From assembly GCA_032718475.1 (NCBI GenBank), contig JAUCBJ010006143.1, positions 1 to 64,000 of the forward strand: DNA of 64,000 nucleotides. Reading direction: 5' to 3'. Below are positions 1 through 64,000 of this stretch, one piece after another (position 1 is the stretch's first letter; each line of letters starts with the position of its first letter). Under the pieces are notes generated by a model. That model made no database searches and was not told where the DNA came from. It saw only the letters and a program-made list of their open reading frames with translations. Source of the stretch: Nemertoderma westbladi. Lineage: Eukaryota; Animalia; Xenacoelomorpha. The translations under genes and the position numbers were made by a program.

Positions 1-2571
1 GGAGTAGAGAGTTTGTTCCAACGGACTCGCGTACTCCACCGTAGGAGTTCCCGTTCCCGAAATAATACGTTATAACACTAAATTAAACTGGATGCGGGAA
101 AAACCCCACAATAAACAAAGCCCCAGTGTAAAAACTACTGTACAGGATACTGTATTGAATCTAAGTAGTAGACTTATTAGTAAAGTAGAATTATCTGTGC
201 TGTCCCTAGGACTTAATTTTGAACCCAGACTGTGGAAAATGCCAGTAGCCGAGTTTATAGTGTCTATTGAGGATGGCGCTAAACAGTTAGGTGATACGAA
301 AGGAGCGGCGTTCAGACATGAGGCCTTGTCCATTTTACAGAGTCACAAAGATACACCTAGAATAAAAAATTTGTCAAAGGATGAATGGGCCGCGGTCAAA
401 AGTCTTGCGAGTGAATCCTCTATAATCATACGACCAGCAGACAAAGGTAATAAAACTGTAGTCATGGATAGAGATACCTATCATAACAAGATGAGGGAAA
501 TATTAGATGACTCTAGCCAATATTCTTTAATCCATAATAACCCAGTAAGGATGTATGAACGGCGAGTAAATTCTACACTAAGGGATTTAGTTAACTCGGG
601 TAATATGAAACACTCTTTACGTACAAAGTTAGGATCCCATTACTCACAACTACCTTATACTTATGGGAACCCCAAAATCCACAAGACAGAAGTACCGCTT
701 CGAAACATTGTGGCTTTCCAGAACGCCCCTAGCGGTAATATTGCTACATATATAGCTAAAATATTAGCGTTTTATTTACCTCAAGGTGAATCCTATATTA
801 GAAACTCAGCCGAATTGACGGATAAAATTAAATCTATAACGGTAGATAATCGGTTTATACAATGTAGTTTTGATATTGTGAATATGTTTGGCAACATCCC
901 TAGGGATGAAGCTAGAGACGTAGTTATGGATCTAATACTACAGGACTCAGAGTTTAGTGAACGCACAGACATATCTGTAAATACTTTTGGTACTCTATTA
1001 GATTTAGTACTAAACCAAACTGCTTTCCAATACGAAGACCAGTACTTTAAACAGATAAGGGGTTTACCTATGGGTAACCCAGTGTCCCCTGTCATGAGTT
1101 GTATCTTTATGTATAGTTTGGAGCGGAAAGCTAGAGGTATAGGTTTTTTACCAGACTTGTGGTATCGATATGTCGATGACACTTGGACTGTTGTAGATCT
1201 TAACCATGTTGAAGCCCTATTAGACAATTTAAATTTGTTACATCAGGATATTAAATTTACAGTTGAATACCAAAACGTTAAGGGACAGTTACCTTTTTTG
1301 GACGTACTAATTGGTTTAGTTGATGGTAAATTCTCGACTGACGTTTATCAAAAACCTACCCACTCCAACAGGTACTTAAACTTTTCATCCAACCACCACC
1401 CACGGGTGAAACAAAGCGTATGCAGTGCATTATTTTTTAGATCCAATCGTATTTGTTCTACTGTAGATGCACGAAATCGCACTCAAACCAAACTGGCTAA
1501 CACATTAGCTAATAATGGTTATCCTACCAGAATTATTTATAGTACAAAGAGACGTATCAATAGACAATTCGACCAACCTAAACCTGTACCACCCAAGGAC
1601 AAAATTGACATAAGACTTGGCTTACCATATGAGGAAGGCCTCACTGAAAGTTTGGAAAAACTCTGCGCTCTCTATGGGGTGGCAACTTACTTTGTACCGG
1701 GGCGAAAGTTGGCATCCTTTCTGCTAAAAGGTCACAAACCGGTGACTGATCATAGGGGCGTAATATATAGGATCCCTTGCGAATGTGGGCTAACATATAT
1801 AGGTGAAACTAAATACAGTATGGATGTCCGTTTAATGCAACATGACAGTGATGTAAGACACGGTAGATTCAAAGCATCGGATCTAGCAGCTCACCATGTG
1901 GATACTGGTCATGTGCCAAGTTTTGAGTTAGCAGAAGTCATAGGTAGACAAACCCAGTTACGTAGGAGAAAAATCTTAGAAAGTCTTAATATCCGATCAT
2001 TGGGGGACAAAGCTATTAATAAAAGGACATCGGTGGACGTTGACCATTTAAGTGTAGGGGCATTACAAAAATATATGAACTAATATTTTGTAGTACATTG
2101 TGTGTATGTGTGGGTGAATGTGTATTTTTTCTTTCTGTGATTGTGCCAATTGTTTGTAATATATTGTATGTTTAGTACTGTAGTTGTGGTCTCATGTAGT
2201 GTTTTTTATATTATACTGCTTTTGTGCTATAATATCCGTTAAGTTACTGTATGGTGGTTATTTGTCTTGTCAGTCAGTGCATTGGTTATTTTCAGTATTT
2301 TGCAGTATTACAACTTAGGTTAGTACTGGGTTAGGTATTATTATACAGTTTTGATTTTAGGTACCTTACTGTGACTATAGTTAGGCCAGTTTGCAGGACT
2401 GTGTTATTATTCCATTATTATTATTATGCGATTAGGATTACATACATATCTCACTTTCAATATATCTATCTTCTATTAGTTAGTTCTGTTTTGTTATTGA
2501 CAATGAATTATAATATTAATTGGAAATATATTTACGATATCGCTGTATTGCTCCGTTTTCTTTAATATTAT
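1..2571 (+). mobile_element. Penelope-like retroelement, left end outside window; AT-rich 3' region abuts the BEL 5' LTR
   Basis: PLE ORF followed by ~490 bp of T-rich sequence; similarity to the BEL LTR begins abruptly at 2572. Confidence 0.8.
92..2083 (+). CDS. Penelope-like element (Penelope/Poseidon type) reverse transcriptase with C-terminal GIY-YIG endonuclease; N-terminus may be incomplete
   Basis: PLE motifs VLNLS, LGLNF, IRPADKG, YGNPKIHK, SFDIVNMF, GLPMGNPVS, WYRYVDD, LPFLDV, YQKPTHSNRYLNFSSNH; GIY-YIG motif GVIYRIPCECGLTYIGET..R..QH. Confidence 0.95.
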   Translation: MREKPHNKQSPSVKTTVQDTVLNLSSRLISKVELSVLSLGLNFEPRLWKMPVAEFIVSIEDGAKQLGDTKGAAFRHEALSILQSHKDTPRIKNLSKDEWAAVKSLASESSIIIRPADKGNKTVVMDRDTYHNKMREILDDSSQYSLIHNNPVRMYERRVNSTLRDLVNSGNMKHSLRTKLGSHYSQLPYTYGNPKIHKTEVPLRNIVAFQNAPSGNIATYIAKILAFYLPQGESYIRNSAELTDKIKSITVDNRFIQCSFDIVNMFGNIPRDEARDVVMDLILQDSEFSERTDISVNTFGTLLDLVLNQTAFQYEDQYFKQIRGLPMGNPVSPVMSCIFMYSLERKARGIGFLPDLWYRYVDDTWTVVDLNHVEALLDNLNLLHQDIKFTVEYQNVKGQLPFLDVLIGLVDGKFSTDVYQKPTHSNRYLNFSSNHHPRVKQSVCSALFFRSNRICSTVDARNRTQTKLANTLANNGYPTRIIYSTKRRINRQFDQPKPVPPKDKIDIRLGLPYEEGLTESLEKLCALYGVATYFVPGRKLASFLLKGHKPVTDHRGVIYRIPCECGLTYIGETKYSMDVRLMQHDSDVRHGRFKASDLAAHHVDTGHVPSFELAEVIGRQTQLRRRKILESLNIRSLGDKAINKRTSVDVDHLSVGALQKYMN

Positions 2572-4126
2572 TAATGGAACCTATAGAATTATCTAGATTT
2601 GTCTAGATTATTGGCAGCACTAATTCACTATGTAAAGGTGCGTTTGTGCGATTAGTTACACATTACATCAATATATTTCACATTATTTGTATTTATTTCG
2701 TAATTTGTTCATTATTTGTAATAAAGTTAGAATTATTGTTACATCTGTTTTAACATGATTCACCACGGTGAACCCAACTGAGGGACAGATGGCAGGCTAA
2801 GCAGCGGGCCGCAGCAGTGAACGGGAACATCGGCGGAATGTAGAAAGGAGTCCACCCACAATATAGATTAATAGTTCTTCGCCCATCGCCTGAAAGGTTA
2901 GACAGCGTTTGATGCCTTGCTACCTAAGTGTAAGACCTGAGATCAAAGGTAGACGTAGTGACACGCTGTGCGCCAAAATTTAAAATTAGTAACTGTACTG
3001 TTTTGATTCTGACAGAACCCGCGGTACCCCTTCACATTCTTACAGGAGGAGAGTAGAGAGTGAGAGAGAGAATAGATACAAGTACACAAATAGGACGCAG
3101 GCACACCAATACGGGGCATGTACATTGGTAGGGTACACCAAAACTGTACGCCTAACTTATTTGCCGTGTATAGGTGCGCTTGTGGCTTGTTTTGTAGTAC
3201 AACAGTGTCCATTGCTTGTATTGGAGTCTGTAGGCCAAGATAAGGTTACTGTGTCTTGTCTGAATCAAGATTGTACCATTCAGGCGGTCGGGCAGTTTAT
3301 TGTGCTAGGCGCATTACAAATAGGGCTATTTGGGATACTAACACCTACCGTGTCCTCGCCGACATCCTGATAAGAAGTTGCCACGCCCACCTAGGCAACC
3401 AAAATTCTAGATAGGAGACCAGGCTAGCTATCGTAACTGTACGCCTACTGTAGTAAACTAACACATTTCTTCTTCGTATCAGGGACCTGGTAGATTTAAA
3501 TTGCCGAATTCCGGGCGTAGTTACCAACTTTATGCCTGAATTTGAGTCCTGGAAATACACAAAAGGGGAAGGAGCCTTATCATCTGTGAGTATTAGACCT
3601 ACAGACCGCAAAATTAGAATATTTGTAAAATGCACACCGGACCCAGTAAATTATATAATATGAAGGGATACAAAACTAAAATTCGATTATAAAATTCAAC
3701 ACACACACGCGTTTAGGAATTATTTACACCTCGAAATATATAAAATAATTTGTCCACGCCGCAGTTCGTCCGCTAGTTAGATATTTAGCTAGCAACCCCC
3801 ACCCCATATAAATCACACCGCGGCAAAGTATACGAACACCTTTAGTCCGTCAGCAAGTCAGCACGATTGTTAGGATTCGCTGCGCAGGATTTTGTATTAT
3901 CGAAGTTTGTCCGTTTGTAGACTGTTTTCTGCCTCACCAGTTAACGAGGCCGATACTGCAATAGATTTGCTTACTTAGAGTTTACTGTTTTGGTGAGAAG
4001 GTTGGATTTATGTTTTGTGATTCACAGACTTTACAGTAGGATATTGCAGGATTCACACATAGTAGAGATGTGATTTCGGAATCAATGAACAGTAGGAATA
4101 TGTTTCTAGATCTGGTCGATCAAACA
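2572..4126 (+). repeat. BEL/Pao 5' LTR (visible part; left end probably displaced by the Penelope insertion)
   Basis: Direct repeat of 19097-19780 plus 44123-44830 (TAATGGAACCTATAG ... CTGGTCGATCAAACA); exact outer boundaries uncertain. Confidence 0.9.
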
Positions 4127-5929
4127 GTAGGAATGTGATTATTTTTAACATATTCCAGAATGTGTTATTTTTAACACAGAATGTGTTCTACTGAATTATA
4201 AGTTCAGTAGGACTAAAATTATTTGAAAATTTTGTATTTTGAGGTAAAAATTTGTATTTGATTAGCTAAGTGCTAATTTTTGAATAAAATTCATATTTGA
4301 ACCGTGTGTAAAATATTTTGGAATTAAATACCGGTGTTTAAAAGGGTTTAAATACCATATTGTACCGGTACAAAATTTTCGTAAAGTAAAACCAAACTCT
4401 TGTTTTTCAGCTCATTTCTAGACTGTAATGAGAGCAAGACCGTGTTTAGCAAGTTTGGGAGATTGATAACTCAACAATTTTTGTTGGGGAAAATCGCACT
4501 TCGTCCGCAACGCTGGAAACAGAAAGGTTCACGTCCGGTTTGTATCTGGGAATCTGTTTTTCTGGAGAATTTTGGAGGTGGTAATTTCGAAAAGTTGCAT
4601 TAGTCAGTTAGGCATTACCGTATTAGTTAAAATTATTGTGGGTTCCACTTTCTCAAGTATTTGCTTTCTGTACGATTTCTTCGTTTATTGCTGAATTAGT
4701 CCGTGTTATTTGTGTTTGATTTACAATTTGATAACATATATCGTTATCCGATTTATTTGTTATAAAGTTGGCCGATAGGCTAATTTTATTATATACTTAT
4801 ACCGTGACATTTATTTGCTGTAAAATTGGCTGGTAGGCTAATTTTATCCATTTGCTATAAAATCGGCCGGTAGGCTAATTTTATATGTTTGAATTATAAT
4901 TAGTACCGTTTTATATATAAATACTGTAAGTTTGATACTTGACACTCACATACAACTACCGAACTTAGCGACAAACAGGACTATACGAAAAATACACCTA
5001 CCGACTATGACTCATGTGACTCGGATAAGTCAGTAGCGGAAGAACCACAAGGGAAGACTCGCGAGCCTACCGAACCAACACCGTGTGCGTCACCAGTACA
5101 TCCAACGGGAGTACCGGATGCCTTAGTACGAGGCGACGGCAGGACCGGGGATTTTCTAACTGTTCCGCAGCCTAGATACAGGGAAACAGATATGCTTAGT
5201 TCAGTAGGAAGCCAAGAGAGCATTGTTAGAAGCGTCGGAGGATACATGGCGCATATTACCAGGAGTATTGGAGAAGGCCAACGCATATTAAACGAGTTGA
5301 CCGCTCCGATGTCCCAGTTCGAGTTTTACACCTTACAGGTTAGAGTACAAAGGTACATAAGGTACATAAGGTACATTAGGTACATAAGTCCGTAAGTAAC
5401 CTTATCAGTCTACAAGATCTAGCTAGACAAAGACAGGACGCGGACACTCAGTTTAAGATCCTTGAGAAATTAATGATCGCTAGGGAGAAACTAATTTAGT
5501 TTAAGACGGCCGTTAGACTGATACAACAGGAACAAGCGGACCAGTTGCTAGGTGAGTCAGTTTCCGACGAATTATTGCAGCTCGAGGAAGAACAAGAACT
5601 GTATAGACTGGATGGACAACTGAAATATCTGACGGATCAGTTACATATGTGCGGCGAAGATGTTGGAGATTTGGAAACCGTGCCGGAGGCTACGAGGGAA
5701 GCTTCACCCGTACAGACAGAATGGCACCGGGAATACTGGATCAATCACTGGTAAGTATTCGCAACGAAATTGGCAAGGTGAGTATAATAACGTCAGAAAT
5801 TTCTCGACAGCAGCAACAGTTTTACAGAAAATGACAAGAGATTGAGGAACAAACTCAATTGCTGACAGTACAAGCAGCTGTAGAGGAGGAGAAACTAAGG
5901 GTAGCAAATGTTGCGAGAATCTCTCATCT

Positions 5930-6150
5930 ACAAGAAGCAGCCGAATTAGAAGCAGCTGAGATGGAAAGGTTAGAGTTGGAAATAGCACAACAAACAGCGA
6001 CAGCTGAGTTAGCGCAACGAACGACAGCAGCCGAATTGGAGTGACAAGCAGCAGAAGCTGAATTGGAGCGACAAGCGGCAGCAGCCGAATTGGAGTGGCA
6101 AGCAGCAGCAGCTGAGTTGAAGCGACAAGTGGCAGCAGCTGAGTTGGAAG
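5930..6150 (+). repeat. ~30-33-bp tandem repeats in gag encoding (AAAELERQ)n coiled-coil
   Basis: Repeated GCAGCmGAATTGGAG/GCAGCTGAGTTG units. Confidence 0.8.
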
Positions 6151-6825
6151 AACAAAGGTTAGTTTCAGAAGCAAGGGCTGAAATGAAAAAACGACAAATA
6201 AAGGCCCAATCAGCTATACGACTAGTGGAGTTCGAGGCGCAACAACAACAAACGGAACAACGTGAAAAGGAAGTTAAGCTTCATTTCGAACTCGAAAGGA
6301 AGGCGAGAGAGTTAGCCAACACCAAGGAGGATCTGGATCTTAAAGCCCGCAATCGATCGATCTCGAGATGGACACGATCTAGACAGGATAGAGGTAAGGC
6401 ATCGCCAAATTCAGGAACGAATAAAGGAAGGAAGTGTGGGAGCACCTGAGCGAGGACGGGAATTGGTTAAGGAATTATGCCAACGATTTCCTCAAGTAAC
6501 TCCTATGTTTGCACCAATTACGTCTAAAAAACCTGTTTCGATTGCGGCTAGTAGCAATATATCTCCTATCCACGATGCGACGGAACACAGGTTTGTTATA
6601 CCGGACAAGTTTATACCGCCGAGAGCAACGTCATTGCCTATCACGAAAGTCAAGGTAAGTAATCCGCCAATTACGGACCGTAGTAGTTATTAGCCGGACC
6701 TACATTACTGACGACTAAACAGGTGAGTCAACCTTTGACACCCAAACCTGTCACACACTATGCCAACCCAACTGTGTTTAGACCTACGAGGCCTTTAGAT
6801 TCAAACGCCATTCTGCGACCACACA

Positions 6826-7065
6826 TTCAGTTTACATCGCAATCTACGACTTCGAGGAAGACTTGTGAGCCTACCGAACAGCAGAGACCAGTAGACACGC
6901 GACCACTCAACCAGTTTACATAGCAATCTACGACTTTGAGGAAGACTTGTGAGCCTACCGAACAGCGGGGACCAGTAGACACGCAACCACTCAACCAGTT
7001 TACATCGCAATCTACAACTTTGAGGAAGACTTGCGAGCCTACTGAACAGCGGAGACCAGTAGACG
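6826..7065 (+). repeat. 84-bp tandem repeat x3 in gag linker
   Basis: Unit CAGTTTACATCGCAATCTACGACTTTGAGGAAGACTTGYGAGCCTACYGAACAGC..ACCAGTAGAC. Confidence 0.9.
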
Positions 7066-8519
7066 ATGTTTCAAAACGAAGTGTTAGAATTCGGACAACA
7101 CAACGGACGCAAGCACGTCGGCCACCGTATCCAGGTGATAGTAGCACTTCCAGCGAATCGGATTACCCGGAACGCGAGGTGTTTAGAACAGGAGCGGCCG
7201 ATGAATGCAAATGTGAGCATTCAACAAATTCCTTTATAAATGGTCCTCCACAAAATACACCAACACAGAAAGCGTTACAACCAACAGACACGATCAGTAC
7301 TCAACAATTCGCCGATCTAATGCGACCAGTTGTTAACAAGTTGGCCCAGATTGAGGAATGTTTGGAGGAAGCTCAAACCAATAGTTCGAGAGTAAGTATG
7401 GAATTCGAACACACCAGACACCCGAAGAATCCGCAAAGGACGGTACCCTCAGGAAATACTTCGTATCTTCGGAGAATATTAATAATAATATTAATACTTC
7501 GGAGAATATTAATTCGATTACCACACAAGGACGCGAAACTTTGAATGTAGCTGAAGAGATAGCTAAATTCGCAGCCAGAAAAGGGCTACCAGAGCAGCAA
7601 CCACCAAAGTTCTCCGGTAATTCTCAACATTGGCACACATTTGTGGACTATATTGAATCTCAAATTGCAGCCTGCGCTTTTACATCGAGAGAGAAGTTTA
7701 ATTATCTGCTTCAAAAACTGACGGGAGAACCAAAATGTCTAGCAGAGACCTTTGTTGGTGTACCAGACGCCTTTGAGTTGGCTTATGATCGCTTAACTTT
7801 GATTTACAGTGGCACAGTAAGCATGGCCAAGTCGGTAATGGAAGAACTCTGTAAAGGGGGAGCCATTACAAAACCTGTGGACTTACTGAAGTTAGCCGAC
7901 GAAATCAAGAACGCCATTTCTTCTTTACGATCAATCGGACAACTAGATTACGCAAACACTCCTACAGTCCTATTGAAAATAATTAGAAGATTACACCATC
8001 GACTTCGTAGGGAGTGGAGAAAGATCGAATACCAGCGAGAAGAGACTGGTGGGTTTTTAAAGTTAGAAGACGTTTACCTATTAATATCCAGGGAAGCAGT
8101 GGTCGAAACTCGGTCAAACTATACCGACCAACATATAGTAGCCGAGGGGATAACATTGCCATCTTCTAACCAACAGAAACCACAGACGACATCCACAAGG
8201 ACGGTCACTTACGCCACACTGACAGACACTCAACAATTTTCCGACGGTTATAAAGTGTCCGCACCAATATCGGATCAAACAGAGCAGACAGCAACTAACT
8301 GCCGACTTCAGCGGTTGTCAATACTGCGAAAGAATAGGTAAGCGGCATACTAGTCATAAATTGAGAGGATGTAGACTATTTTGTGAGTTAAACTCTGAAG
8401 AACGACGGCTACAAATACGGCCATTAGATTCTTGATGGAGGTGTACACAACATGGACATGTCCGTAAAGATTGTCCAAATATACACACCTGTCCTTCTTG
8501 TGGACGCAACCATGACGCT

Positions 8520-11500
8520 TTGCTCCACACAGATAGTCATACACCGACGAAACGCTTCACCAGGGAACACCCAGAAGCAGCCGCAAAATGTAATGCTGCA
8601 TACAAAACACGAGAATCAAAATCAACACCAACATTTGTGACACATATTTGGGATTGTTTTCCAGAACAATCCGGGTCTTCGGATAAAGAGTCGGAAGACA
8701 ACCACGCATATACTGGAGACGAACAACCATCGATTGCACTTCTGACGCCTGATCAACTGAAAGGATTCAGTGTAATTCCTGTTAAGATTACAGGCACCAA
8801 GGGAAGCAAACGTATTTACGCCATTCTAGACTCAGCCTCATCTCACAGCTACGTGGATGAGAAGGTAGCTGATGTGGTAACGGACTTTCGACAAGGTAAG
8901 AATGTCAGATATACTGTAAGTAGTATGCATGGACAACATGCGATTCCAGTGACAAGAGTTAAGTTGAACTTAGACACCCTTCTCTCAAAATCGCAACATA
9001 GCGAAAAGGAGAGGTCTTTGCTTTCTTTTAGGGATTTAACCTTTGCGGCCACAAAGGACTTTAGTAACCTACTGGGTCCAGTGCCAGAACAATCCTTGGA
9101 GGACCGTAAGCATTTTAGACACCTTGGTGTACCAGAATGTCCTGTTAATTACAGATCAGTAGCGATGTTGATCGGGACAGACCAATTCAACTTGTATCAA
9201 GTGTGGGAAACCAGACCATTGGTAGTAGTAGCAGGAAACGCTTATGCCTGTAGAACTCCGATAGGTTGGTATACTCGAGCGCCTGTGCGCACACTAGATA
9301 TAAGTGACGAGGAAGATGATGTACAAAGTACATGTAGTTTATTAACTACAACTTTGTCTCATTCTTTTTCAAATGGAAGAGACTATACTACGCGACAGTC
9401 AATGAGACACGACAATGTTACAGGTACGACTTGCGTTACGAATACACTAAGTCATGAAGAGCAAAAACAAATCCACAAGGTTAGTTTGGAAATTGGAAAA
9501 GAGACGCGTCAGGCAGAGTTTCCATCAACGACAGATGATAACACCAGAAGGCTTGCGAGTCTACCTGATCCAATAATGTTACAAACACCCGTTGATGTCG
9601 ACGCACTAAGAAATTATTGAGTGGAACAAGCTGATTTGGACAAAGAATTAACAGAGAAGACTATCAGATGGTTGGAACAAGATACCGCCGAACCTGGTAG
9701 TTACGAACCATGTATGTCGGAACAAGAAAAACAATCTTTAAAGATCATGGAGGATACTATCCGCCAGACGAAAGATGGACATTATGATGGATGATGGAAG
9801 ATGGATGTTATGGTGTAACCAACGACCGAAACTTATAAATAACTATCCACTAGCCTTAAAGCGTTTAAACTCAATACGCCAACGTTTATTAAAGGACGAG
9901 AAAGCCCATTTACATTATAATACTCAAATGGAGACGTATTTGACAAAAGGGTACGCTATCAGAATGACAAACCCGGAGATTGTGACAGATCAGACATACT
10001 ACTTGCCACATCACTATGTGACAACCCAGAAAAGGTACGTGTAGTTAATGACTGCGCGGCTCTTTTTGAGGAAATGTCTCTCAATAGTGAGTTGATGGAT
10101 GGACCAAACATGAATAATTATCTCATAATGAATAATTATGCGCTTTCGCCAACGTCAAGTAGCATTTACTTGCGACGTGGAAGCAATGTTTCACCAGGTG
10201 CGAGCGTTAGAGCGAGACAGAGACAGTTTGAGGTTCCTCTGGTACCCGGATGGAGATTTAAGTCAACCACCGTCAATTTACCAAATGCAAGTTCGCGTAT
10301 TCGGTGCCAGAGATAGCCCAAATTGTACCATGTACGCCCTAAAACAAACCGCTAGGGATCAGAAACACAAATATGACCCAGAGATAATTCAAATTGTAGA
10401 AAGAGACTTTTATGTTGATGATGGATTACAGAGTTGTGACACAGTAGAACGTGCTATAACAGTAGCATATCAATTACGGGACTGTCTAGCAGCTGGAGGT
10501 TTTAACCTAACCAAGTTCGCTTCAAACAGCACCGATTTGGTGAATTTGTTCGAAACGACTGAGCGTGGGGGTGGTGACATAGATCTAGAATTTGAACCAT
10601 TACCGACGACCAAGGTGTTGGGATTATTTTGGGACCCCAACACAGACAACTTTAAAGTAAAACTGACATTGGATGATCAAGGAGGTTCTCTGACCAAGAG
10701 ATCCTGCGTATCAAAGTTGAGTCGATTGTTTGATTCATTAGGTTTTATCAGCCCAATAATACTGCAAGCCAGAATATATATGCGCAGTATATGGAATGAT
10801 GGGACGAACCAATCTCATCTGAACAAGTACACTTATGGAAAACTTGGGAGGCGCAATTGTCTTCACTAGAAGATTATTCCATACCCCGGGTATATTTTCC
10901 ATTACAATCGACATTTCCTGACAATTTAGAATTACATTGTTTCTCTGACGCCAGTGACAACGGCTTTGGAGTGACAGCGTATCTGCGTAGACAAGTAGAT
11001 TCAGACGAGTTTGATGTATCGCTCATTACTTCTAAGGCTAAAACCATGCCTACTAAGTATATGACGACACCACACGCTGAGCTACAAGCAGCAACCTTGT
11101 CAACTACCATTGTAAACCTTATCCAGACTGAACTATAATCAAGTTTACAGATATTTTATTGGACTGACGCGACGTTAGTTTTGTTTTATATAAACAACAA
11201 CACACTTGAATTTAAGACATTTTTAGCTAACCCTCTTGCGGAAATTTTAGACTGTTCAATAAAGGAAGATTGGCGACATTGTCCCGGACCACAAAATCCA
11301 GCTGATATTGCGTCACGAGGAATGATGCCCGAGGAGTTCTGTAAACCGGCGAACAAGAAATTTTGCCAACATGGACCACAATTCTTGCAAAGATCATCAC
11401 AACATTGGCCGCCATTATACGTTAATAAGTCTAACACTATCCCTAAGGATGCTGAAATTAAAAAACCAAAGAAAGGGAAAGCAAAGAAAAGGACGACGGC

Positions 11501-13691
11501 AAAACTTAAGAAGAAACCAAAGGCAAAAAGGAAAAATATAACTTATAAAGTTAAAAATGGAAGACTTGCGAGCCTTTCTTCACCAGACGTATCGCCAGAC
11601 GGTCAACCAGACACGTTACTAGACGGTCAACCAGACACGTTACTAGACGGTCAACCTGACACGTTACCAGATGATCAACCAGACATGTTACCAAATGATC
11701 AACCAGACATTTCGCCAGATATGTGACCAGACATTCATAACACATTGATACATAGTAAAACCGCAGTTTCTTTTTTGGAGCGGCCTTCTATTGACAAACT
11801 ACCAAATTTGACACTCTTGAGTAACCATAAGTACAGTGAAACCTCATGTATTACAGATGTGGGTAGTACCTATACAAATGTAAATACAGGTGTTACTTTG
11901 CGCTCAAGAGACATACCAACCTTACAACCTACGGTGGGACCTGGGATAAATATCGGCAGAAAAATAAATTTACCAAAACCCAGTGATCCTATAGAATTTA
12001 AACTACCATTAAGGATCGACTTACAAAGTATCGACAATCAAGGTAAGAAGACGAAGAAGGACAAAATACTTATAGACCCGGACGGATCAACAGTCAATAA
12101 GGGAATACCTACCGGCGGACCCGTGGGCCCATCTAATAAAACGAGACCTTCTAGACTAATCACTGACTTACCTGATGACGTCATAAATACTTATGTCGAC
12201 CGTATTGTAAACCTAACAGATTCTTGGACAAAAGCGAATTAGCGTGGATTGTACGTTTTGTACAATACGTTAAGGGCAAACGCGACTTTACACGTTGACT
12301 TACATTGACCGAGATTGACAGATGTGAAATTAAATTAATTTGCCATTACCAATTACGATATTTTGCACGCGAATTCACATCTATAAGTCAAGGTCAACCA
12401 ATCAAGTCATTACCAATATTGAGTTGGAGTCCAATAATTTATAATGGCTTAATTTGTCATAAATCTCGGCTTCAAAACATTGACTTTAATACTGAGTTTA
12501 GATACCCAATAATAATACCACAACATCACGAATTACAATGTGCAATGATACTGGACGCACATTTACAACTAAAACACGCTGGAAGACACCACTATCTTTC
12601 ACATCTACGTACAAGATTTGTATTAATTAGACCCAGTAAAGCATAAGTTCAGTGACGCGTATATGTATTATTTGTAAAAAGGTACATTCTAGATTAAGTA
12701 CCCAAGAAATGAGTGAACTTCCACAAGCACGACTACAAGCATTCAGACCATTTTTTACAGAGACTGGAATTGACTGCTTTGGTCCCATAAATACAAAACG
12801 TGGACGTATACTAGTAAAACATTGGGGACTGATATATATATGTCCAGTAGGGCAGTTCATATTGAATGTGTGATGGATCTTTCCACTAACGCTTTTATAC
12901 TAGCATTATGGCAATTTATCGCTAGATGCGGACTAGTAGAATGCTTGTACTCAGACCAAGTTACAAACTTTGTTGGTGCTCAAAATGAAATTGCAAGGGC
13001 CTTTAAGAAATTAGATCATGACCAGATCTCCAATGAACTACGTCCTTACAAGATTGTTTGGAGATTTAACCCTCCAGATATTCCATGGAGAGGCGGAGTC
13101 TGGGAGAGACTGGTAAGATCCATTAAAACAGCCATGGCAAAAGTCATTCCAGTACATCACATATTGACAGACGTCCAATTGACCACATTGTTTGTTGAAA
13201 TCGAGGCAATACTAAATACTAGACCCATAGTATTAGTACCCGATGACAAACAATCCCAGTTTGCTTTAACACCAGCACACCTGCTAATGCAAGCACCGAC
13301 TACATTGATGCCTATTTCGGTTTCAATGGAAAGCGATAGCTATGGTAGAAAGGCGTGGAAAATCACGCAACTACTAGCTAAGAAATTCTGGGAAATATGG
13401 CAAAACCATTATTTGCCCTCTATTTCTGCCAGAACCACTTGGTACAATAACACCCGAGCTTTTAAACCGGGCGATCACGTACTGTTAGCAGAAGTGAATT
13501 TAAAAAGACGCCTCTGGTTAACTGGTGTTATTTTAGATACACACCCATCTATGGACGGAGTGACATGAACTGTGACGGTACGGACAATTGACGGTCATAC
13601 TGTAGACAGACCGACTCAACGTCCTTTACTTCTTGAAGAGACTCGGAATAAGTCTGGAGATTATAAGTCTCCAACTAATCTTAGTAAATAA
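8520..13691 (+). pseudogene. pol: BEL/Pao pol: aspartic protease, RT, RNase H (Peptidase_A17-like), integrase; fragmented
   Basis: AILDSASSHSY (protease); YYLPHH, DVEAMFHQV, LRFLW, FGARDSP, FYVDD (RT); KVLGLFW, LHCFSDAS, NPADIASRG (RH); TGIDCFGP, YSDQVTNFVGA, PWRGGVWERLVRSIK, EIEAILNTRP, LTPAHLL (IN). Confidence 0.95.
11582..11733 (+). repeat. 24-bp tandem repeat (~5-6 copies) between RNase H and integrase
   Basis: CCAGACACGTTACTAGACGGTCAA units, encoding PDTLLDGQ. Confidence 0.9.
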
Positions 13692-14113
13692 TATGTGTTT
13701 ACCAAATAGATTTCCACGTACCTGTACACTGTAGTAAATACAGCGGTAGAATTCCATTGTCTTTATATGTGAACATTAAAGGGTAGTCCTTATGTGTCAC
13801 ATAGGAGCGGGATTTGTAGGTATAAGAAATGGATTTCTACTTGGAACTCACAATATGAGACATTTTCGAAATTTTAGACAATCCATTTGGATTTGAAAAA
13901 TTTTAAAAATTGATTCTCCAGTGAATGGATTTCAGGGTACAGTCGGGTGGGACTTGAAATTAGAGAAACAAGAGAACGGAAGACTCGCGAGCCTTTCTTA
14001 AAATTAATTAAATTTTACACGGTCTTGTTTCAATAAGTTACGTCAACCAATAGACTTCCCTATATTACTAATTCTTGATTGCTTATTTTCTGATAATAGT
14101 TTGGGATCAAAAG

Positions 14114-14318
14114 GTGAGTATTTTAAACTCACAGCCAGTTTAGCCCAAATCGTTTTTATTTCGGCAACAAATTTTAAATAAGAAACAGTGTGTCATTAAA
14201 GAAACCTTAGATCTTAGGCTATGGGTATGAGGTTAGAGCGTTGTCAAGCCAAAAGGGCAGACGAAAAACTCCCAAATCTCCTCACAACTAACATAAAACT
14301 CTGTTGTATTCCCTCTAG
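14114..14318 (+). promoter_or_regulatory. Putative 205-nt intron upstream of the accessory ORF
   Basis: Donor AAG|GTGAGT at 14114, branch ACTAAC at 14287-14292, acceptor CCCTCTAG| at 14318, ATG at 14351. Confidence 0.55.
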
Positions 14319-14350
14319 TAGTAATCATTATGTAACAAATACGTCTAATA

Positions 14351-17300
14351 ATGGCAAAGGGGATATCTGGAGAGCCGAGATGGGGATATGATATCCAAGA
14401 GGAAGCAGCAGCTCCATTCGAACGATTTGGAGCAACAGACTACACTATATTTGGAATAAAAGATTTATCGGAGAGTACAGCAAAACTTGCTAAAACTAAA
14501 TATGACTCAACGGTATTAAAGAGGAGGCAGAACGCTTTAAACGAGAGAATTGAAAGTTTGCGTCAAACCTTCAACGAACTTTATCCGTACGATGCTTTAT
14601 GCGATACGGGAGATATTAGTGAAGACCCAGATACAGAAATAAGTAGTTTGTATCATACCATGCAATACCTGAAGGCGCATGAACCTATGCCTGCGGTACG
14701 TCATGAATTCAATGGAATGCATCTTTACAGACCAACTCGAGGAGACAATAGAGAAACGAAGGAAGCCTTTTCAGTTTATAAACTTTATTATCAATGTGGT
14801 GCTTGTATGCGCGAACAACAAAAGGCGATTCTGATGCGTTTGAATAAGGAAAATCCCGAGCCGATATTGGCGAGGTGTTCGAACCATCAACAACTACGTT
14901 ACCAGGAAGGAGGGTATCCTTTATCTAATCCGTATCACTCATTCGCTATGTGTGGACCAAAGGCGGAAGAAATTGTCGTTTGTCCACCTAAGATTGTTGA
15001 ACCCGATGAATTTGAACTTACGCTGGAAGAGGTGACTCAGTCAACCCGTGAAAGGAAAGAAGCTCTTAGCCTATACAGAGCATATAAGGCTTTTGAGAAA
15101 GGTGAGATGGAAGAATGAGGCGGAAGACTTGCGAGCCTACCTTACCATTGGACATCACACGATCAGACTTCAGCTAAGGAGATGACGCTGGAAATTTTCG
15201 AAAGTATAAACTTTGCCCAAAATGTCATTCAGAGACTACAGATTGCATCCCCGGAAAGGACAAGAGAAATGCAACTGCATAGTGCTCCGACTACGAAACC
15301 ATTGAGTAAGACACTCAATTTCCCTATTAGTATACCAGTTCGGAAAGATTAGACTTATGAAATACTTATTGTGGATCATCCGAGAATTATGTCAAACTTA
15401 GAGTTCCTTTCTGCTGTTGTTCTGAGCGATATGGTTAAGATATATGATTTACATAGACACATTACGCAAAAGGTCGTGCATAACGTTCCGCTACATATTC
15501 AAGACTTTAGAGAACTGGATAGAGCTGGCACCGATATAGCTCCGAGTAACTTGAAAGGATATCTAACCAGAACAATTCGCTTATGGATCGGGACAGGAAC
15601 CTTTCAATCGGATACAGACATCGCCACGAATTGGCAAGGTAAAGTTATTCGTTTCGAGGACGAGAAAGACATGGAGAAGATTTGGCAACCTTCGGAAGAA
15701 TTAATGGACGAATGGAACAGGACGCTTAGATCATTTCAAGAAAATGGTTCTATGTTTTATGATAATGAGGGCGGCAGCCATCAACAAAGTCTAACTTCTA
15801 AGACTATACAAATTAGAGCGGCAGACTGAGTCTTGCACGTTTTTAGTAGACAAAGGAGCGACAAGCGAATGCCGATACCTCAGGGAACTACTAAGCGGCA
15901 CTATCTCATTACCAATATCATAAGGAAGATGGACCAGGCCTGCAACATCGATGCTAGAATGTTACCGAAGATGGTAAGAAACATTATTTTAGTCAAAACT
16001 GTTGTAAAGATTGGATCAGGAGTGCGAGAGGATTTAATTAGCGACTTTGCCGGCATGTCGGATAGTGACGACAGATTACCGACACCTTACATCGATACTC
16101 GACCTCTTATATTATGGTCCATAGAACAAGGATTTTTCCGGGAGTATGATACGCAAAAGACCGGAATGGGATACATTTCCTACCTGATGTTTAATTGGGA
16201 TTACAAGGAAAGTAAAAGAACTAAGTATATTGAAACATATGGAGAAGGTGATACTCCAGATATGAATGAGTTTGAATCACAGCTAAAATGGAGAGGATGC
16301 GTGTATTGGGCTATTATGTCACTTCCAAGAGCAGTACTACAATATTATTTAGCGATAGAGTCATCAGTAAATGTTTGCTTAATCACCGACATTGTGTCTT
16401 GGGGACTCTTAAAAGACATCCACTTTGTCTCGGAGAAGGACATACGTTCTACGAGGAAGGGAGAATTCATACTGACGTGTTTAGACGATTTCTCGAACCC
16501 TTCTACAATTCCGATGCTCAGTGCAATGCCTTTACTCGAGCAGGATTTAGTATATTTTGATACATGTATCTTCGCTGTGAGGGATCGCTTATCGAAAGAC
16601 CATCTATGTTTACAATTTTACCTTATGAAGGAGAACGTATTGTAGAGGTTACTGACGAATCACGGCAGACGCGCGCACCTATCGGTCACTTCGGTGATGA
16701 TTCTGAAGCAACAACGATTGGTGATCCTCTGGAGGAACTTCTTGAGATTGAAAGAAACCTTCCGAAGAAATCCCAGACGGAGATTCTTCAACTTGAAGCA
16801 ACAGATGCTGTAGTTTGTATACAACCTTCTGAAACATACCAACCTGTAGATCCAGACAATTATGACTATAGTGTGGGAGGAAGCGCTCGACCAATTGGTG
16901 ACCTTATATATGAGCGAGTATGGTACCCTGCTAATACGATGTGTGGTAAATGTGGCGTCGCTGGACATCATTCGACAAAATGCAGCAGAAAACATATTAC
17001 TACGACTCAACTGATTTGTGGATGGTGTGGAGACCAGGGATCCCATACGTTTTATACTTGCTGGAGATTTATGGCACAATGTTCATACTGCAATATAAAG
17101 GGACATTGAGCATCTGAATGTCAGTTGAGAGACATACCATATGAACACAAGTCGGTGACACTCGTAAGAAAACTGTTTGATAATTGGGAAGATTTAGCTG
17201 ACAAACATGTATCGGCACAAAGATAACAATTCCCGATGAGAGTACACCTCGGATTTTGGGCGGTAAATCCTCAAACTATGATGTCGGAAGGATATATATG

Positions 17301-18080
17301 CTACAATCCGCTATGCCACAATATGATGAATTGATAGAGGTAGTTGACATTTTGCCTCACGATAGTGGATTCAGGGTCGTGCGAGAATATTTATTGCAGA
17401 TTCATCCAGACAATAAGAACATTTGGAATTTCCAGAAAGTCGTTAATCGTATCACGTATGGTGAATTCGACCGTTTTCGAACTGAAAAGCGAAACAAGGG
17501 AGCTTGGTTAACATTCGCATGAGCGTACCGAGCCGCCTTCTACCATAAACGTGTACGGTCGAGCGTATTTGAGGAAGAGGAGATCCTAGAGGCGACCGAC
17601 ATACCAGCCACTCCGGTTGCGCTGTCTGCACGTCACCCTCGGGAGGACGAACAGAACAGGATCATAAGGGTTCAGAAAGTGAGCCAACAATTAAAGAAAA
17701 CTCTTAACATTGAAGAACGAAAGGGATTTGAGCCGGCTATTCGAGTTACTCGAGATACGGTGTCGCTTCCCAGAGAGCCGCGAGGAGGATTGGGACATAT
17801 ACCAGCCAATCAAAAGGGGGCGCAAGCTTCTCTTGGGTCTGCGCCGTCCGCTTCCAGCGCGTTCCCAGACGTTTTGCCATCGGTAGAACCAACCAATCGG
17901 TCACGAGGAGTCGGACGAGGATTTGGGTTTACTAAAAGGCGAGCTTGTGAGGAAATGGTCGCACCATCTCCCAACGTCCAAGGTAAACTAGTGACTCGCC
18001 CCATAAGTCCTGTAGTACGAGCAAAGTCGCCTATACGCAGTTTTCAAGGACGCGGCCGAGCCCAATCTACAAAGAGATGA
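14351..18080 (+). pseudogene. Accessory gene of BEL element: novel N-terminal Cys domain + DEDDy-like 3'-5' exonuclease + 3 CCHC zinc knuckles + low-complexity tail (~1,240 codons, decayed)
   Basis: ORFs 14351, 15371 and 15833 share a frame and are separated by point stops; FYDNEG..TIQIR..HVF (ExoI), LPKMVRNIILVKTVVKIGSGVRED (ExoII), YIDT, YLAIE (ExoIII-like); knuckles CGKCGVAGHHSTKC, CGWCGDQGSHTFYTC, CSYCNIKGH*ASEC. Confidence 0.75.
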
Positions 18081-18714
18081 AATGGAAGGCAAAGGGTGGA
18101 CGGAAGACTCGCGAGCCTTTCTTATGATTTCATTTATTAGCATTATATAAAGATGCATATTTTAGTTAGGTATGAAAGATTTATATTTAGAAAGTTATGC
18201 AATTTATATTTGAAAGATTTATATTTAGAAAGTTATGCAATTTATATTTGAAAGATTTATATTTAGAAAGATTTATATTTGTAATTATTCCGAACTTATG
18301 CAATTTATATTTAGGTACAAAGTGAAATTGTTTATATTTAGGTACGATAATATTTGTATTTGTAATTATTTGAATTTATGCAATATTTGAGAGGCAAAGG
18401 GTGGACGGAAGACTCGCGAGCCTTTCTTAAGATTTCATTTATTTGTATTTGTAATTATTTGAATATTATGCAATTTATATTTTATATAAGGAAGCAGTAT
18501 TTGTAATTATTTTGACATTATTGGTAATTTATGCAATATTTGAGATGCAATAGATTTATATTTGGTGAATTTAATTTAGATTTATATTTGGAAATTGTAT
18601 CTACTTAATTAAAGCCTTAAATATGTATGCTTCAGGTATTTCATAATTTGATTTGTAATTATTGGTGAAAACCATATATTTTATACATGATAATATCCTG
18701 TTTTCATGGAGCGG

Positions 18715-19780
18715 TATAGAATTATATCCTCACAAAAGCCGTAAAATTTCCAAATTTTATTTTGTTGGAATTAATTTGTATTATTTGATAGGTTCATATG
18801 TTATAAGATTACATTAAGTTCTCATTTGCATTTGGTATAGCTATTTGTACAACATTATTCAAGTGGTTCAGTAGCTCAGTTGGTTATGCGTTAGAAATTC
18901 GTTTGATAGGTATCGAGTTCAAATCCTAGCAGGTGTAAATTGTTTTTTGTGCCAATTTTCAACTTATTTGAATTGACCGCTACGATTGAATTGTATCTGC
19001 TCAAGGTAGATTAACCAATGAAATTGCAGTTATTTGACAGTAACCAATGTTGTGCAAGTTATGCGTTTGCTGGACCAATGGTTATATTTAAAAATGTAAT
19101 GGAACCTATAGAATTATCTAGATTTGTCTAGATTATTGGCAGCACTAATTCACTATATAAAGGTGCGTTTGTGCGATTAGTTACACATTACATCAATGTA
19201 TTTCACATTATTTGTATTTTATTTCGTGATTTGTTCATTATTTGTAATAAAGTTCGAATTATTGTTACATCTGTTTTAACATGATTCACCACGGTGAACC
19301 CAACTGAGGGACAGGTGGCAGGCTAAGCAGCGGGCTGCAGCAGTGAATGGGAACATCGGCGGAATGTAGAAAGCCACCCACAATATCGATTAATAGTTTT
19401 TCGCCCATCGCCTGAAAGGTTAGACAGCGTTTGATGCCTTGCTACCTAAGTGTAAGACCTGAGATCAAAGGTAGACGTAGTGACACGCTGTGCGCCAAAA
19501 TTTAAAATTAGGAACTGTACTGTTTTGATTCTGACAGAACCCGCGGTACCCCTTCACATTCCTACGGGAGGAGAGTAGAGAGAGAGAGAGAGAATAGATA
19601 CAAGTACACAGATAGGACACAGGCACACCATTACGGGGCATGTACATTGGTAGGGTACACCAAAACTGTACGCCTAACTTATTTGCCGTGTATAGGTGCG
19701 CTTGTGGCTTGTTTTGTAGTACAACGGTGTCCATTGCTTGTATTGGAGTCTGTAGGCCAAGAGAAGGTTACCGTGTCGTG
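18715..19780 (+). repeat. BEL 3' LTR, left part (similarity to the 5' LTR visible from 19097; start at 18715 inferred from preceding GGAGCGG)
   Basis: TTTTCATGGAGCGG|TATAGAA resembles TTTTCTGGGAGCGG|TGTAAAA in front of the second element's LTR. Confidence 0.75.
18865..18933 (+). pseudogene. tRNA-like sequence / SINE head with Pol III A and B boxes; anticodon arm degenerate
   Basis: GTAGCTCAGTTGGTT (A box), GAGTTCAAATCC (B box). Confidence 0.6.
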
Positions 19781-20248
19781 AGTAGTAGATAAAGCATAGT
19801 CCTCACAATAGTCCTCCCTAAGCCTGGGCTATGCACATTCCATTGAGAGGGGTATTAAAAATGTCAAATTCCGGTGCTAAATTGCGATGCGCGCGCCATA
19901 TGTCACCATCGGCAGCTGCCATCAACCAATCGTAGCGTAGCCTCACCCCGCGATGTCCAATATTATATTATATCGATTGCCAACTCAACGATTTACCCTC
20001 CGCTAGCTAGTGCTACTCCTCGACGGCACCACCACCACCACCGCTGTATACTGTATATGAAGACGAGAACAACGATGTGGCCATCTACACGCATCGTGCA
20101 TATACCCTCCCTCGATATTATATATTATATTATATCGATTGCCAACTCCACGATTTACCCTCCGCTAGCTAGCGCTGCTACTCCTCGACGGCTGTCACCA
20201 AACCAATAAACCAACCAACCAACCTACCAGTATGATACATGAAATTCC
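19781..20248 (+). repeat. Polinton left TIR
   Basis: Reverse complement of 43668-44116 apart from a central differing block. Confidence 0.92.
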
Positions 20249-20953
20249 GCCACGCGTCAACTACACGTTCTCGTATTTCCATAGTAGTTACTCAAGCTAA
20301 CCATTCCCTCAGCATCTGTGACATATTGAAAGGCTACTACTACTAACATTATACTGTGCGTTTTTATTATAATTATTGATTATTATTACACACAACCCAA
20401 TGATTCATATTCTTTCGCATATTTCCTATCCACGCAACCAATCATCCACATTACCCATCTCTTTTCTTATTTGTTCATTATGCCACATCTCACTCTTCTA
20501 CGTTGACTATGCTACATCCACATCCCCACGTATTCAGAAATTTATATATAACTGTAGGTTTTTAATAAAATTCATCACTTGTAATCTTCATGGTAATATA
20601 TTGATACCATATCTAATTTTTTTTGTTCTCACTCTGAAATTGTGTTATTTCCTTAATAATTTCTTCATTATCTTACTCGTTGTATATTCGTTGGTCAGAA
20701 ACACTCGAATAAATGATACTGATTCCCACATTGGGTTTCTAAATCATGAAATATATAAGTGGTCAGAATCTCACACAAGAGAGAAGATGATACTTAATGA
20801 TGTAGATAAGTTAAGTATCATCTTCTCTCTTGTGTAAGTTTCTGACCACTTATATATACACAATTTTAGAGTGAGAACTATGGTGTCAATTTATTACAGC
20901 GATACGGTTTAAAATTTATCACTGTAATATTTTTCGTATTTATTATTATTATT

Positions 20954-22018
20954 ATGGCCTTAACGCAAAAAACCGGAGCAACAAATAGCTGGAAATTTAC
21001 TTACAATAAATATTCTTGTACCGTCGTTCACAGCAAGTATTTTATTGTGGAATCTCAGGAGGACAACGAATCAATTTGTTTTTCCAATCAAGATACCCGC
21101 TATTTGTTAGACATTCTAGAAACAACCAACAACAACCAACATTAATCCAGACCAGCAATTATACCAGGTAGGATATATCCCACTCTTCGTTTTGTGCGGG
21201 GAAATTTGAATATTTCCATCAACCCCACATCGGGTGATGTTTACGTTCAGAAACAAGGCAAATGTAAAGTTCTCAACAAAGCTTTTACTGAAGTTCTAAT
21301 TCAATACAGAGGGAAATTATTGCAATTTCTCTCTCCACCTCTAGAGATTATTAGCAATCAATTCTACATTGAATTTTCAAATCCAGAGTTTATTGGATTT
21401 GTAACAGCTTTTAAAGGAACCAACTATGTTGGCTTATGGAAAATCAGCCTCAGATACGCTGATATTGTTGGTTTTAACTATTATACAGGTTTCAATTTGT
21501 CAAAACAGGAACTAACCGTTTTGTTGCGAGAGTGGGACTACCAAGTCGATGAAACAGACAAGCATCTTTTTGATAAAAATATCATTCAGTTATCAGACCG
21601 TCTCAAAATGATTAAAACCAATAATAAAAAAATTATTATCACCAACACCGATAATTCTACTGAAGTAGGGGCCGGCGGAAATTCTATTGAGTTGCATTAC
21701 TTGAAGGATAAATTCCATATTAGTTTTCTCAAAGAAGCGATGAAGGGCGTCTCTCTTACTGATGCCAATGTAGATGGTTTTGTCCTTTTGGATAAACCTA
21801 AAGCATTCGTAGAGATCCGATCACCTAATCCAGATGTTGAAGAGACTTGCTCTCAACCTCAACAGGTCTTTCCTGAAATATTACCTTGGAAGCCAAGATC
21901 ATCGAGTAAATTTACCAACACTTCACCTGCAAAGAAACAGAAAGTTGTCGGTAACCCTGTTCTAGTAGATCCAGTTACTAATTCTCCATGGAAACCTGAT
22001 TATTATCCTAACATGTAA
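20954..22018 (+). pseudogene. Polinton protein with tandem PC4-like (ssDNA-binding) repeats; one premature stop
   Basis: VTAFKGTNYVGLWK..TGFNLSKQELTVL resembles PC4 V..FKG..idiR..KGISL..eq...L; similar units KGVSLTDA and SICFSNQDTRYL. Confidence 0.55.
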
Positions 22019-22221
22019 ACCTGATCATAAGTTAAACTCTTTGTGGTTTCCAATAGCCATATGCGATTGGTGACTGGTGATTGGTGATTGATTTAAAATT
22101 ATTTCACTTGCTAGCATATAAATGTTTAGATATAGTCAATAACATTTCATTTCATTTTATTTTAATCTTTGGAGATATTTTATTATTATTATTATTATTA
22201 TTTATCTAAACAAACTTCAAC

Positions 22222-25200
22222 ATGGATAAAATAACAATATGTTGTTCATTCTGTCATATGAATGTAACTAGACATAATTACTTACGCCACCTACGGTCAC
22301 ATTTTGAAGGTTATTCTTGTTTTAAGTGTCATGTCATTACTTCATGCAGTAAAATTTGTAAACGACATGAATCAACTACTGGTTGTAAAGAAATGGAGTT
22401 CCGCACCTATCAATTGACTTGTTCTACCTGTAATAAAGAGTATACATATGACAATTATCTACGACACAATTGTCACTTGAAATGTTACTGCACAAGAAAG
22501 CGTAAATCTGGGTGGCTCTTGGTACATGCGCAACAATTTTTACACGGGAACAAGAAGCTCACGATAATCGTCTTGAAATTTATGTCCACGACCTCCCAAC
22601 TTCTAGAGATTATCCCGATGTAGAAACAGCATTAGCGCAAATTTGAGGTAATATTCTTCAGTTAATATTAGACAGATTGAAAGAAATGAATGTTCTTAGA
22701 CTGTGGTTAGGTCTAAATGTATTAATGTACAGATCACATTTTTCAGAAGGTGAGCAATTGGAAACCTTTTATTTTAATTCTTCCGGTGGTGCTATTAATA
22801 CTGTAGATTCATCACAAAGTTTTGACACATGGTTTGAGTATGTGGTGGGAAATATATTACAAAAAATAGCCATGTTTAACACACGTGGCTCCGGGTGGCG
22901 TATTAATTCTTTATTAAGGGTTGAAATTAAATTAGCTGAATCTAAGTGTAGGTCGTTACTATATAAGGGGCATGGATATATGGAATTACCTAAGGCTTTA
23001 TCAGCTAAAAATGTACAATAAATATACAAACAGCTGATAATGATTGTTTCAAATGGGCTATTATATCCGCAAAATTTGGTAGCAAAGTGAAAAATAATAA
23101 AAACCATACTTCATCGTACAAAAATTATATGAGTCATTTCATTTTTTACAATGGGAACAAAGATTATCCAACAGAGTGGCAGTTAGCGATTAAACTTTTT
23201 GAAAAACAAAATTCAAAATATATAATTAATTTACTATGTTGGAATAACGACAACAAACGCACCCCTGTATCTATATTAAGACAACCTCCGTTTAGTAAAA
23301 TTACACCTGATAAACAGTTATTAAATATATTACTTGTAGTAAAAAATAACAATGTACCTAAACTGAATCATTATGTTTGCATAACTAACTTGAATCGATT
23401 GCTGAATACGAGAGCTCTTCATACCCAAGGTAGGCAATATTGTGAAAGGTGTTTGACACATTTTTTTCGAGCAGAAGTTCTTCTTCGACACCATCTCGTA
23501 TGCTACCAAGGAAGAAGTCAGCGCGAGAAACTACCTAATAAAAAAAGAACACACATTAGTTTTACAAATTTAGATAGAACCTTATCCCCATTGTTTGTCA
23601 CTTACTTTGATATAGAATGTATCTTACAACCATCAGTATTAATAATCAATTTATACAGGAGCATATACCGTGTGCGGTGAGTTATTTAATTGTTCCCAAT
23701 AGTGAATTAATTGATGCTCCAAAATGTCATTTGAAAACATTTGTAAAGACAAATAATAATAATTGTATTCAAGATTTCTTAGATTCATTATATACTGATT
23801 TAACTGAATTATGTTGTTGGTCAGACATATACACTCATAAAACTATGTCATTTACTAATATTGATTTTGTAAATTTTGAACAAGCAAAATTTTGTTTCTA
23901 TTGTAATGTTACTTTAAATAATAATGTAGGGAAAAACAGACACCATTCACATATTACTGGTAAATTATTGCAGCAGCCTGTAATAGTTGTAACCGAAGTT
24001 TATCATTGAAACGAAACCTGTATGTACTTTGCGGGCACAATTCCAGTAATTACGATATACATTGTATATTACAAACCGGATTTAGAGATAAGAAATACAC
24101 AGATTGGGATATAAAGGTTATACCGAGAAATACAGAACGATATATTTCACTGAGTGCATTTATCCCAATTAAAAACACTTCTAAAAAAATTGAGTTACGT
24201 TTCTTAGACACATATCAATTTTTAAGCTTTTCTTTAAGTAATTTAGTTGAGTGTTCAACAAAGGATGTAGCGAGTCATGATATGAGCTCAATTTTACCTA
24301 TCACTCTACAAGAAATGAAATATTTTTATACAAACTTGAATAACTCAACAATTAAACGGAAAGGAGTATTTCCATACAAGTACTTGACAGATATTAATAA
24401 ATTTAATGATACTAGTTTGCCATCTATAAATAATTTTTTTAGTAACTTAAGTCAAAAAAACATGCACAATTGAAGATTATAGGTTTGCGGGATTATCATG
24501 GGTAGAATTCGACTGTATGAATCTCAAAGATTATCTTTTAGCCTATTTAAAACTTGATGTTTGTTTGCTTGCTGATATATTTGAGAATTTTAGGAATGTT
24601 TGTAAACAAAATTACGATTTAGAAGTGGTTTTTTACTGTAGTATCGCGTCATTTACCTATGATTGCGCGCTAAAATATAATAAATGTAAAATAGAATTAA
24701 TAAAGGATTATCAGACATATAGAGATTTTGAAAAATCAATTAGGGGTGGTGTTTCATTTTGTCGAAAGCATTATATAGAATCAAATATACCAGGAACAAG
24801 TACATATGATTCTACTAAGGAAGAATGCCATATTTTTAATATTGATTTCAACTCTTTATATTCTGGGAATTTAAGTAAAAAACTACCCACCTCGCAATTC
24901 AAAGAAGTAAGTATTAAACATTTAGAGAATGCAATTCCAGAAAAACTAATAGAGTACTTGGTAGATTTAGACATTGATGGATCTACTGGATAGTTTTTAA
25001 TATGTGATTTAAATTATCCTAAAGCTATTCACGATCAAACATTACAATTACCGTTAGCACCAGAGCATTTAAGTATAAATGAATCAATGCTTTCACCTTA
25101 TATGAGGGAACAATTTAATAATTTATCGATACAAATATAATATAAATATAAAAATTAAATAATAAGTAAATATAAGATCCGTAAATATAAGCTGTCTACA

Positions 25201-26179
25201 CCAAAACTCTTGCTGACTCAATTTGATAAAAGAATTTTATTCATTTACATTTGAAACTGTTAAAATTTTATATAAAACATGGATTAATTGTTACTAAACT
25301 ACATAAATTATATTCTTTTCAACAAGAATTTGTATTTAAAAATTACATAGATTTTAATATTAATCAAAGGCATCTAGCACAAAGTTACATTAAACGGCTG
25401 TTGCGAAGCTGCTTAATAACTCGTTATTTGGCAAGTCAATAGAGAGGATACGAGACCGATGTAACTTTCATATCGCAAATAGTAATGATAAATGCGACCA
25501 ATTGGTAAATCGTATTAATCATGAACAATTTATAATATACAATAATACATTATCAGGACATTTATTAGTGAAAGACTCTGTAACTCTCGATAAGCCTATA
25601 TTTATTGGTAGCGCGGTGTTGGACTTGGCTAAATTGGATATGTATGAGCTGTTCTACAATAAATTGCTAAAAGCATTAATTAAAAATAATATTTTAGATA
25701 CTTCCAATTACCCTAAGGATCACCCTCTCTACAGCGATAAAAATAAATCCAGACTCTATTACTGTAAAGACGAACTAGCTTCACGTGAAATTAAACAAGC
25801 AGTATTTTTAAGACCAAAATTATATTCAATTTTGGAATGGAATAACAAAAATATTCGTAGAGCAAAAGGTATTACAAGAGCTGTTGTGGAAACGAATATT
25901 ACACATGAAGAATATTTAAAAGCATATAACTCAAATGAAGAAATAAAAAAAAACATACACGGATTTCAATCTAAATTACATCGTATTTATACCTTAAAGC
26001 AAAATAAATTTGCACTCAGTAGCTTTGATGATAAACTTTATTGGATTAATAAAAATCAATCACTTCCTTGGGGGCACTATAAAACAAACCTCAATAAACC
26101 TATAAAAATATCAAATATACCAATTTATGAAGAACCAAAAGACAATGGTATTGATGATGAATTATCAAATAGTAAATAA
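22222..26179 (+). pseudogene. Protein-primed DNA polymerase B with N-terminal zinc fingers, terminal-protein/vOTU region and endonuclease VII-like insert; fragmented
   Basis: C2H2 fingers; GSGW; DCFKWAI/NHYVCI; YFDIEC; HHSHITG; HNSSNYD; FLDT; RKGVFPY; YLKLDV; SIRGG; DFNSLY; LRPKLY; RAKGI; SSFDDK. Confidence 0.95.
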
Positions 26180-27212
26180 AAATATAAGTTGTAAGCAGAT
26201 CATTTATGGACTTAATTTAAAAGAATTAAAAAATCAATTAACTGGTAAAATTGTACTCAAACCTAATCAGTTTATATATAAGGTATTTGGTGCAACCATA
26301 TTAATGTTTACACGAAGTGGGGACTTCGCGCAGCACGAAGTTGGCAGAGCCTTAGCGAATTGACACTGTTAGGGGGTAGGTCAATTTATGCAAATAGTCA
26401 CGTTGGCCCTCTAGCGGCAGACTGGAGAACTGCAGATGGATTTGCCTCCTTTGAAAGTCACAGCTAATGGTCTAATACATGTCTGCCAAGTTTCAGCTTA
26501 AACGGATTAAAAGCAAAGAAATGGGAGGGCATTTAATGTTTAGACATGTGGCCCTCTAGCGGGAGACCATTGCACTGATGGTGTCTGAAAGTCTCTCAAA
26601 AATCTCAACTTTTGCTCATATTGATACCTACAAATTTTCAACTTGGCAGCTTTAAATCCGACAAAGTTATTAGCATGTCAAAATCGTAACGACGACGACA
26701 ACGACGACGACAACGACGACGACGACGACAACGACGACGACAACTATTTGCATAAATTGACCCACCCCCTAACAGTGTCAATTCGCTAAGGCTCCGCCAA
26801 CTTCGTGGCTCGCCCCACAAATGGTCGAATAACAATTCTCAGTAGAAAATATAATTTTAATAAAGTGAAAAAGCATATATTCGAAAAAACAAACATTAAT
26901 TTGATTTTTAAATCAATCAATTTGTGTACTTATATTTTTAGTATAGATACCGTAATTTATAGGTTACTTATAAACAATATCGGGTTTTATGTTATATTTG
27001 ATAATGTTAAACTAGAAATTTCATACGACCCTGAAATATTCAATAACTGTAAAATCAGAATAAAAAATAATGTTGTTGTTTGCTGTTTCTACACTGGTAA
27101 ATGTACATTAATGTGTTACCCGTTTAAATTTCATATATATTATCCTATATTCAACAAACTGGTTAATAATTTATTATTGTTTGGTGCGAGGGTTTTTTGT
27201 TGTAAAATATAA
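26157..27212 (+). pseudogene. TATA-binding-protein-like gene interrupted by a Helentron-like insertion
   Basis: Removing 26313-26816 joins ..ATILMFT|NGRITILS; second repeat ISYDPEIFNNCKIR..VVCCFYTGKCTLM resembles TBP SYEPELFPGLIYR..VLLIFVSGKVVLTG. Confidence 0.7.
26313..26816 (-). mobile_element. Non-autonomous Helentron/DINE-like element, copy 1
   Basis: ~65-bp subterminal inverted repeats, internal (GTC)n microsatellite, near-identical copy at 47583-48112; both inserted at ACAA/TTGT. Confidence 0.65.
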
Positions 27213-29419
27213 TTAGTGCGAGTGAAATTTATTGTTGTTGTTGCTGTTTGGTGGTGGAGATTTTTACTGTAAAATATATATATTAAATTGGCAGGAAAAA
27301 ATTTTTTATGAATATTTTATTTAAAATCAACAACTAGTTTGAGAGGAAATTAACTAACTAACTTTAGTAGAGTAATTTCTTGTAACACACAAGTAGGCAT
27401 AGTATACTCAGGGGCCATAGCTAGCTAGCTAGCTAACTAAGCATTGTTGCTCACGAGTGAGCTACAATAGCGCATCTGTTACTTATGAGTGTGCGTGTGT
27501 GCAGCAGCCAACGCTAAGCTCAGCGAGAAAAGATTAGGGCTATGTGCTGGTATTCATAGTCAAAGACGAGGTCATCCTATCTGTTACTAGTCTGTATACC
27601 GGTACATATTATTAAAACATCGGCTATGCATCTACCTACATTCAGAATAGAACAATGAACAGTGCATATATCGCTAATCCGCATGGGAAAGGTTTATGTT
27701 CTACATTTTGTTAACTATGTGAATTTTGTAATGTAAACATCTGCGACCCACTACAAAAATATATATAAACTCAATTTTCAAACAATGAACTATAATTTTG
27801 TTAACCAAAATAAGAAAAAAATAAAAATACCGGTATACTGTATCCACCCTGTCTGTTACCCTTAGACTATATATATATATAAACCTAAACTAACCTGAGA
27901 CAGCAAGAAGATGACTTTTGCTTATTAACAACCGTTCGTTGAAAAGCAACATAAAGTTTGATTTCGAGAGCGAGGATACTTTTGTATCATCATCAAACGT
28001 ATCTGATTTGGAAATCAGATACAATAATAAAAAATTTGAAATCGGATTTACCAATATCATCAATCACAAACATGGAGTAACAAAGTTAGAGACTACGAAA
28101 AACTTTACTTTGAATATAAGAATAAATCCTGGATCAGAAGAAGAAGAAGAAGTTACCGGTAATCAAAACAAATTAATACCAGCAACTCTACAAGAGAATT
28201 GGAAAACAGAGACCGCCGCAACTATACCAGAACCGGCAGAGACTATTTAGAAAGAAATTAAACTTGCAATGCCTACCTGTAATAATAATAGGCCTAATCA
28301 TCAACATTTTTCATAGTTGGATACTGGTATCTAACTAGTACACCTGTACACCTGTACACTCATACTCATTTCTGCATTTATAAAGTAGGCCTAAATGTTA
28401 CCAGTCTGTGTATGTCTATATTAATATGTAATTTAATTTAAAAAGCGGACACATAAATAAATAAATAAACTAACTAACTATGTTTTATATAGTCCCGTCA
28501 ACATAGATTGAATGTTAGTAACAGAGAATGTGGTGGATTTTATATAGGCTTAGTTAGGTATACTGCGAGCCACACCTATTGTATCCGAGTGGAGCCTTTA
28601 TATGACTGGTTGAATGAAGGGGTTCCTGACTGTGTGTTCTAAAGGTTAACGGTATAGCATACAACATACTGTCATAAAGTGAATGTTGAAAGTTAGTAAC
28701 AGAGGGTGCGAGGGGATTTTATAGGCCCAATAGCGCTACCGGTACCTAACCATGCCTATTGTGTGTGTGAGCTAGTCATTAGGCCTATATGCCTAACCGA
28801 ATGAAAGTGTACCTTACCTATCCGCGAGTACTAAAGGTTAACCGTAAACCATATTGGGTCAACATTCGAAAAAGGGCCCCGCATAAAGTTAACTATAGCT
28901 GTATAGGCTTACCTATGCGACAGTAGTAGCCCGCAGTAATGTAGATTAGACCAATTAAAGTTGTAAACAGAAAATTGGAAGCATTCAAGTGTAATTGTGT
29001 AATCCTTAAATCAAAGAAACCGGTATGCCCTTGCTCTATCCTCAAGTACCGGTATACAGTTACAAAAGTGCTATAGGGCCGCCGGTACCAGTAGGCCTAT
29101 TGTTAGGAGGGCCTCTCTAATGCGGCATTCACGAACCCTCCATGTTGAGTTAATTTAATTTTATTATTTAGTAAGTAACGCTAAAGCGTTGTGGTTGCTG
29201 TCAGTCTAGAAGGGTGCCATTCTGCCATTCTATATGTCTGTATGTGTAAAGTCAGCTAGCTACTGGTAGTTAAACTCTGATACAACAACGGGCTACCGGT
29301 AGGTGTGGTGTGTTTGTGAGTGTAAACAGCGATATAAAAAAAGATTTTAATGTTTTTATTATTTTTATTGACATTAAAACAAATATATTATCCCATCACA
29401 TTACATGCTTAGAGTAAAC

Positions 29420-30023
29420 CTACTGTAAGAGTACATCTTCCACCGCAGTTATTTCTTTCTGTTTATCATCATCATCAGTCACAGTTAAACGCTTTCTCAC
29501 GAAAAAGCGTTTCATCACATACCCACCGACGCGTTTTGCTGAGCAGTACCGCAGACAGTTATCCCTTGTGTTTAAGTGGAACGCACATTTATTTTCTACT
29601 GTAGTAAATTGATCGTGGAAACGACAAGGGGTTAAATAATCGTGATATCGCTCATATATTCCCAATTTCTCCATCGAATTTGGTGCGAGAACATCAAGTT
29701 GGGTGTTTAATATTGCCTGCTTCATCAACCCAAATACATATATTTTTTTTATATTTTAAATGTCTCTTCATGTATTTTTTAAAGTCCTCTTGCGAAATGT
29801 CACCGTAGTCCCAGGGTAAATGAGAAGTCATGTCCCGTAAATTGTTTACGTGGGCTACATCTAATGCTGATAATTTAATATTAGGGGGGCCTTTAATTAA
29901 AAACGTCTTTACATTAGTTTTGGTGTAATTAGAATCGAATATAGCAAATTCTTTAAATACTACTTGATACTCTTTATTGTCTATCGTATAGTATTGAAAA
30001 TCAACAAAAATAATATTATCCAT
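29420..30023 (-). pseudogene. Polinton DEDD-exonuclease-like accessory gene, frameshifted
   Basis: IIFVDFQ..VVFKEFAI, LPWDYGDI and C-terminal C..H..C motif; a gene type common in animal Polintons. Confidence 0.55.
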
Positions 30024-30054
30024 TTTATCTGATAAACAAAAGTTAAATGATTAA

Positions 30055-30507
30055 TTACAACGTTTGTTGGTTTAATTTATAATAATTAACAAGCCATTTA
30101 TATAATATTATTTCATTTATTTCCACATTATTTGTAAACGCACTCATTGGATAGATTGTGTGAATACGATTTACCAAATAATAAAGACAGTATAGACCGC
30201 ATGTCGTTCGTCTAGGGTCTTGAAATTGTTTGCGTGTAGTACGCCACCTCGCTGAATTTTTCTCAAGCCATTTTTCGATACATCTGTTTGGATATTTTGG
30301 TCCAAACGAGTCAAATACTTCGGCTTCATTATCTCGTATATATATTGCGATCCAATGAATCCCAGGAAGATGCTCTTTATCGGTATTTCCTATTAACCCA
30401 TAATCTCTCCGCTTATTATTATCTAATTTAGGTAATTTGTTAGCTGGAAACGCTCCCAAATAGTGACCACCCACTGGAAACATATCAAGGTCCTCTGTAG
30501 ATAACAT
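30055..30507 (-). CDS. Adenain-like cysteine maturation protease
   Basis: GAFPAN, NTD..PGIHWIAI, FDSFG, Q..TTCGLYC. Confidence 0.92.
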   Translation of the reverse strand: MLSTEDLDMFPVGGHYLGAFPANKLPKLDNNKRRDYGLIGNTDKEHLPGIHWIAIYIRDNEAEVFDSFGPKYPNRCIEKWLEKNSARWRTTRKQFQDPRRTTCGLYCLYYLVNRIHTIYPMSAFTNNVEINEIILYKWLVNYYKLNQQTL

Positions 30508-30975
30508 ACTTAATCGATATGTATTTCTTTCCTGCTATTTGAACTTAATGATTGATCATAAATATTAAAAACGATTACATTTATGGTCTCAACCAACGGT
30601 TCGGCAAATCTTAATTTTAATTGTCCGTTAGTATATATCGATGGCTGCGGATCTCTAACATAGCCGTCAGCTGTTAGGTCCCAGGATAGGAGGGGGCAAT
30701 TACCTAAGTAGGTTTCATGGTCTATATTATTACCCCCATAACTGTTAATATATGTATAAATGTTTTTCATTAATTGAGTATACTCAAAAATATATGTTCC
30801 ATCTGTAAAATTAGGCTCGTATATTACACCACCTACTGGAAGACCATCTACAATCAGTTCCGCGCGTCTAAGATTAAAATGTTCAAATTTCAAGGGGTTA
30901 CTAATTAATTCTCCCGAATAAGCGTTATTTGTTATAAAACCAATAATAACTAATTTGGGTTTTTTACCATTAAAT

Positions 30976-32311
30976 GTGGCTGGCCACGAGAAAAGGGACC
31001 TTATGTCACCGGAGGTCGATTTTGAGTTATTAGGCCTATGAGATGCAGAATTTTCCAGAGATTCTAACAAATAAAACGGTGTGTCAATATCTATTTCCAA
31101 TAAAAAGTTATAGCGATTTATGTGAAGGTGAAACGGGTAGTTTTAATTTTATTAATAGCGGTTATAATAAGCGATTATAAAAAAAAATGGAAAATATTAA
31201 TAATATCATAGCAATTCTTACTATATAATTAGGCAGCTCAATGTTATTCGGCTTTTTATACAACTTTTAACACTTTGAAACTATTAATATTGTTCATGAA
31301 CTATTTTAAAAAATTTTTTGCACAATTTTCAAAAAAAAACATGTCACCGAAAAAATTTTTTTTTTTTAATTTGATATTTTTTCAAAAAGATAAATATTTT
31401 TAACAAAATTTAAAATTATTTGTATTTTGAATTCTTTATTGGGATTACAAAATTTAAGAACTAACAAAGATAAATTAAGAAAATGACAGCCATATTGCAT
31501 TTAAAAAATAACTGTAAGCCTACAGTACCTACATACTACAGTAGTACAGTAACGCTTTCAAATAACGTCCTATTGGATCCTAATAGGATCCTAATAGGAA
31601 ATAAATAACCTTTAGGAAATCACTTGGAATTTGCCTAATGTAAGTCTACCTAGAGCGGCTAAATATCAAAGCTTAGAAGTATCTGTCAATCAACCTCCCG
31701 GGATAGCTGAAAGTAGTAGTAGCTTTGTCTAGTGGTTGAGTTGTATTTCCCTTCCCCTGACTTATCTTACAACAACGATACTCCCCATAGGCTAATGTTA
31801 AATATGCAAAGTACACACTACTGGCTTTAACTCAACATCTGGACATATTAACTACCATACAGTAAAGGTATCGCCGCTTGTGTAAAATAGGCCCGCCAAC
31901 ACGTTGAGTGAGCCTCAACAAGTAGTTGGGCTGCTAAAGCGTAATCTGATTGTATTCGGACGTCAAATTTTTAAAAATTTTATTTAAATTATTGTGTGAA
32001 CTTTTTAGATCTGGCGATTTTACCATTTCCATGGTATAATAAATATAATTTATAATTAATATTTATATCAATATGCCAAGATGTTAAGTTTGTTACAAAC
32101 CACTAAACTCCGTTAATTCCTGTAGGATGTTATGTCATTTACTTTTCGTAGCGGTTGCGATACGGATTGTGACATGTTGCGGAATCTGGTTGGAGAGTGT
32201 AATGTGCTCTGTGGGTGTTATGTTTAAATACGGAACTTGTGTGTTTCAGTAAAATATAGCATTCAATATTACAGTTTATCTTCAATATTACAGTTTATCT
32301 ATGTCGGGAAG

Positions 32312-32345
<34 letters not shown>

Positions 32346-33474
32346 CTATAGTCCCTAGCCCTCCTTGGGGACTAATCAATGACTTACTATTGGCCGAACG
32401 GATATTTAACTACACAATGAGATACAGAGAGTTAGGCAGTAAGTGGGCTGCTAATAATTAATAGCCCATATTTATTTTTAAGACTATAATAATAATTTAA
32501 CACCCAATTATCTACCCCTGTACACCTCTTACAGCAAGCAGTGTTTGTCTAGTCAATGTAATGTCAATGTGTATAGGAAATAACAATTTCCCGTGGATAA
32601 CATACATTTATTTAGTCGCCCAGTTTTAGCCCCTGTCTAATTATTAATTAAACTAATATATGAAAATAAACTAATATTTATTCTATTAATAATTACACAA
32701 ACATTATTTTTTACTCTTTATTACTTAAAATATGTTTAATAGTAATAAATACAGTGTGTGGTCCTACATTTATTTGTAAGTTCAATACAATTTTAAATTA
32801 TTCCAAAGCCCACCAGCCCACGGACATTAACTACGTGCGGATGTGTGTGGATTTCATCTATTAGAGTTTATATTTTAAATATTATTTACGTCAGAGGCTG
32901 GCAATACAAGGTACAGTAGGAGGAGTGTAATCTTCCATCCTTAATGATTGACAGGATAGAGAAGAAGTAGACCAGCACAAGCATAGTCTGATTCACTCCA
33001 CCTTCCAGACATCAAAGTAAGCGCCGATTTCCAAGTAAATTCCTAATGAAATCCAAGTCAAATCCTAAGTGCCTCCAAGTCTGGAATTTGGGCTAAATTT
33101 CATTTCCAATTAAATCCTAACTCCAATAGTAGTGAATCAGTGACTTGGATTCTATTAGGATCCTATTAGGAACCAATACGACGTTATTTGAAAGCGGTAC
33201 TGTACAATTACAATTTATTACAGTTCTAAATTCAGACATGAAAACCCTAAGACAGTGGGATATAGAATACTGCAACATCTTATATTGCTTCCTGTAATTA
33301 GTTATTTCCTAGGTATATTGAATATCAGAACCAATTTGAATTTCCCTCATCGTTTTATACATTTCTAAATTGATAATCCAATTAAATTTGTTCAAAAATA
33401 GAGGGAAACTTTAAACGCGATTATCTCAGAACCAGGTTTTGCAACATAAGGTCCCTTTTCTCGTGGCCAGCCAC
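30976..33474. mobile_element. Non-autonomous DNA transposon, Sola1-like
   Basis: 31-bp TIR GTGGCTGGCCACGAGAAAAGGGACCTTATGT, 4-bp TSD AAAT (AWWT). Confidence 0.8.
31547..33202. mobile_element. Tc1/mariner-like non-autonomous element nested in the Sola-like element
   Basis: TIR CAGTA(A/C)CGCTTTCAAATAACGTC..., TA TSD. Confidence 0.8.
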
Positions 33475-34300
33475 AAATATGTTTGTTTGAGTGTAATTTG
33501 TGGTTTGTGCTGGAATAGTAAATGTTGTCACCTCCTTTTTTTGGAATTGATATTTAATATCGTAACTCTCTAAACCTTTTAGGTGACTGCTTTCTATTAC
33601 TGGATTAACCTCCATTCTAGGGATTAGGATCTTTACTTCATCTAATTCTAGCCGAAGATTTGTCACAGCGTTTGCGTTTGGAGTGATTTTAAAAATAAAC
33701 GAATTTGATACTTTTCTAAAATGCATTCTTAAATCATACCCAGGTTGTATTATTTTACTTTCAGTATCAAAATCAATCGTCAATCCGCTTACAAATTGCA
33801 TTTGTTTACTAAAGGCATCGCCAATAGGATGCGCGCCGGGATTATTTTCATTTCCGTGTTCGGATAAAGGCTGACGAAAGCCGCCAGCCCCCAGTAACCC
33901 ATTTTTATCCTCGTAATTGGTAAATAATAAATTGGATAAGTACGACTTGTAGAAATAATTGTTATTGCTATTTTCAACCTGCTTCTCATTAAGGTCTATT
34001 TTAATATCACTCCACATAGTCCCAGAATGGTAATTCAGCATATATATATGGGAGTTTTCAAGTCGTCTATCCCATCGTACAGTACATTTTGTAATTAATA
34101 ACGCATCTTGCAGTTTTGTATAGAATTCATTGGATCTTGGTACAAGGAACGTGACCTCCCTAGATTCACTTCGGAGATTAGATACGGGGTAAATTGTTTC
34201 ATAATGCTTTGCTTTAAATTCAGTCTGTATTGGCTGTGTAGAAAATAAATCTAATTCCTTAGTAATTGACATTATTAATAAATACTTTTTTCGCAGTGTT

Positions 34301-34840
34301 TCAGTTTGCATTTTTTATTTTTCTATTTTTACTACGACGATGAGGTATGTTCATAGACATTGGTCTAGTTGGTCGCTTTAAATCTCTATAAACTTTTTCT
34401 ACAACCGACCTTGTTGATGGTTTCATTTTATTTAATGCTTTATTAATAACCGTATTAGCCTGCTGATGTAAGACCCGCTTACCTATTGGTATTACGTGTT
34501 GTCTCATAAATTTTGTGGTAAATGGTAAAGCTTTTTGTAAAACTTTTTTTGCTAATGGCTTACCAAATTTTTTCAATGTAGATAAAGCGTCTGTAAATAT
34601 ACCTTCCCCGTGTTGATTTGTCCTCATACCTCTACGATAACGTTGAAATCGACGTTGTTTTAAGTTTGGACCAAATGCACCAATTTGTTGACCGTAAGGG
34701 TCAATATATGAACCACCACGAAAAACAGGGACTTGCGTCGAACCTCTGGTACTTCTTCCACCTTTAAAAACAGCAAGATTAGAGTCTGCACCACCCCCAT
34801 ATTGAGGTTTACTGTATCTTTGAATTAAATCGGAATCCAT
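34301..34840 (-). CDS. Basic Polinton virion core protein with QxGxG protease-site motifs
   Basis: QYGGG, FRGG, QHGEGIF followed by an amphipathic Lys-rich helix; lies between mCP and MCP. Confidence 0.7.
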   Translation of the reverse strand: MDSDLIQRYSKPQYGGGADSNLAVFKGGRSTRGSTQVPVFRGGSYIDPYGQQIGAFGPNLKQRRFQRYRRGMRTNQHGEGIFTDALSTLKKFGKPLAKKVLQKALPFTTKFMRQHVIPIGKRVLHQQANTVINKALNKMKPSTRSVVEKVYRDLKRPTRPMSMNIPHRRSKNRKIKNAN

Positions 34841-34841
34841 T

Positions 34842-35675
34842 TTAATTTATTTTTTTAAAGTGTAATGTAATAGATGTTGTCCCGTATTCAAAATTTAAAT
34901 CTTTTCCTTCTTTGTCTGTTATTTCAATATGAATGTATGTTATCTTATATGATTTTTTTACAGGGATATAATGAATTGTATCCTTGGCAAATTCTTTATT
35001 TATTACACTACCATATTTCACGTCATCAGGTATCGCCACGCGACGAAGTAAAGCTAAGCCAAAATCATTAATATATTCATTTTCAATTATATTAGTAGTC
35101 ACGTACATGTTCGATTTAGGTTCTGGAATAGAGTTGGGTGGTTGAGGACATAAAAATACCATCTGGTAAGTTTTTTCTTCATTTCCTATAATCTTTATTA
35201 AATAACCCTTTATGTTATTTTTCGTCTTCAAAATAATTTTAAAATTTGGATTTAAATTCGCACCGAGATTATTTTCAGTAATTCCAAAATAATAGGCTAA
35301 TTGTTGACCTATAAATAACTCTCGTACAGTTTTCCCTAAAATAAATTGCAATCTATTTTGCTGAGTATTTTCAACTATTTGTAATTTATCTTTCAGCGTG
35401 CCGGTGTTAAAATAATCTATAATGTCATTGATACTGTAGAACAAGCCGGATGGAAGTGTATCCTCAAAAATTTTTTTCCCTTTTTTTAATAAAATAACAT
35501 TCTCTACATTGTTATACATGGACGGTAACGTGGCTAAGTAAAATATACTTTTTATACCTACCACCCAGTTTTTGTTTGGATTTTTAGGTAAGGCACCATG
35601 AAAATTTATCTGATAATTACTGGCGGGGAAAATCAACTGGACAGGAGTTACTTGGTAGCCTAACATAGAATTCAT
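34842..35675 (-). CDS. Minor capsid (penton, PX-like) protein, paralog 2
   Basis: WVVGIKSIFY, GLFYSINDII, MYVTTNII..LLRRV..HYIPV..IEITDKEG..FEYGTTSITLHFK. Confidence 0.8.
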   Translation of the reverse strand: MNSMLGYQVTPVQLIFPASNYQINFHGALPKNPNKNWVVGIKSIFYLATLPSMYNNVENVILLKKGKKIFEDTLPSGLFYSINDIIDYFNTGTLKDKLQIVENTQQNRLQFILGKTVRELFIGQQLAYYFGITENNLGANLNPNFKIILKTKNNIKGYLIKIIGNEEKTYQMVFLCPQPPNSIPEPKSNMYVTTNIIENEYINDFGLALLRRVAIPDDVKYGSVINKEFAKDTIHYIPVKKSYKITYIHIEITDKEGKDLNFEYGTTSITLHFKKIN

Positions 35676-36557
35676 CCATTAGCACCACCGCGTATTAACT
35701 TAAGTGTTATAACAGTGCGACCCCCGTTAAAATTAATTAATTCGCCTTGGTCGTCACGTAAAGTAATTAATATTGTTTTTAGTTTTTTATTCAACAACGG
35801 GTAATAGCAAATGCTCTCGTATTCGTGATTAATATATTTTCGATTTAATTGTGTTAAAGGACAGGTTCTTAAGAGCGGTGCTAAAGCGTCGCCAACAAAT
35901 GAGCTCTCAATAATATCTGTGTATATGAATATTGTATCTTTATTACGAGTTATATTCGTGGGAGCTGGAAAATCTAAAATTCCAATTTCCGAAATTTTTG
36001 GTCCACTATAATTTAAAATTAATATCGGCTGTTCTATATTGCTTAATTCATCCACTGTGGTGGTACTGTATATATCCCAATTCGGAATATCCGGATGATT
36101 CTGATCCAATAACAGTTTTAAGCCTAGAATTTGTATTAAATCACCACGTATACTTAATTGTATTTTTTTCAACTTTTTAGGAAATTTAAATCTTATTCTA
36201 CAATTATTTGTATTAAAAATGAATTCGAAATCTCTATATTTCGCTTCAGAATTAAACAGTTTATTTATATCATCAATAATGACTTGAATAGAGTTATGCA
36301 TACCGGGAAATAAACTGTATAATTTGGCATCTTTTGCATCTACCCCGATTGACAGCGAGATTTGAGTTTGCAGCGTAATATTACTGTATGTTGCTTGGTA
36401 TTGTAGCTCGGCAAGCCCAATTTTGGCGTTTGGACCAATATATAATTCTTCGGCTAAATCAACAGTAAACTCACTAGGATTATTGGGTCATTGGATCATT
36501 GGGATAAGTGTTCAATGAGCTATCTGAAAGTAGAGTGATATATGTATCTACAGCCAT
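35672..36557 (-). pseudogene. Minor capsid (penton, PX-like) protein, paralog 1; frameshifted near the N-terminus
   Basis: Start MAVDTYITLLSDSSLNTYPN..FTVDL..IGLAELQY (read by hand); C-terminus FIYTDIIESSFVGDALAPLLR..YYPL..ITLRDDQGELINF. Confidence 0.85.
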
Positions 36558-38181
36558 TATTATTATTATTTAAGCTCTCTCTACTTGACTCCTTTGTACA
36601 TACAGTATAATGTTAAATTATAGACATCTGTGACCACGTTCATTGTCATCTTCTACAGTATATGCGAGGGATCAATATTTTACTGGCTTTATTTAAAGCG
36701 AATGAACTATAGATATATAGTATAGTAATAATATCATTCGAGTTAATATTGATTAATTACGGACATATGTGACCAAAATGAATTAATATACAGTATAAAC
36801 CTAAGCTTATTGAATATGCTGTACCCACGACTGTTTCTTGGATCTGATGAATCGGACTAAATATTCTTTTTTCCCATTGCGCACACGTTCTTTAAGTTTG
36901 CCAATATTTTTGTCAATCGGAAGATAAATATTACTATTCGGGTGGACCTTTTGGAGTTCGTGAGAATAAAATGAGCCATTTATTATATCTCCGGCGCTGT
37001 CCTTAATATCGAACATTACCGCTGGTACTCTATCCAATCTGACTCGATGAATAATAAATAATTCACGTGTCCATTGTTCTCGATAGCCTTTAGCAAAAGC
37101 AGTACGAGCGATAGATAATCGTACTGTATCTCCAACTTTAAATTTTATTTTCTTGTGATTTATCTGTCTATATTTCCCATATAATCTATTCATTAATTCA
37201 GTTTCATTAAATTTATTAACTTCAATGGGCGTCATTTGTATAGTCCTATGATAAGACCTATTATAAGCTGAGATAAGCTTAGGTAAAATTTTTATCCAAA
37301 CATTATTTCCCCGTTGCGTAAAAATTTTGAACATCTTTGTTTTTAATGTTCTGTTGAATCTCTCGACAATAGCAGCCTTATTCACTAGGGGGGAGTGAAA
37401 AAAAATATTTTCTTTACTTTTAAGGGAAGCACTATTTTTCTGATGCCAAATCGGTCTAAACTAACTTTCCAAGAAATTTTTTTTGATTTTGAAAAATTCT
37501 AAGCGGGCCTCACGACACTTGAAAATTTCAAATTTTTGGGAATGGCAATGCCAGATTTGAAAATCCCAGATATTTTGTATTTTTGATAAAAGTTAAGGAA
37601 GATGCAAATATTTAATGTCAAATAGGTTGGAAACAAACACAAAATGTGAAATTGTGATTTTCATATAAATCTACCCCAGCCTCATGGCGTTTAAAATTTT
37701 GCAAAATTTGCCAAATATTTCACCCCAAAAATGCAGCAATCCTACTTCGTAGTCTCTATAGTTGAAATTGATTTACTGTGATTTGGAGTTCTACTTCCTG
37801 AGTGAAAACGAAGTCCCCTGATTTGATCACAACTATATTTCAATACTAGAAACCCAGCTAGCTGGCTGTGAATTTGCCATTGGATCAATTCCCAATAAGT
37901 ATATTATAAACAACAGTAGGCCTAGGTCTAGGAAGAAGGATAATTCTAAATTAGGAAAACACTAGTAAAACAGTGAAACACTAGAAAAACATATGAAAAA
38001 CACTGTAAAGCACACGGAAAACAGTAAAAATATTGATCAACAGGAAATTTATTACATGTATTACACTGCATTGGTAATCTTAAATGTACTCCTCGCATAG
38101 CACACATTAAGTAATCTCCGTAAAACATAGGGAAAACACTATAAACAAAAACGGTGAAATTTTTCCTATATTTCGCTAGAC

Positions 38182-38405
38182 GGCGGGGTAGCTCAATTGG
38201 CTGAGCGCCAGGCCTGCAATCTATTGGTTGTAGGTTTAGCCCCACCAGGGTCCACTCAGCCGCCTTTCATCCACTGGGGTCGATAAATTGAGTACCAGTT
38301 AAATAACTGGGAGCAAATCTGGGGATAATAGTATAGCGCCCACCCCTACCCTCGGTAGCATCTATCGAAAGAGGAGCCTTCGGGTCGCCTCAACTGTTTG
38401 TTTGA
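38182..38405 (+). mobile_element. tRNA(Cys)-derived SINE with Deu/Nin-like central domain
   Basis: GTAGCTCAATTGG A box, GCA anticodon, ACTCAGCC..TTTCATCC..GGTCGATAAATTGAGTACC core, (GTTT)n tail. Confidence 0.7.
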
Positions 38406-38847
38406 TATGCTGCTAATAATACTAGGTGAAATAAGAAATCAATCAGCATGCAGTTCAGCACTATCCTTGTTTTACTGGTCATCCAGTATTACCAGTGTTG
38501 CTGTATTCTGGTATTACATAGTCTATTCCAGTATTGTTAGTGTTAGATCAATTCATCTGCTAAATGTTGGCAGTTGAGTGCAGAAGTTGCGGAATTTATT
38601 ATTAAGGATACCATTAATACCAGAAAACCGAACTGACTAGAAAATCATGTGTGGGGTTCTAGATCTTTCATCCGCGCTTCTAACCACTCTGGTATGCCAC
38701 TTCACTACAGTATCTCTGTAGGCAGGACCTAATTGTGGCCCTCTTGCTGTCTTAATATTAAATACCGCAACATCTGCACTTTAACTGTTTAACATTTAGC
38801 AGATGACAAGATCCAACACTAACAATACTTGAATACTGGAATACACT

Positions 38848-39348
38848 GGAAAAATCCTGGAAAAAAATGGATACCATCTGGAAATCAGATCACTCCAGGC
38901 ACCTGAAGACCAAGTTCTTTCGAGCCACAGTGGAAAGTGTATTTTTATATGGGGGTGAGACCTGGACACTGACTAAATCACTTGAACAACGAATTGATGG
39001 TTGCTACACATGACTACTAAGGGCAGTCCTAAACATCAGCTGGAGACAACACATGACAAACGCCGAGCTTTATGGTACAATACCACCTGTATCAACCACC
39101 CTCCGTGAACGCAGATTAAGATTCAGTGGGCACTGCTGGCGAAGTAAAGACGAGGTCATACCAGATCTACTTCTCTGGCAACCAACTCATGGAAAGCGTA
39201 GTCGTGGACGACCTGCCATAACATATATAGATCAACTTGAAAGGGATACTGAACTTGGGAGAAACAAAATTGCGACAACTATGGAGAATCGGGAAGCCTG
39301 GAAGGATCTCATTTCCACTGTCCGAGTTTGCTCGACCTAGTAGTAGTA
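38848..39348 (+). mobile_element. 5'-truncated RTE-clade LINE fragment
   Basis: FRATVESVFLYGGETWTLT, RRLRFSGHCWR, GKRSRGRPAITYIDQLERD; (TAG)n tail; TSD GGAATACACT. Confidence 0.85.
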
Positions 39349-41014
39349 GGAATACACTACCAGAACCCACCATTCAGGATGCTGCCGAAATGCATGCTGA
39401 TTGGGGTTACTGTTCCTTGGTTGCCTGGCAACAATGGTTTCTGTGTAGTATTAGACACTTTCAACTTATTTTTTAGCAGCATATGAGGTAAAATTTAATG
39501 CTATCACTGCTGTCACTGTTTTCTGGACAGTTTATAGTGTTTCCCTATGTTTTATGAAGATTACTTAATGGTGTGCTATGCGAGGAGTACATTTAAGATT
39601 ACCAATTCAGTTTAATACATGTATTAAATTTCCTGTTGATCAATATTTTTACTTTTTCCGGGTGCATTACAGTTTTTTTCATATAATGTTTTTCTAGTGT
39701 TTTACTGTTTTACTAGTGTTTTTCGAATTTATAATTATCCTTCATTTTCCTATACCTACGTTTTATAAATATTGAGAATTTGATCCAGAGGCAAATTCAC
39801 AGCCAGCTAGCTGGGTTTCTAGTATTGAAATATAGTTGTGATCAAATCAGGGGACTTGGTATTCACTCAGGAAGAACTCTAAACCACAGTAAATCGATTT
39901 CAACTATACAGACTACGAAGTAGGTTTGCTGTATTTTTAGGGCTAAATTTGGCAAATTTTGCAAAATTTTAAAGGCCATGAGGGTGGGGTAGATTTATAT
40001 GAAAATCACAATTTCACATTTTGTGTTTTTTTTCGAACCTATTTGACATTAAATATTTGCATCTTCCATAACTTTTATCAAAAATGCAAGATATCTGGGA
40101 TTTCCAAAACTGGCATTGCCTTCCCAAAAATTTGAAATTTTCAAGTGTCATGAGGCCCGCTTAGAATTTTTCGAAATCAAAATTTTTTTTTTGCAAAGTT
40201 AGTTTAGACCGATTTGGCATCAGAAAAATAGTGCTTCCCTTAAAAATAAAGAAAAAAAAATTTTTCACTCCACCCTATTATTCACAGAGTACATTACGTA
40301 ATACTGTATACCGACGGTATCTAAATATTTTCTTACAGATTTATTTAGAAACTCAGAACCTTGATCCGTGGCGATTCTGTTTAGTTTACCCTTTTGGAAT
40401 ATTTTTTGCAATATACTAATAATTTCAATACCTGTTTTTGTTTTCATACCATAGGCAAAAGCAAGCTGGCTGAAGGCATCAATACATGTTAATATATAGT
40501 TATAATTATTATTTTGTGATTTATATTGCTGCATATCCACCAGATCTATCATATATATATCTTTTAAGCCTCCCGTAAATATTTTAGATGTTGGATAATT
40601 ATGTCTACGTGGTGTGTGAAGGGAGTATGTCTTTTGCCCGCTCAACCATTTCTGGGCTTGAACTGGTTTGATGTTTGTGGCTTTTGCTAATTTTGCGATA
40701 CTTGCAAAACCCGCAGGGGATGAAGGATCTAAATAAATTCTTAACAGTTTTTTGTCTAAGCTTCGGCTTAAAATCGGTTTCATCTTGCGTGGCATCTTTT
40801 CGACAACCGCAAGTAATATGTATATTCAAATCTCTTATAAAGGGCATCACCGTAAGAACAACTGAAATTTTCTAATTTTCTTTAAAGTTGATGTTTTGAA
40901 GGGTTTTTGAAGTAGTATTTACTCTAGGTATATCTTGAGGTTTTAAATCAGTAGCTAACGGTTTACTCGATACTAAATATAATTTTCTAAATGTTACTCT
41001 TGTTTTAACCATTA

Positions 41015-41398
41015 TCACCATCCGCGGTTAATTTTTTTCGCAATAGCCGCTCCAGCGGCAGCGGCACCAGCACTCGCGGCGAGTTTCGCACCAATGCCGA
41101 GTAAGGGTATTAGAAACGGTAGTATGCCTCCAGATTGATTGCTTAACTTTTTTCTGTAACTTGATATATTTTTTGTTTTACGGTTGAGGGATTTCAATAC
41201 CTTTTTATAGCGCCGAATATTTCTAAATGAATGAGGGGTCAATTGTACGTTACCTTTTAGAACATTTAATGCAGTATTTACAATGAGCCGTATTAATTCG
41301 TTACTAGCGGTATGGTTAATAAAATAAGTTCTTTGTTGAGGGGTAGCGCTGCGTAGAAATTCCAGTTCGTTACGATATTTCTGCACAAGTCTATTCAT
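41015..41398 (-). CDS. Conserved small Polinton structural protein with QSGG cleavage motif and hydrophobic tail
   Basis: ALNVLKGNVQL..QSGGILPFLIPLLG; position next to the ATPase. Confidence 0.7.
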   Translation of the reverse strand: MNRLVQKYRNELEFLRSATPQQRTYFINHTASNELIRLIVNTALNVLKGNVQLTPHSFRNIRRYKKVLKSLNRKTKNISSYRKKLSNQSGGILPFLIPLLGIGAKLAASAGAAAAGAAIAKKINRGW

Positions 41399-41438
41399 TG
41401 TTGCAACATTATTGAAAATTGTTACAAAATATTAATTA

Positions 41439-42116
41439 TTAATTATTATTGTTATTATTATTTTCGCTACGTTTATAGTCAATGTAATTTTTAATGTAAC
41501 AATTATGATTACGAAATATATCCGATCTAAATCTTAAATGTTCGGGTGTTTCCTGTCGTAAATCAATTAAGAAATGTGAAAATGGTTCAATAGTTGCATC
41601 TTGATAGGAATCTACTAAAAATTTGGTCTGCCCTGGTAACATTTGCTTCGCAAAATTTAAAACCGATAAACTGTCTCTCGGATTTTTCATTAATACTAAA
41701 GTATGGCTATTAATTGATCTTGTGCGGTTATGCTTCCCGCCGTAAAACATGTTTTGCATTATAAAACAAATAAATATATTGGAATGATGAGCTACCTTAG
41801 TAAACAATACAGTTAATGCTATACTGGACTCAGTTTCTGTTAACAAATCATCTATAATTAATAAATCTCAACTATTCACTAAACTATCTATATTTTTGGG
41901 CAAGCCTTTGTAAAGGTGAGTAATACCGGGAATAGTCGGGGGATTGCTCCCGTAACAATACAATACTCGCAAGGGGGCTTTGTTGAAACAACCATTCTTG
42001 TGTTTAATTAAATTACTGACAAATGTTGACTTTCCGGAACCAGATGGGCCAGAAATTATCATACTTGTTCCCATTTGAAAGTTTAAATTATATGGACCTG
42101 AATTAAAGTCAGCCAT
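41439..42116 (-). pseudogene. A32/FtsK-like packaging ATPase, one premature stop
   Basis: Walker A GPSGSGKS; NS*DLLIIDDL Walker B; HHSNI..QNMF..RSINS..KNPRD. Confidence 0.93.
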
Positions 42117-42555
42117 TTATTATTATTATTATTAAGATATATCAACAATACAATATAATATAAATATCAATATCAATAAACCAACACCATTACTATGTAT
42201 ATAACAATAATTGTTGCAACTACAATATTAGAGTACTGTATATTTAATTAACATATGACGCAGCTACAGTATGTGACGCTCGCTGCAACAAAAGGTGCTA
42301 TTTCCAATTATAGTATAGACTGATGTAATTTCAAGCATGGTGAGCATCTTTATACGCGAAATAATGATAGGTAACATCGGCGGTTTGGTAATCACTTCCC
42401 GAAAATTTTGCGCTAATGATTTTTTTATGTTCGCTGCTAAAAAAATTAGGAATATAGTAGCAACACCGTCGTACTACATTTCTATAAAAAATATTCTCCA
42501 ATATTGTAAATAAATCTCCTGGATCATTACTTTCCGCAGAAATATAAGTTATATT

Positions 42556-42783
42556 TCAAAGCTCTTTCCAATAATAGGGTTGGTAACTTACCAACTTTAT
42601 ATTAAACTTAGATATGGGTGCGCGACAAATAGGACAAATTTTAGAACAATAATTATTCATTTCGGAATATTGTACAATACATTGTACGCAAGTTGCATGT
42701 TTATTTTCACATTTATAATAATCTCGATGTTGTTGCAATAACTTAGAATAGCAAACTGGACATTTTTCATTTAAAATATCCAT
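42556..42783 (-). CDS. RING-finger protein
   Basis: CPVC..CENKHATCVQC..CPICR. Confidence 0.8.
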   Translation of the reverse strand: MDILNEKCPVCYSKLLQQHRDYYKCENKHATCVQCIVQYSEMNNYCSKICPICRAPISKFNIKLVSYQPYYWKEL

Positions 42784-42948
42784 TTTCCAAATTTTAAAGT
42801 AAGTTGAAAATAATTATCACAATACACAACAACAACAACAAACAAAACTGTTATACTGTATATACAAATACTACTACAATTTTCGATTATTTAAAAACCT
42901 CAAAATTATATAAATAATCATAAAATATTTATAATATAGAGGGAAAAG

Positions 42949-43392
42949 TCAAGAATCAATGATATTATCAACATATTCAACATTATCTGTTGATTCTTCA
43001 GTTTTGACAAAGGATTCTTTTAAAATCATTACAATAAAGAAATACATAATTTTGTAGGGATTATGGCGATTTAGCTGTATTTCAAACTTTTCACCAGCTT
43101 TGTTGTATTGTGTAATAACAATAAACCCCTCTATCATGGATAATAGTAAGATGTTGATTAATTTTCCCTCATGCTCAACTTTCAGGTTGTAATCTAAGAG
43201 ATGAATACTATTATCAGAAGCATCAATATCAATTGAGCTTAAAACTTTCCTGGCTTTTTCAGAAAACTCAATTTTATATTTATCATCTCCCTGACGGTAA
43301 ATTGTATAATCAATAACAATATAGGCTTCACCATCTTCTGCAAAAAATGAATGCCTTACTATTGGCATAACCATATCGGAATTAGAAGACAT
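42949..43392 (-). CDS. Polinton hypothetical protein
   Basis: 147-aa ORF co-oriented with the structural block, with ATG after an AT-rich leader; no motif recognised. Confidence 0.5.
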   Translation of the reverse strand: MSSNSDMVMPIVRHSFFAEDGEAYIVIDYTIYRQGDDKYKIEFSEKARKVLSSIDIDASDNSIHLLDYNLKVEHEGKLINILLLSMIEGFIVITQYNKAGEKFEIQLNRHNPYKIMYFFIVMILKESFVKTEESTDNVEYVDNIIDS

Positions 43393-43667
43393 TATTTAAT
43401 ATTTTATTGTAAATCAAACCAACAAAGTAAAAACTTTTAAACTAAAACCATTACAAATGATTAATTGTGATTAAAGCAAGAGATTATATATAAGATATTT
43501 TCAAAAATAATACAGGTCTTAAACTGAAAAAATAGCCTAAATTCGGTTTATTGATTGGTTGATTAGCCGGTAGGGAAATGCAGTTTAATTAAAAATTATT
43601 TGGTTCAGCGTAATAATAATAATAATAATAATCACTAATGTACGTATACGCGTAGCGGGAAACGGAG

Positions 43668-44116
43668 TGGAATTTCATGTATCATACTGAGTGGTTGGTT
43701 GGTTTGTTGGTTTGGTGACAGCCGTTGAGGAGTAGCAGCGCTAGCTAGCGGAGGGTAAATCGTTGAGTTGGTAATCGATATAATATAATATATAATATTG
43801 AGGGAGGGTATATGCACGATGCGTGTAGATGGCCACGTCGTCGTTGTTGTCATCATATACAGTATACAGCGGTGGTGGTGTTGGCAGTGGTGGTGATGTG
43901 GCGAAAAGGTGAATAACATTAGGGTTAGTAGTTAGTTAGTCAGTAGTCGAGTTAGGCTACGCTACGATTGGTTGATGGCAACTGCCGATGGTGACATATG
44001 GCGCACGCATTGCAATTTAGCACCGGAATTTGACATTTTTAATACCCCTCTCAATGGAATGTGCATAGCCCAGGCTTAGGGAGGACTATCGTGAGGACTA
44101 TGCTTTATCTACTACT
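43668..44116 (-). repeat. Polinton right TIR
   Basis: Reverse complement of 19781-20248. Confidence 0.92.
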
Positions 44117-44122
44117 GTCGTG

Positions 44123-44830
44123 TCTGAATCAAGATTGTACCATTCAGGCGGTTGGGCAGTTTATTCTGCTAGGCGCATTACAAATAGGGCTATTTGGGAT
44201 ACTAACACCTACCGTGTCCTCGCCAACATCCTGATAAGATCCTGATCTTGATAACATCCATAATTGCCACGCCCACCTAGACAACCAAAATTCTAGATAG
44301 GAGACCAGGCTAGCTATTGTAACTGTACGCCTACTGTAGTAAACTAACACTTTTCTTCTTAGTATCAGGGACTTAGTAGATTTAAATTGCCGAATTCAAC
44401 ACACACACGCGTTTAGGAATTATTTACACCTTGAAATATATAAAATAATTTGTCCACACCGCAGTTCGTCCGCTAGTTAGATATTTAGCTAGCAACCCCC
44501 ACCCCATATAAATCACACCGCGGCAAAGTATACGAACACCTTTAGTCCGTCAGCAAGTCAGCACGATTGTTAGGATTTGCTGCACGGGATTTTGTATTAT
44601 CGAAGTTTGTCCGTTTGTAGACTGTTTTCTGCCTCACCGGTTAACGAGACCGATACTGCATGCAATAGATTTGCTTACTTAGAGTTTACTGTTTTGTTGA
44701 GAAGGTTGGATTTTTGTTTTGTGATTTACAGACTTTACAGTAGGATATTGCAGGATTCACACATAGTAGAGATGCTATTTCGGAATCAACGAACAGTAGG
44801 AATATGTTTCTAGATCTGGTCGATCAAACA
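44123..44830 (+). repeat. BEL 3' LTR, right part (lacks ~190 bp present in the 5' LTR)
   Basis: Matches 3259-4126; deletion at AATTC microhomology. Confidence 0.9.
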
Positions 44831-47800
44831 CTGAATGTTTTTATTAAAATTCATCACTTGCAATCTTCATGGTAATAAATTGATACCATATCTAATTTTT
44901 TTGTTCTCACTCTGAAGTTGTGTTATTTCCTTAATAATTTCTTCATTATCTTACTTAGTATATTCGTTGGTTGGAAAATCATACACTCGAATAAATGATA
45001 CTGATTCCGACATTGGAATTGTAAAACCAGTAAAAAAAATAAATATACCTATTTATTTTTTTTCTGGTTTTATAACTCCAATGAGTGAGTCAGTATCATT
45101 TTATCAGGTGTTGTTTTCCGACCATCACAACTTTAGAGTGAGAACTATGGTGTCAATTTATTACAGCAATACAGTTTAAAATTTATCACTTGTAATATTT
45201 TTCGTATTTATTATTATTATGGCCTTAAAGCAAAAAACCGGAGCAACAAATAGCTGGAAATTTACTTACAATAAATATACTTGCACCGTCGTTTACAGCA
45301 AGTATTTTATTGTGGAATCTCAGGAGGACAACGAATCAATTTGTTTTTCCCACCAAGATACCCGCTATTTGCTAGACATTCTAGAAACAACCAACAACCA
45401 AATTCAATCCAGACCAGCAATTATACCAGGTAGGATATATCCCACTCTTCGTTTTGCATGAGGAAATTTGAATATTTCTATCAACCCTACGTCGGGTGAT
45501 GTTTACGTTCAGAAACAAGGCAAAGTAAAGTTCTTAACAAAGCTTTTACCGAAGTTCTAATTCAATACAGAGGGAAATTATTGCAATTTCTCTCTCCACC
45601 GCTAGAGATTATTAGCAATCAATTCTACATTGAATTATCAAATCCACAATTTATTGGATTTGTAACAGCTTTTAAAGGAACCAACTATGTTGGCTTATGG
45701 AAAATCAGCCTCAGATACGCTGATAGTGTTGGTTTTAACTATTATACGGGTTTCAATTTGTCAAATCAGGAACTAACCGTTTTGTTGCTAGAGTGGGACA
45801 CCCAAATCGATGAAACAAACAAGCATCTTTTTGATAAAAATATCATTCAACTATCAGATATGATCTATCATTTATGATTAAAACCAATAATAAAAAATTA
45901 TTATTACCAACACCAATAATTCTACTGAAGTCGACACAGGTGGAAATTTTATTGAGTTGCATTACTTGAATGATAGAGCTCATATTAGTTTTCTCAAAGA
46001 GGCAATGGATGGTGTTTCTCTTACTGAAGCTAATGTGGATGGTTTTGTCCTTTTGGATAAACCTAAAGCATTTGTAGAGATCCCATCACCTAAACCGGAT
46101 GTTGAAGAGAGTTGCTCTCAACCGCAACAGGTCTTTCCTGAAATATTACTCGGAAGCCAAGATGATTGAGTAAATTAACCAACGCATCACCTGCAAAGAA
46201 ACAGAAAGTTGCTTTTAACCCAGTTCCAGTAGATCCAGTTACTAATTCTCCATGGAAACCTGATTATTATTCTTACATGGAAACCCTATCATAAGTTAAT
46301 CCGTTTGAGGTTTCCAATAGCCATAAGCGATTGGTGATTGGTGATTGATTTAAAATTATTTCACTCGCTAGCATATAAATGTTTAGATATAGTCAATAAC
46401 ATTTCATTTCATTTTATTTTATTTTAATCTTTGGTGATATTTTATTATCATTATTATTTATTAATCTAAACAAACTTTAACATGGATAAAATAGCAATAT
46501 GTTGTTCATTCTGTCATATGAATGTAACTAGACATAATTATTTACGTTACCTAAAGTCACATTTTGAAGGTTATTCTTGTTTTAAGTGTCATGTCGTGAC
46601 TTCATGCAGTGAAATTTGTAAATGACATGAATCAACTATGGGTTGTAAAGAAATGGAGTTCCGTACCATCAATTGACTTGTTCTACCTGTAATAAAGAGT
46701 ATACATATGAGAATTATTTACGACACGACTGTCACTTGAAATGTTATTACACAAGAAAGCGTAAATCTCCGCAACATAAAAATATAATATCTAGAAAAAA
46801 CTTAAAGGTGACTCTTGGTTCATGCGCAACAATTTTTACGCGGGAACAAGAAGCTCACGAAAGTGCTCGTCTTGAAATTTATGTTCACAACCTCCCAACT
46901 TCTAGAGATTATCCAGATGTAGAAACAGCATTATCGCAAATTCGAGGTAATATTCTTCAGTTAATATTAGACAGATTGAAAGAAATGAATGTTCTTAGAA
47001 TGTGGTTAGGTCTAAATGTATTAATGTACAGATCACATTTTTCAGAAGGCGAGCAATTGGAAACCTTTTATTTTAATTCTTCCGGTGGTGCTATTAATAC
47101 TTTAGATTCATCACAAAGTTTTGACACATGGTTTGAGTATGTGGTGGAAAATATATTACAAAAAATAGCCATCTTTAACACACGTGGTTCAGGCTGGCGT
47201 ATTAAATCTTTATTAAGAGTTGAAATTAAATTAGCTGAATCTAAGTGTAGGTCGTTACTATATAAGGGGCATGGATATATGGAATTACCTAAAGCTTTAT
47301 CAGGAAAAAATTGTACAATAAATATACAAACGGCTGATAATGACTGTTTCAAATGGGCTATTATAACCGAAAAATTTGGTAGCAAAGTGAAATACAACAA
47401 AAACCGTACTTTGTCGTACAAAAATTATATGAGTCATTTAATTTTTGACAACAGAAAAATGATTATCCAACAGAGTGGCAGCTAGCAATTAAACTTTTTG
47501 AAAAACAAAATTCTAAATATATAATAATTTATTATGCTGGAATAACGACAACAAACGCACCCCCGTATCTATATTAAGACAAGAAGTGGGGACTTCGCGC
47601 AGCACAAAGTTGGCAGAGCCTTAGCGAATTGACACTGTTAGGGGGTAGGTCAATTTATGCAAATAGTCACGTTGGCCCTCTAGCGGCAGACTGGAGAACT
47701 GCAGATGGATTCGCCTCCTTTGAAAGTCACAGCTAATGGTCTAATACATATCTGCCAAGTTTCAGCTTAAACGGATTAAAAGCAAAGAAATGGGAGGGCA

Positions 47801-48329
47801 TTTAATGTTTAGACATGTGGCCCTCTAGCGGGAGACCATTGCACTGATGGTGTCTGAAAGTCTCTCAAAAATCTCAACTTTTGCTCATATTGATACCTAC
47901 AAATTTTCAACTTGGCAGCTTTAAATCCGACAAAGTTATTAGCATGTCAAAATCGTAACGACGACGACGAAGACGACGACGACGACAACGACGACGACGA
48001 CGACAACGACGACGACAACAACGACGACGACGACGACAACTATTTGCATAAATTGACCCACCCCCTAACAGTGTCAATTCGCTAAGGCTCCGCCAACTTC
48101 GTGGCTCGCCCCACAACCTCCGTTTAGTAAAATTACACCGGATAAAGAGTTATTAAATATATTACTTTTAGTAAAAAATAACAATGTACCTAAACTGAAT
48201 CATTATGTTTGCATAACTAACTTGAATCGATTGCTGAATATGAAAGTTCTTCATATCCACAATAGGAAATATTGTGAAAGGTGTTTGACTCATTGTTATC
48301 GAAAGGAAGTTCTTCATCGACACCGTCTC
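44831..48329 (+). mobile_element. Second, partial Polinton copy (PC4-like gene + pPolB N-terminus)
   Basis: Diverged colinear match to ~20552-23497; no TIR in the window. Confidence 0.93.
47583..48112 (-). mobile_element. Non-autonomous Helentron/DINE-like element, copy 2
   Basis: Near-identical to 26313-26816; absent from the homologous site (23281) of Polinton copy 1. Confidence 0.7.
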
Positions 48330-48896
48330 TCCCCGTACTCTTCCCACGACCACCTCCCTAATCCAACAAACATCTAGGGACTCCCCAACGTAACAGCGTC
48401 TGGAGTGGGTGTGTGACTACATTATTTTATATATTTTTATTATTTTTATATTTATGTATGTATTATTACGTAATTTTATTATTATAATCGTTTTCTTTAA
48501 TTTTATCTAGTAGAATGTTATTTTAGCGATTATTTAGTAGATTAGTGCAATATATATTCGTGTTTATTATTTAATTACTTAACATTATATTTTGTGCAAC
48601 GGCGAGAAATAATTATTTTTCTCTTTCCTTACTGACCGTATCATATTATAAATACGTGACTACAGTAAGATGAAATGTCCGTACTTATTAAAGTACAATA
48701 AAGCTCCTACTATACTCAAGTCTTATTGGTAAGTAGAGTATTAGGAATGCAAAGTTCAGATCCTCGTGTCTCGACTAAACCAAGCTCCGGGTAGACCTTG
48801 GAAACGACTTGCCTCTTCTCACTGACATTGATCCTTGCAATATTGCTCTCATACCGTATATTAAATAATACATATAGTAGCGTGATGTCCCTTTAA

Positions 48897-50460
48897 CCCT
48901 ATTAGTACCGGGCTATAAAATGCTGTACAAATACCGGGGGGGGGGGGGGTCATATTGACCCTTCCCTCTAAAATCTACAAATATTAACGAAAACGTCTGA
49001 TTTTTTGTTTGTACGTAGGTATCACTAGTCTGGATCCGACCGAAAAAAAAAATTTTCAAAAAAATGGACTGGAGTGGTAATATTGCAGCACCAAAATTAC
49101 AAGTAGTGCAAAATTTTCACAAAATTTGAAAGTTACATTTTTCGGCTAATTGTTTTTCAATACAGGTTTTCTGGGGCGCAAAATACATTGGAAAATATTT
49201 AAAAATGATATGATTACCATAAATGGCTGTTTAGTCTTCTATGCGTAGGAAAAAAATAAAAAAAAACAAGTAACCAGCACTTTTCAGTTAGAACACAAAA
49301 TTTTTAATTCACTTATACGATGCTATAAATTCACCTTTTTAGGTTTTCTAGGGCGCTGTTTCTAATGGAATACATTTCAAATATGCCAGATCATTGCTAC
49401 TTGTATTTTTTGGCGTAATTTGGCAAATTTTGGTGCTAGCACCAAATTTCGTACCCATCACCAAAAAGTACAAGTTTGCGATGTCCAGTGCTGTTTTTAT
49501 TGTTTCCTTCGGATCAGGACCCTCATAAACCCGTATAACGCAAGAAACAAGATGATACTATCTACTGATCAATTTACTCATTTTCCAAAATTTGGTGCAA
49601 AAAACAATTTTCACCCACCAGAGAAAAATACAAGTTTGAAAACTTTTATGAAATTTTTACTGATTCCATTGAATTCAGAACCCTAACAAACCCGTATAAC
49701 GCAAGAAACAAGATGACACAATCAATTGATATATTTGATGGTTTTCAAAATTTGGTGCTAGCACCACATTTTGCACCCACTTCCGAAAAATACAAGTTTG
49801 AGATGTCTAGTTCGATAATTATATATTCCATTGAATTCAGAACAGCCATAAACCTCTAAAATGCAAGAAATAAATTGTCACAAGCAATTTTATCTATTGA
49901 ATGGATTTTCAAAATTTCGTGCTAGCACCAAAATTTGCACACAGCACCGAAAAATACAAGTTTGATACGCTTGGTGCAACTCGTATATATTTCATCGAAA
50001 CCAGAACCCCAAAAAACCCAAATTGCGTAAAAAACAAGTTTCAAACAACCAATTTACAAAATTGACATATTTCAAAATTTGGTGCTGGCACCAAAATTTG
50101 GCACTCGCCGAAAAAAAAAGTTTGAAATTTCTAAATCAATTTATATGAATTCCATCCAATTGCTAACACCAAAAAACCGGTGTAAATAAAAAATAGAGAT
50201 GTTACAATTAATATTTAATGAAATGTAATTTTCAAAAAACGTCTCAAAAAAAGTGCCAAAAGTAGGGTTAAAAAATGGTGCTATAACTCGAAAACTACCC
50301 AATATTTTTGAAAACGGTTTTCACTACTAGGAAGACAATAGATTTTTAGGAAAAGTCATAAAATTTCAGAATTCCAACTGCGTTTGTTTCAGAATTAAAA
50401 TAAAAAAACCACGGGAGGGGTCATATTGACCCCCCCCCCCCCCCCACGGGTTTAATAGGG
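48897..50460. mobile_element. piggyBac-like MITE with internal ~120-bp tandem array
   Basis: TTAA|CCCTATTA...TAATAGGG|TTAA; subterminal GGGTCATATTGACCC palindromes; ~6 repeats at 49420-50180. Confidence 0.8.
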
Positions 50461-51889
50461 TTAACAGTAGCGTAAAACGCAAAATATATCTGTTAAACCC
50501 TTTAACCATCTGTAATTCTAGTCGATTAAGATATTGCGGCACCCACCGATATACTTGAAAGACAAAATTCAAGAATCAGTGGTTAACGTCCCCAGACATG
50601 TTCTGTAATAAATCGGTGCCCATCTTAAGTATTACATAGTTAATATCTATTAAAGCAAATGTTATAATAGAGTAAATGCATAAAAATAAACTCTAAGGAG
50701 TTTGTAAACCAAGAAAATATATAAATCAAAATCTGTTAAATTTTAGATCCTTTAAAATTCTAGTCGATTAAGATATCGTAGCACTTACCGATACTCTTAA
50801 AAGGACAAATTTCCTAGAATCAAGGATCCCAGTCCCCAGACATGCTCTGGAATAAAATTGTGCCTATTTAATATTAAATAATAAAATTTACGGGAATAAT
50901 TTAAATTCATATCCTCTCATGAATTTGATAAATTGTTATTTTATACAATTTATAACATTCCAAAAATTCCATTAAATAATAGATCACGGGAGCGGAGATT
51001 TATCCTATTAAGTATATTAGTGTGTGAGAATCTCCAATATATTATAGTCAATAGCCGATAAAATTCATAAAATCATGTATAAGGGGGAATATTGACAATT
51101 AAAGAATTACTATTAAATAGCATCCCAGATCTGTATGCATGAGAATTACCCTAATTCTACTGCTAGCTTTTCATAATGTCACCATAGCAACAACCACGCT
51201 AGAATTAGAAGCGAGTTAAAAGAACAATAGAAAGCTTGCCCCATTGAATAGCATACGGAATAAATAGCGCACTGCTAGTATCCAAGGATACATAATAATA
51301 ACGTGGCATCCTGGAAGGCACTTGACTAACGGACAAACGAATGTGTACAATTTGTGACAATTGTGTGGAATTTGTGCGTTTATAGGTGAATGTTGCTACT
51401 AAAGTGTGTTTACAGTAGCTAGTCACAGTTGTGAAAGTAGCACTACCTCTGCAGTAAGAACCTGAAGTAAATCTAAGCCCATGGGACGGACAGTGGAGTG
51501 ACTCGCGCTGGTTATTGTTGTCGTTGTGTAGCTACTACGTTGGCGATAAGCACCGCAACAACTGTACATCGGCGCTGAGGATCTTGCGCTGTCCGGGGGC
51601 AGTGAGAGGTAGGCAGCGACGCCCACTAGCCTAATTATAATTAATTATAATATTGATAAACTCATATAGCAGCTATGACTGAGTTGATAGAAGATGATCT
51701 TGGTATCAGGGAGCGATATACCCTACCGTTGCAAGCGTTTGTTGATAGCCTAATACATGGAGACGCTAGTCCCACTACTATGGAGGACAATGGCCGAATA
51801 TCAAACCGCCAATGTCCAAGGAACAACTCACGCGTGAATTGGACTATAGAAAATTCACCGCTTGCTACATGCATCATAATGGTACGTAA

Positions 51890-54800
51890 ATGGACTTCTT
51901 AACTACTGGCCATATTATCGATTTACACGATACGGACGATGTAGACACCGAAAGGGAAATGGTTCTATTTAAATATCATACCCAGCGGAGTCGGAACGAT
52001 AAACCGAGAATCGAACATGAGAATTCTATTCGAAACCGACTCGAAAGAGACGACGTTGAAGAGCCGGATGAACGCAGCGACTTCAATGAATATCTGGAAT
52101 TCTTGAGAGAAACATATCTCAATATTGCCAGTCAACAAAATCTAGAAACTCGATATCCTCAAGGTATACATCATGACCCTATGATGGAACTCAAACGACT
52201 CTATTTGACTATGATGTATCTTACTGCCGATCGAACTCTACCTGTTGTACTGGATAGCTTCAAACAGATGGAAGAATATTGTAAAACTGGAGAAAGATCA
52301 CCCACGTTTCCTCTACAAGACATGCGTCTTTGGTATTATTGCTATGAATGCCCTAGACCCAACCAACAAACAGAAAGACATAAACATCTGCGGAGACGTT
52401 GTGCTAAACCCAGTTTTACTCGCTATACTTATGGAAGTTTCGAGCAAAACTTGTTTGACGTATCACCTACGATCGCTTGACTCAAACGATCCTTAAATAA
52501 ACCCATGATCAGAGTTCCGGAATACTCGGTCAGACCTCCTCATTCCCTAGTGAGACCTCAAACTCTTCATCCTAATAGTATAATGGATCCTCCTGAACTG
52601 TATTCACTGTTCAAAGATCTTGTGTTACCCGAACAATTAATCGGTGGCACTCTGGTAGTGGGCTCGCTAGATATTCGCCCATCCTACCTAGCCGGATTGG
52701 GACGCGGACGTCTAATATCGCCGTTCAACCCATACAATTGTCCTGGGTTAACCCCGATACAACCTGTCACCAAAGTCGAGGAGAGCGTTGTACGAAACGC
52801 GTTAGACGCTATTCGGCAGAAGATCGGAAAAGGAACTTACGATTGTTTGGAGAAACGCAAATTGCAGCAACAAGTCCAAGCGGTAAAGGAGTTGGCCTTA
52901 CCCCAGTTCGATTGAGAAATCCAGAACCTCGAGGAAGACATCGAACTTGGACAAACCTATTCTCTATAAGAGTTTTTAGACAAACGCTTACAACAACAAG
53001 TGGAGGAAAATCAGCTCGAGGAGAAACACATTGAAATGGATGAAAGAGAAGAAGCAGCTTTAGCCCAACCAGAAGCTCAAATCCTTATGACTGATCTCTA
53101 CTCCAAAACCATCATTCATCCATCAATGGTTCCCCATTTCAGAGACAAACTCTTCGCAACGGTACAACCCCAACCGGTTGATATCAACCTAAGATCTCGA
53201 GATCTTATTGCTGACGCTCCTATGTTACAGCTTCCGCCAATCGAGGCCGCTCGTGTCGAAGGTATACTCGTTAAACCTCCGGACAATCGAGCGGATCTTG
53301 TCCGTTGTATGGTACATAAGGTCAACATATGCGCTAGACCTTTACCAAACTCGTTTTATGGGATCAAAGATCACCCTTATTATGTCAATCTAACTCAATA
53401 TTATATGATAAAACCGGAAGATCCTACACATATTCTAAGGTTTCTACCACTAATAAATCCTCTCGATCTCGTCGAACTCGAACAACTGCAGAAACATCTG
53501 GATCAGTTAGTGAAAGTAAACTTATTCAGAAAACCCTACAATGTTTCCAGAATAGAGTAAGATAAACTGCCTCCATATAATCTTGATGGATTTATCAAAA
53601 CTCGATTAGTCTACTGGAATCTCGACGTATTATTCGAGGAAGAGAGAATACAACGATATGGAGATGTAGAGACGTATACTACACAATATCTGAAGTATGG
53701 AGATCTACCCAACGCTAGCAAATGCGCCACCTTATGGCATCCGGTGGGGATGACCCTAGAAAATGCCACTAAAGAGTGAAACGAAACTCTTAACGTTATT
53801 GAAATGTATGGAGTTGTCACTTACGACAATGAAGGTAGCGTTCCGGTTGGAGAACTGAGAACTACGCGCATGATACATATACGAGGACTAGCTGGTTCTA
53901 CCCACGTATTTACTCGAGCGTGTTCCGACGTGATTGATTATTCTTTCGAGACCCTCACCGAGATACAAAAGAAACTCCGTCATGGACAATTCGAACTCGT
54001 GCAGCGTTACGTCACCGACACCGAGCGCAAACCGGCTATGGGTATCGATGGATCGATGTTACCCCAGCCTGTGCTCAAGATGTTGTTTAACGAATCCTTA
54101 AAATCGGCTCAGCTGTTTATGGAGATCTCCAAAACGACTTTAGGAACATGGAGAATATCCCGTATCCCTTCGTAGATACTCAGCTGATTGCTCCCTGGGC
54201 AGAAGGCCAAATGTTTCTTCCAAACTATGTATGCCAATACACCCAGTAGCATCAATAAAGTACAACAAACTTCCATCGGACATCTTGCCTTTCAAGAATA
54301 CGGATGGAATTTCAAAGTCGGAAACCCTATCAACTATCAACAAGTATATGGAGATCATTATTCTTGATTATACTTTGGCGGACCATTGACCGCACCTGGC
54401 GTCGTGTATAGCTTCATGAGTGTTCCACTTCGTCCCTCATTAGCTATATACACTATCTTCAAAAGCACCGCACTTGCCAGTTGGCTAGCCGATGTGTGCA
54501 GTCATACTATACACGCCCATCCCTTAATACTTGGAACCAAACTCGCCAAGCTAGATGAACACAATAAATTCATCCGCTTCAAATGCTTCAGGCGCTTTCT
54601 GACTCCGTTCCGTAACGTTGATTGTCAGTTCAAGGACCGCGCTCTGACCAAGCTCAGCCTAAGAGACTCAGCTGCTGAGAAGTTAGACAGTGCTGGATTT
54701 GCCATGTTCAAGGACGTTTGTATACAGAACATACATTCCTCTGTTATACAAAGACCTTGAATCCCCACGGGTTACTCTATCGTGGAAGTTCAGACACTGG

Positions 54801-55981
54801 GTTTGCTTGAGGAGACAGCCACACCTACCTCAGCTATGCAATTGAAAGACAAACCAATATGCTTAGAATCCGAGGAGATTCAGCCCACCGCACCTCGGAG
54901 CAGTGACAACAACTACGTCCTGGAATGGTATCAGGGTCCACAATGTCTCACCGCGTACAATTATCGGCATGCCAATTATATCTCTAGGAAATGTTGCCGA
55001 TTATGTGCATCTGGAGACAATTTCACCCCTGTGGACTCCCACGTACCCTGCTCCTACTTCCATGAACAGCCTACGATGGAGATCTATTGTGCGTATTGTA
55101 GACTCAATAACTTGCACATTTTTGCAGTCTGCCCCCAATTTATGACTCAATGCCATCATTGTCAGTTTAAAGGACATGCAAGTTTTGAATGCCCTTTCAA
55201 CCGCGATCTGGAAAGCGTAGATGAAATGATTACCCTACGCTATATTCGAGCCTGGGAAGCGAACGCGGATTTACATTGTGAGTCACGTCATCGCTATTAC
55301 CCTGGATGTGCCTACGAAGGAGTTTATGCGTTCCACCCGTATGAACAAAAATCTCGCACACCGAGTTACGAATTAATGAAGCGTGTTGGCGAGAATATTT
55401 CGACCAAATTTGTTTGTAAATATCTCAGGAACATTAATCCCAACGATCTTAATTCCTATAACTTGATAAACTTCATTTGTCAAGATCCGGAATATGGTGA
55501 CTTGTTCATCAACTCGCATCCAGAACTACAGGAAGTTCATAGATGACCCTATGAATATAGAGCCCGAGAACGCGAGTTAGAAAGAACCATCAAACTGAGG
55601 AAATTTCTCACTACTCACGGTCCACCTACCGCTCTCGTGCAGACGACTCGTCAGGGACCAGTAAGAGCTGCTGTCCTGAAACGCGCTCTGAAGGTTGTTC
55701 GACCTCGTTCCACTGATGTTGATATCGATCAACCGGGTACCTCAACCGGCGGATACACCGACCGTAATCCTAAACCTTCCGATGCAATTGTATTGCACCC
55801 CTCACCCAGGAGTTATAGCCCTCCTAGTAAAGTGGCTCTCCCCAAAGAGAAAAGGACTCTTGCTAGCTTCAAAAAACTGTGTAAACGCCGTTTGACTAAC
55901 TCTTTAGAGTATTTTTATATTTTAGAAACTGTGATTTTTATATTTTATAGAATTAAATCCCATTTTCTGGGAGCGGTGTAA
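51890..55981 (+). pseudogene. Second, diverged exonuclease/zinc-knuckle accessory gene (~1,350 codons, decayed)
   Basis: Seven ORF pieces in one frame; homologous blocks LYLTMMYL/LYHTMQYL, YYCYEC/YYQCGAC, YDNEG, KIGSAVYGDLQNDF (shifted frame)/KIGSGVREDLISDF, FMTQCHHCQFKGH/FMAQCSYCNIKGH. Confidence 0.8.
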
Positions 55982-56642
55982 AAGCTTTTGCGGATATAAC
56001 AAGTCATTTTTCTCCGCAATGAACTGTGTAGTAGTTGTTTTAGCGGACATAACATGCCATTTTCTCCACAATGTACCCTGTAGGTGTTTTAGCGGACATA
56101 ACAAGCCATTTTCTGCCGCAATACGCCTAATACTCTAAAAGAATGGAACTCCGATGACGAAATCTGTCAGCTGATTTACTGTACACGTGGAGCCTCTCTT
56201 TGTTCAGGCTCGGCCAATCAGAGAGATTTTCATTTTATCTTGTACAGAGGCCTACGGAAAACCGCGCAATGCATTACGGTCTTTGTTTACCTTTCTGAGC
56301 GAGAACAACTGCTTGGAAATTATTCTGTACTTCTGTGTTGGAAGTTTCAGACTTTAGCCAACATTAGACAGCTTTGATTATAGGAACGTAAATCTATTAC
56401 CTGGCCCTACTGCACTGTGCAACTGTGCAACAAACCATAACAACTGCACCTTGCTGCAACTGCGGTACCGACATACTGACTTTCACCGCATTATTTTACT
56501 TCTCTTTACTGTCTGTTATTAATTGTTATATGTTGATGGATATGTTGTTATATTTGGAGAATACCAATAAATAATCATAAAACCCCCTTCTTGATTACTG
56601 AAGGTAAGAGGGACCGGTTACTGGTAGCAATTGCGACTTACA
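55977..56642 (+). repeat. Putative 3' LTR of the second LTR element
   Basis: Preceded by GGGAGCGG; TGTAA...TTACA termini; AATAAA near 56566; internal duplicate TTTAGCGGACATAACA; no partner LTR in the window. Confidence 0.7.
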
Positions 56643-57294
56643 TTATAGTGGTTTTAGTGTGAATTAAATGCTATTTCATAATCCCTACATGTGTCAGTTG
56701 CTATCCTCCTTATATATGGTCAAATTCAGTGACGGTTGGCAGATCAGTGTGCAGCAGTGGGAAGTCGTATGCAGTAGTGTGACAGATAATAAAGCATCTC
56801 CTAAACAATGCGCTATTTACGAAAATCAGTAGCCATCTCGTTGTGTGTAGTATAAGTCATAACTCTGTTTATATACTTAAAGCGCCACGTCCTAAAGGAA
56901 CTGTTAATATTTCCCCGAAAGTGAATAATATTGTCGGAGATTATATAGTAACGATCAATCGAATAATACAGTAGGTCTGCAACGCAATAACTTCAAAGCA
57001 CCCGAATCCAGTCTCCCTTAACTGTGGGGGAATGGTCGCGCATAGACTGGCTTCGGCAAATGTTATGTTACTTCATGTGCACTAAATAATTGTTATAGGC
57101 TAAAGTCGATTTATAAACAAGAGGACACCTAAAATTGGCAGGTTAAACTGCTAAAGGTCTGAAAGCGCAAACATAATTAGAATTTAATTGCTCTAAATTT
57201 TGGGTCGAAATGCCGGCGTTTATTGATATCCCTAGAGAACTCCAACCCAACCACTACTGATCAGATGTGTGCAGAGGATTTACAGAATTTAAAA

Positions 57295-57918
57295 CCCTTT
57301 CGGTACCATGGCACATACGTCTGTTCAATGACATTTATTCGATTTCTAAGAAGGGAAAATGTTGCTGGACTCTTTAAGTACATGCTTCTATATGTTAGCG
57401 GCGCATTTCAGCTTGTATCTACTGTAATTTAACTACGGTAGGCCCCGTAGGCCTACTGCAGACCTGCTTACAGACTGCCAGACTGCAGCAATAAGGTAAA
57501 CCCTGTTGTTAGTTTTCAAATTGTTTCAAATTGGACAGACTGACCGACAGACAGACCAGACCGACAGACTGTCTGGATAGGGTAAAAAGTGAAAACTGAC
57601 GGCGGGAATGAAATCCTTGACCAGGAAAACCCCCATAGCAAGAATTTTAATTAACTAATGTGATTCTTTATATTTTTGACAGACAGACTGACCGACAAAT
57701 AGACCGACAGACAGTCTGGATAAGGTCAAAAGTGAAAACTGACAGCGGAAATGGAATCCTTGACCAGGAAAACCCCTATAGTGAGAACGTTAGTAGATTT
57801 TATTATTTCTAAAGTCCTGACAGACAAATTGACAGAAAGACAGACAGACTTTAGAAATTCATGAATTAGACTTGGGCATTTGGGGATTTGGATAATTTCA
57901 AGTTAGGTACCGAAAGGG
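57295..57918. mobile_element. piggyBac-like MITE in the intron of the fibrinogen-domain gene
   Basis: TIR CCCTTTCGGTACC...GGTACCGAAAGGG, right flank TTAA; internal ~150-bp duplication. Confidence 0.65.
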
Positions 57919-57955
57919 TTAATAAACAATTTCAATTAATAATATTTCCTAACAG

Positions 57956-58633
57956 GTTAAAGAGTTGGAACAACAGAATAAAGAGTTGGAACAACAGAAT
58001 GCAGAGTTGAAAGACCAGTTCACAGGGTTAAAACTGTATAAGCTAATAGCGCCTATCCTAAATGATGGGGTAAAGATTCAACAAAGATCAGTTTGGAAAC
58101 TGATTCAACAAAGAGTTGATGGATTTGTTGACTTCTATCGAAACTGGGATGAATATGTTGAAGGATTTGGCGACCCGAATACCAATTTTTGGTTGGGGTT
58201 GGAGACGATCCACAAACTGAGTGAAGGCGGGGTGAAGTTGAGAGTCGATTTGTGGTTCACTGGAAGGGGGTGGGATGATAAAACCCAGCGGGTGATGCAT
58301 TACACCAACGAACACAAATACGCGGAATACGACAACTTCTCTATCGGATCAGCTGCAACTAATTACACCCTAAATGTATCCGGTTACCATGGTACTGCTG
58401 GTGACTCATTGGAGTTTCACAACGGTCTCCCATTCACTACCAAGGACCGCGATAATGACAGGTGGGACAACGTCAACTGCGCCGTATATCATACTGGGTC
58501 GTGGTGGTACAACAATTGCGCAAACAGTAACTTGAACGGAGAATATGGTGGGGGGGAAGATACAGGACCTTATTGGTATCGTTTTACTATCTACAATCCG
58601 GCCTCTCGAGTTGAAATGAAGATTTGGATTTAG
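57956..58633 (+). CDS. Terminal exon of a fibrinogen-related (FReD; ficolin/angiopoietin-like) host gene
   Basis: Acceptor TTCCTAACAG; short coiled-coil; WKLIQQRVDG..FYRNWDEYVEGFG..FWLGLETIH, FTTKDRDND, CA..GSWWYNNC..SNLNG. Confidence 0.93.
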   Translation, partial: VKELEQQNKELEQQNAELKDQFTGLKLYKLIAPILNDGVKIQQRSVWKLIQQRVDGFVDFYRNWDEYVEGFGDPNTNFWLGLETIHKLSEGGVKLRVDLWFTGRGWDDKTQRVMHYTNEHKYAEYDNFSIGSAATNYTLNVSGYHGTAGDSLEFHNGLPFTTKDRDNDRWDNVNCAVYHTGSWWYNNCANSNLNGEYGGGEDTGPYWYRFTIYNPASRVEMKIWI

Positions 58634-59409
58634 TAAAACTGTAAGTTTTATATAAAATTACTAAAAAATTCCAATAGAGTTGCGTTGGAAACTAACTTTT
58701 ACATTTAATTATAAATAATATTAATATAATGTAAAAAATTTATTATAAAAAATATTAAAATATAATATAAATAAAATACCATAATTTATTACCAGGTTAT
58801 TTAGTTACTGTATTTTACGAGTTATAGACCCGAGGCGAAGCCGAGGGTTTATAACTGGCCCGAGGGTAAATAACTCATAAAATAACTAAATAACCTGGTA
58901 ATAAGTGAGTTATTAACCAATTTTACCAGGTTTCCCACATTTCTAAAAGGGCTTTAGTTTGGGGGCAGAAGTATTAAAATGGGGCTTGGATATTTTGGGA
59001 GTACAAATATAATATATTTTCAATTTTGTAATTCTTTATGTGTATTATATTTTATTTCAAGACGGTTATTATTCCCTGGGGAGAAATAACTGAATTGGTG
59101 ATGAATATCACCGACATTCATGTACTACATTTCCTGTCCAGTTCGACAACTAAAGTACTGTACATGCATACCGGTAATAAGCAATAAAGAGTATTGATAA
59201 CATAAGTGGTGTACACATCCAATTAGCCCCTTCTAATCGTCCACATCTAAGGCATCACTTGTAGAATCTCATTATCAGCTTCATCCATCAGTGTCAACTG
59301 ATCCCTATCCAATTGAATCTCTAATACATCTAAACATCCCGCCACCATATATCCACCCCCACCCAGTCCATACCGCCACCGCCACCATCTTGTCAAGAAA
59401 GAATTCGCT

Positions 59410-59560
59410 TGCGGGGCGAGCCACGAAGTGAGCGAAGCCTTAGCATATGGGTGTCATTAACGAGTTGCCTGTCGTCGTCGTCTGTCGTCGTCGTAAATTT
59501 CTGATCGCTAATAACTCGGTCATGTCTTGATTAAATTAAACTAAACTTGGTACGTACAGT
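59410..59560 (+). mobile_element. 5' end of a related Helentron/DINE-like element; right end not defined
   Basis: TTGCGGGGCGAGCCACGAAG..AGCCTTAGC followed by (GTC)n, as in the 26.3-kb and 47.6-kb copies. Confidence 0.55.
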
Positions 59561-60554
59561 ATATAGTCCGGCAAAAGTTTAGAAAGAATCTGAATTTTTG
59601 TAGAAAACGAACGAACGCAACGGGGCAAATTACCGACAGACAACTCGTTAATGGGTCCCCTATAAGAGTTTAACTAAGTTAAACTATATCTACGGTAGGC
59701 ACTAGTATAGCCTGTGGACCATATTTGAACTTTAAAAAATACTGTATTTTTTTTGTTTTTTGTTATTGGTTTCTAAAACATTAGTATGTATGTTTTTTAT
59801 GGTAGCTCTGTAATGTTTTTTACTAGCTAGTATTTTTAAATTATAAAAAAATGTGATAACATTGATATTTCAGGTTTAAACATTTGTTGCAGAATTTGTA
59901 TTAATGACCAAAAATATTAATGATATTTATTGTAATAGGTTACAGTTTTTTTATTTTCAAAAAATACTAGCTAGAAAAAAAAACAGTAGCTATATAGGCC
60001 TACTAATGAAAATATATACTAAGGTTCTAGAATATTCACCAATATTAAAAAACACTCAAAAAAACAATATTATTTTTTTTTTCAAGAATAAGATATACTA
60101 GCTAGTAAAAAAAATACACTAGCTAACATAAAAAATATCGGCACTAATGAACTTTAGGGCCCAAAAATTGATTGGAACTAAACAAGTATTATTGTATTAT
60201 TACCATGGAGATTCAGATGATGGCACATTTTTTTAGCTTCAATTAGGTTTTTTAATACTCACCTGCATTTTATTAAATAATTGATTTCTAGAATATACTT
60301 TAATTAAATAACATTTGAAGAATAATTGTAACAATATATATTCTAGAATGTCTATTTTACTATAATTAAACTAAACAAATTAGTACCGCTAGTAAGCTTA
60401 CTGCATGTACTGATCTGACGGTGATACAGAATGATTACTCAGCAGTTATTATTCCCCGGGAAAGAATAACTCAGCAATAGAACTCTATGTTAATTTAGTT
60501 ATTTTTAATAAGTAATAATATCGGAAAAAACCGATTAATTGGTTAATAACTATC

Positions 60555-60697
60555 TTTATTGAAGTGTTATTTGTTATTTTGTACGGATATTTTGTACGAG
60601 TAACTATTATTTCGTCCAAGGACTGTTATAACGATGACGAAATAATAGTTACTCGTACAAAATATCCGTACAAAATAACAAATAACAGTTCAATAAA
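60555..60697. repeat. Near-perfect palindrome (~62-bp arms)
   Basis: TTTATTGAA.TGTTATTTGTTATTTTGTACGGATATTTTGTACGAGTAACTATTATTTCGTC and its reverse complement. Confidence 0.9.
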
Positions 60698-62624
60698 TGT
60701 GTTGTCTCCCTGAGAAGGTTAACAATTCTAAAGAAAGAGTAAGAAAATGGGGCATGGAATTTTTGGGGGATAATATAAATAACGGTATTTATTACGGACT
60801 CTATTTAAAAAACACAATATTTTAGCGGGAAATAATCACAAGTAATAAAGGTAATTTAAGCGTTTTTATTTAATTTCTATATGTAAATAGACTGACCATT
60901 GATAATATTACAGTAGAAAATTCCCTTCCTCAATATTTCGACTGCGGGCAGGTGGCAGACTAATAAGTTTAATTGAATATTACTAATTGTTGCTCTTTCT
61001 TCATTGGCGGAAGACATATTTCACGGCTCGGTTCTCTCTGCGAAGTCAGGCTGTGAAGCTGATCCTCTCATGGGGGTTTTTGTTTAATATGGTGGTACAG
61101 GAGAACATTATAGATACATTGTGACACAGCTGTAGTTAATTTGGCAGAATGGTTGGTCAGCGTTTCTAAGAGATGGATCCACCGTTTTGTGAAACTCACT
61201 CCAAGGCACTCAGGACTTACGCGACGCCCATTCCCACCACTTTCATTCTCATACCTCTACCATCGGACTATTTAACATACAAACCATTCTAGAACATATT
61301 ATGTATTTTGTTACATTATTATGACAACTTATCAGCGTTCTGGTGATATCTCCGCAACGACCAAAGTACCATTTACAGCGTTGCGGCCTATAGGACGGAA
61401 CCCTGTAAAGTATTCATAACTTAATAGCAATAAATAAACTCATAAACGTCTTGACTGTTCTCAGTCTATCCATGAGAGCCATATTGTACTGTAAGTGTAA
61501 CATTATTTACGTTACATTTGTTACAATAACTGCAAGCAATTTCTTAAAAAGGATATCAATTCACTTATATCACTAGAGAGTGAACATTTCAATATTAAAT
61601 ATAATAATTTTAAGCGTTGAAAACGGCGACAAGTTTACATAATGTAACAAAATTACGCACCATTCAGCACATACATCATTCAGCCATTGTGTGAAAAGGG
61701 CACTGTTCGGTTAACAGCGTTTATATTTATATAAACCTCACTCGGTCCACTCGCTCGTTACATAAATACACTCGGGTCATAACTCTGAGAAGTGCTAGTT
61801 TTCACACAATCATGTAAATAGTTTTGTATTTCAAGAATATTAGTTAAATAAATGGTTTGGCGCGTCTTCACCCGCGTCCAATCTTCGTCTGATCGGGGGA
61901 AATGAGCAAATTACAGAAACGGCAGATTACATATGACTTTTTCTAACCAAACCAACAAACAATGTTGCTAATAATCATTTTGAGGGCGAAGCTTTCTCCG
62001 GCCGAAGTTTGCTGCGTACCAAATAAATGGCCACATAAAACATCAGAGCAAATGCAATTAATGCCATGACAATATGCCAGTCAAGTCAGCCTGCGCTTTA
62101 CATACATTACTCTTGTATTCTTGTATGCCGTCTTTCCAGCGGCAACAACAAAGCAGCAAAAAGATACCAATATTTCTTGATGTACAAAGGGTGCAATATT
62201 GAGGAGACACATGAGGCATTAGCTGTGTAGCTAATATTCTAGAAAATTAATACAACTGGACGATTTCAAAAATGTTAGAAATTTCCGTACAATATAACAC
62301 AATTAGCGTAAAAAATAAGTAACACTTTTAGTACGGTAATTTTGATATAATATAGGAATTATTACGGGATTTAGGGGAGACAAAATAATATATTTGGCTG
62401 AAAAGTTAGTAATAATAATTAATAATAATGAGTTCCTGAATAAATATCGTTTTTTACTATAAAATTATTTACTTTAACGTCTTTATTATTTATTTTGCAG
62501 TTTGAATTCCCAATAAGTTTTAGAAGAGACTGAATCTTGGCTATTCTGCTATATGTTACCAGTTTATATGTGTGATGGTTATGGGTTATTGGTTTATGTT
62601 TGGTTAATATTTACAATATATTAA

Positions 62625-63338
62625 GGGGGGGGGGGTACACCATTTTCGGACAACTCTTCGATTTATCACTCTCAGCGTTTCAAAATTGTTTGGTTTTGGG
62701 TATAATTTGGAATATAAGTACCTAAGATGCTATTCTACATGACAGGTTAGAAAATTTATATTTTTCGCTATTCAATATTAGTTAATACTAGTTAACAACA
62801 AAAAAAACTTGGTTGCGCTTAAAACCCTAAGGCTTTTACAGTTTTTAACTTAATCACATGAAAGTTTTTTTATATGATAGATTAAAGATGGGGCAACATA
62901 ACTATCAGGCGAAATGTTGTGAAAATAATTCTGCACCGCTAGGTGGCGCTGCAAATTTATGCTAATTTTTAGGTTTGTTATAAATAGTATTAAATTTTAT
63001 TAACAAATAATTTCGAAAAGTTGTCTGATACTTTTATGCAGGGTGGCTATCTAGACACCCACAGGAAGTTTCAGACTAATTGCTCAAAAATTGTAGAAAT
63101 AGTAGGGTTTTGAAGTTGACAATTTCATAAAAAAAAATATTTGGAGATAATCGACCTTTCATTATACATAGTAATAGTAATTTCAACAGGATTCCCTAAA
63201 TGGAAATTGTTATAACTTAAAAACTAAAAGAGCTATTAAATAGCGGTTATCAGATTTGGAAACACCATTCAATGGTGCATTATAATAGACCATAAAAAAA
63301 TTTCGACATATTTTTGACCAAAATGGTGTACCCCCCCC
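62625..63338. mobile_element. Kolobok-like MITE
   Basis: TTAA|GGGGG..TACACCATTTT ... AAAATGGTGTACCCCCCCC|TTAA. Confidence 0.75.
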
Positions 63339-64000
63339 TTAACCCAGCAAAACCCAGACATCTAAAACTTCAAGGTAATTTATTCATATTTTCAGAACTA
63401 AGTCCAAATAGTCTAACTTAAACATAGTTTCAAAAACAGTATCAAAACTTTAACCAATCTCAATTTATTAGGTAGGGTACAAATGTAGTACTTGGGCGCT
63501 ATGGAGGTATTTATATATTCATAAAAATTACACCAATTTGTTTATAAAGGATAATATAAAGGATGTTATTAACTACTTTGGTGGGTGTAGAATGGAGTAT
63601 ACACAAAAGCATATGTTTAAAACAGTTTTTAATTTAAAATTGAGTTAAAAATTTCAAGATAATGTAGTATTTGTAGTGTCCCCACCCCCCCCCCCCCCGG
63701 GTCCAGTACTTCAAACAGTAATTGTAAGGATAGTAAGGATCCAGGGGGAAGCCGGGAACTCTCGGTGTCGGCCTGGCTGGGGACGCTAAACAGGGGCAGT
63801 TTCTCAAGGAGTGGCGATTGGCCAATTGGAAGCAGCAGTTATCGATGTGAAGCCCGATCGCTGAAGTCGAAAAGAACACCGGCGAGTTCACGTTGCTGAG
63901 AGAGCGCGGAATGGACAGTTAGGTGAGAGGAAATAGAGTCCCGATGGAGGATGGCAACAGGTTCACTGGAGCCAAGGTCACCCAACTGGAAGGGGGTAGG

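Follow-up and report, generated by a model that had tools for sequence, protein, structure and literature searches.

A window of 64,000 nucleotides from Nemertoderma westbladi (contig JAUCBJ010006143.1, positions 1 to 64,000 of the forward strand) contains a decayed and unusually large BEL/Pao retrotransposon that carries, between integrase and the 3' LTR, a third gene of about 1,240 codons. One domain of its product is, judged from sequence, very probably of DEDDy exonuclease ancestry, as supported indirectly by profiles and homologues, and three zinc knuckles follow it. DEDDy third genes in LTR retrotransposons have been known since 2017; what is new is the BEL/Pao carrier, for which we found no precedent within the literature covered.

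The element and its third gene

The identity of the element is given by its domains and by their order between the LTRs. They run in the order gag, protease, reverse transcriptase (RT), RNase H, and integrase, and in a Pfam search all three Pao-specific domains (DUF1759, Peptidase_A17, and DUF5641) scored above the curated cut-offs, which bears out the BEL/Pao assignment of the first-pass annotation. The features of the element outside the third gene are the following:

2570 to 4126, + strand: 5' LTR, which ends with CA and lacks an opening TG
4127 to 4138, + strand: primer-binding-site position, the exact complement of an LTR-internal 12-mer
4943 to 13691, + strand: decayed gag-pol
7385 to 8341, + strand: Gag domain DUF1759 (Pfam, E 5e-11)
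8436 to 9620, + strand: knuckles and protease of gag-pol, the protease recognized by eye from its DSAS motif
10132 to 10869, + strand: RT (RVT_1, E 0.008)
10800 to 11138, + strand: RNase H region, Peptidase_A17 (E 3e-24)
12774 to 13691, + strand: integrase with DUF5641 (E 9e-15)
19095 to 19780, + strand: left part of the 3' LTR, which starts with TG
19781 to 44116, no strand assigned: Polinton/Maverick within the 3' LTR, with terminal inverted repeats, 24.3 kb
44123 to 44830, + strand: right part of the 3' LTR, which ends with CA

The two LTRs are identical in 1322 of 1367 aligned columns (96.7%). As a correction to the earlier description, the 3' LTR downstream of the third gene is interrupted by the 24.3-kb Polinton, which is flanked by a 6-bp target duplication (19775–19780 and 44117–44122) and contains remnants of pPolB, protease, and integrase (DNA_pol_B_2, E 3e-5; Peptidase_C5, E 4e-4; rve, E 2e-9). 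Once the Polinton is subtracted, the BEL/Pao element measures about 17.9 kb. No target duplication of this element is visible, and its 5' flank is another element, Penelope-like and coding for RT, whose 3' end lies before the 5' LTR. The label Penelope-like is based on an open reading frame at 8–2083 with an RVT_1 match and on other motifs recognized by eye. The RT had no relatives in the two viral stretches compared.

The 12-mer that follows the 5' LTR is the complement of positions 19554–19565 exactly and of positions 3032–3043 with one mismatch. Through this complementarity to its own LTR, the element shows a self-priming signature. A tRNA-type primer site was not evident after the 5' LTR, as judged without a tRNA library, and Rfam and tRNA searches gave no match. 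As a separate observation, an element-specific palindrome recurs in gag, pol, the spacer, the third gene, and the 3' region; none of three tests gave it as a stable hairpin.

The third gene is organized as follows:

14114 to 14318, + strand: possible intron with splice acceptor (donor, branch point, and pyrimidine tract-AG consensus recognized by eye)
14351 to 18080, + strand: third gene of about 1,240 codons in the interval from integrase to 3' LTR, with 6-7 stops and 2 frame changes
14537 to 14917, + strand: Cys-containing N-terminal domain, common to a second copy in the window (pairwise E 2e-8)
15755 to 16360, + strand: DEDDy-like exonuclease domain, with ExoI DxE, ExoII K-x-G-S-x4-D, and an ExoIII that is YxxxE at best
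16942 to 17121, + strand: three Cys/His zinc knuckles, with a conserved E-x2-AD block after them
51890 to 55981, + strand: second version of the third gene, about 25% identical, in another highly repeated element

From the ATG at 14351 to the stop at 18080 there are 1,243 codons, so that the length given in the first-pass annotation holds; its single frame does not, as two frame changes are needed. The path with the fewest breaks has 7 of them (5 stops and 2 frame changes), or 0.56 per 100 codons, compared with 46–53 breaks in all 10 shuffles and about 4.2 per 100 codons in two control stretches; the path based on homology has 6–7 stops and the same number of frame changes. As gag-pol has 25 breaks in 2,915 codons, or 0.86 per 100, the element probably carried an undamaged third gene when it inserted. 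Of the two frame changes, the upstream one is placed near 16,400, where the second copy aligns to the alternative frame (z=14.8) and where contigs from all four public runs compared show a length difference; the downstream one falls between about 17,200 and 17,320.

The motifs quoted earlier are all found in place, namely FYDNEG at 15755, TIQIR at 15803, LPKMVRN at 15962, KIGSGVRED at 16007, PYIDT at 16085, GMGYISYLMFNWDYK at 16163, and YLAIE at 16346. The three knuckles are likewise present, at 16942, 17017, and 17080, with a stop inside the third. The N-terminal domain had no Pfam match above cut-off and no usable match in the ESM Atlas, and the product ends in a basic low-complexity tail. 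The gene starts about 660 bases past the end of the integrase frame, and as consensus sequences for a donor and an acceptor lie between the two, a separate spliced message is likely.

Relatives of the gene and ancestry of the exonuclease domain

The second version in the window is 25–29% identical to the third gene over the N-terminal, exonuclease, and knuckle parts (E 2e-8, 3e-13, and 4e-15, respectively; z 22–24 with 100 shuffles), with no match for the last ~290 residues (z 0.6). As it matches both, the exonuclease and the knuckles are parts of a single gene. The second version is decayed like the target copy, and neither pol nor a terminal repeat adjoins it within the window. The first-pass annotation had named copies unlinked to BEL pol and LTRs as evidence against its reading, and this version is in part such a case.

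A HMMER search of 1.84 billion sequences gave two weak matches, P0002 and P0003. P0002 was dropped as an unrelated Ig-repeat protein. P0003 is an intact metagenomic protein of 541 aa, encoded on a short public contig, and it has the layout of the third gene, an exonuclease with three knuckles. It aligns with the target over the ExoII region with E 8e-11 (z 16.5) and over the knuckles with E 6e-5 (z 6.6), keeps all 9 invariant Cys/His columns of the knuckles as well as the E-x2-AD block after them, and has canonical acids (DTE, the ExoII Asp, and YLRND). Word-based protein searches for the third gene found no relative beyond the query itself, and P0003 had no match among phage sequences. One metagenome scan was negative (0/75); a second gave 4 hits among 594, all of which were rejected as generic knuckle proteins lacking an exonuclease or BEL pol.

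Taken as a family, the sequences give indirect support, of moderate strength, for a DEDDy fold. A three-row family profile matched 50 bacterial PF01612 domains with P=81%, E 1.2e-5, and a score of 41.6, and none of 30 column shuffles scored as high (maximum 22.2); in this alignment, ExoII and the next two blocks are in register. With the target and the second copy only, comparison to 25 RNase D-type domains gave a score of 32.6, which again none of 30 shuffles reached. With 24 short WRN-like domains the family profile reached no significance, 20 of 30 shuffles scoring equally well; taken by itself, the target was significant against none of three profiles. In the ESM Atlas, the 10 best family-labelled matches of P0003 all belong to DNA_pol_A_exo1 or its clan, and the top cluster, at a score of 0.88, combines an exonuclease with zf-CCHC, which we regard as a lead. 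The Atlas evidence comes from the homolog P0003, the window's own exonuclease region having given no result there. Pfam and NCBIfam had nothing above cut-off for the target, the second copy, or P0003, and the PDB sequences had no match. A home-made HMM of 50 bacterial domains placed none of the three proteins above the shuffles and was too weak even for P0003, and two AlphaFold models computed without alignments (pLDDT 33 and 39) were too poor for a fold comparison.

At the level of single residues, the target, the second copy, and P0003, which are 25–32% identical, all keep the D-x-E of ExoI and also the Asp of ExoII, aligned to the ExoII block of RNase D. The Y-x3-D of ExoIII is present in P0003 only. 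In the target this motif is YxxxE at best and not the YxxxD of the defining pattern given in the first-pass annotation, and the second copy lacks the acid in either possible register. As both window copies are decayed, the ExoIII residue may be copy-specific. The earlier claim of a DEDDy exonuclease thus stands as far as a derived domain with three knuckles is concerned, in view of the profiles and homologues, with the fourth acid being E or absent here; as the ExoIII motif departs from Y-x3-D, we file the domain as DEDDy-derived and not as a canonical member.

Family-level evidence came from contigs of four public runs from three studies, with part of the stretch found in three of the six runs listed. 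In all four runs, each of the 30 bins that span integrase through 3' LTR is covered, with many contigs at 82–90% identity. Among the pieces listed, which are the longest and are redundant across runs, 20 gene pieces had 33 gaps to 1,353 substitutions and 6 spacer pieces had 71 gaps to 173 substitutions; within run X5, four gene pieces had 6 gaps to 324 substitutions and one spacer piece 13 to 25. Indels are therefore suppressed in the third gene relative to the spacer. None of the pieces listed, the longest of a set with 8,077 others, joins pol and the third gene, and we infer their linkage in other copies from the even contig cover. Contigs that skip the exonuclease part occur for the BEL/Pao element in one of four runs (joint 14481–16523) and for the second element in two of three (joint 53025–55557), and their presence in both elements fits a gene that is not needed in cis. 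In run X1, 36,552 contigs fell on 9.2 kb of the second element versus 2,441 on 6.6 kb of the BEL family, so that repetition is far higher for the element with the second gene version than for the BEL family.

Possible functions of the third gene

We tentatively favor the view that the third gene encodes a soluble RNA-binding 3'-5' exonuclease, an accessory protein that guards the element RNA from small-RNA and surveillance pathways of the host. The gene would be translated from its own spliced message into a soluble protein with the Cys-containing N-terminal domain, the divergent DEDDy-like domain, the three knuckles, and the basic tail. The knuckles would tether the nuclease to RNA, the protein may act in trans, and the divergent exonuclease would retain some catalysis; RNA binding and 3'-end trimming could then shield the element RNA from small-RNA silencing. 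As we infer the spliced message, the tethering, the action in trans, the residual catalysis, and the anti-silencing role alike, the whole chain is plausible but somewhat less than probable. An accessory, trans-acting protein is suggested by the absence of the gene from most BEL/Pao elements and by the persistence of deletion derivatives. For most BEL/Pao elements, gag-pol alone suffices for replication (PMC8742986). Against the anti-silencing role stands the case of the rotifers, where copy number showed no clear relation to ORF3 (PMC5408684). A bolder version, which we consider rather unlikely, is that an old mobile family of exonucleases with triple knuckles suppresses piRNA silencing on behalf of the transposons that encode it, both giant self-priming BEL/Pao elements and a far more abundant, perhaps pol-less element whose success it would drive.

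The alternatives rank below the guarding exonuclease in the order in which they are taken here. The domain could be a DEDDy derivative that has lost catalysis and retains RNA binding alone, similar to EXD1, Maelstrom, or Egalitarian, and that acts as a chaperone, a transport adaptor, or a decoy for piRNA factors. The state of ExoIII, at best YxxxE in the target and devoid of the acid in the second copy, points in this direction, as does the precedent of EXD1 and Maelstrom, inactive DEDD derivatives in piRNA biogenesis (PMC5408684), and the three knuckles are predicted to form an independent RNA-binding surface. This is nevertheless unlikely, as the ExoI DxE and the ExoII D survived deep divergence in all three sequences and P0003 has all four acids, with the ExoIII residues of the window possibly specific to these copies.

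It is less likely again that the exonuclease trims the 3' end of a self-made RNA primer or other replication intermediates inside the particle. Self-priming is known from Tf1, and in the present element the 12 bases after the LTR complement the LTR and a tRNA-type site is not evident; in addition, the knuckles are similar to nucleocapsid fingers and might carry the protein into the particle. The Tf1 primer is made by RNase H alone, however, which counts against a trimming enzyme, as does the absence of pol near the second gene version. In favor of such trimming, a role in 3'-end processing of element RNA is suggested in PMC5408684.

That the gene is a mere passenger in this BEL copy and does not serve it, whether captured from the host or mobile as an element of its own, appears very unlikely. 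Its homologue does belong to another element, one that is much more highly repeated and shows no pol, and no listed contig joins pol and gene. However, the gene lacks flanking terminal repeats and a target duplication, is intronless, co-oriented with integrase, and covered evenly with it in all four runs, contains the element-specific palindrome as well, and shows suppressed indels.

Proofreading of reverse transcription, which would permit a larger genome in the manner of the nidoviral ExoN, ranks lower still. The size of about 17.9 kb against 4.2–10 kb in the ICTV profile (PMC8742986), the existence of DNA proofreaders among DEDDy enzymes, and the ExoN analogy (PMC7968707) would fit, but the better matches are RNase D-type profiles and exonuclease-knuckle and EXD1-like clusters, and the gene is separate from pol and has no recognizable RT-binding part. 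A diverged envelope glycoprotein, finally, is largely refuted and the most improbable reading, as the site after integrase, which is that of BEL/Pao env genes (PMC13524379), is set against a peak 19-residue hydropathy of 1.36, the absence of a hydrophobic N-terminus, exonuclease motifs and knuckles as nuclear or cytoplasmic features, and no Pfam match to fusion proteins. The earlier statement that the gene has no obvious transmembrane segment and does not look like env is upheld by this hydropathy; judged from it and from the N-terminus, a signal peptide and a C-terminal transmembrane anchor are both absent.

Comparison with known systems

To our knowledge, animal retrotransposons have few defences against piRNA silencing, and an RNA exonuclease with knuckles, encoded by the element itself, offers a concrete candidate for one. 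As an intact natural homolog exists in P0003, its activity is testable.

Within the literature covered, to which older Cer papers, Repbase, GyDB, and supplements did not belong, we found no exonuclease gene in BEL/Pao elements and no triple-knuckle fusion, and the word exonuclease is absent from the main texts of PMC3118150, PMC13524379, PMC9094657, and PMC2774666. The exonuclease precedent in nematode Cer elements, mentioned in the first-pass annotation, was not found in this literature either, older Cer papers again lying outside it.

With the env-bearing BEL/Pao elements roo, Cer13, and Atlas, the element shares the order Gag-PR-RT-RH-IN, the Pao-specific Pfam domains, and a gene after integrase (PMC8742986, PMC9094657, and PMC13524379), but its third gene is not a glycoprotein. 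Its size of about 17.9 kb and its LTRs of 1.4–1.56 kb compare with 4.2–10 kb and 0.2–1.2 kb in BEL/Pao, and its self-complementary 12-mer with the tRNA-Arg/Gly primer site typical of Belpaoviridae; primer-site type and size are typical traits of this family and not the basis of its classification (ICTV profile, PMC8742986). The size also exceeds the bound of 15 kb used in PMC3118150.

The exonuclease and knuckle layout recurs in eukaryotic DNA_pol_A_exo1 + zf-CCHC and EXD1-like proteins of the ESM Atlas, the clusters nearest to P0003; these proteins are about 380 aa long, are not known as transposon cargo, and, at scores of 0.81–0.88, are leads. The Dada DNA transposons also encode a DEDDy 3'-5' exonuclease, which sits within the DDE transposase and has its four acids intact (PMC3706591).

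The closest parallel is provided by the third genes of bdelloid rotifers, published in 2017 for the LTR retrotransposons Juno and Vesta and for Terminons, in which ORF3 has a DEED motif and no demonstrated activity (PMC5408684); the case is restated in PMC6431247 and PMC5718144. Rotifer ORF3 (PMC5408684 and PMC6431247) and the third gene are both non-env genes after integrase that encode an RNase D-like DEDDy domain without a transmembrane segment, have an altered set of acids, and are common to unrelated retroelements. The rotifer carriers are Ty3/gypsy-like or other elements and not BEL/Pao, and in the text covered neither a triple knuckle nor a length of about 1,240 codons is described for ORF3. 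The rotifer motif is reported as DEED; in the third gene, it is ExoIII that departs from the DEDDy set. The present gene adds BEL/Pao to the rotifer elements as a carrier of non-envelope enzymatic cargo; its product is larger and multidomain, and the genome contains two versions of it that have diverged deeply, each within a high-copy family.

A palindrome repeated within the BEL element

An imperfect palindrome of 15 bp occurs at 10 sites in the window, every one of which lies within the BEL element, the decayed BEL/Pao retrotransposon. The sites (5054, 6858, 6942, 7026, 9548, 11561, 13980, 15124, 18104, and 18409) fall in various reading frames as well as in non-coding parts of the element, and none was expected according to 100 shuffles. 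When we examined the palindrome for a stable hairpin, none formed. It could be a candidate site for RNA dimerisation or for protein binding.

Two peculiarities of the gag-pol region were also seen. In pol, unusual insertions separate RNase H from integrase (11139-12242); they comprise a basic stretch as well as short repeats. The other lies 5' of the Gag core (6815-7066), where an 84-bp unit is repeated three times in tandem.

Neighbouring elements

The 3' LTR of the BEL element contains a decayed Polinton/Maverick (19781-44116) with AGTAGT ends and a 6-bp target duplication. Further elements and frames are listed below.

Other elements and frames in the window
8-2083: open RT frame of 691 codons at the start of the window, Penelope-like element
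26310-26820 and 47579-48116: element of ~520 bp, present twice, whose inverted arms measure 65 bp
44831-48329: second Polinton fragment, 88% to 20551-23284
48330-57200: very high-copy element containing the second version (~25% identical) of the predicted exonuclease and zinc-knuckle gene
48893-50461: non-coding element of 1.57 kb bounded by terminal inverted repeats; its ends are of the TTAA type, and it contains an internal repeat of ~162 bp
57953-58633: fibrinogen C-domain frame (Pfam E 1e-37)

Neither pol nor a terminal repeat was visible within the window for the very high-copy element. The 1.57-kb element was skipped by some contigs in all three public sequencing runs aligned there.

LTR and primer-binding position

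In the opening part of the 3' LTR (19109-19300), contig depth dropped about tenfold in all four runs aligned to the BEL region, which suggests that the U3 sequence differs in most members of the family.

The 12 bases immediately 3' of the 5' LTR (4127-4138) are the exact complement of a segment ~460 bases inside the LTR (19554-19565; the counterpart at 3032-3043 has one mismatch). Within the window, this complement has three matches, a number reached in 1 of 100 shuffles with position not yet counted in. Judged from the sequence, we take this complementarity to be a putative self-priming signature resembling that of Tf1.
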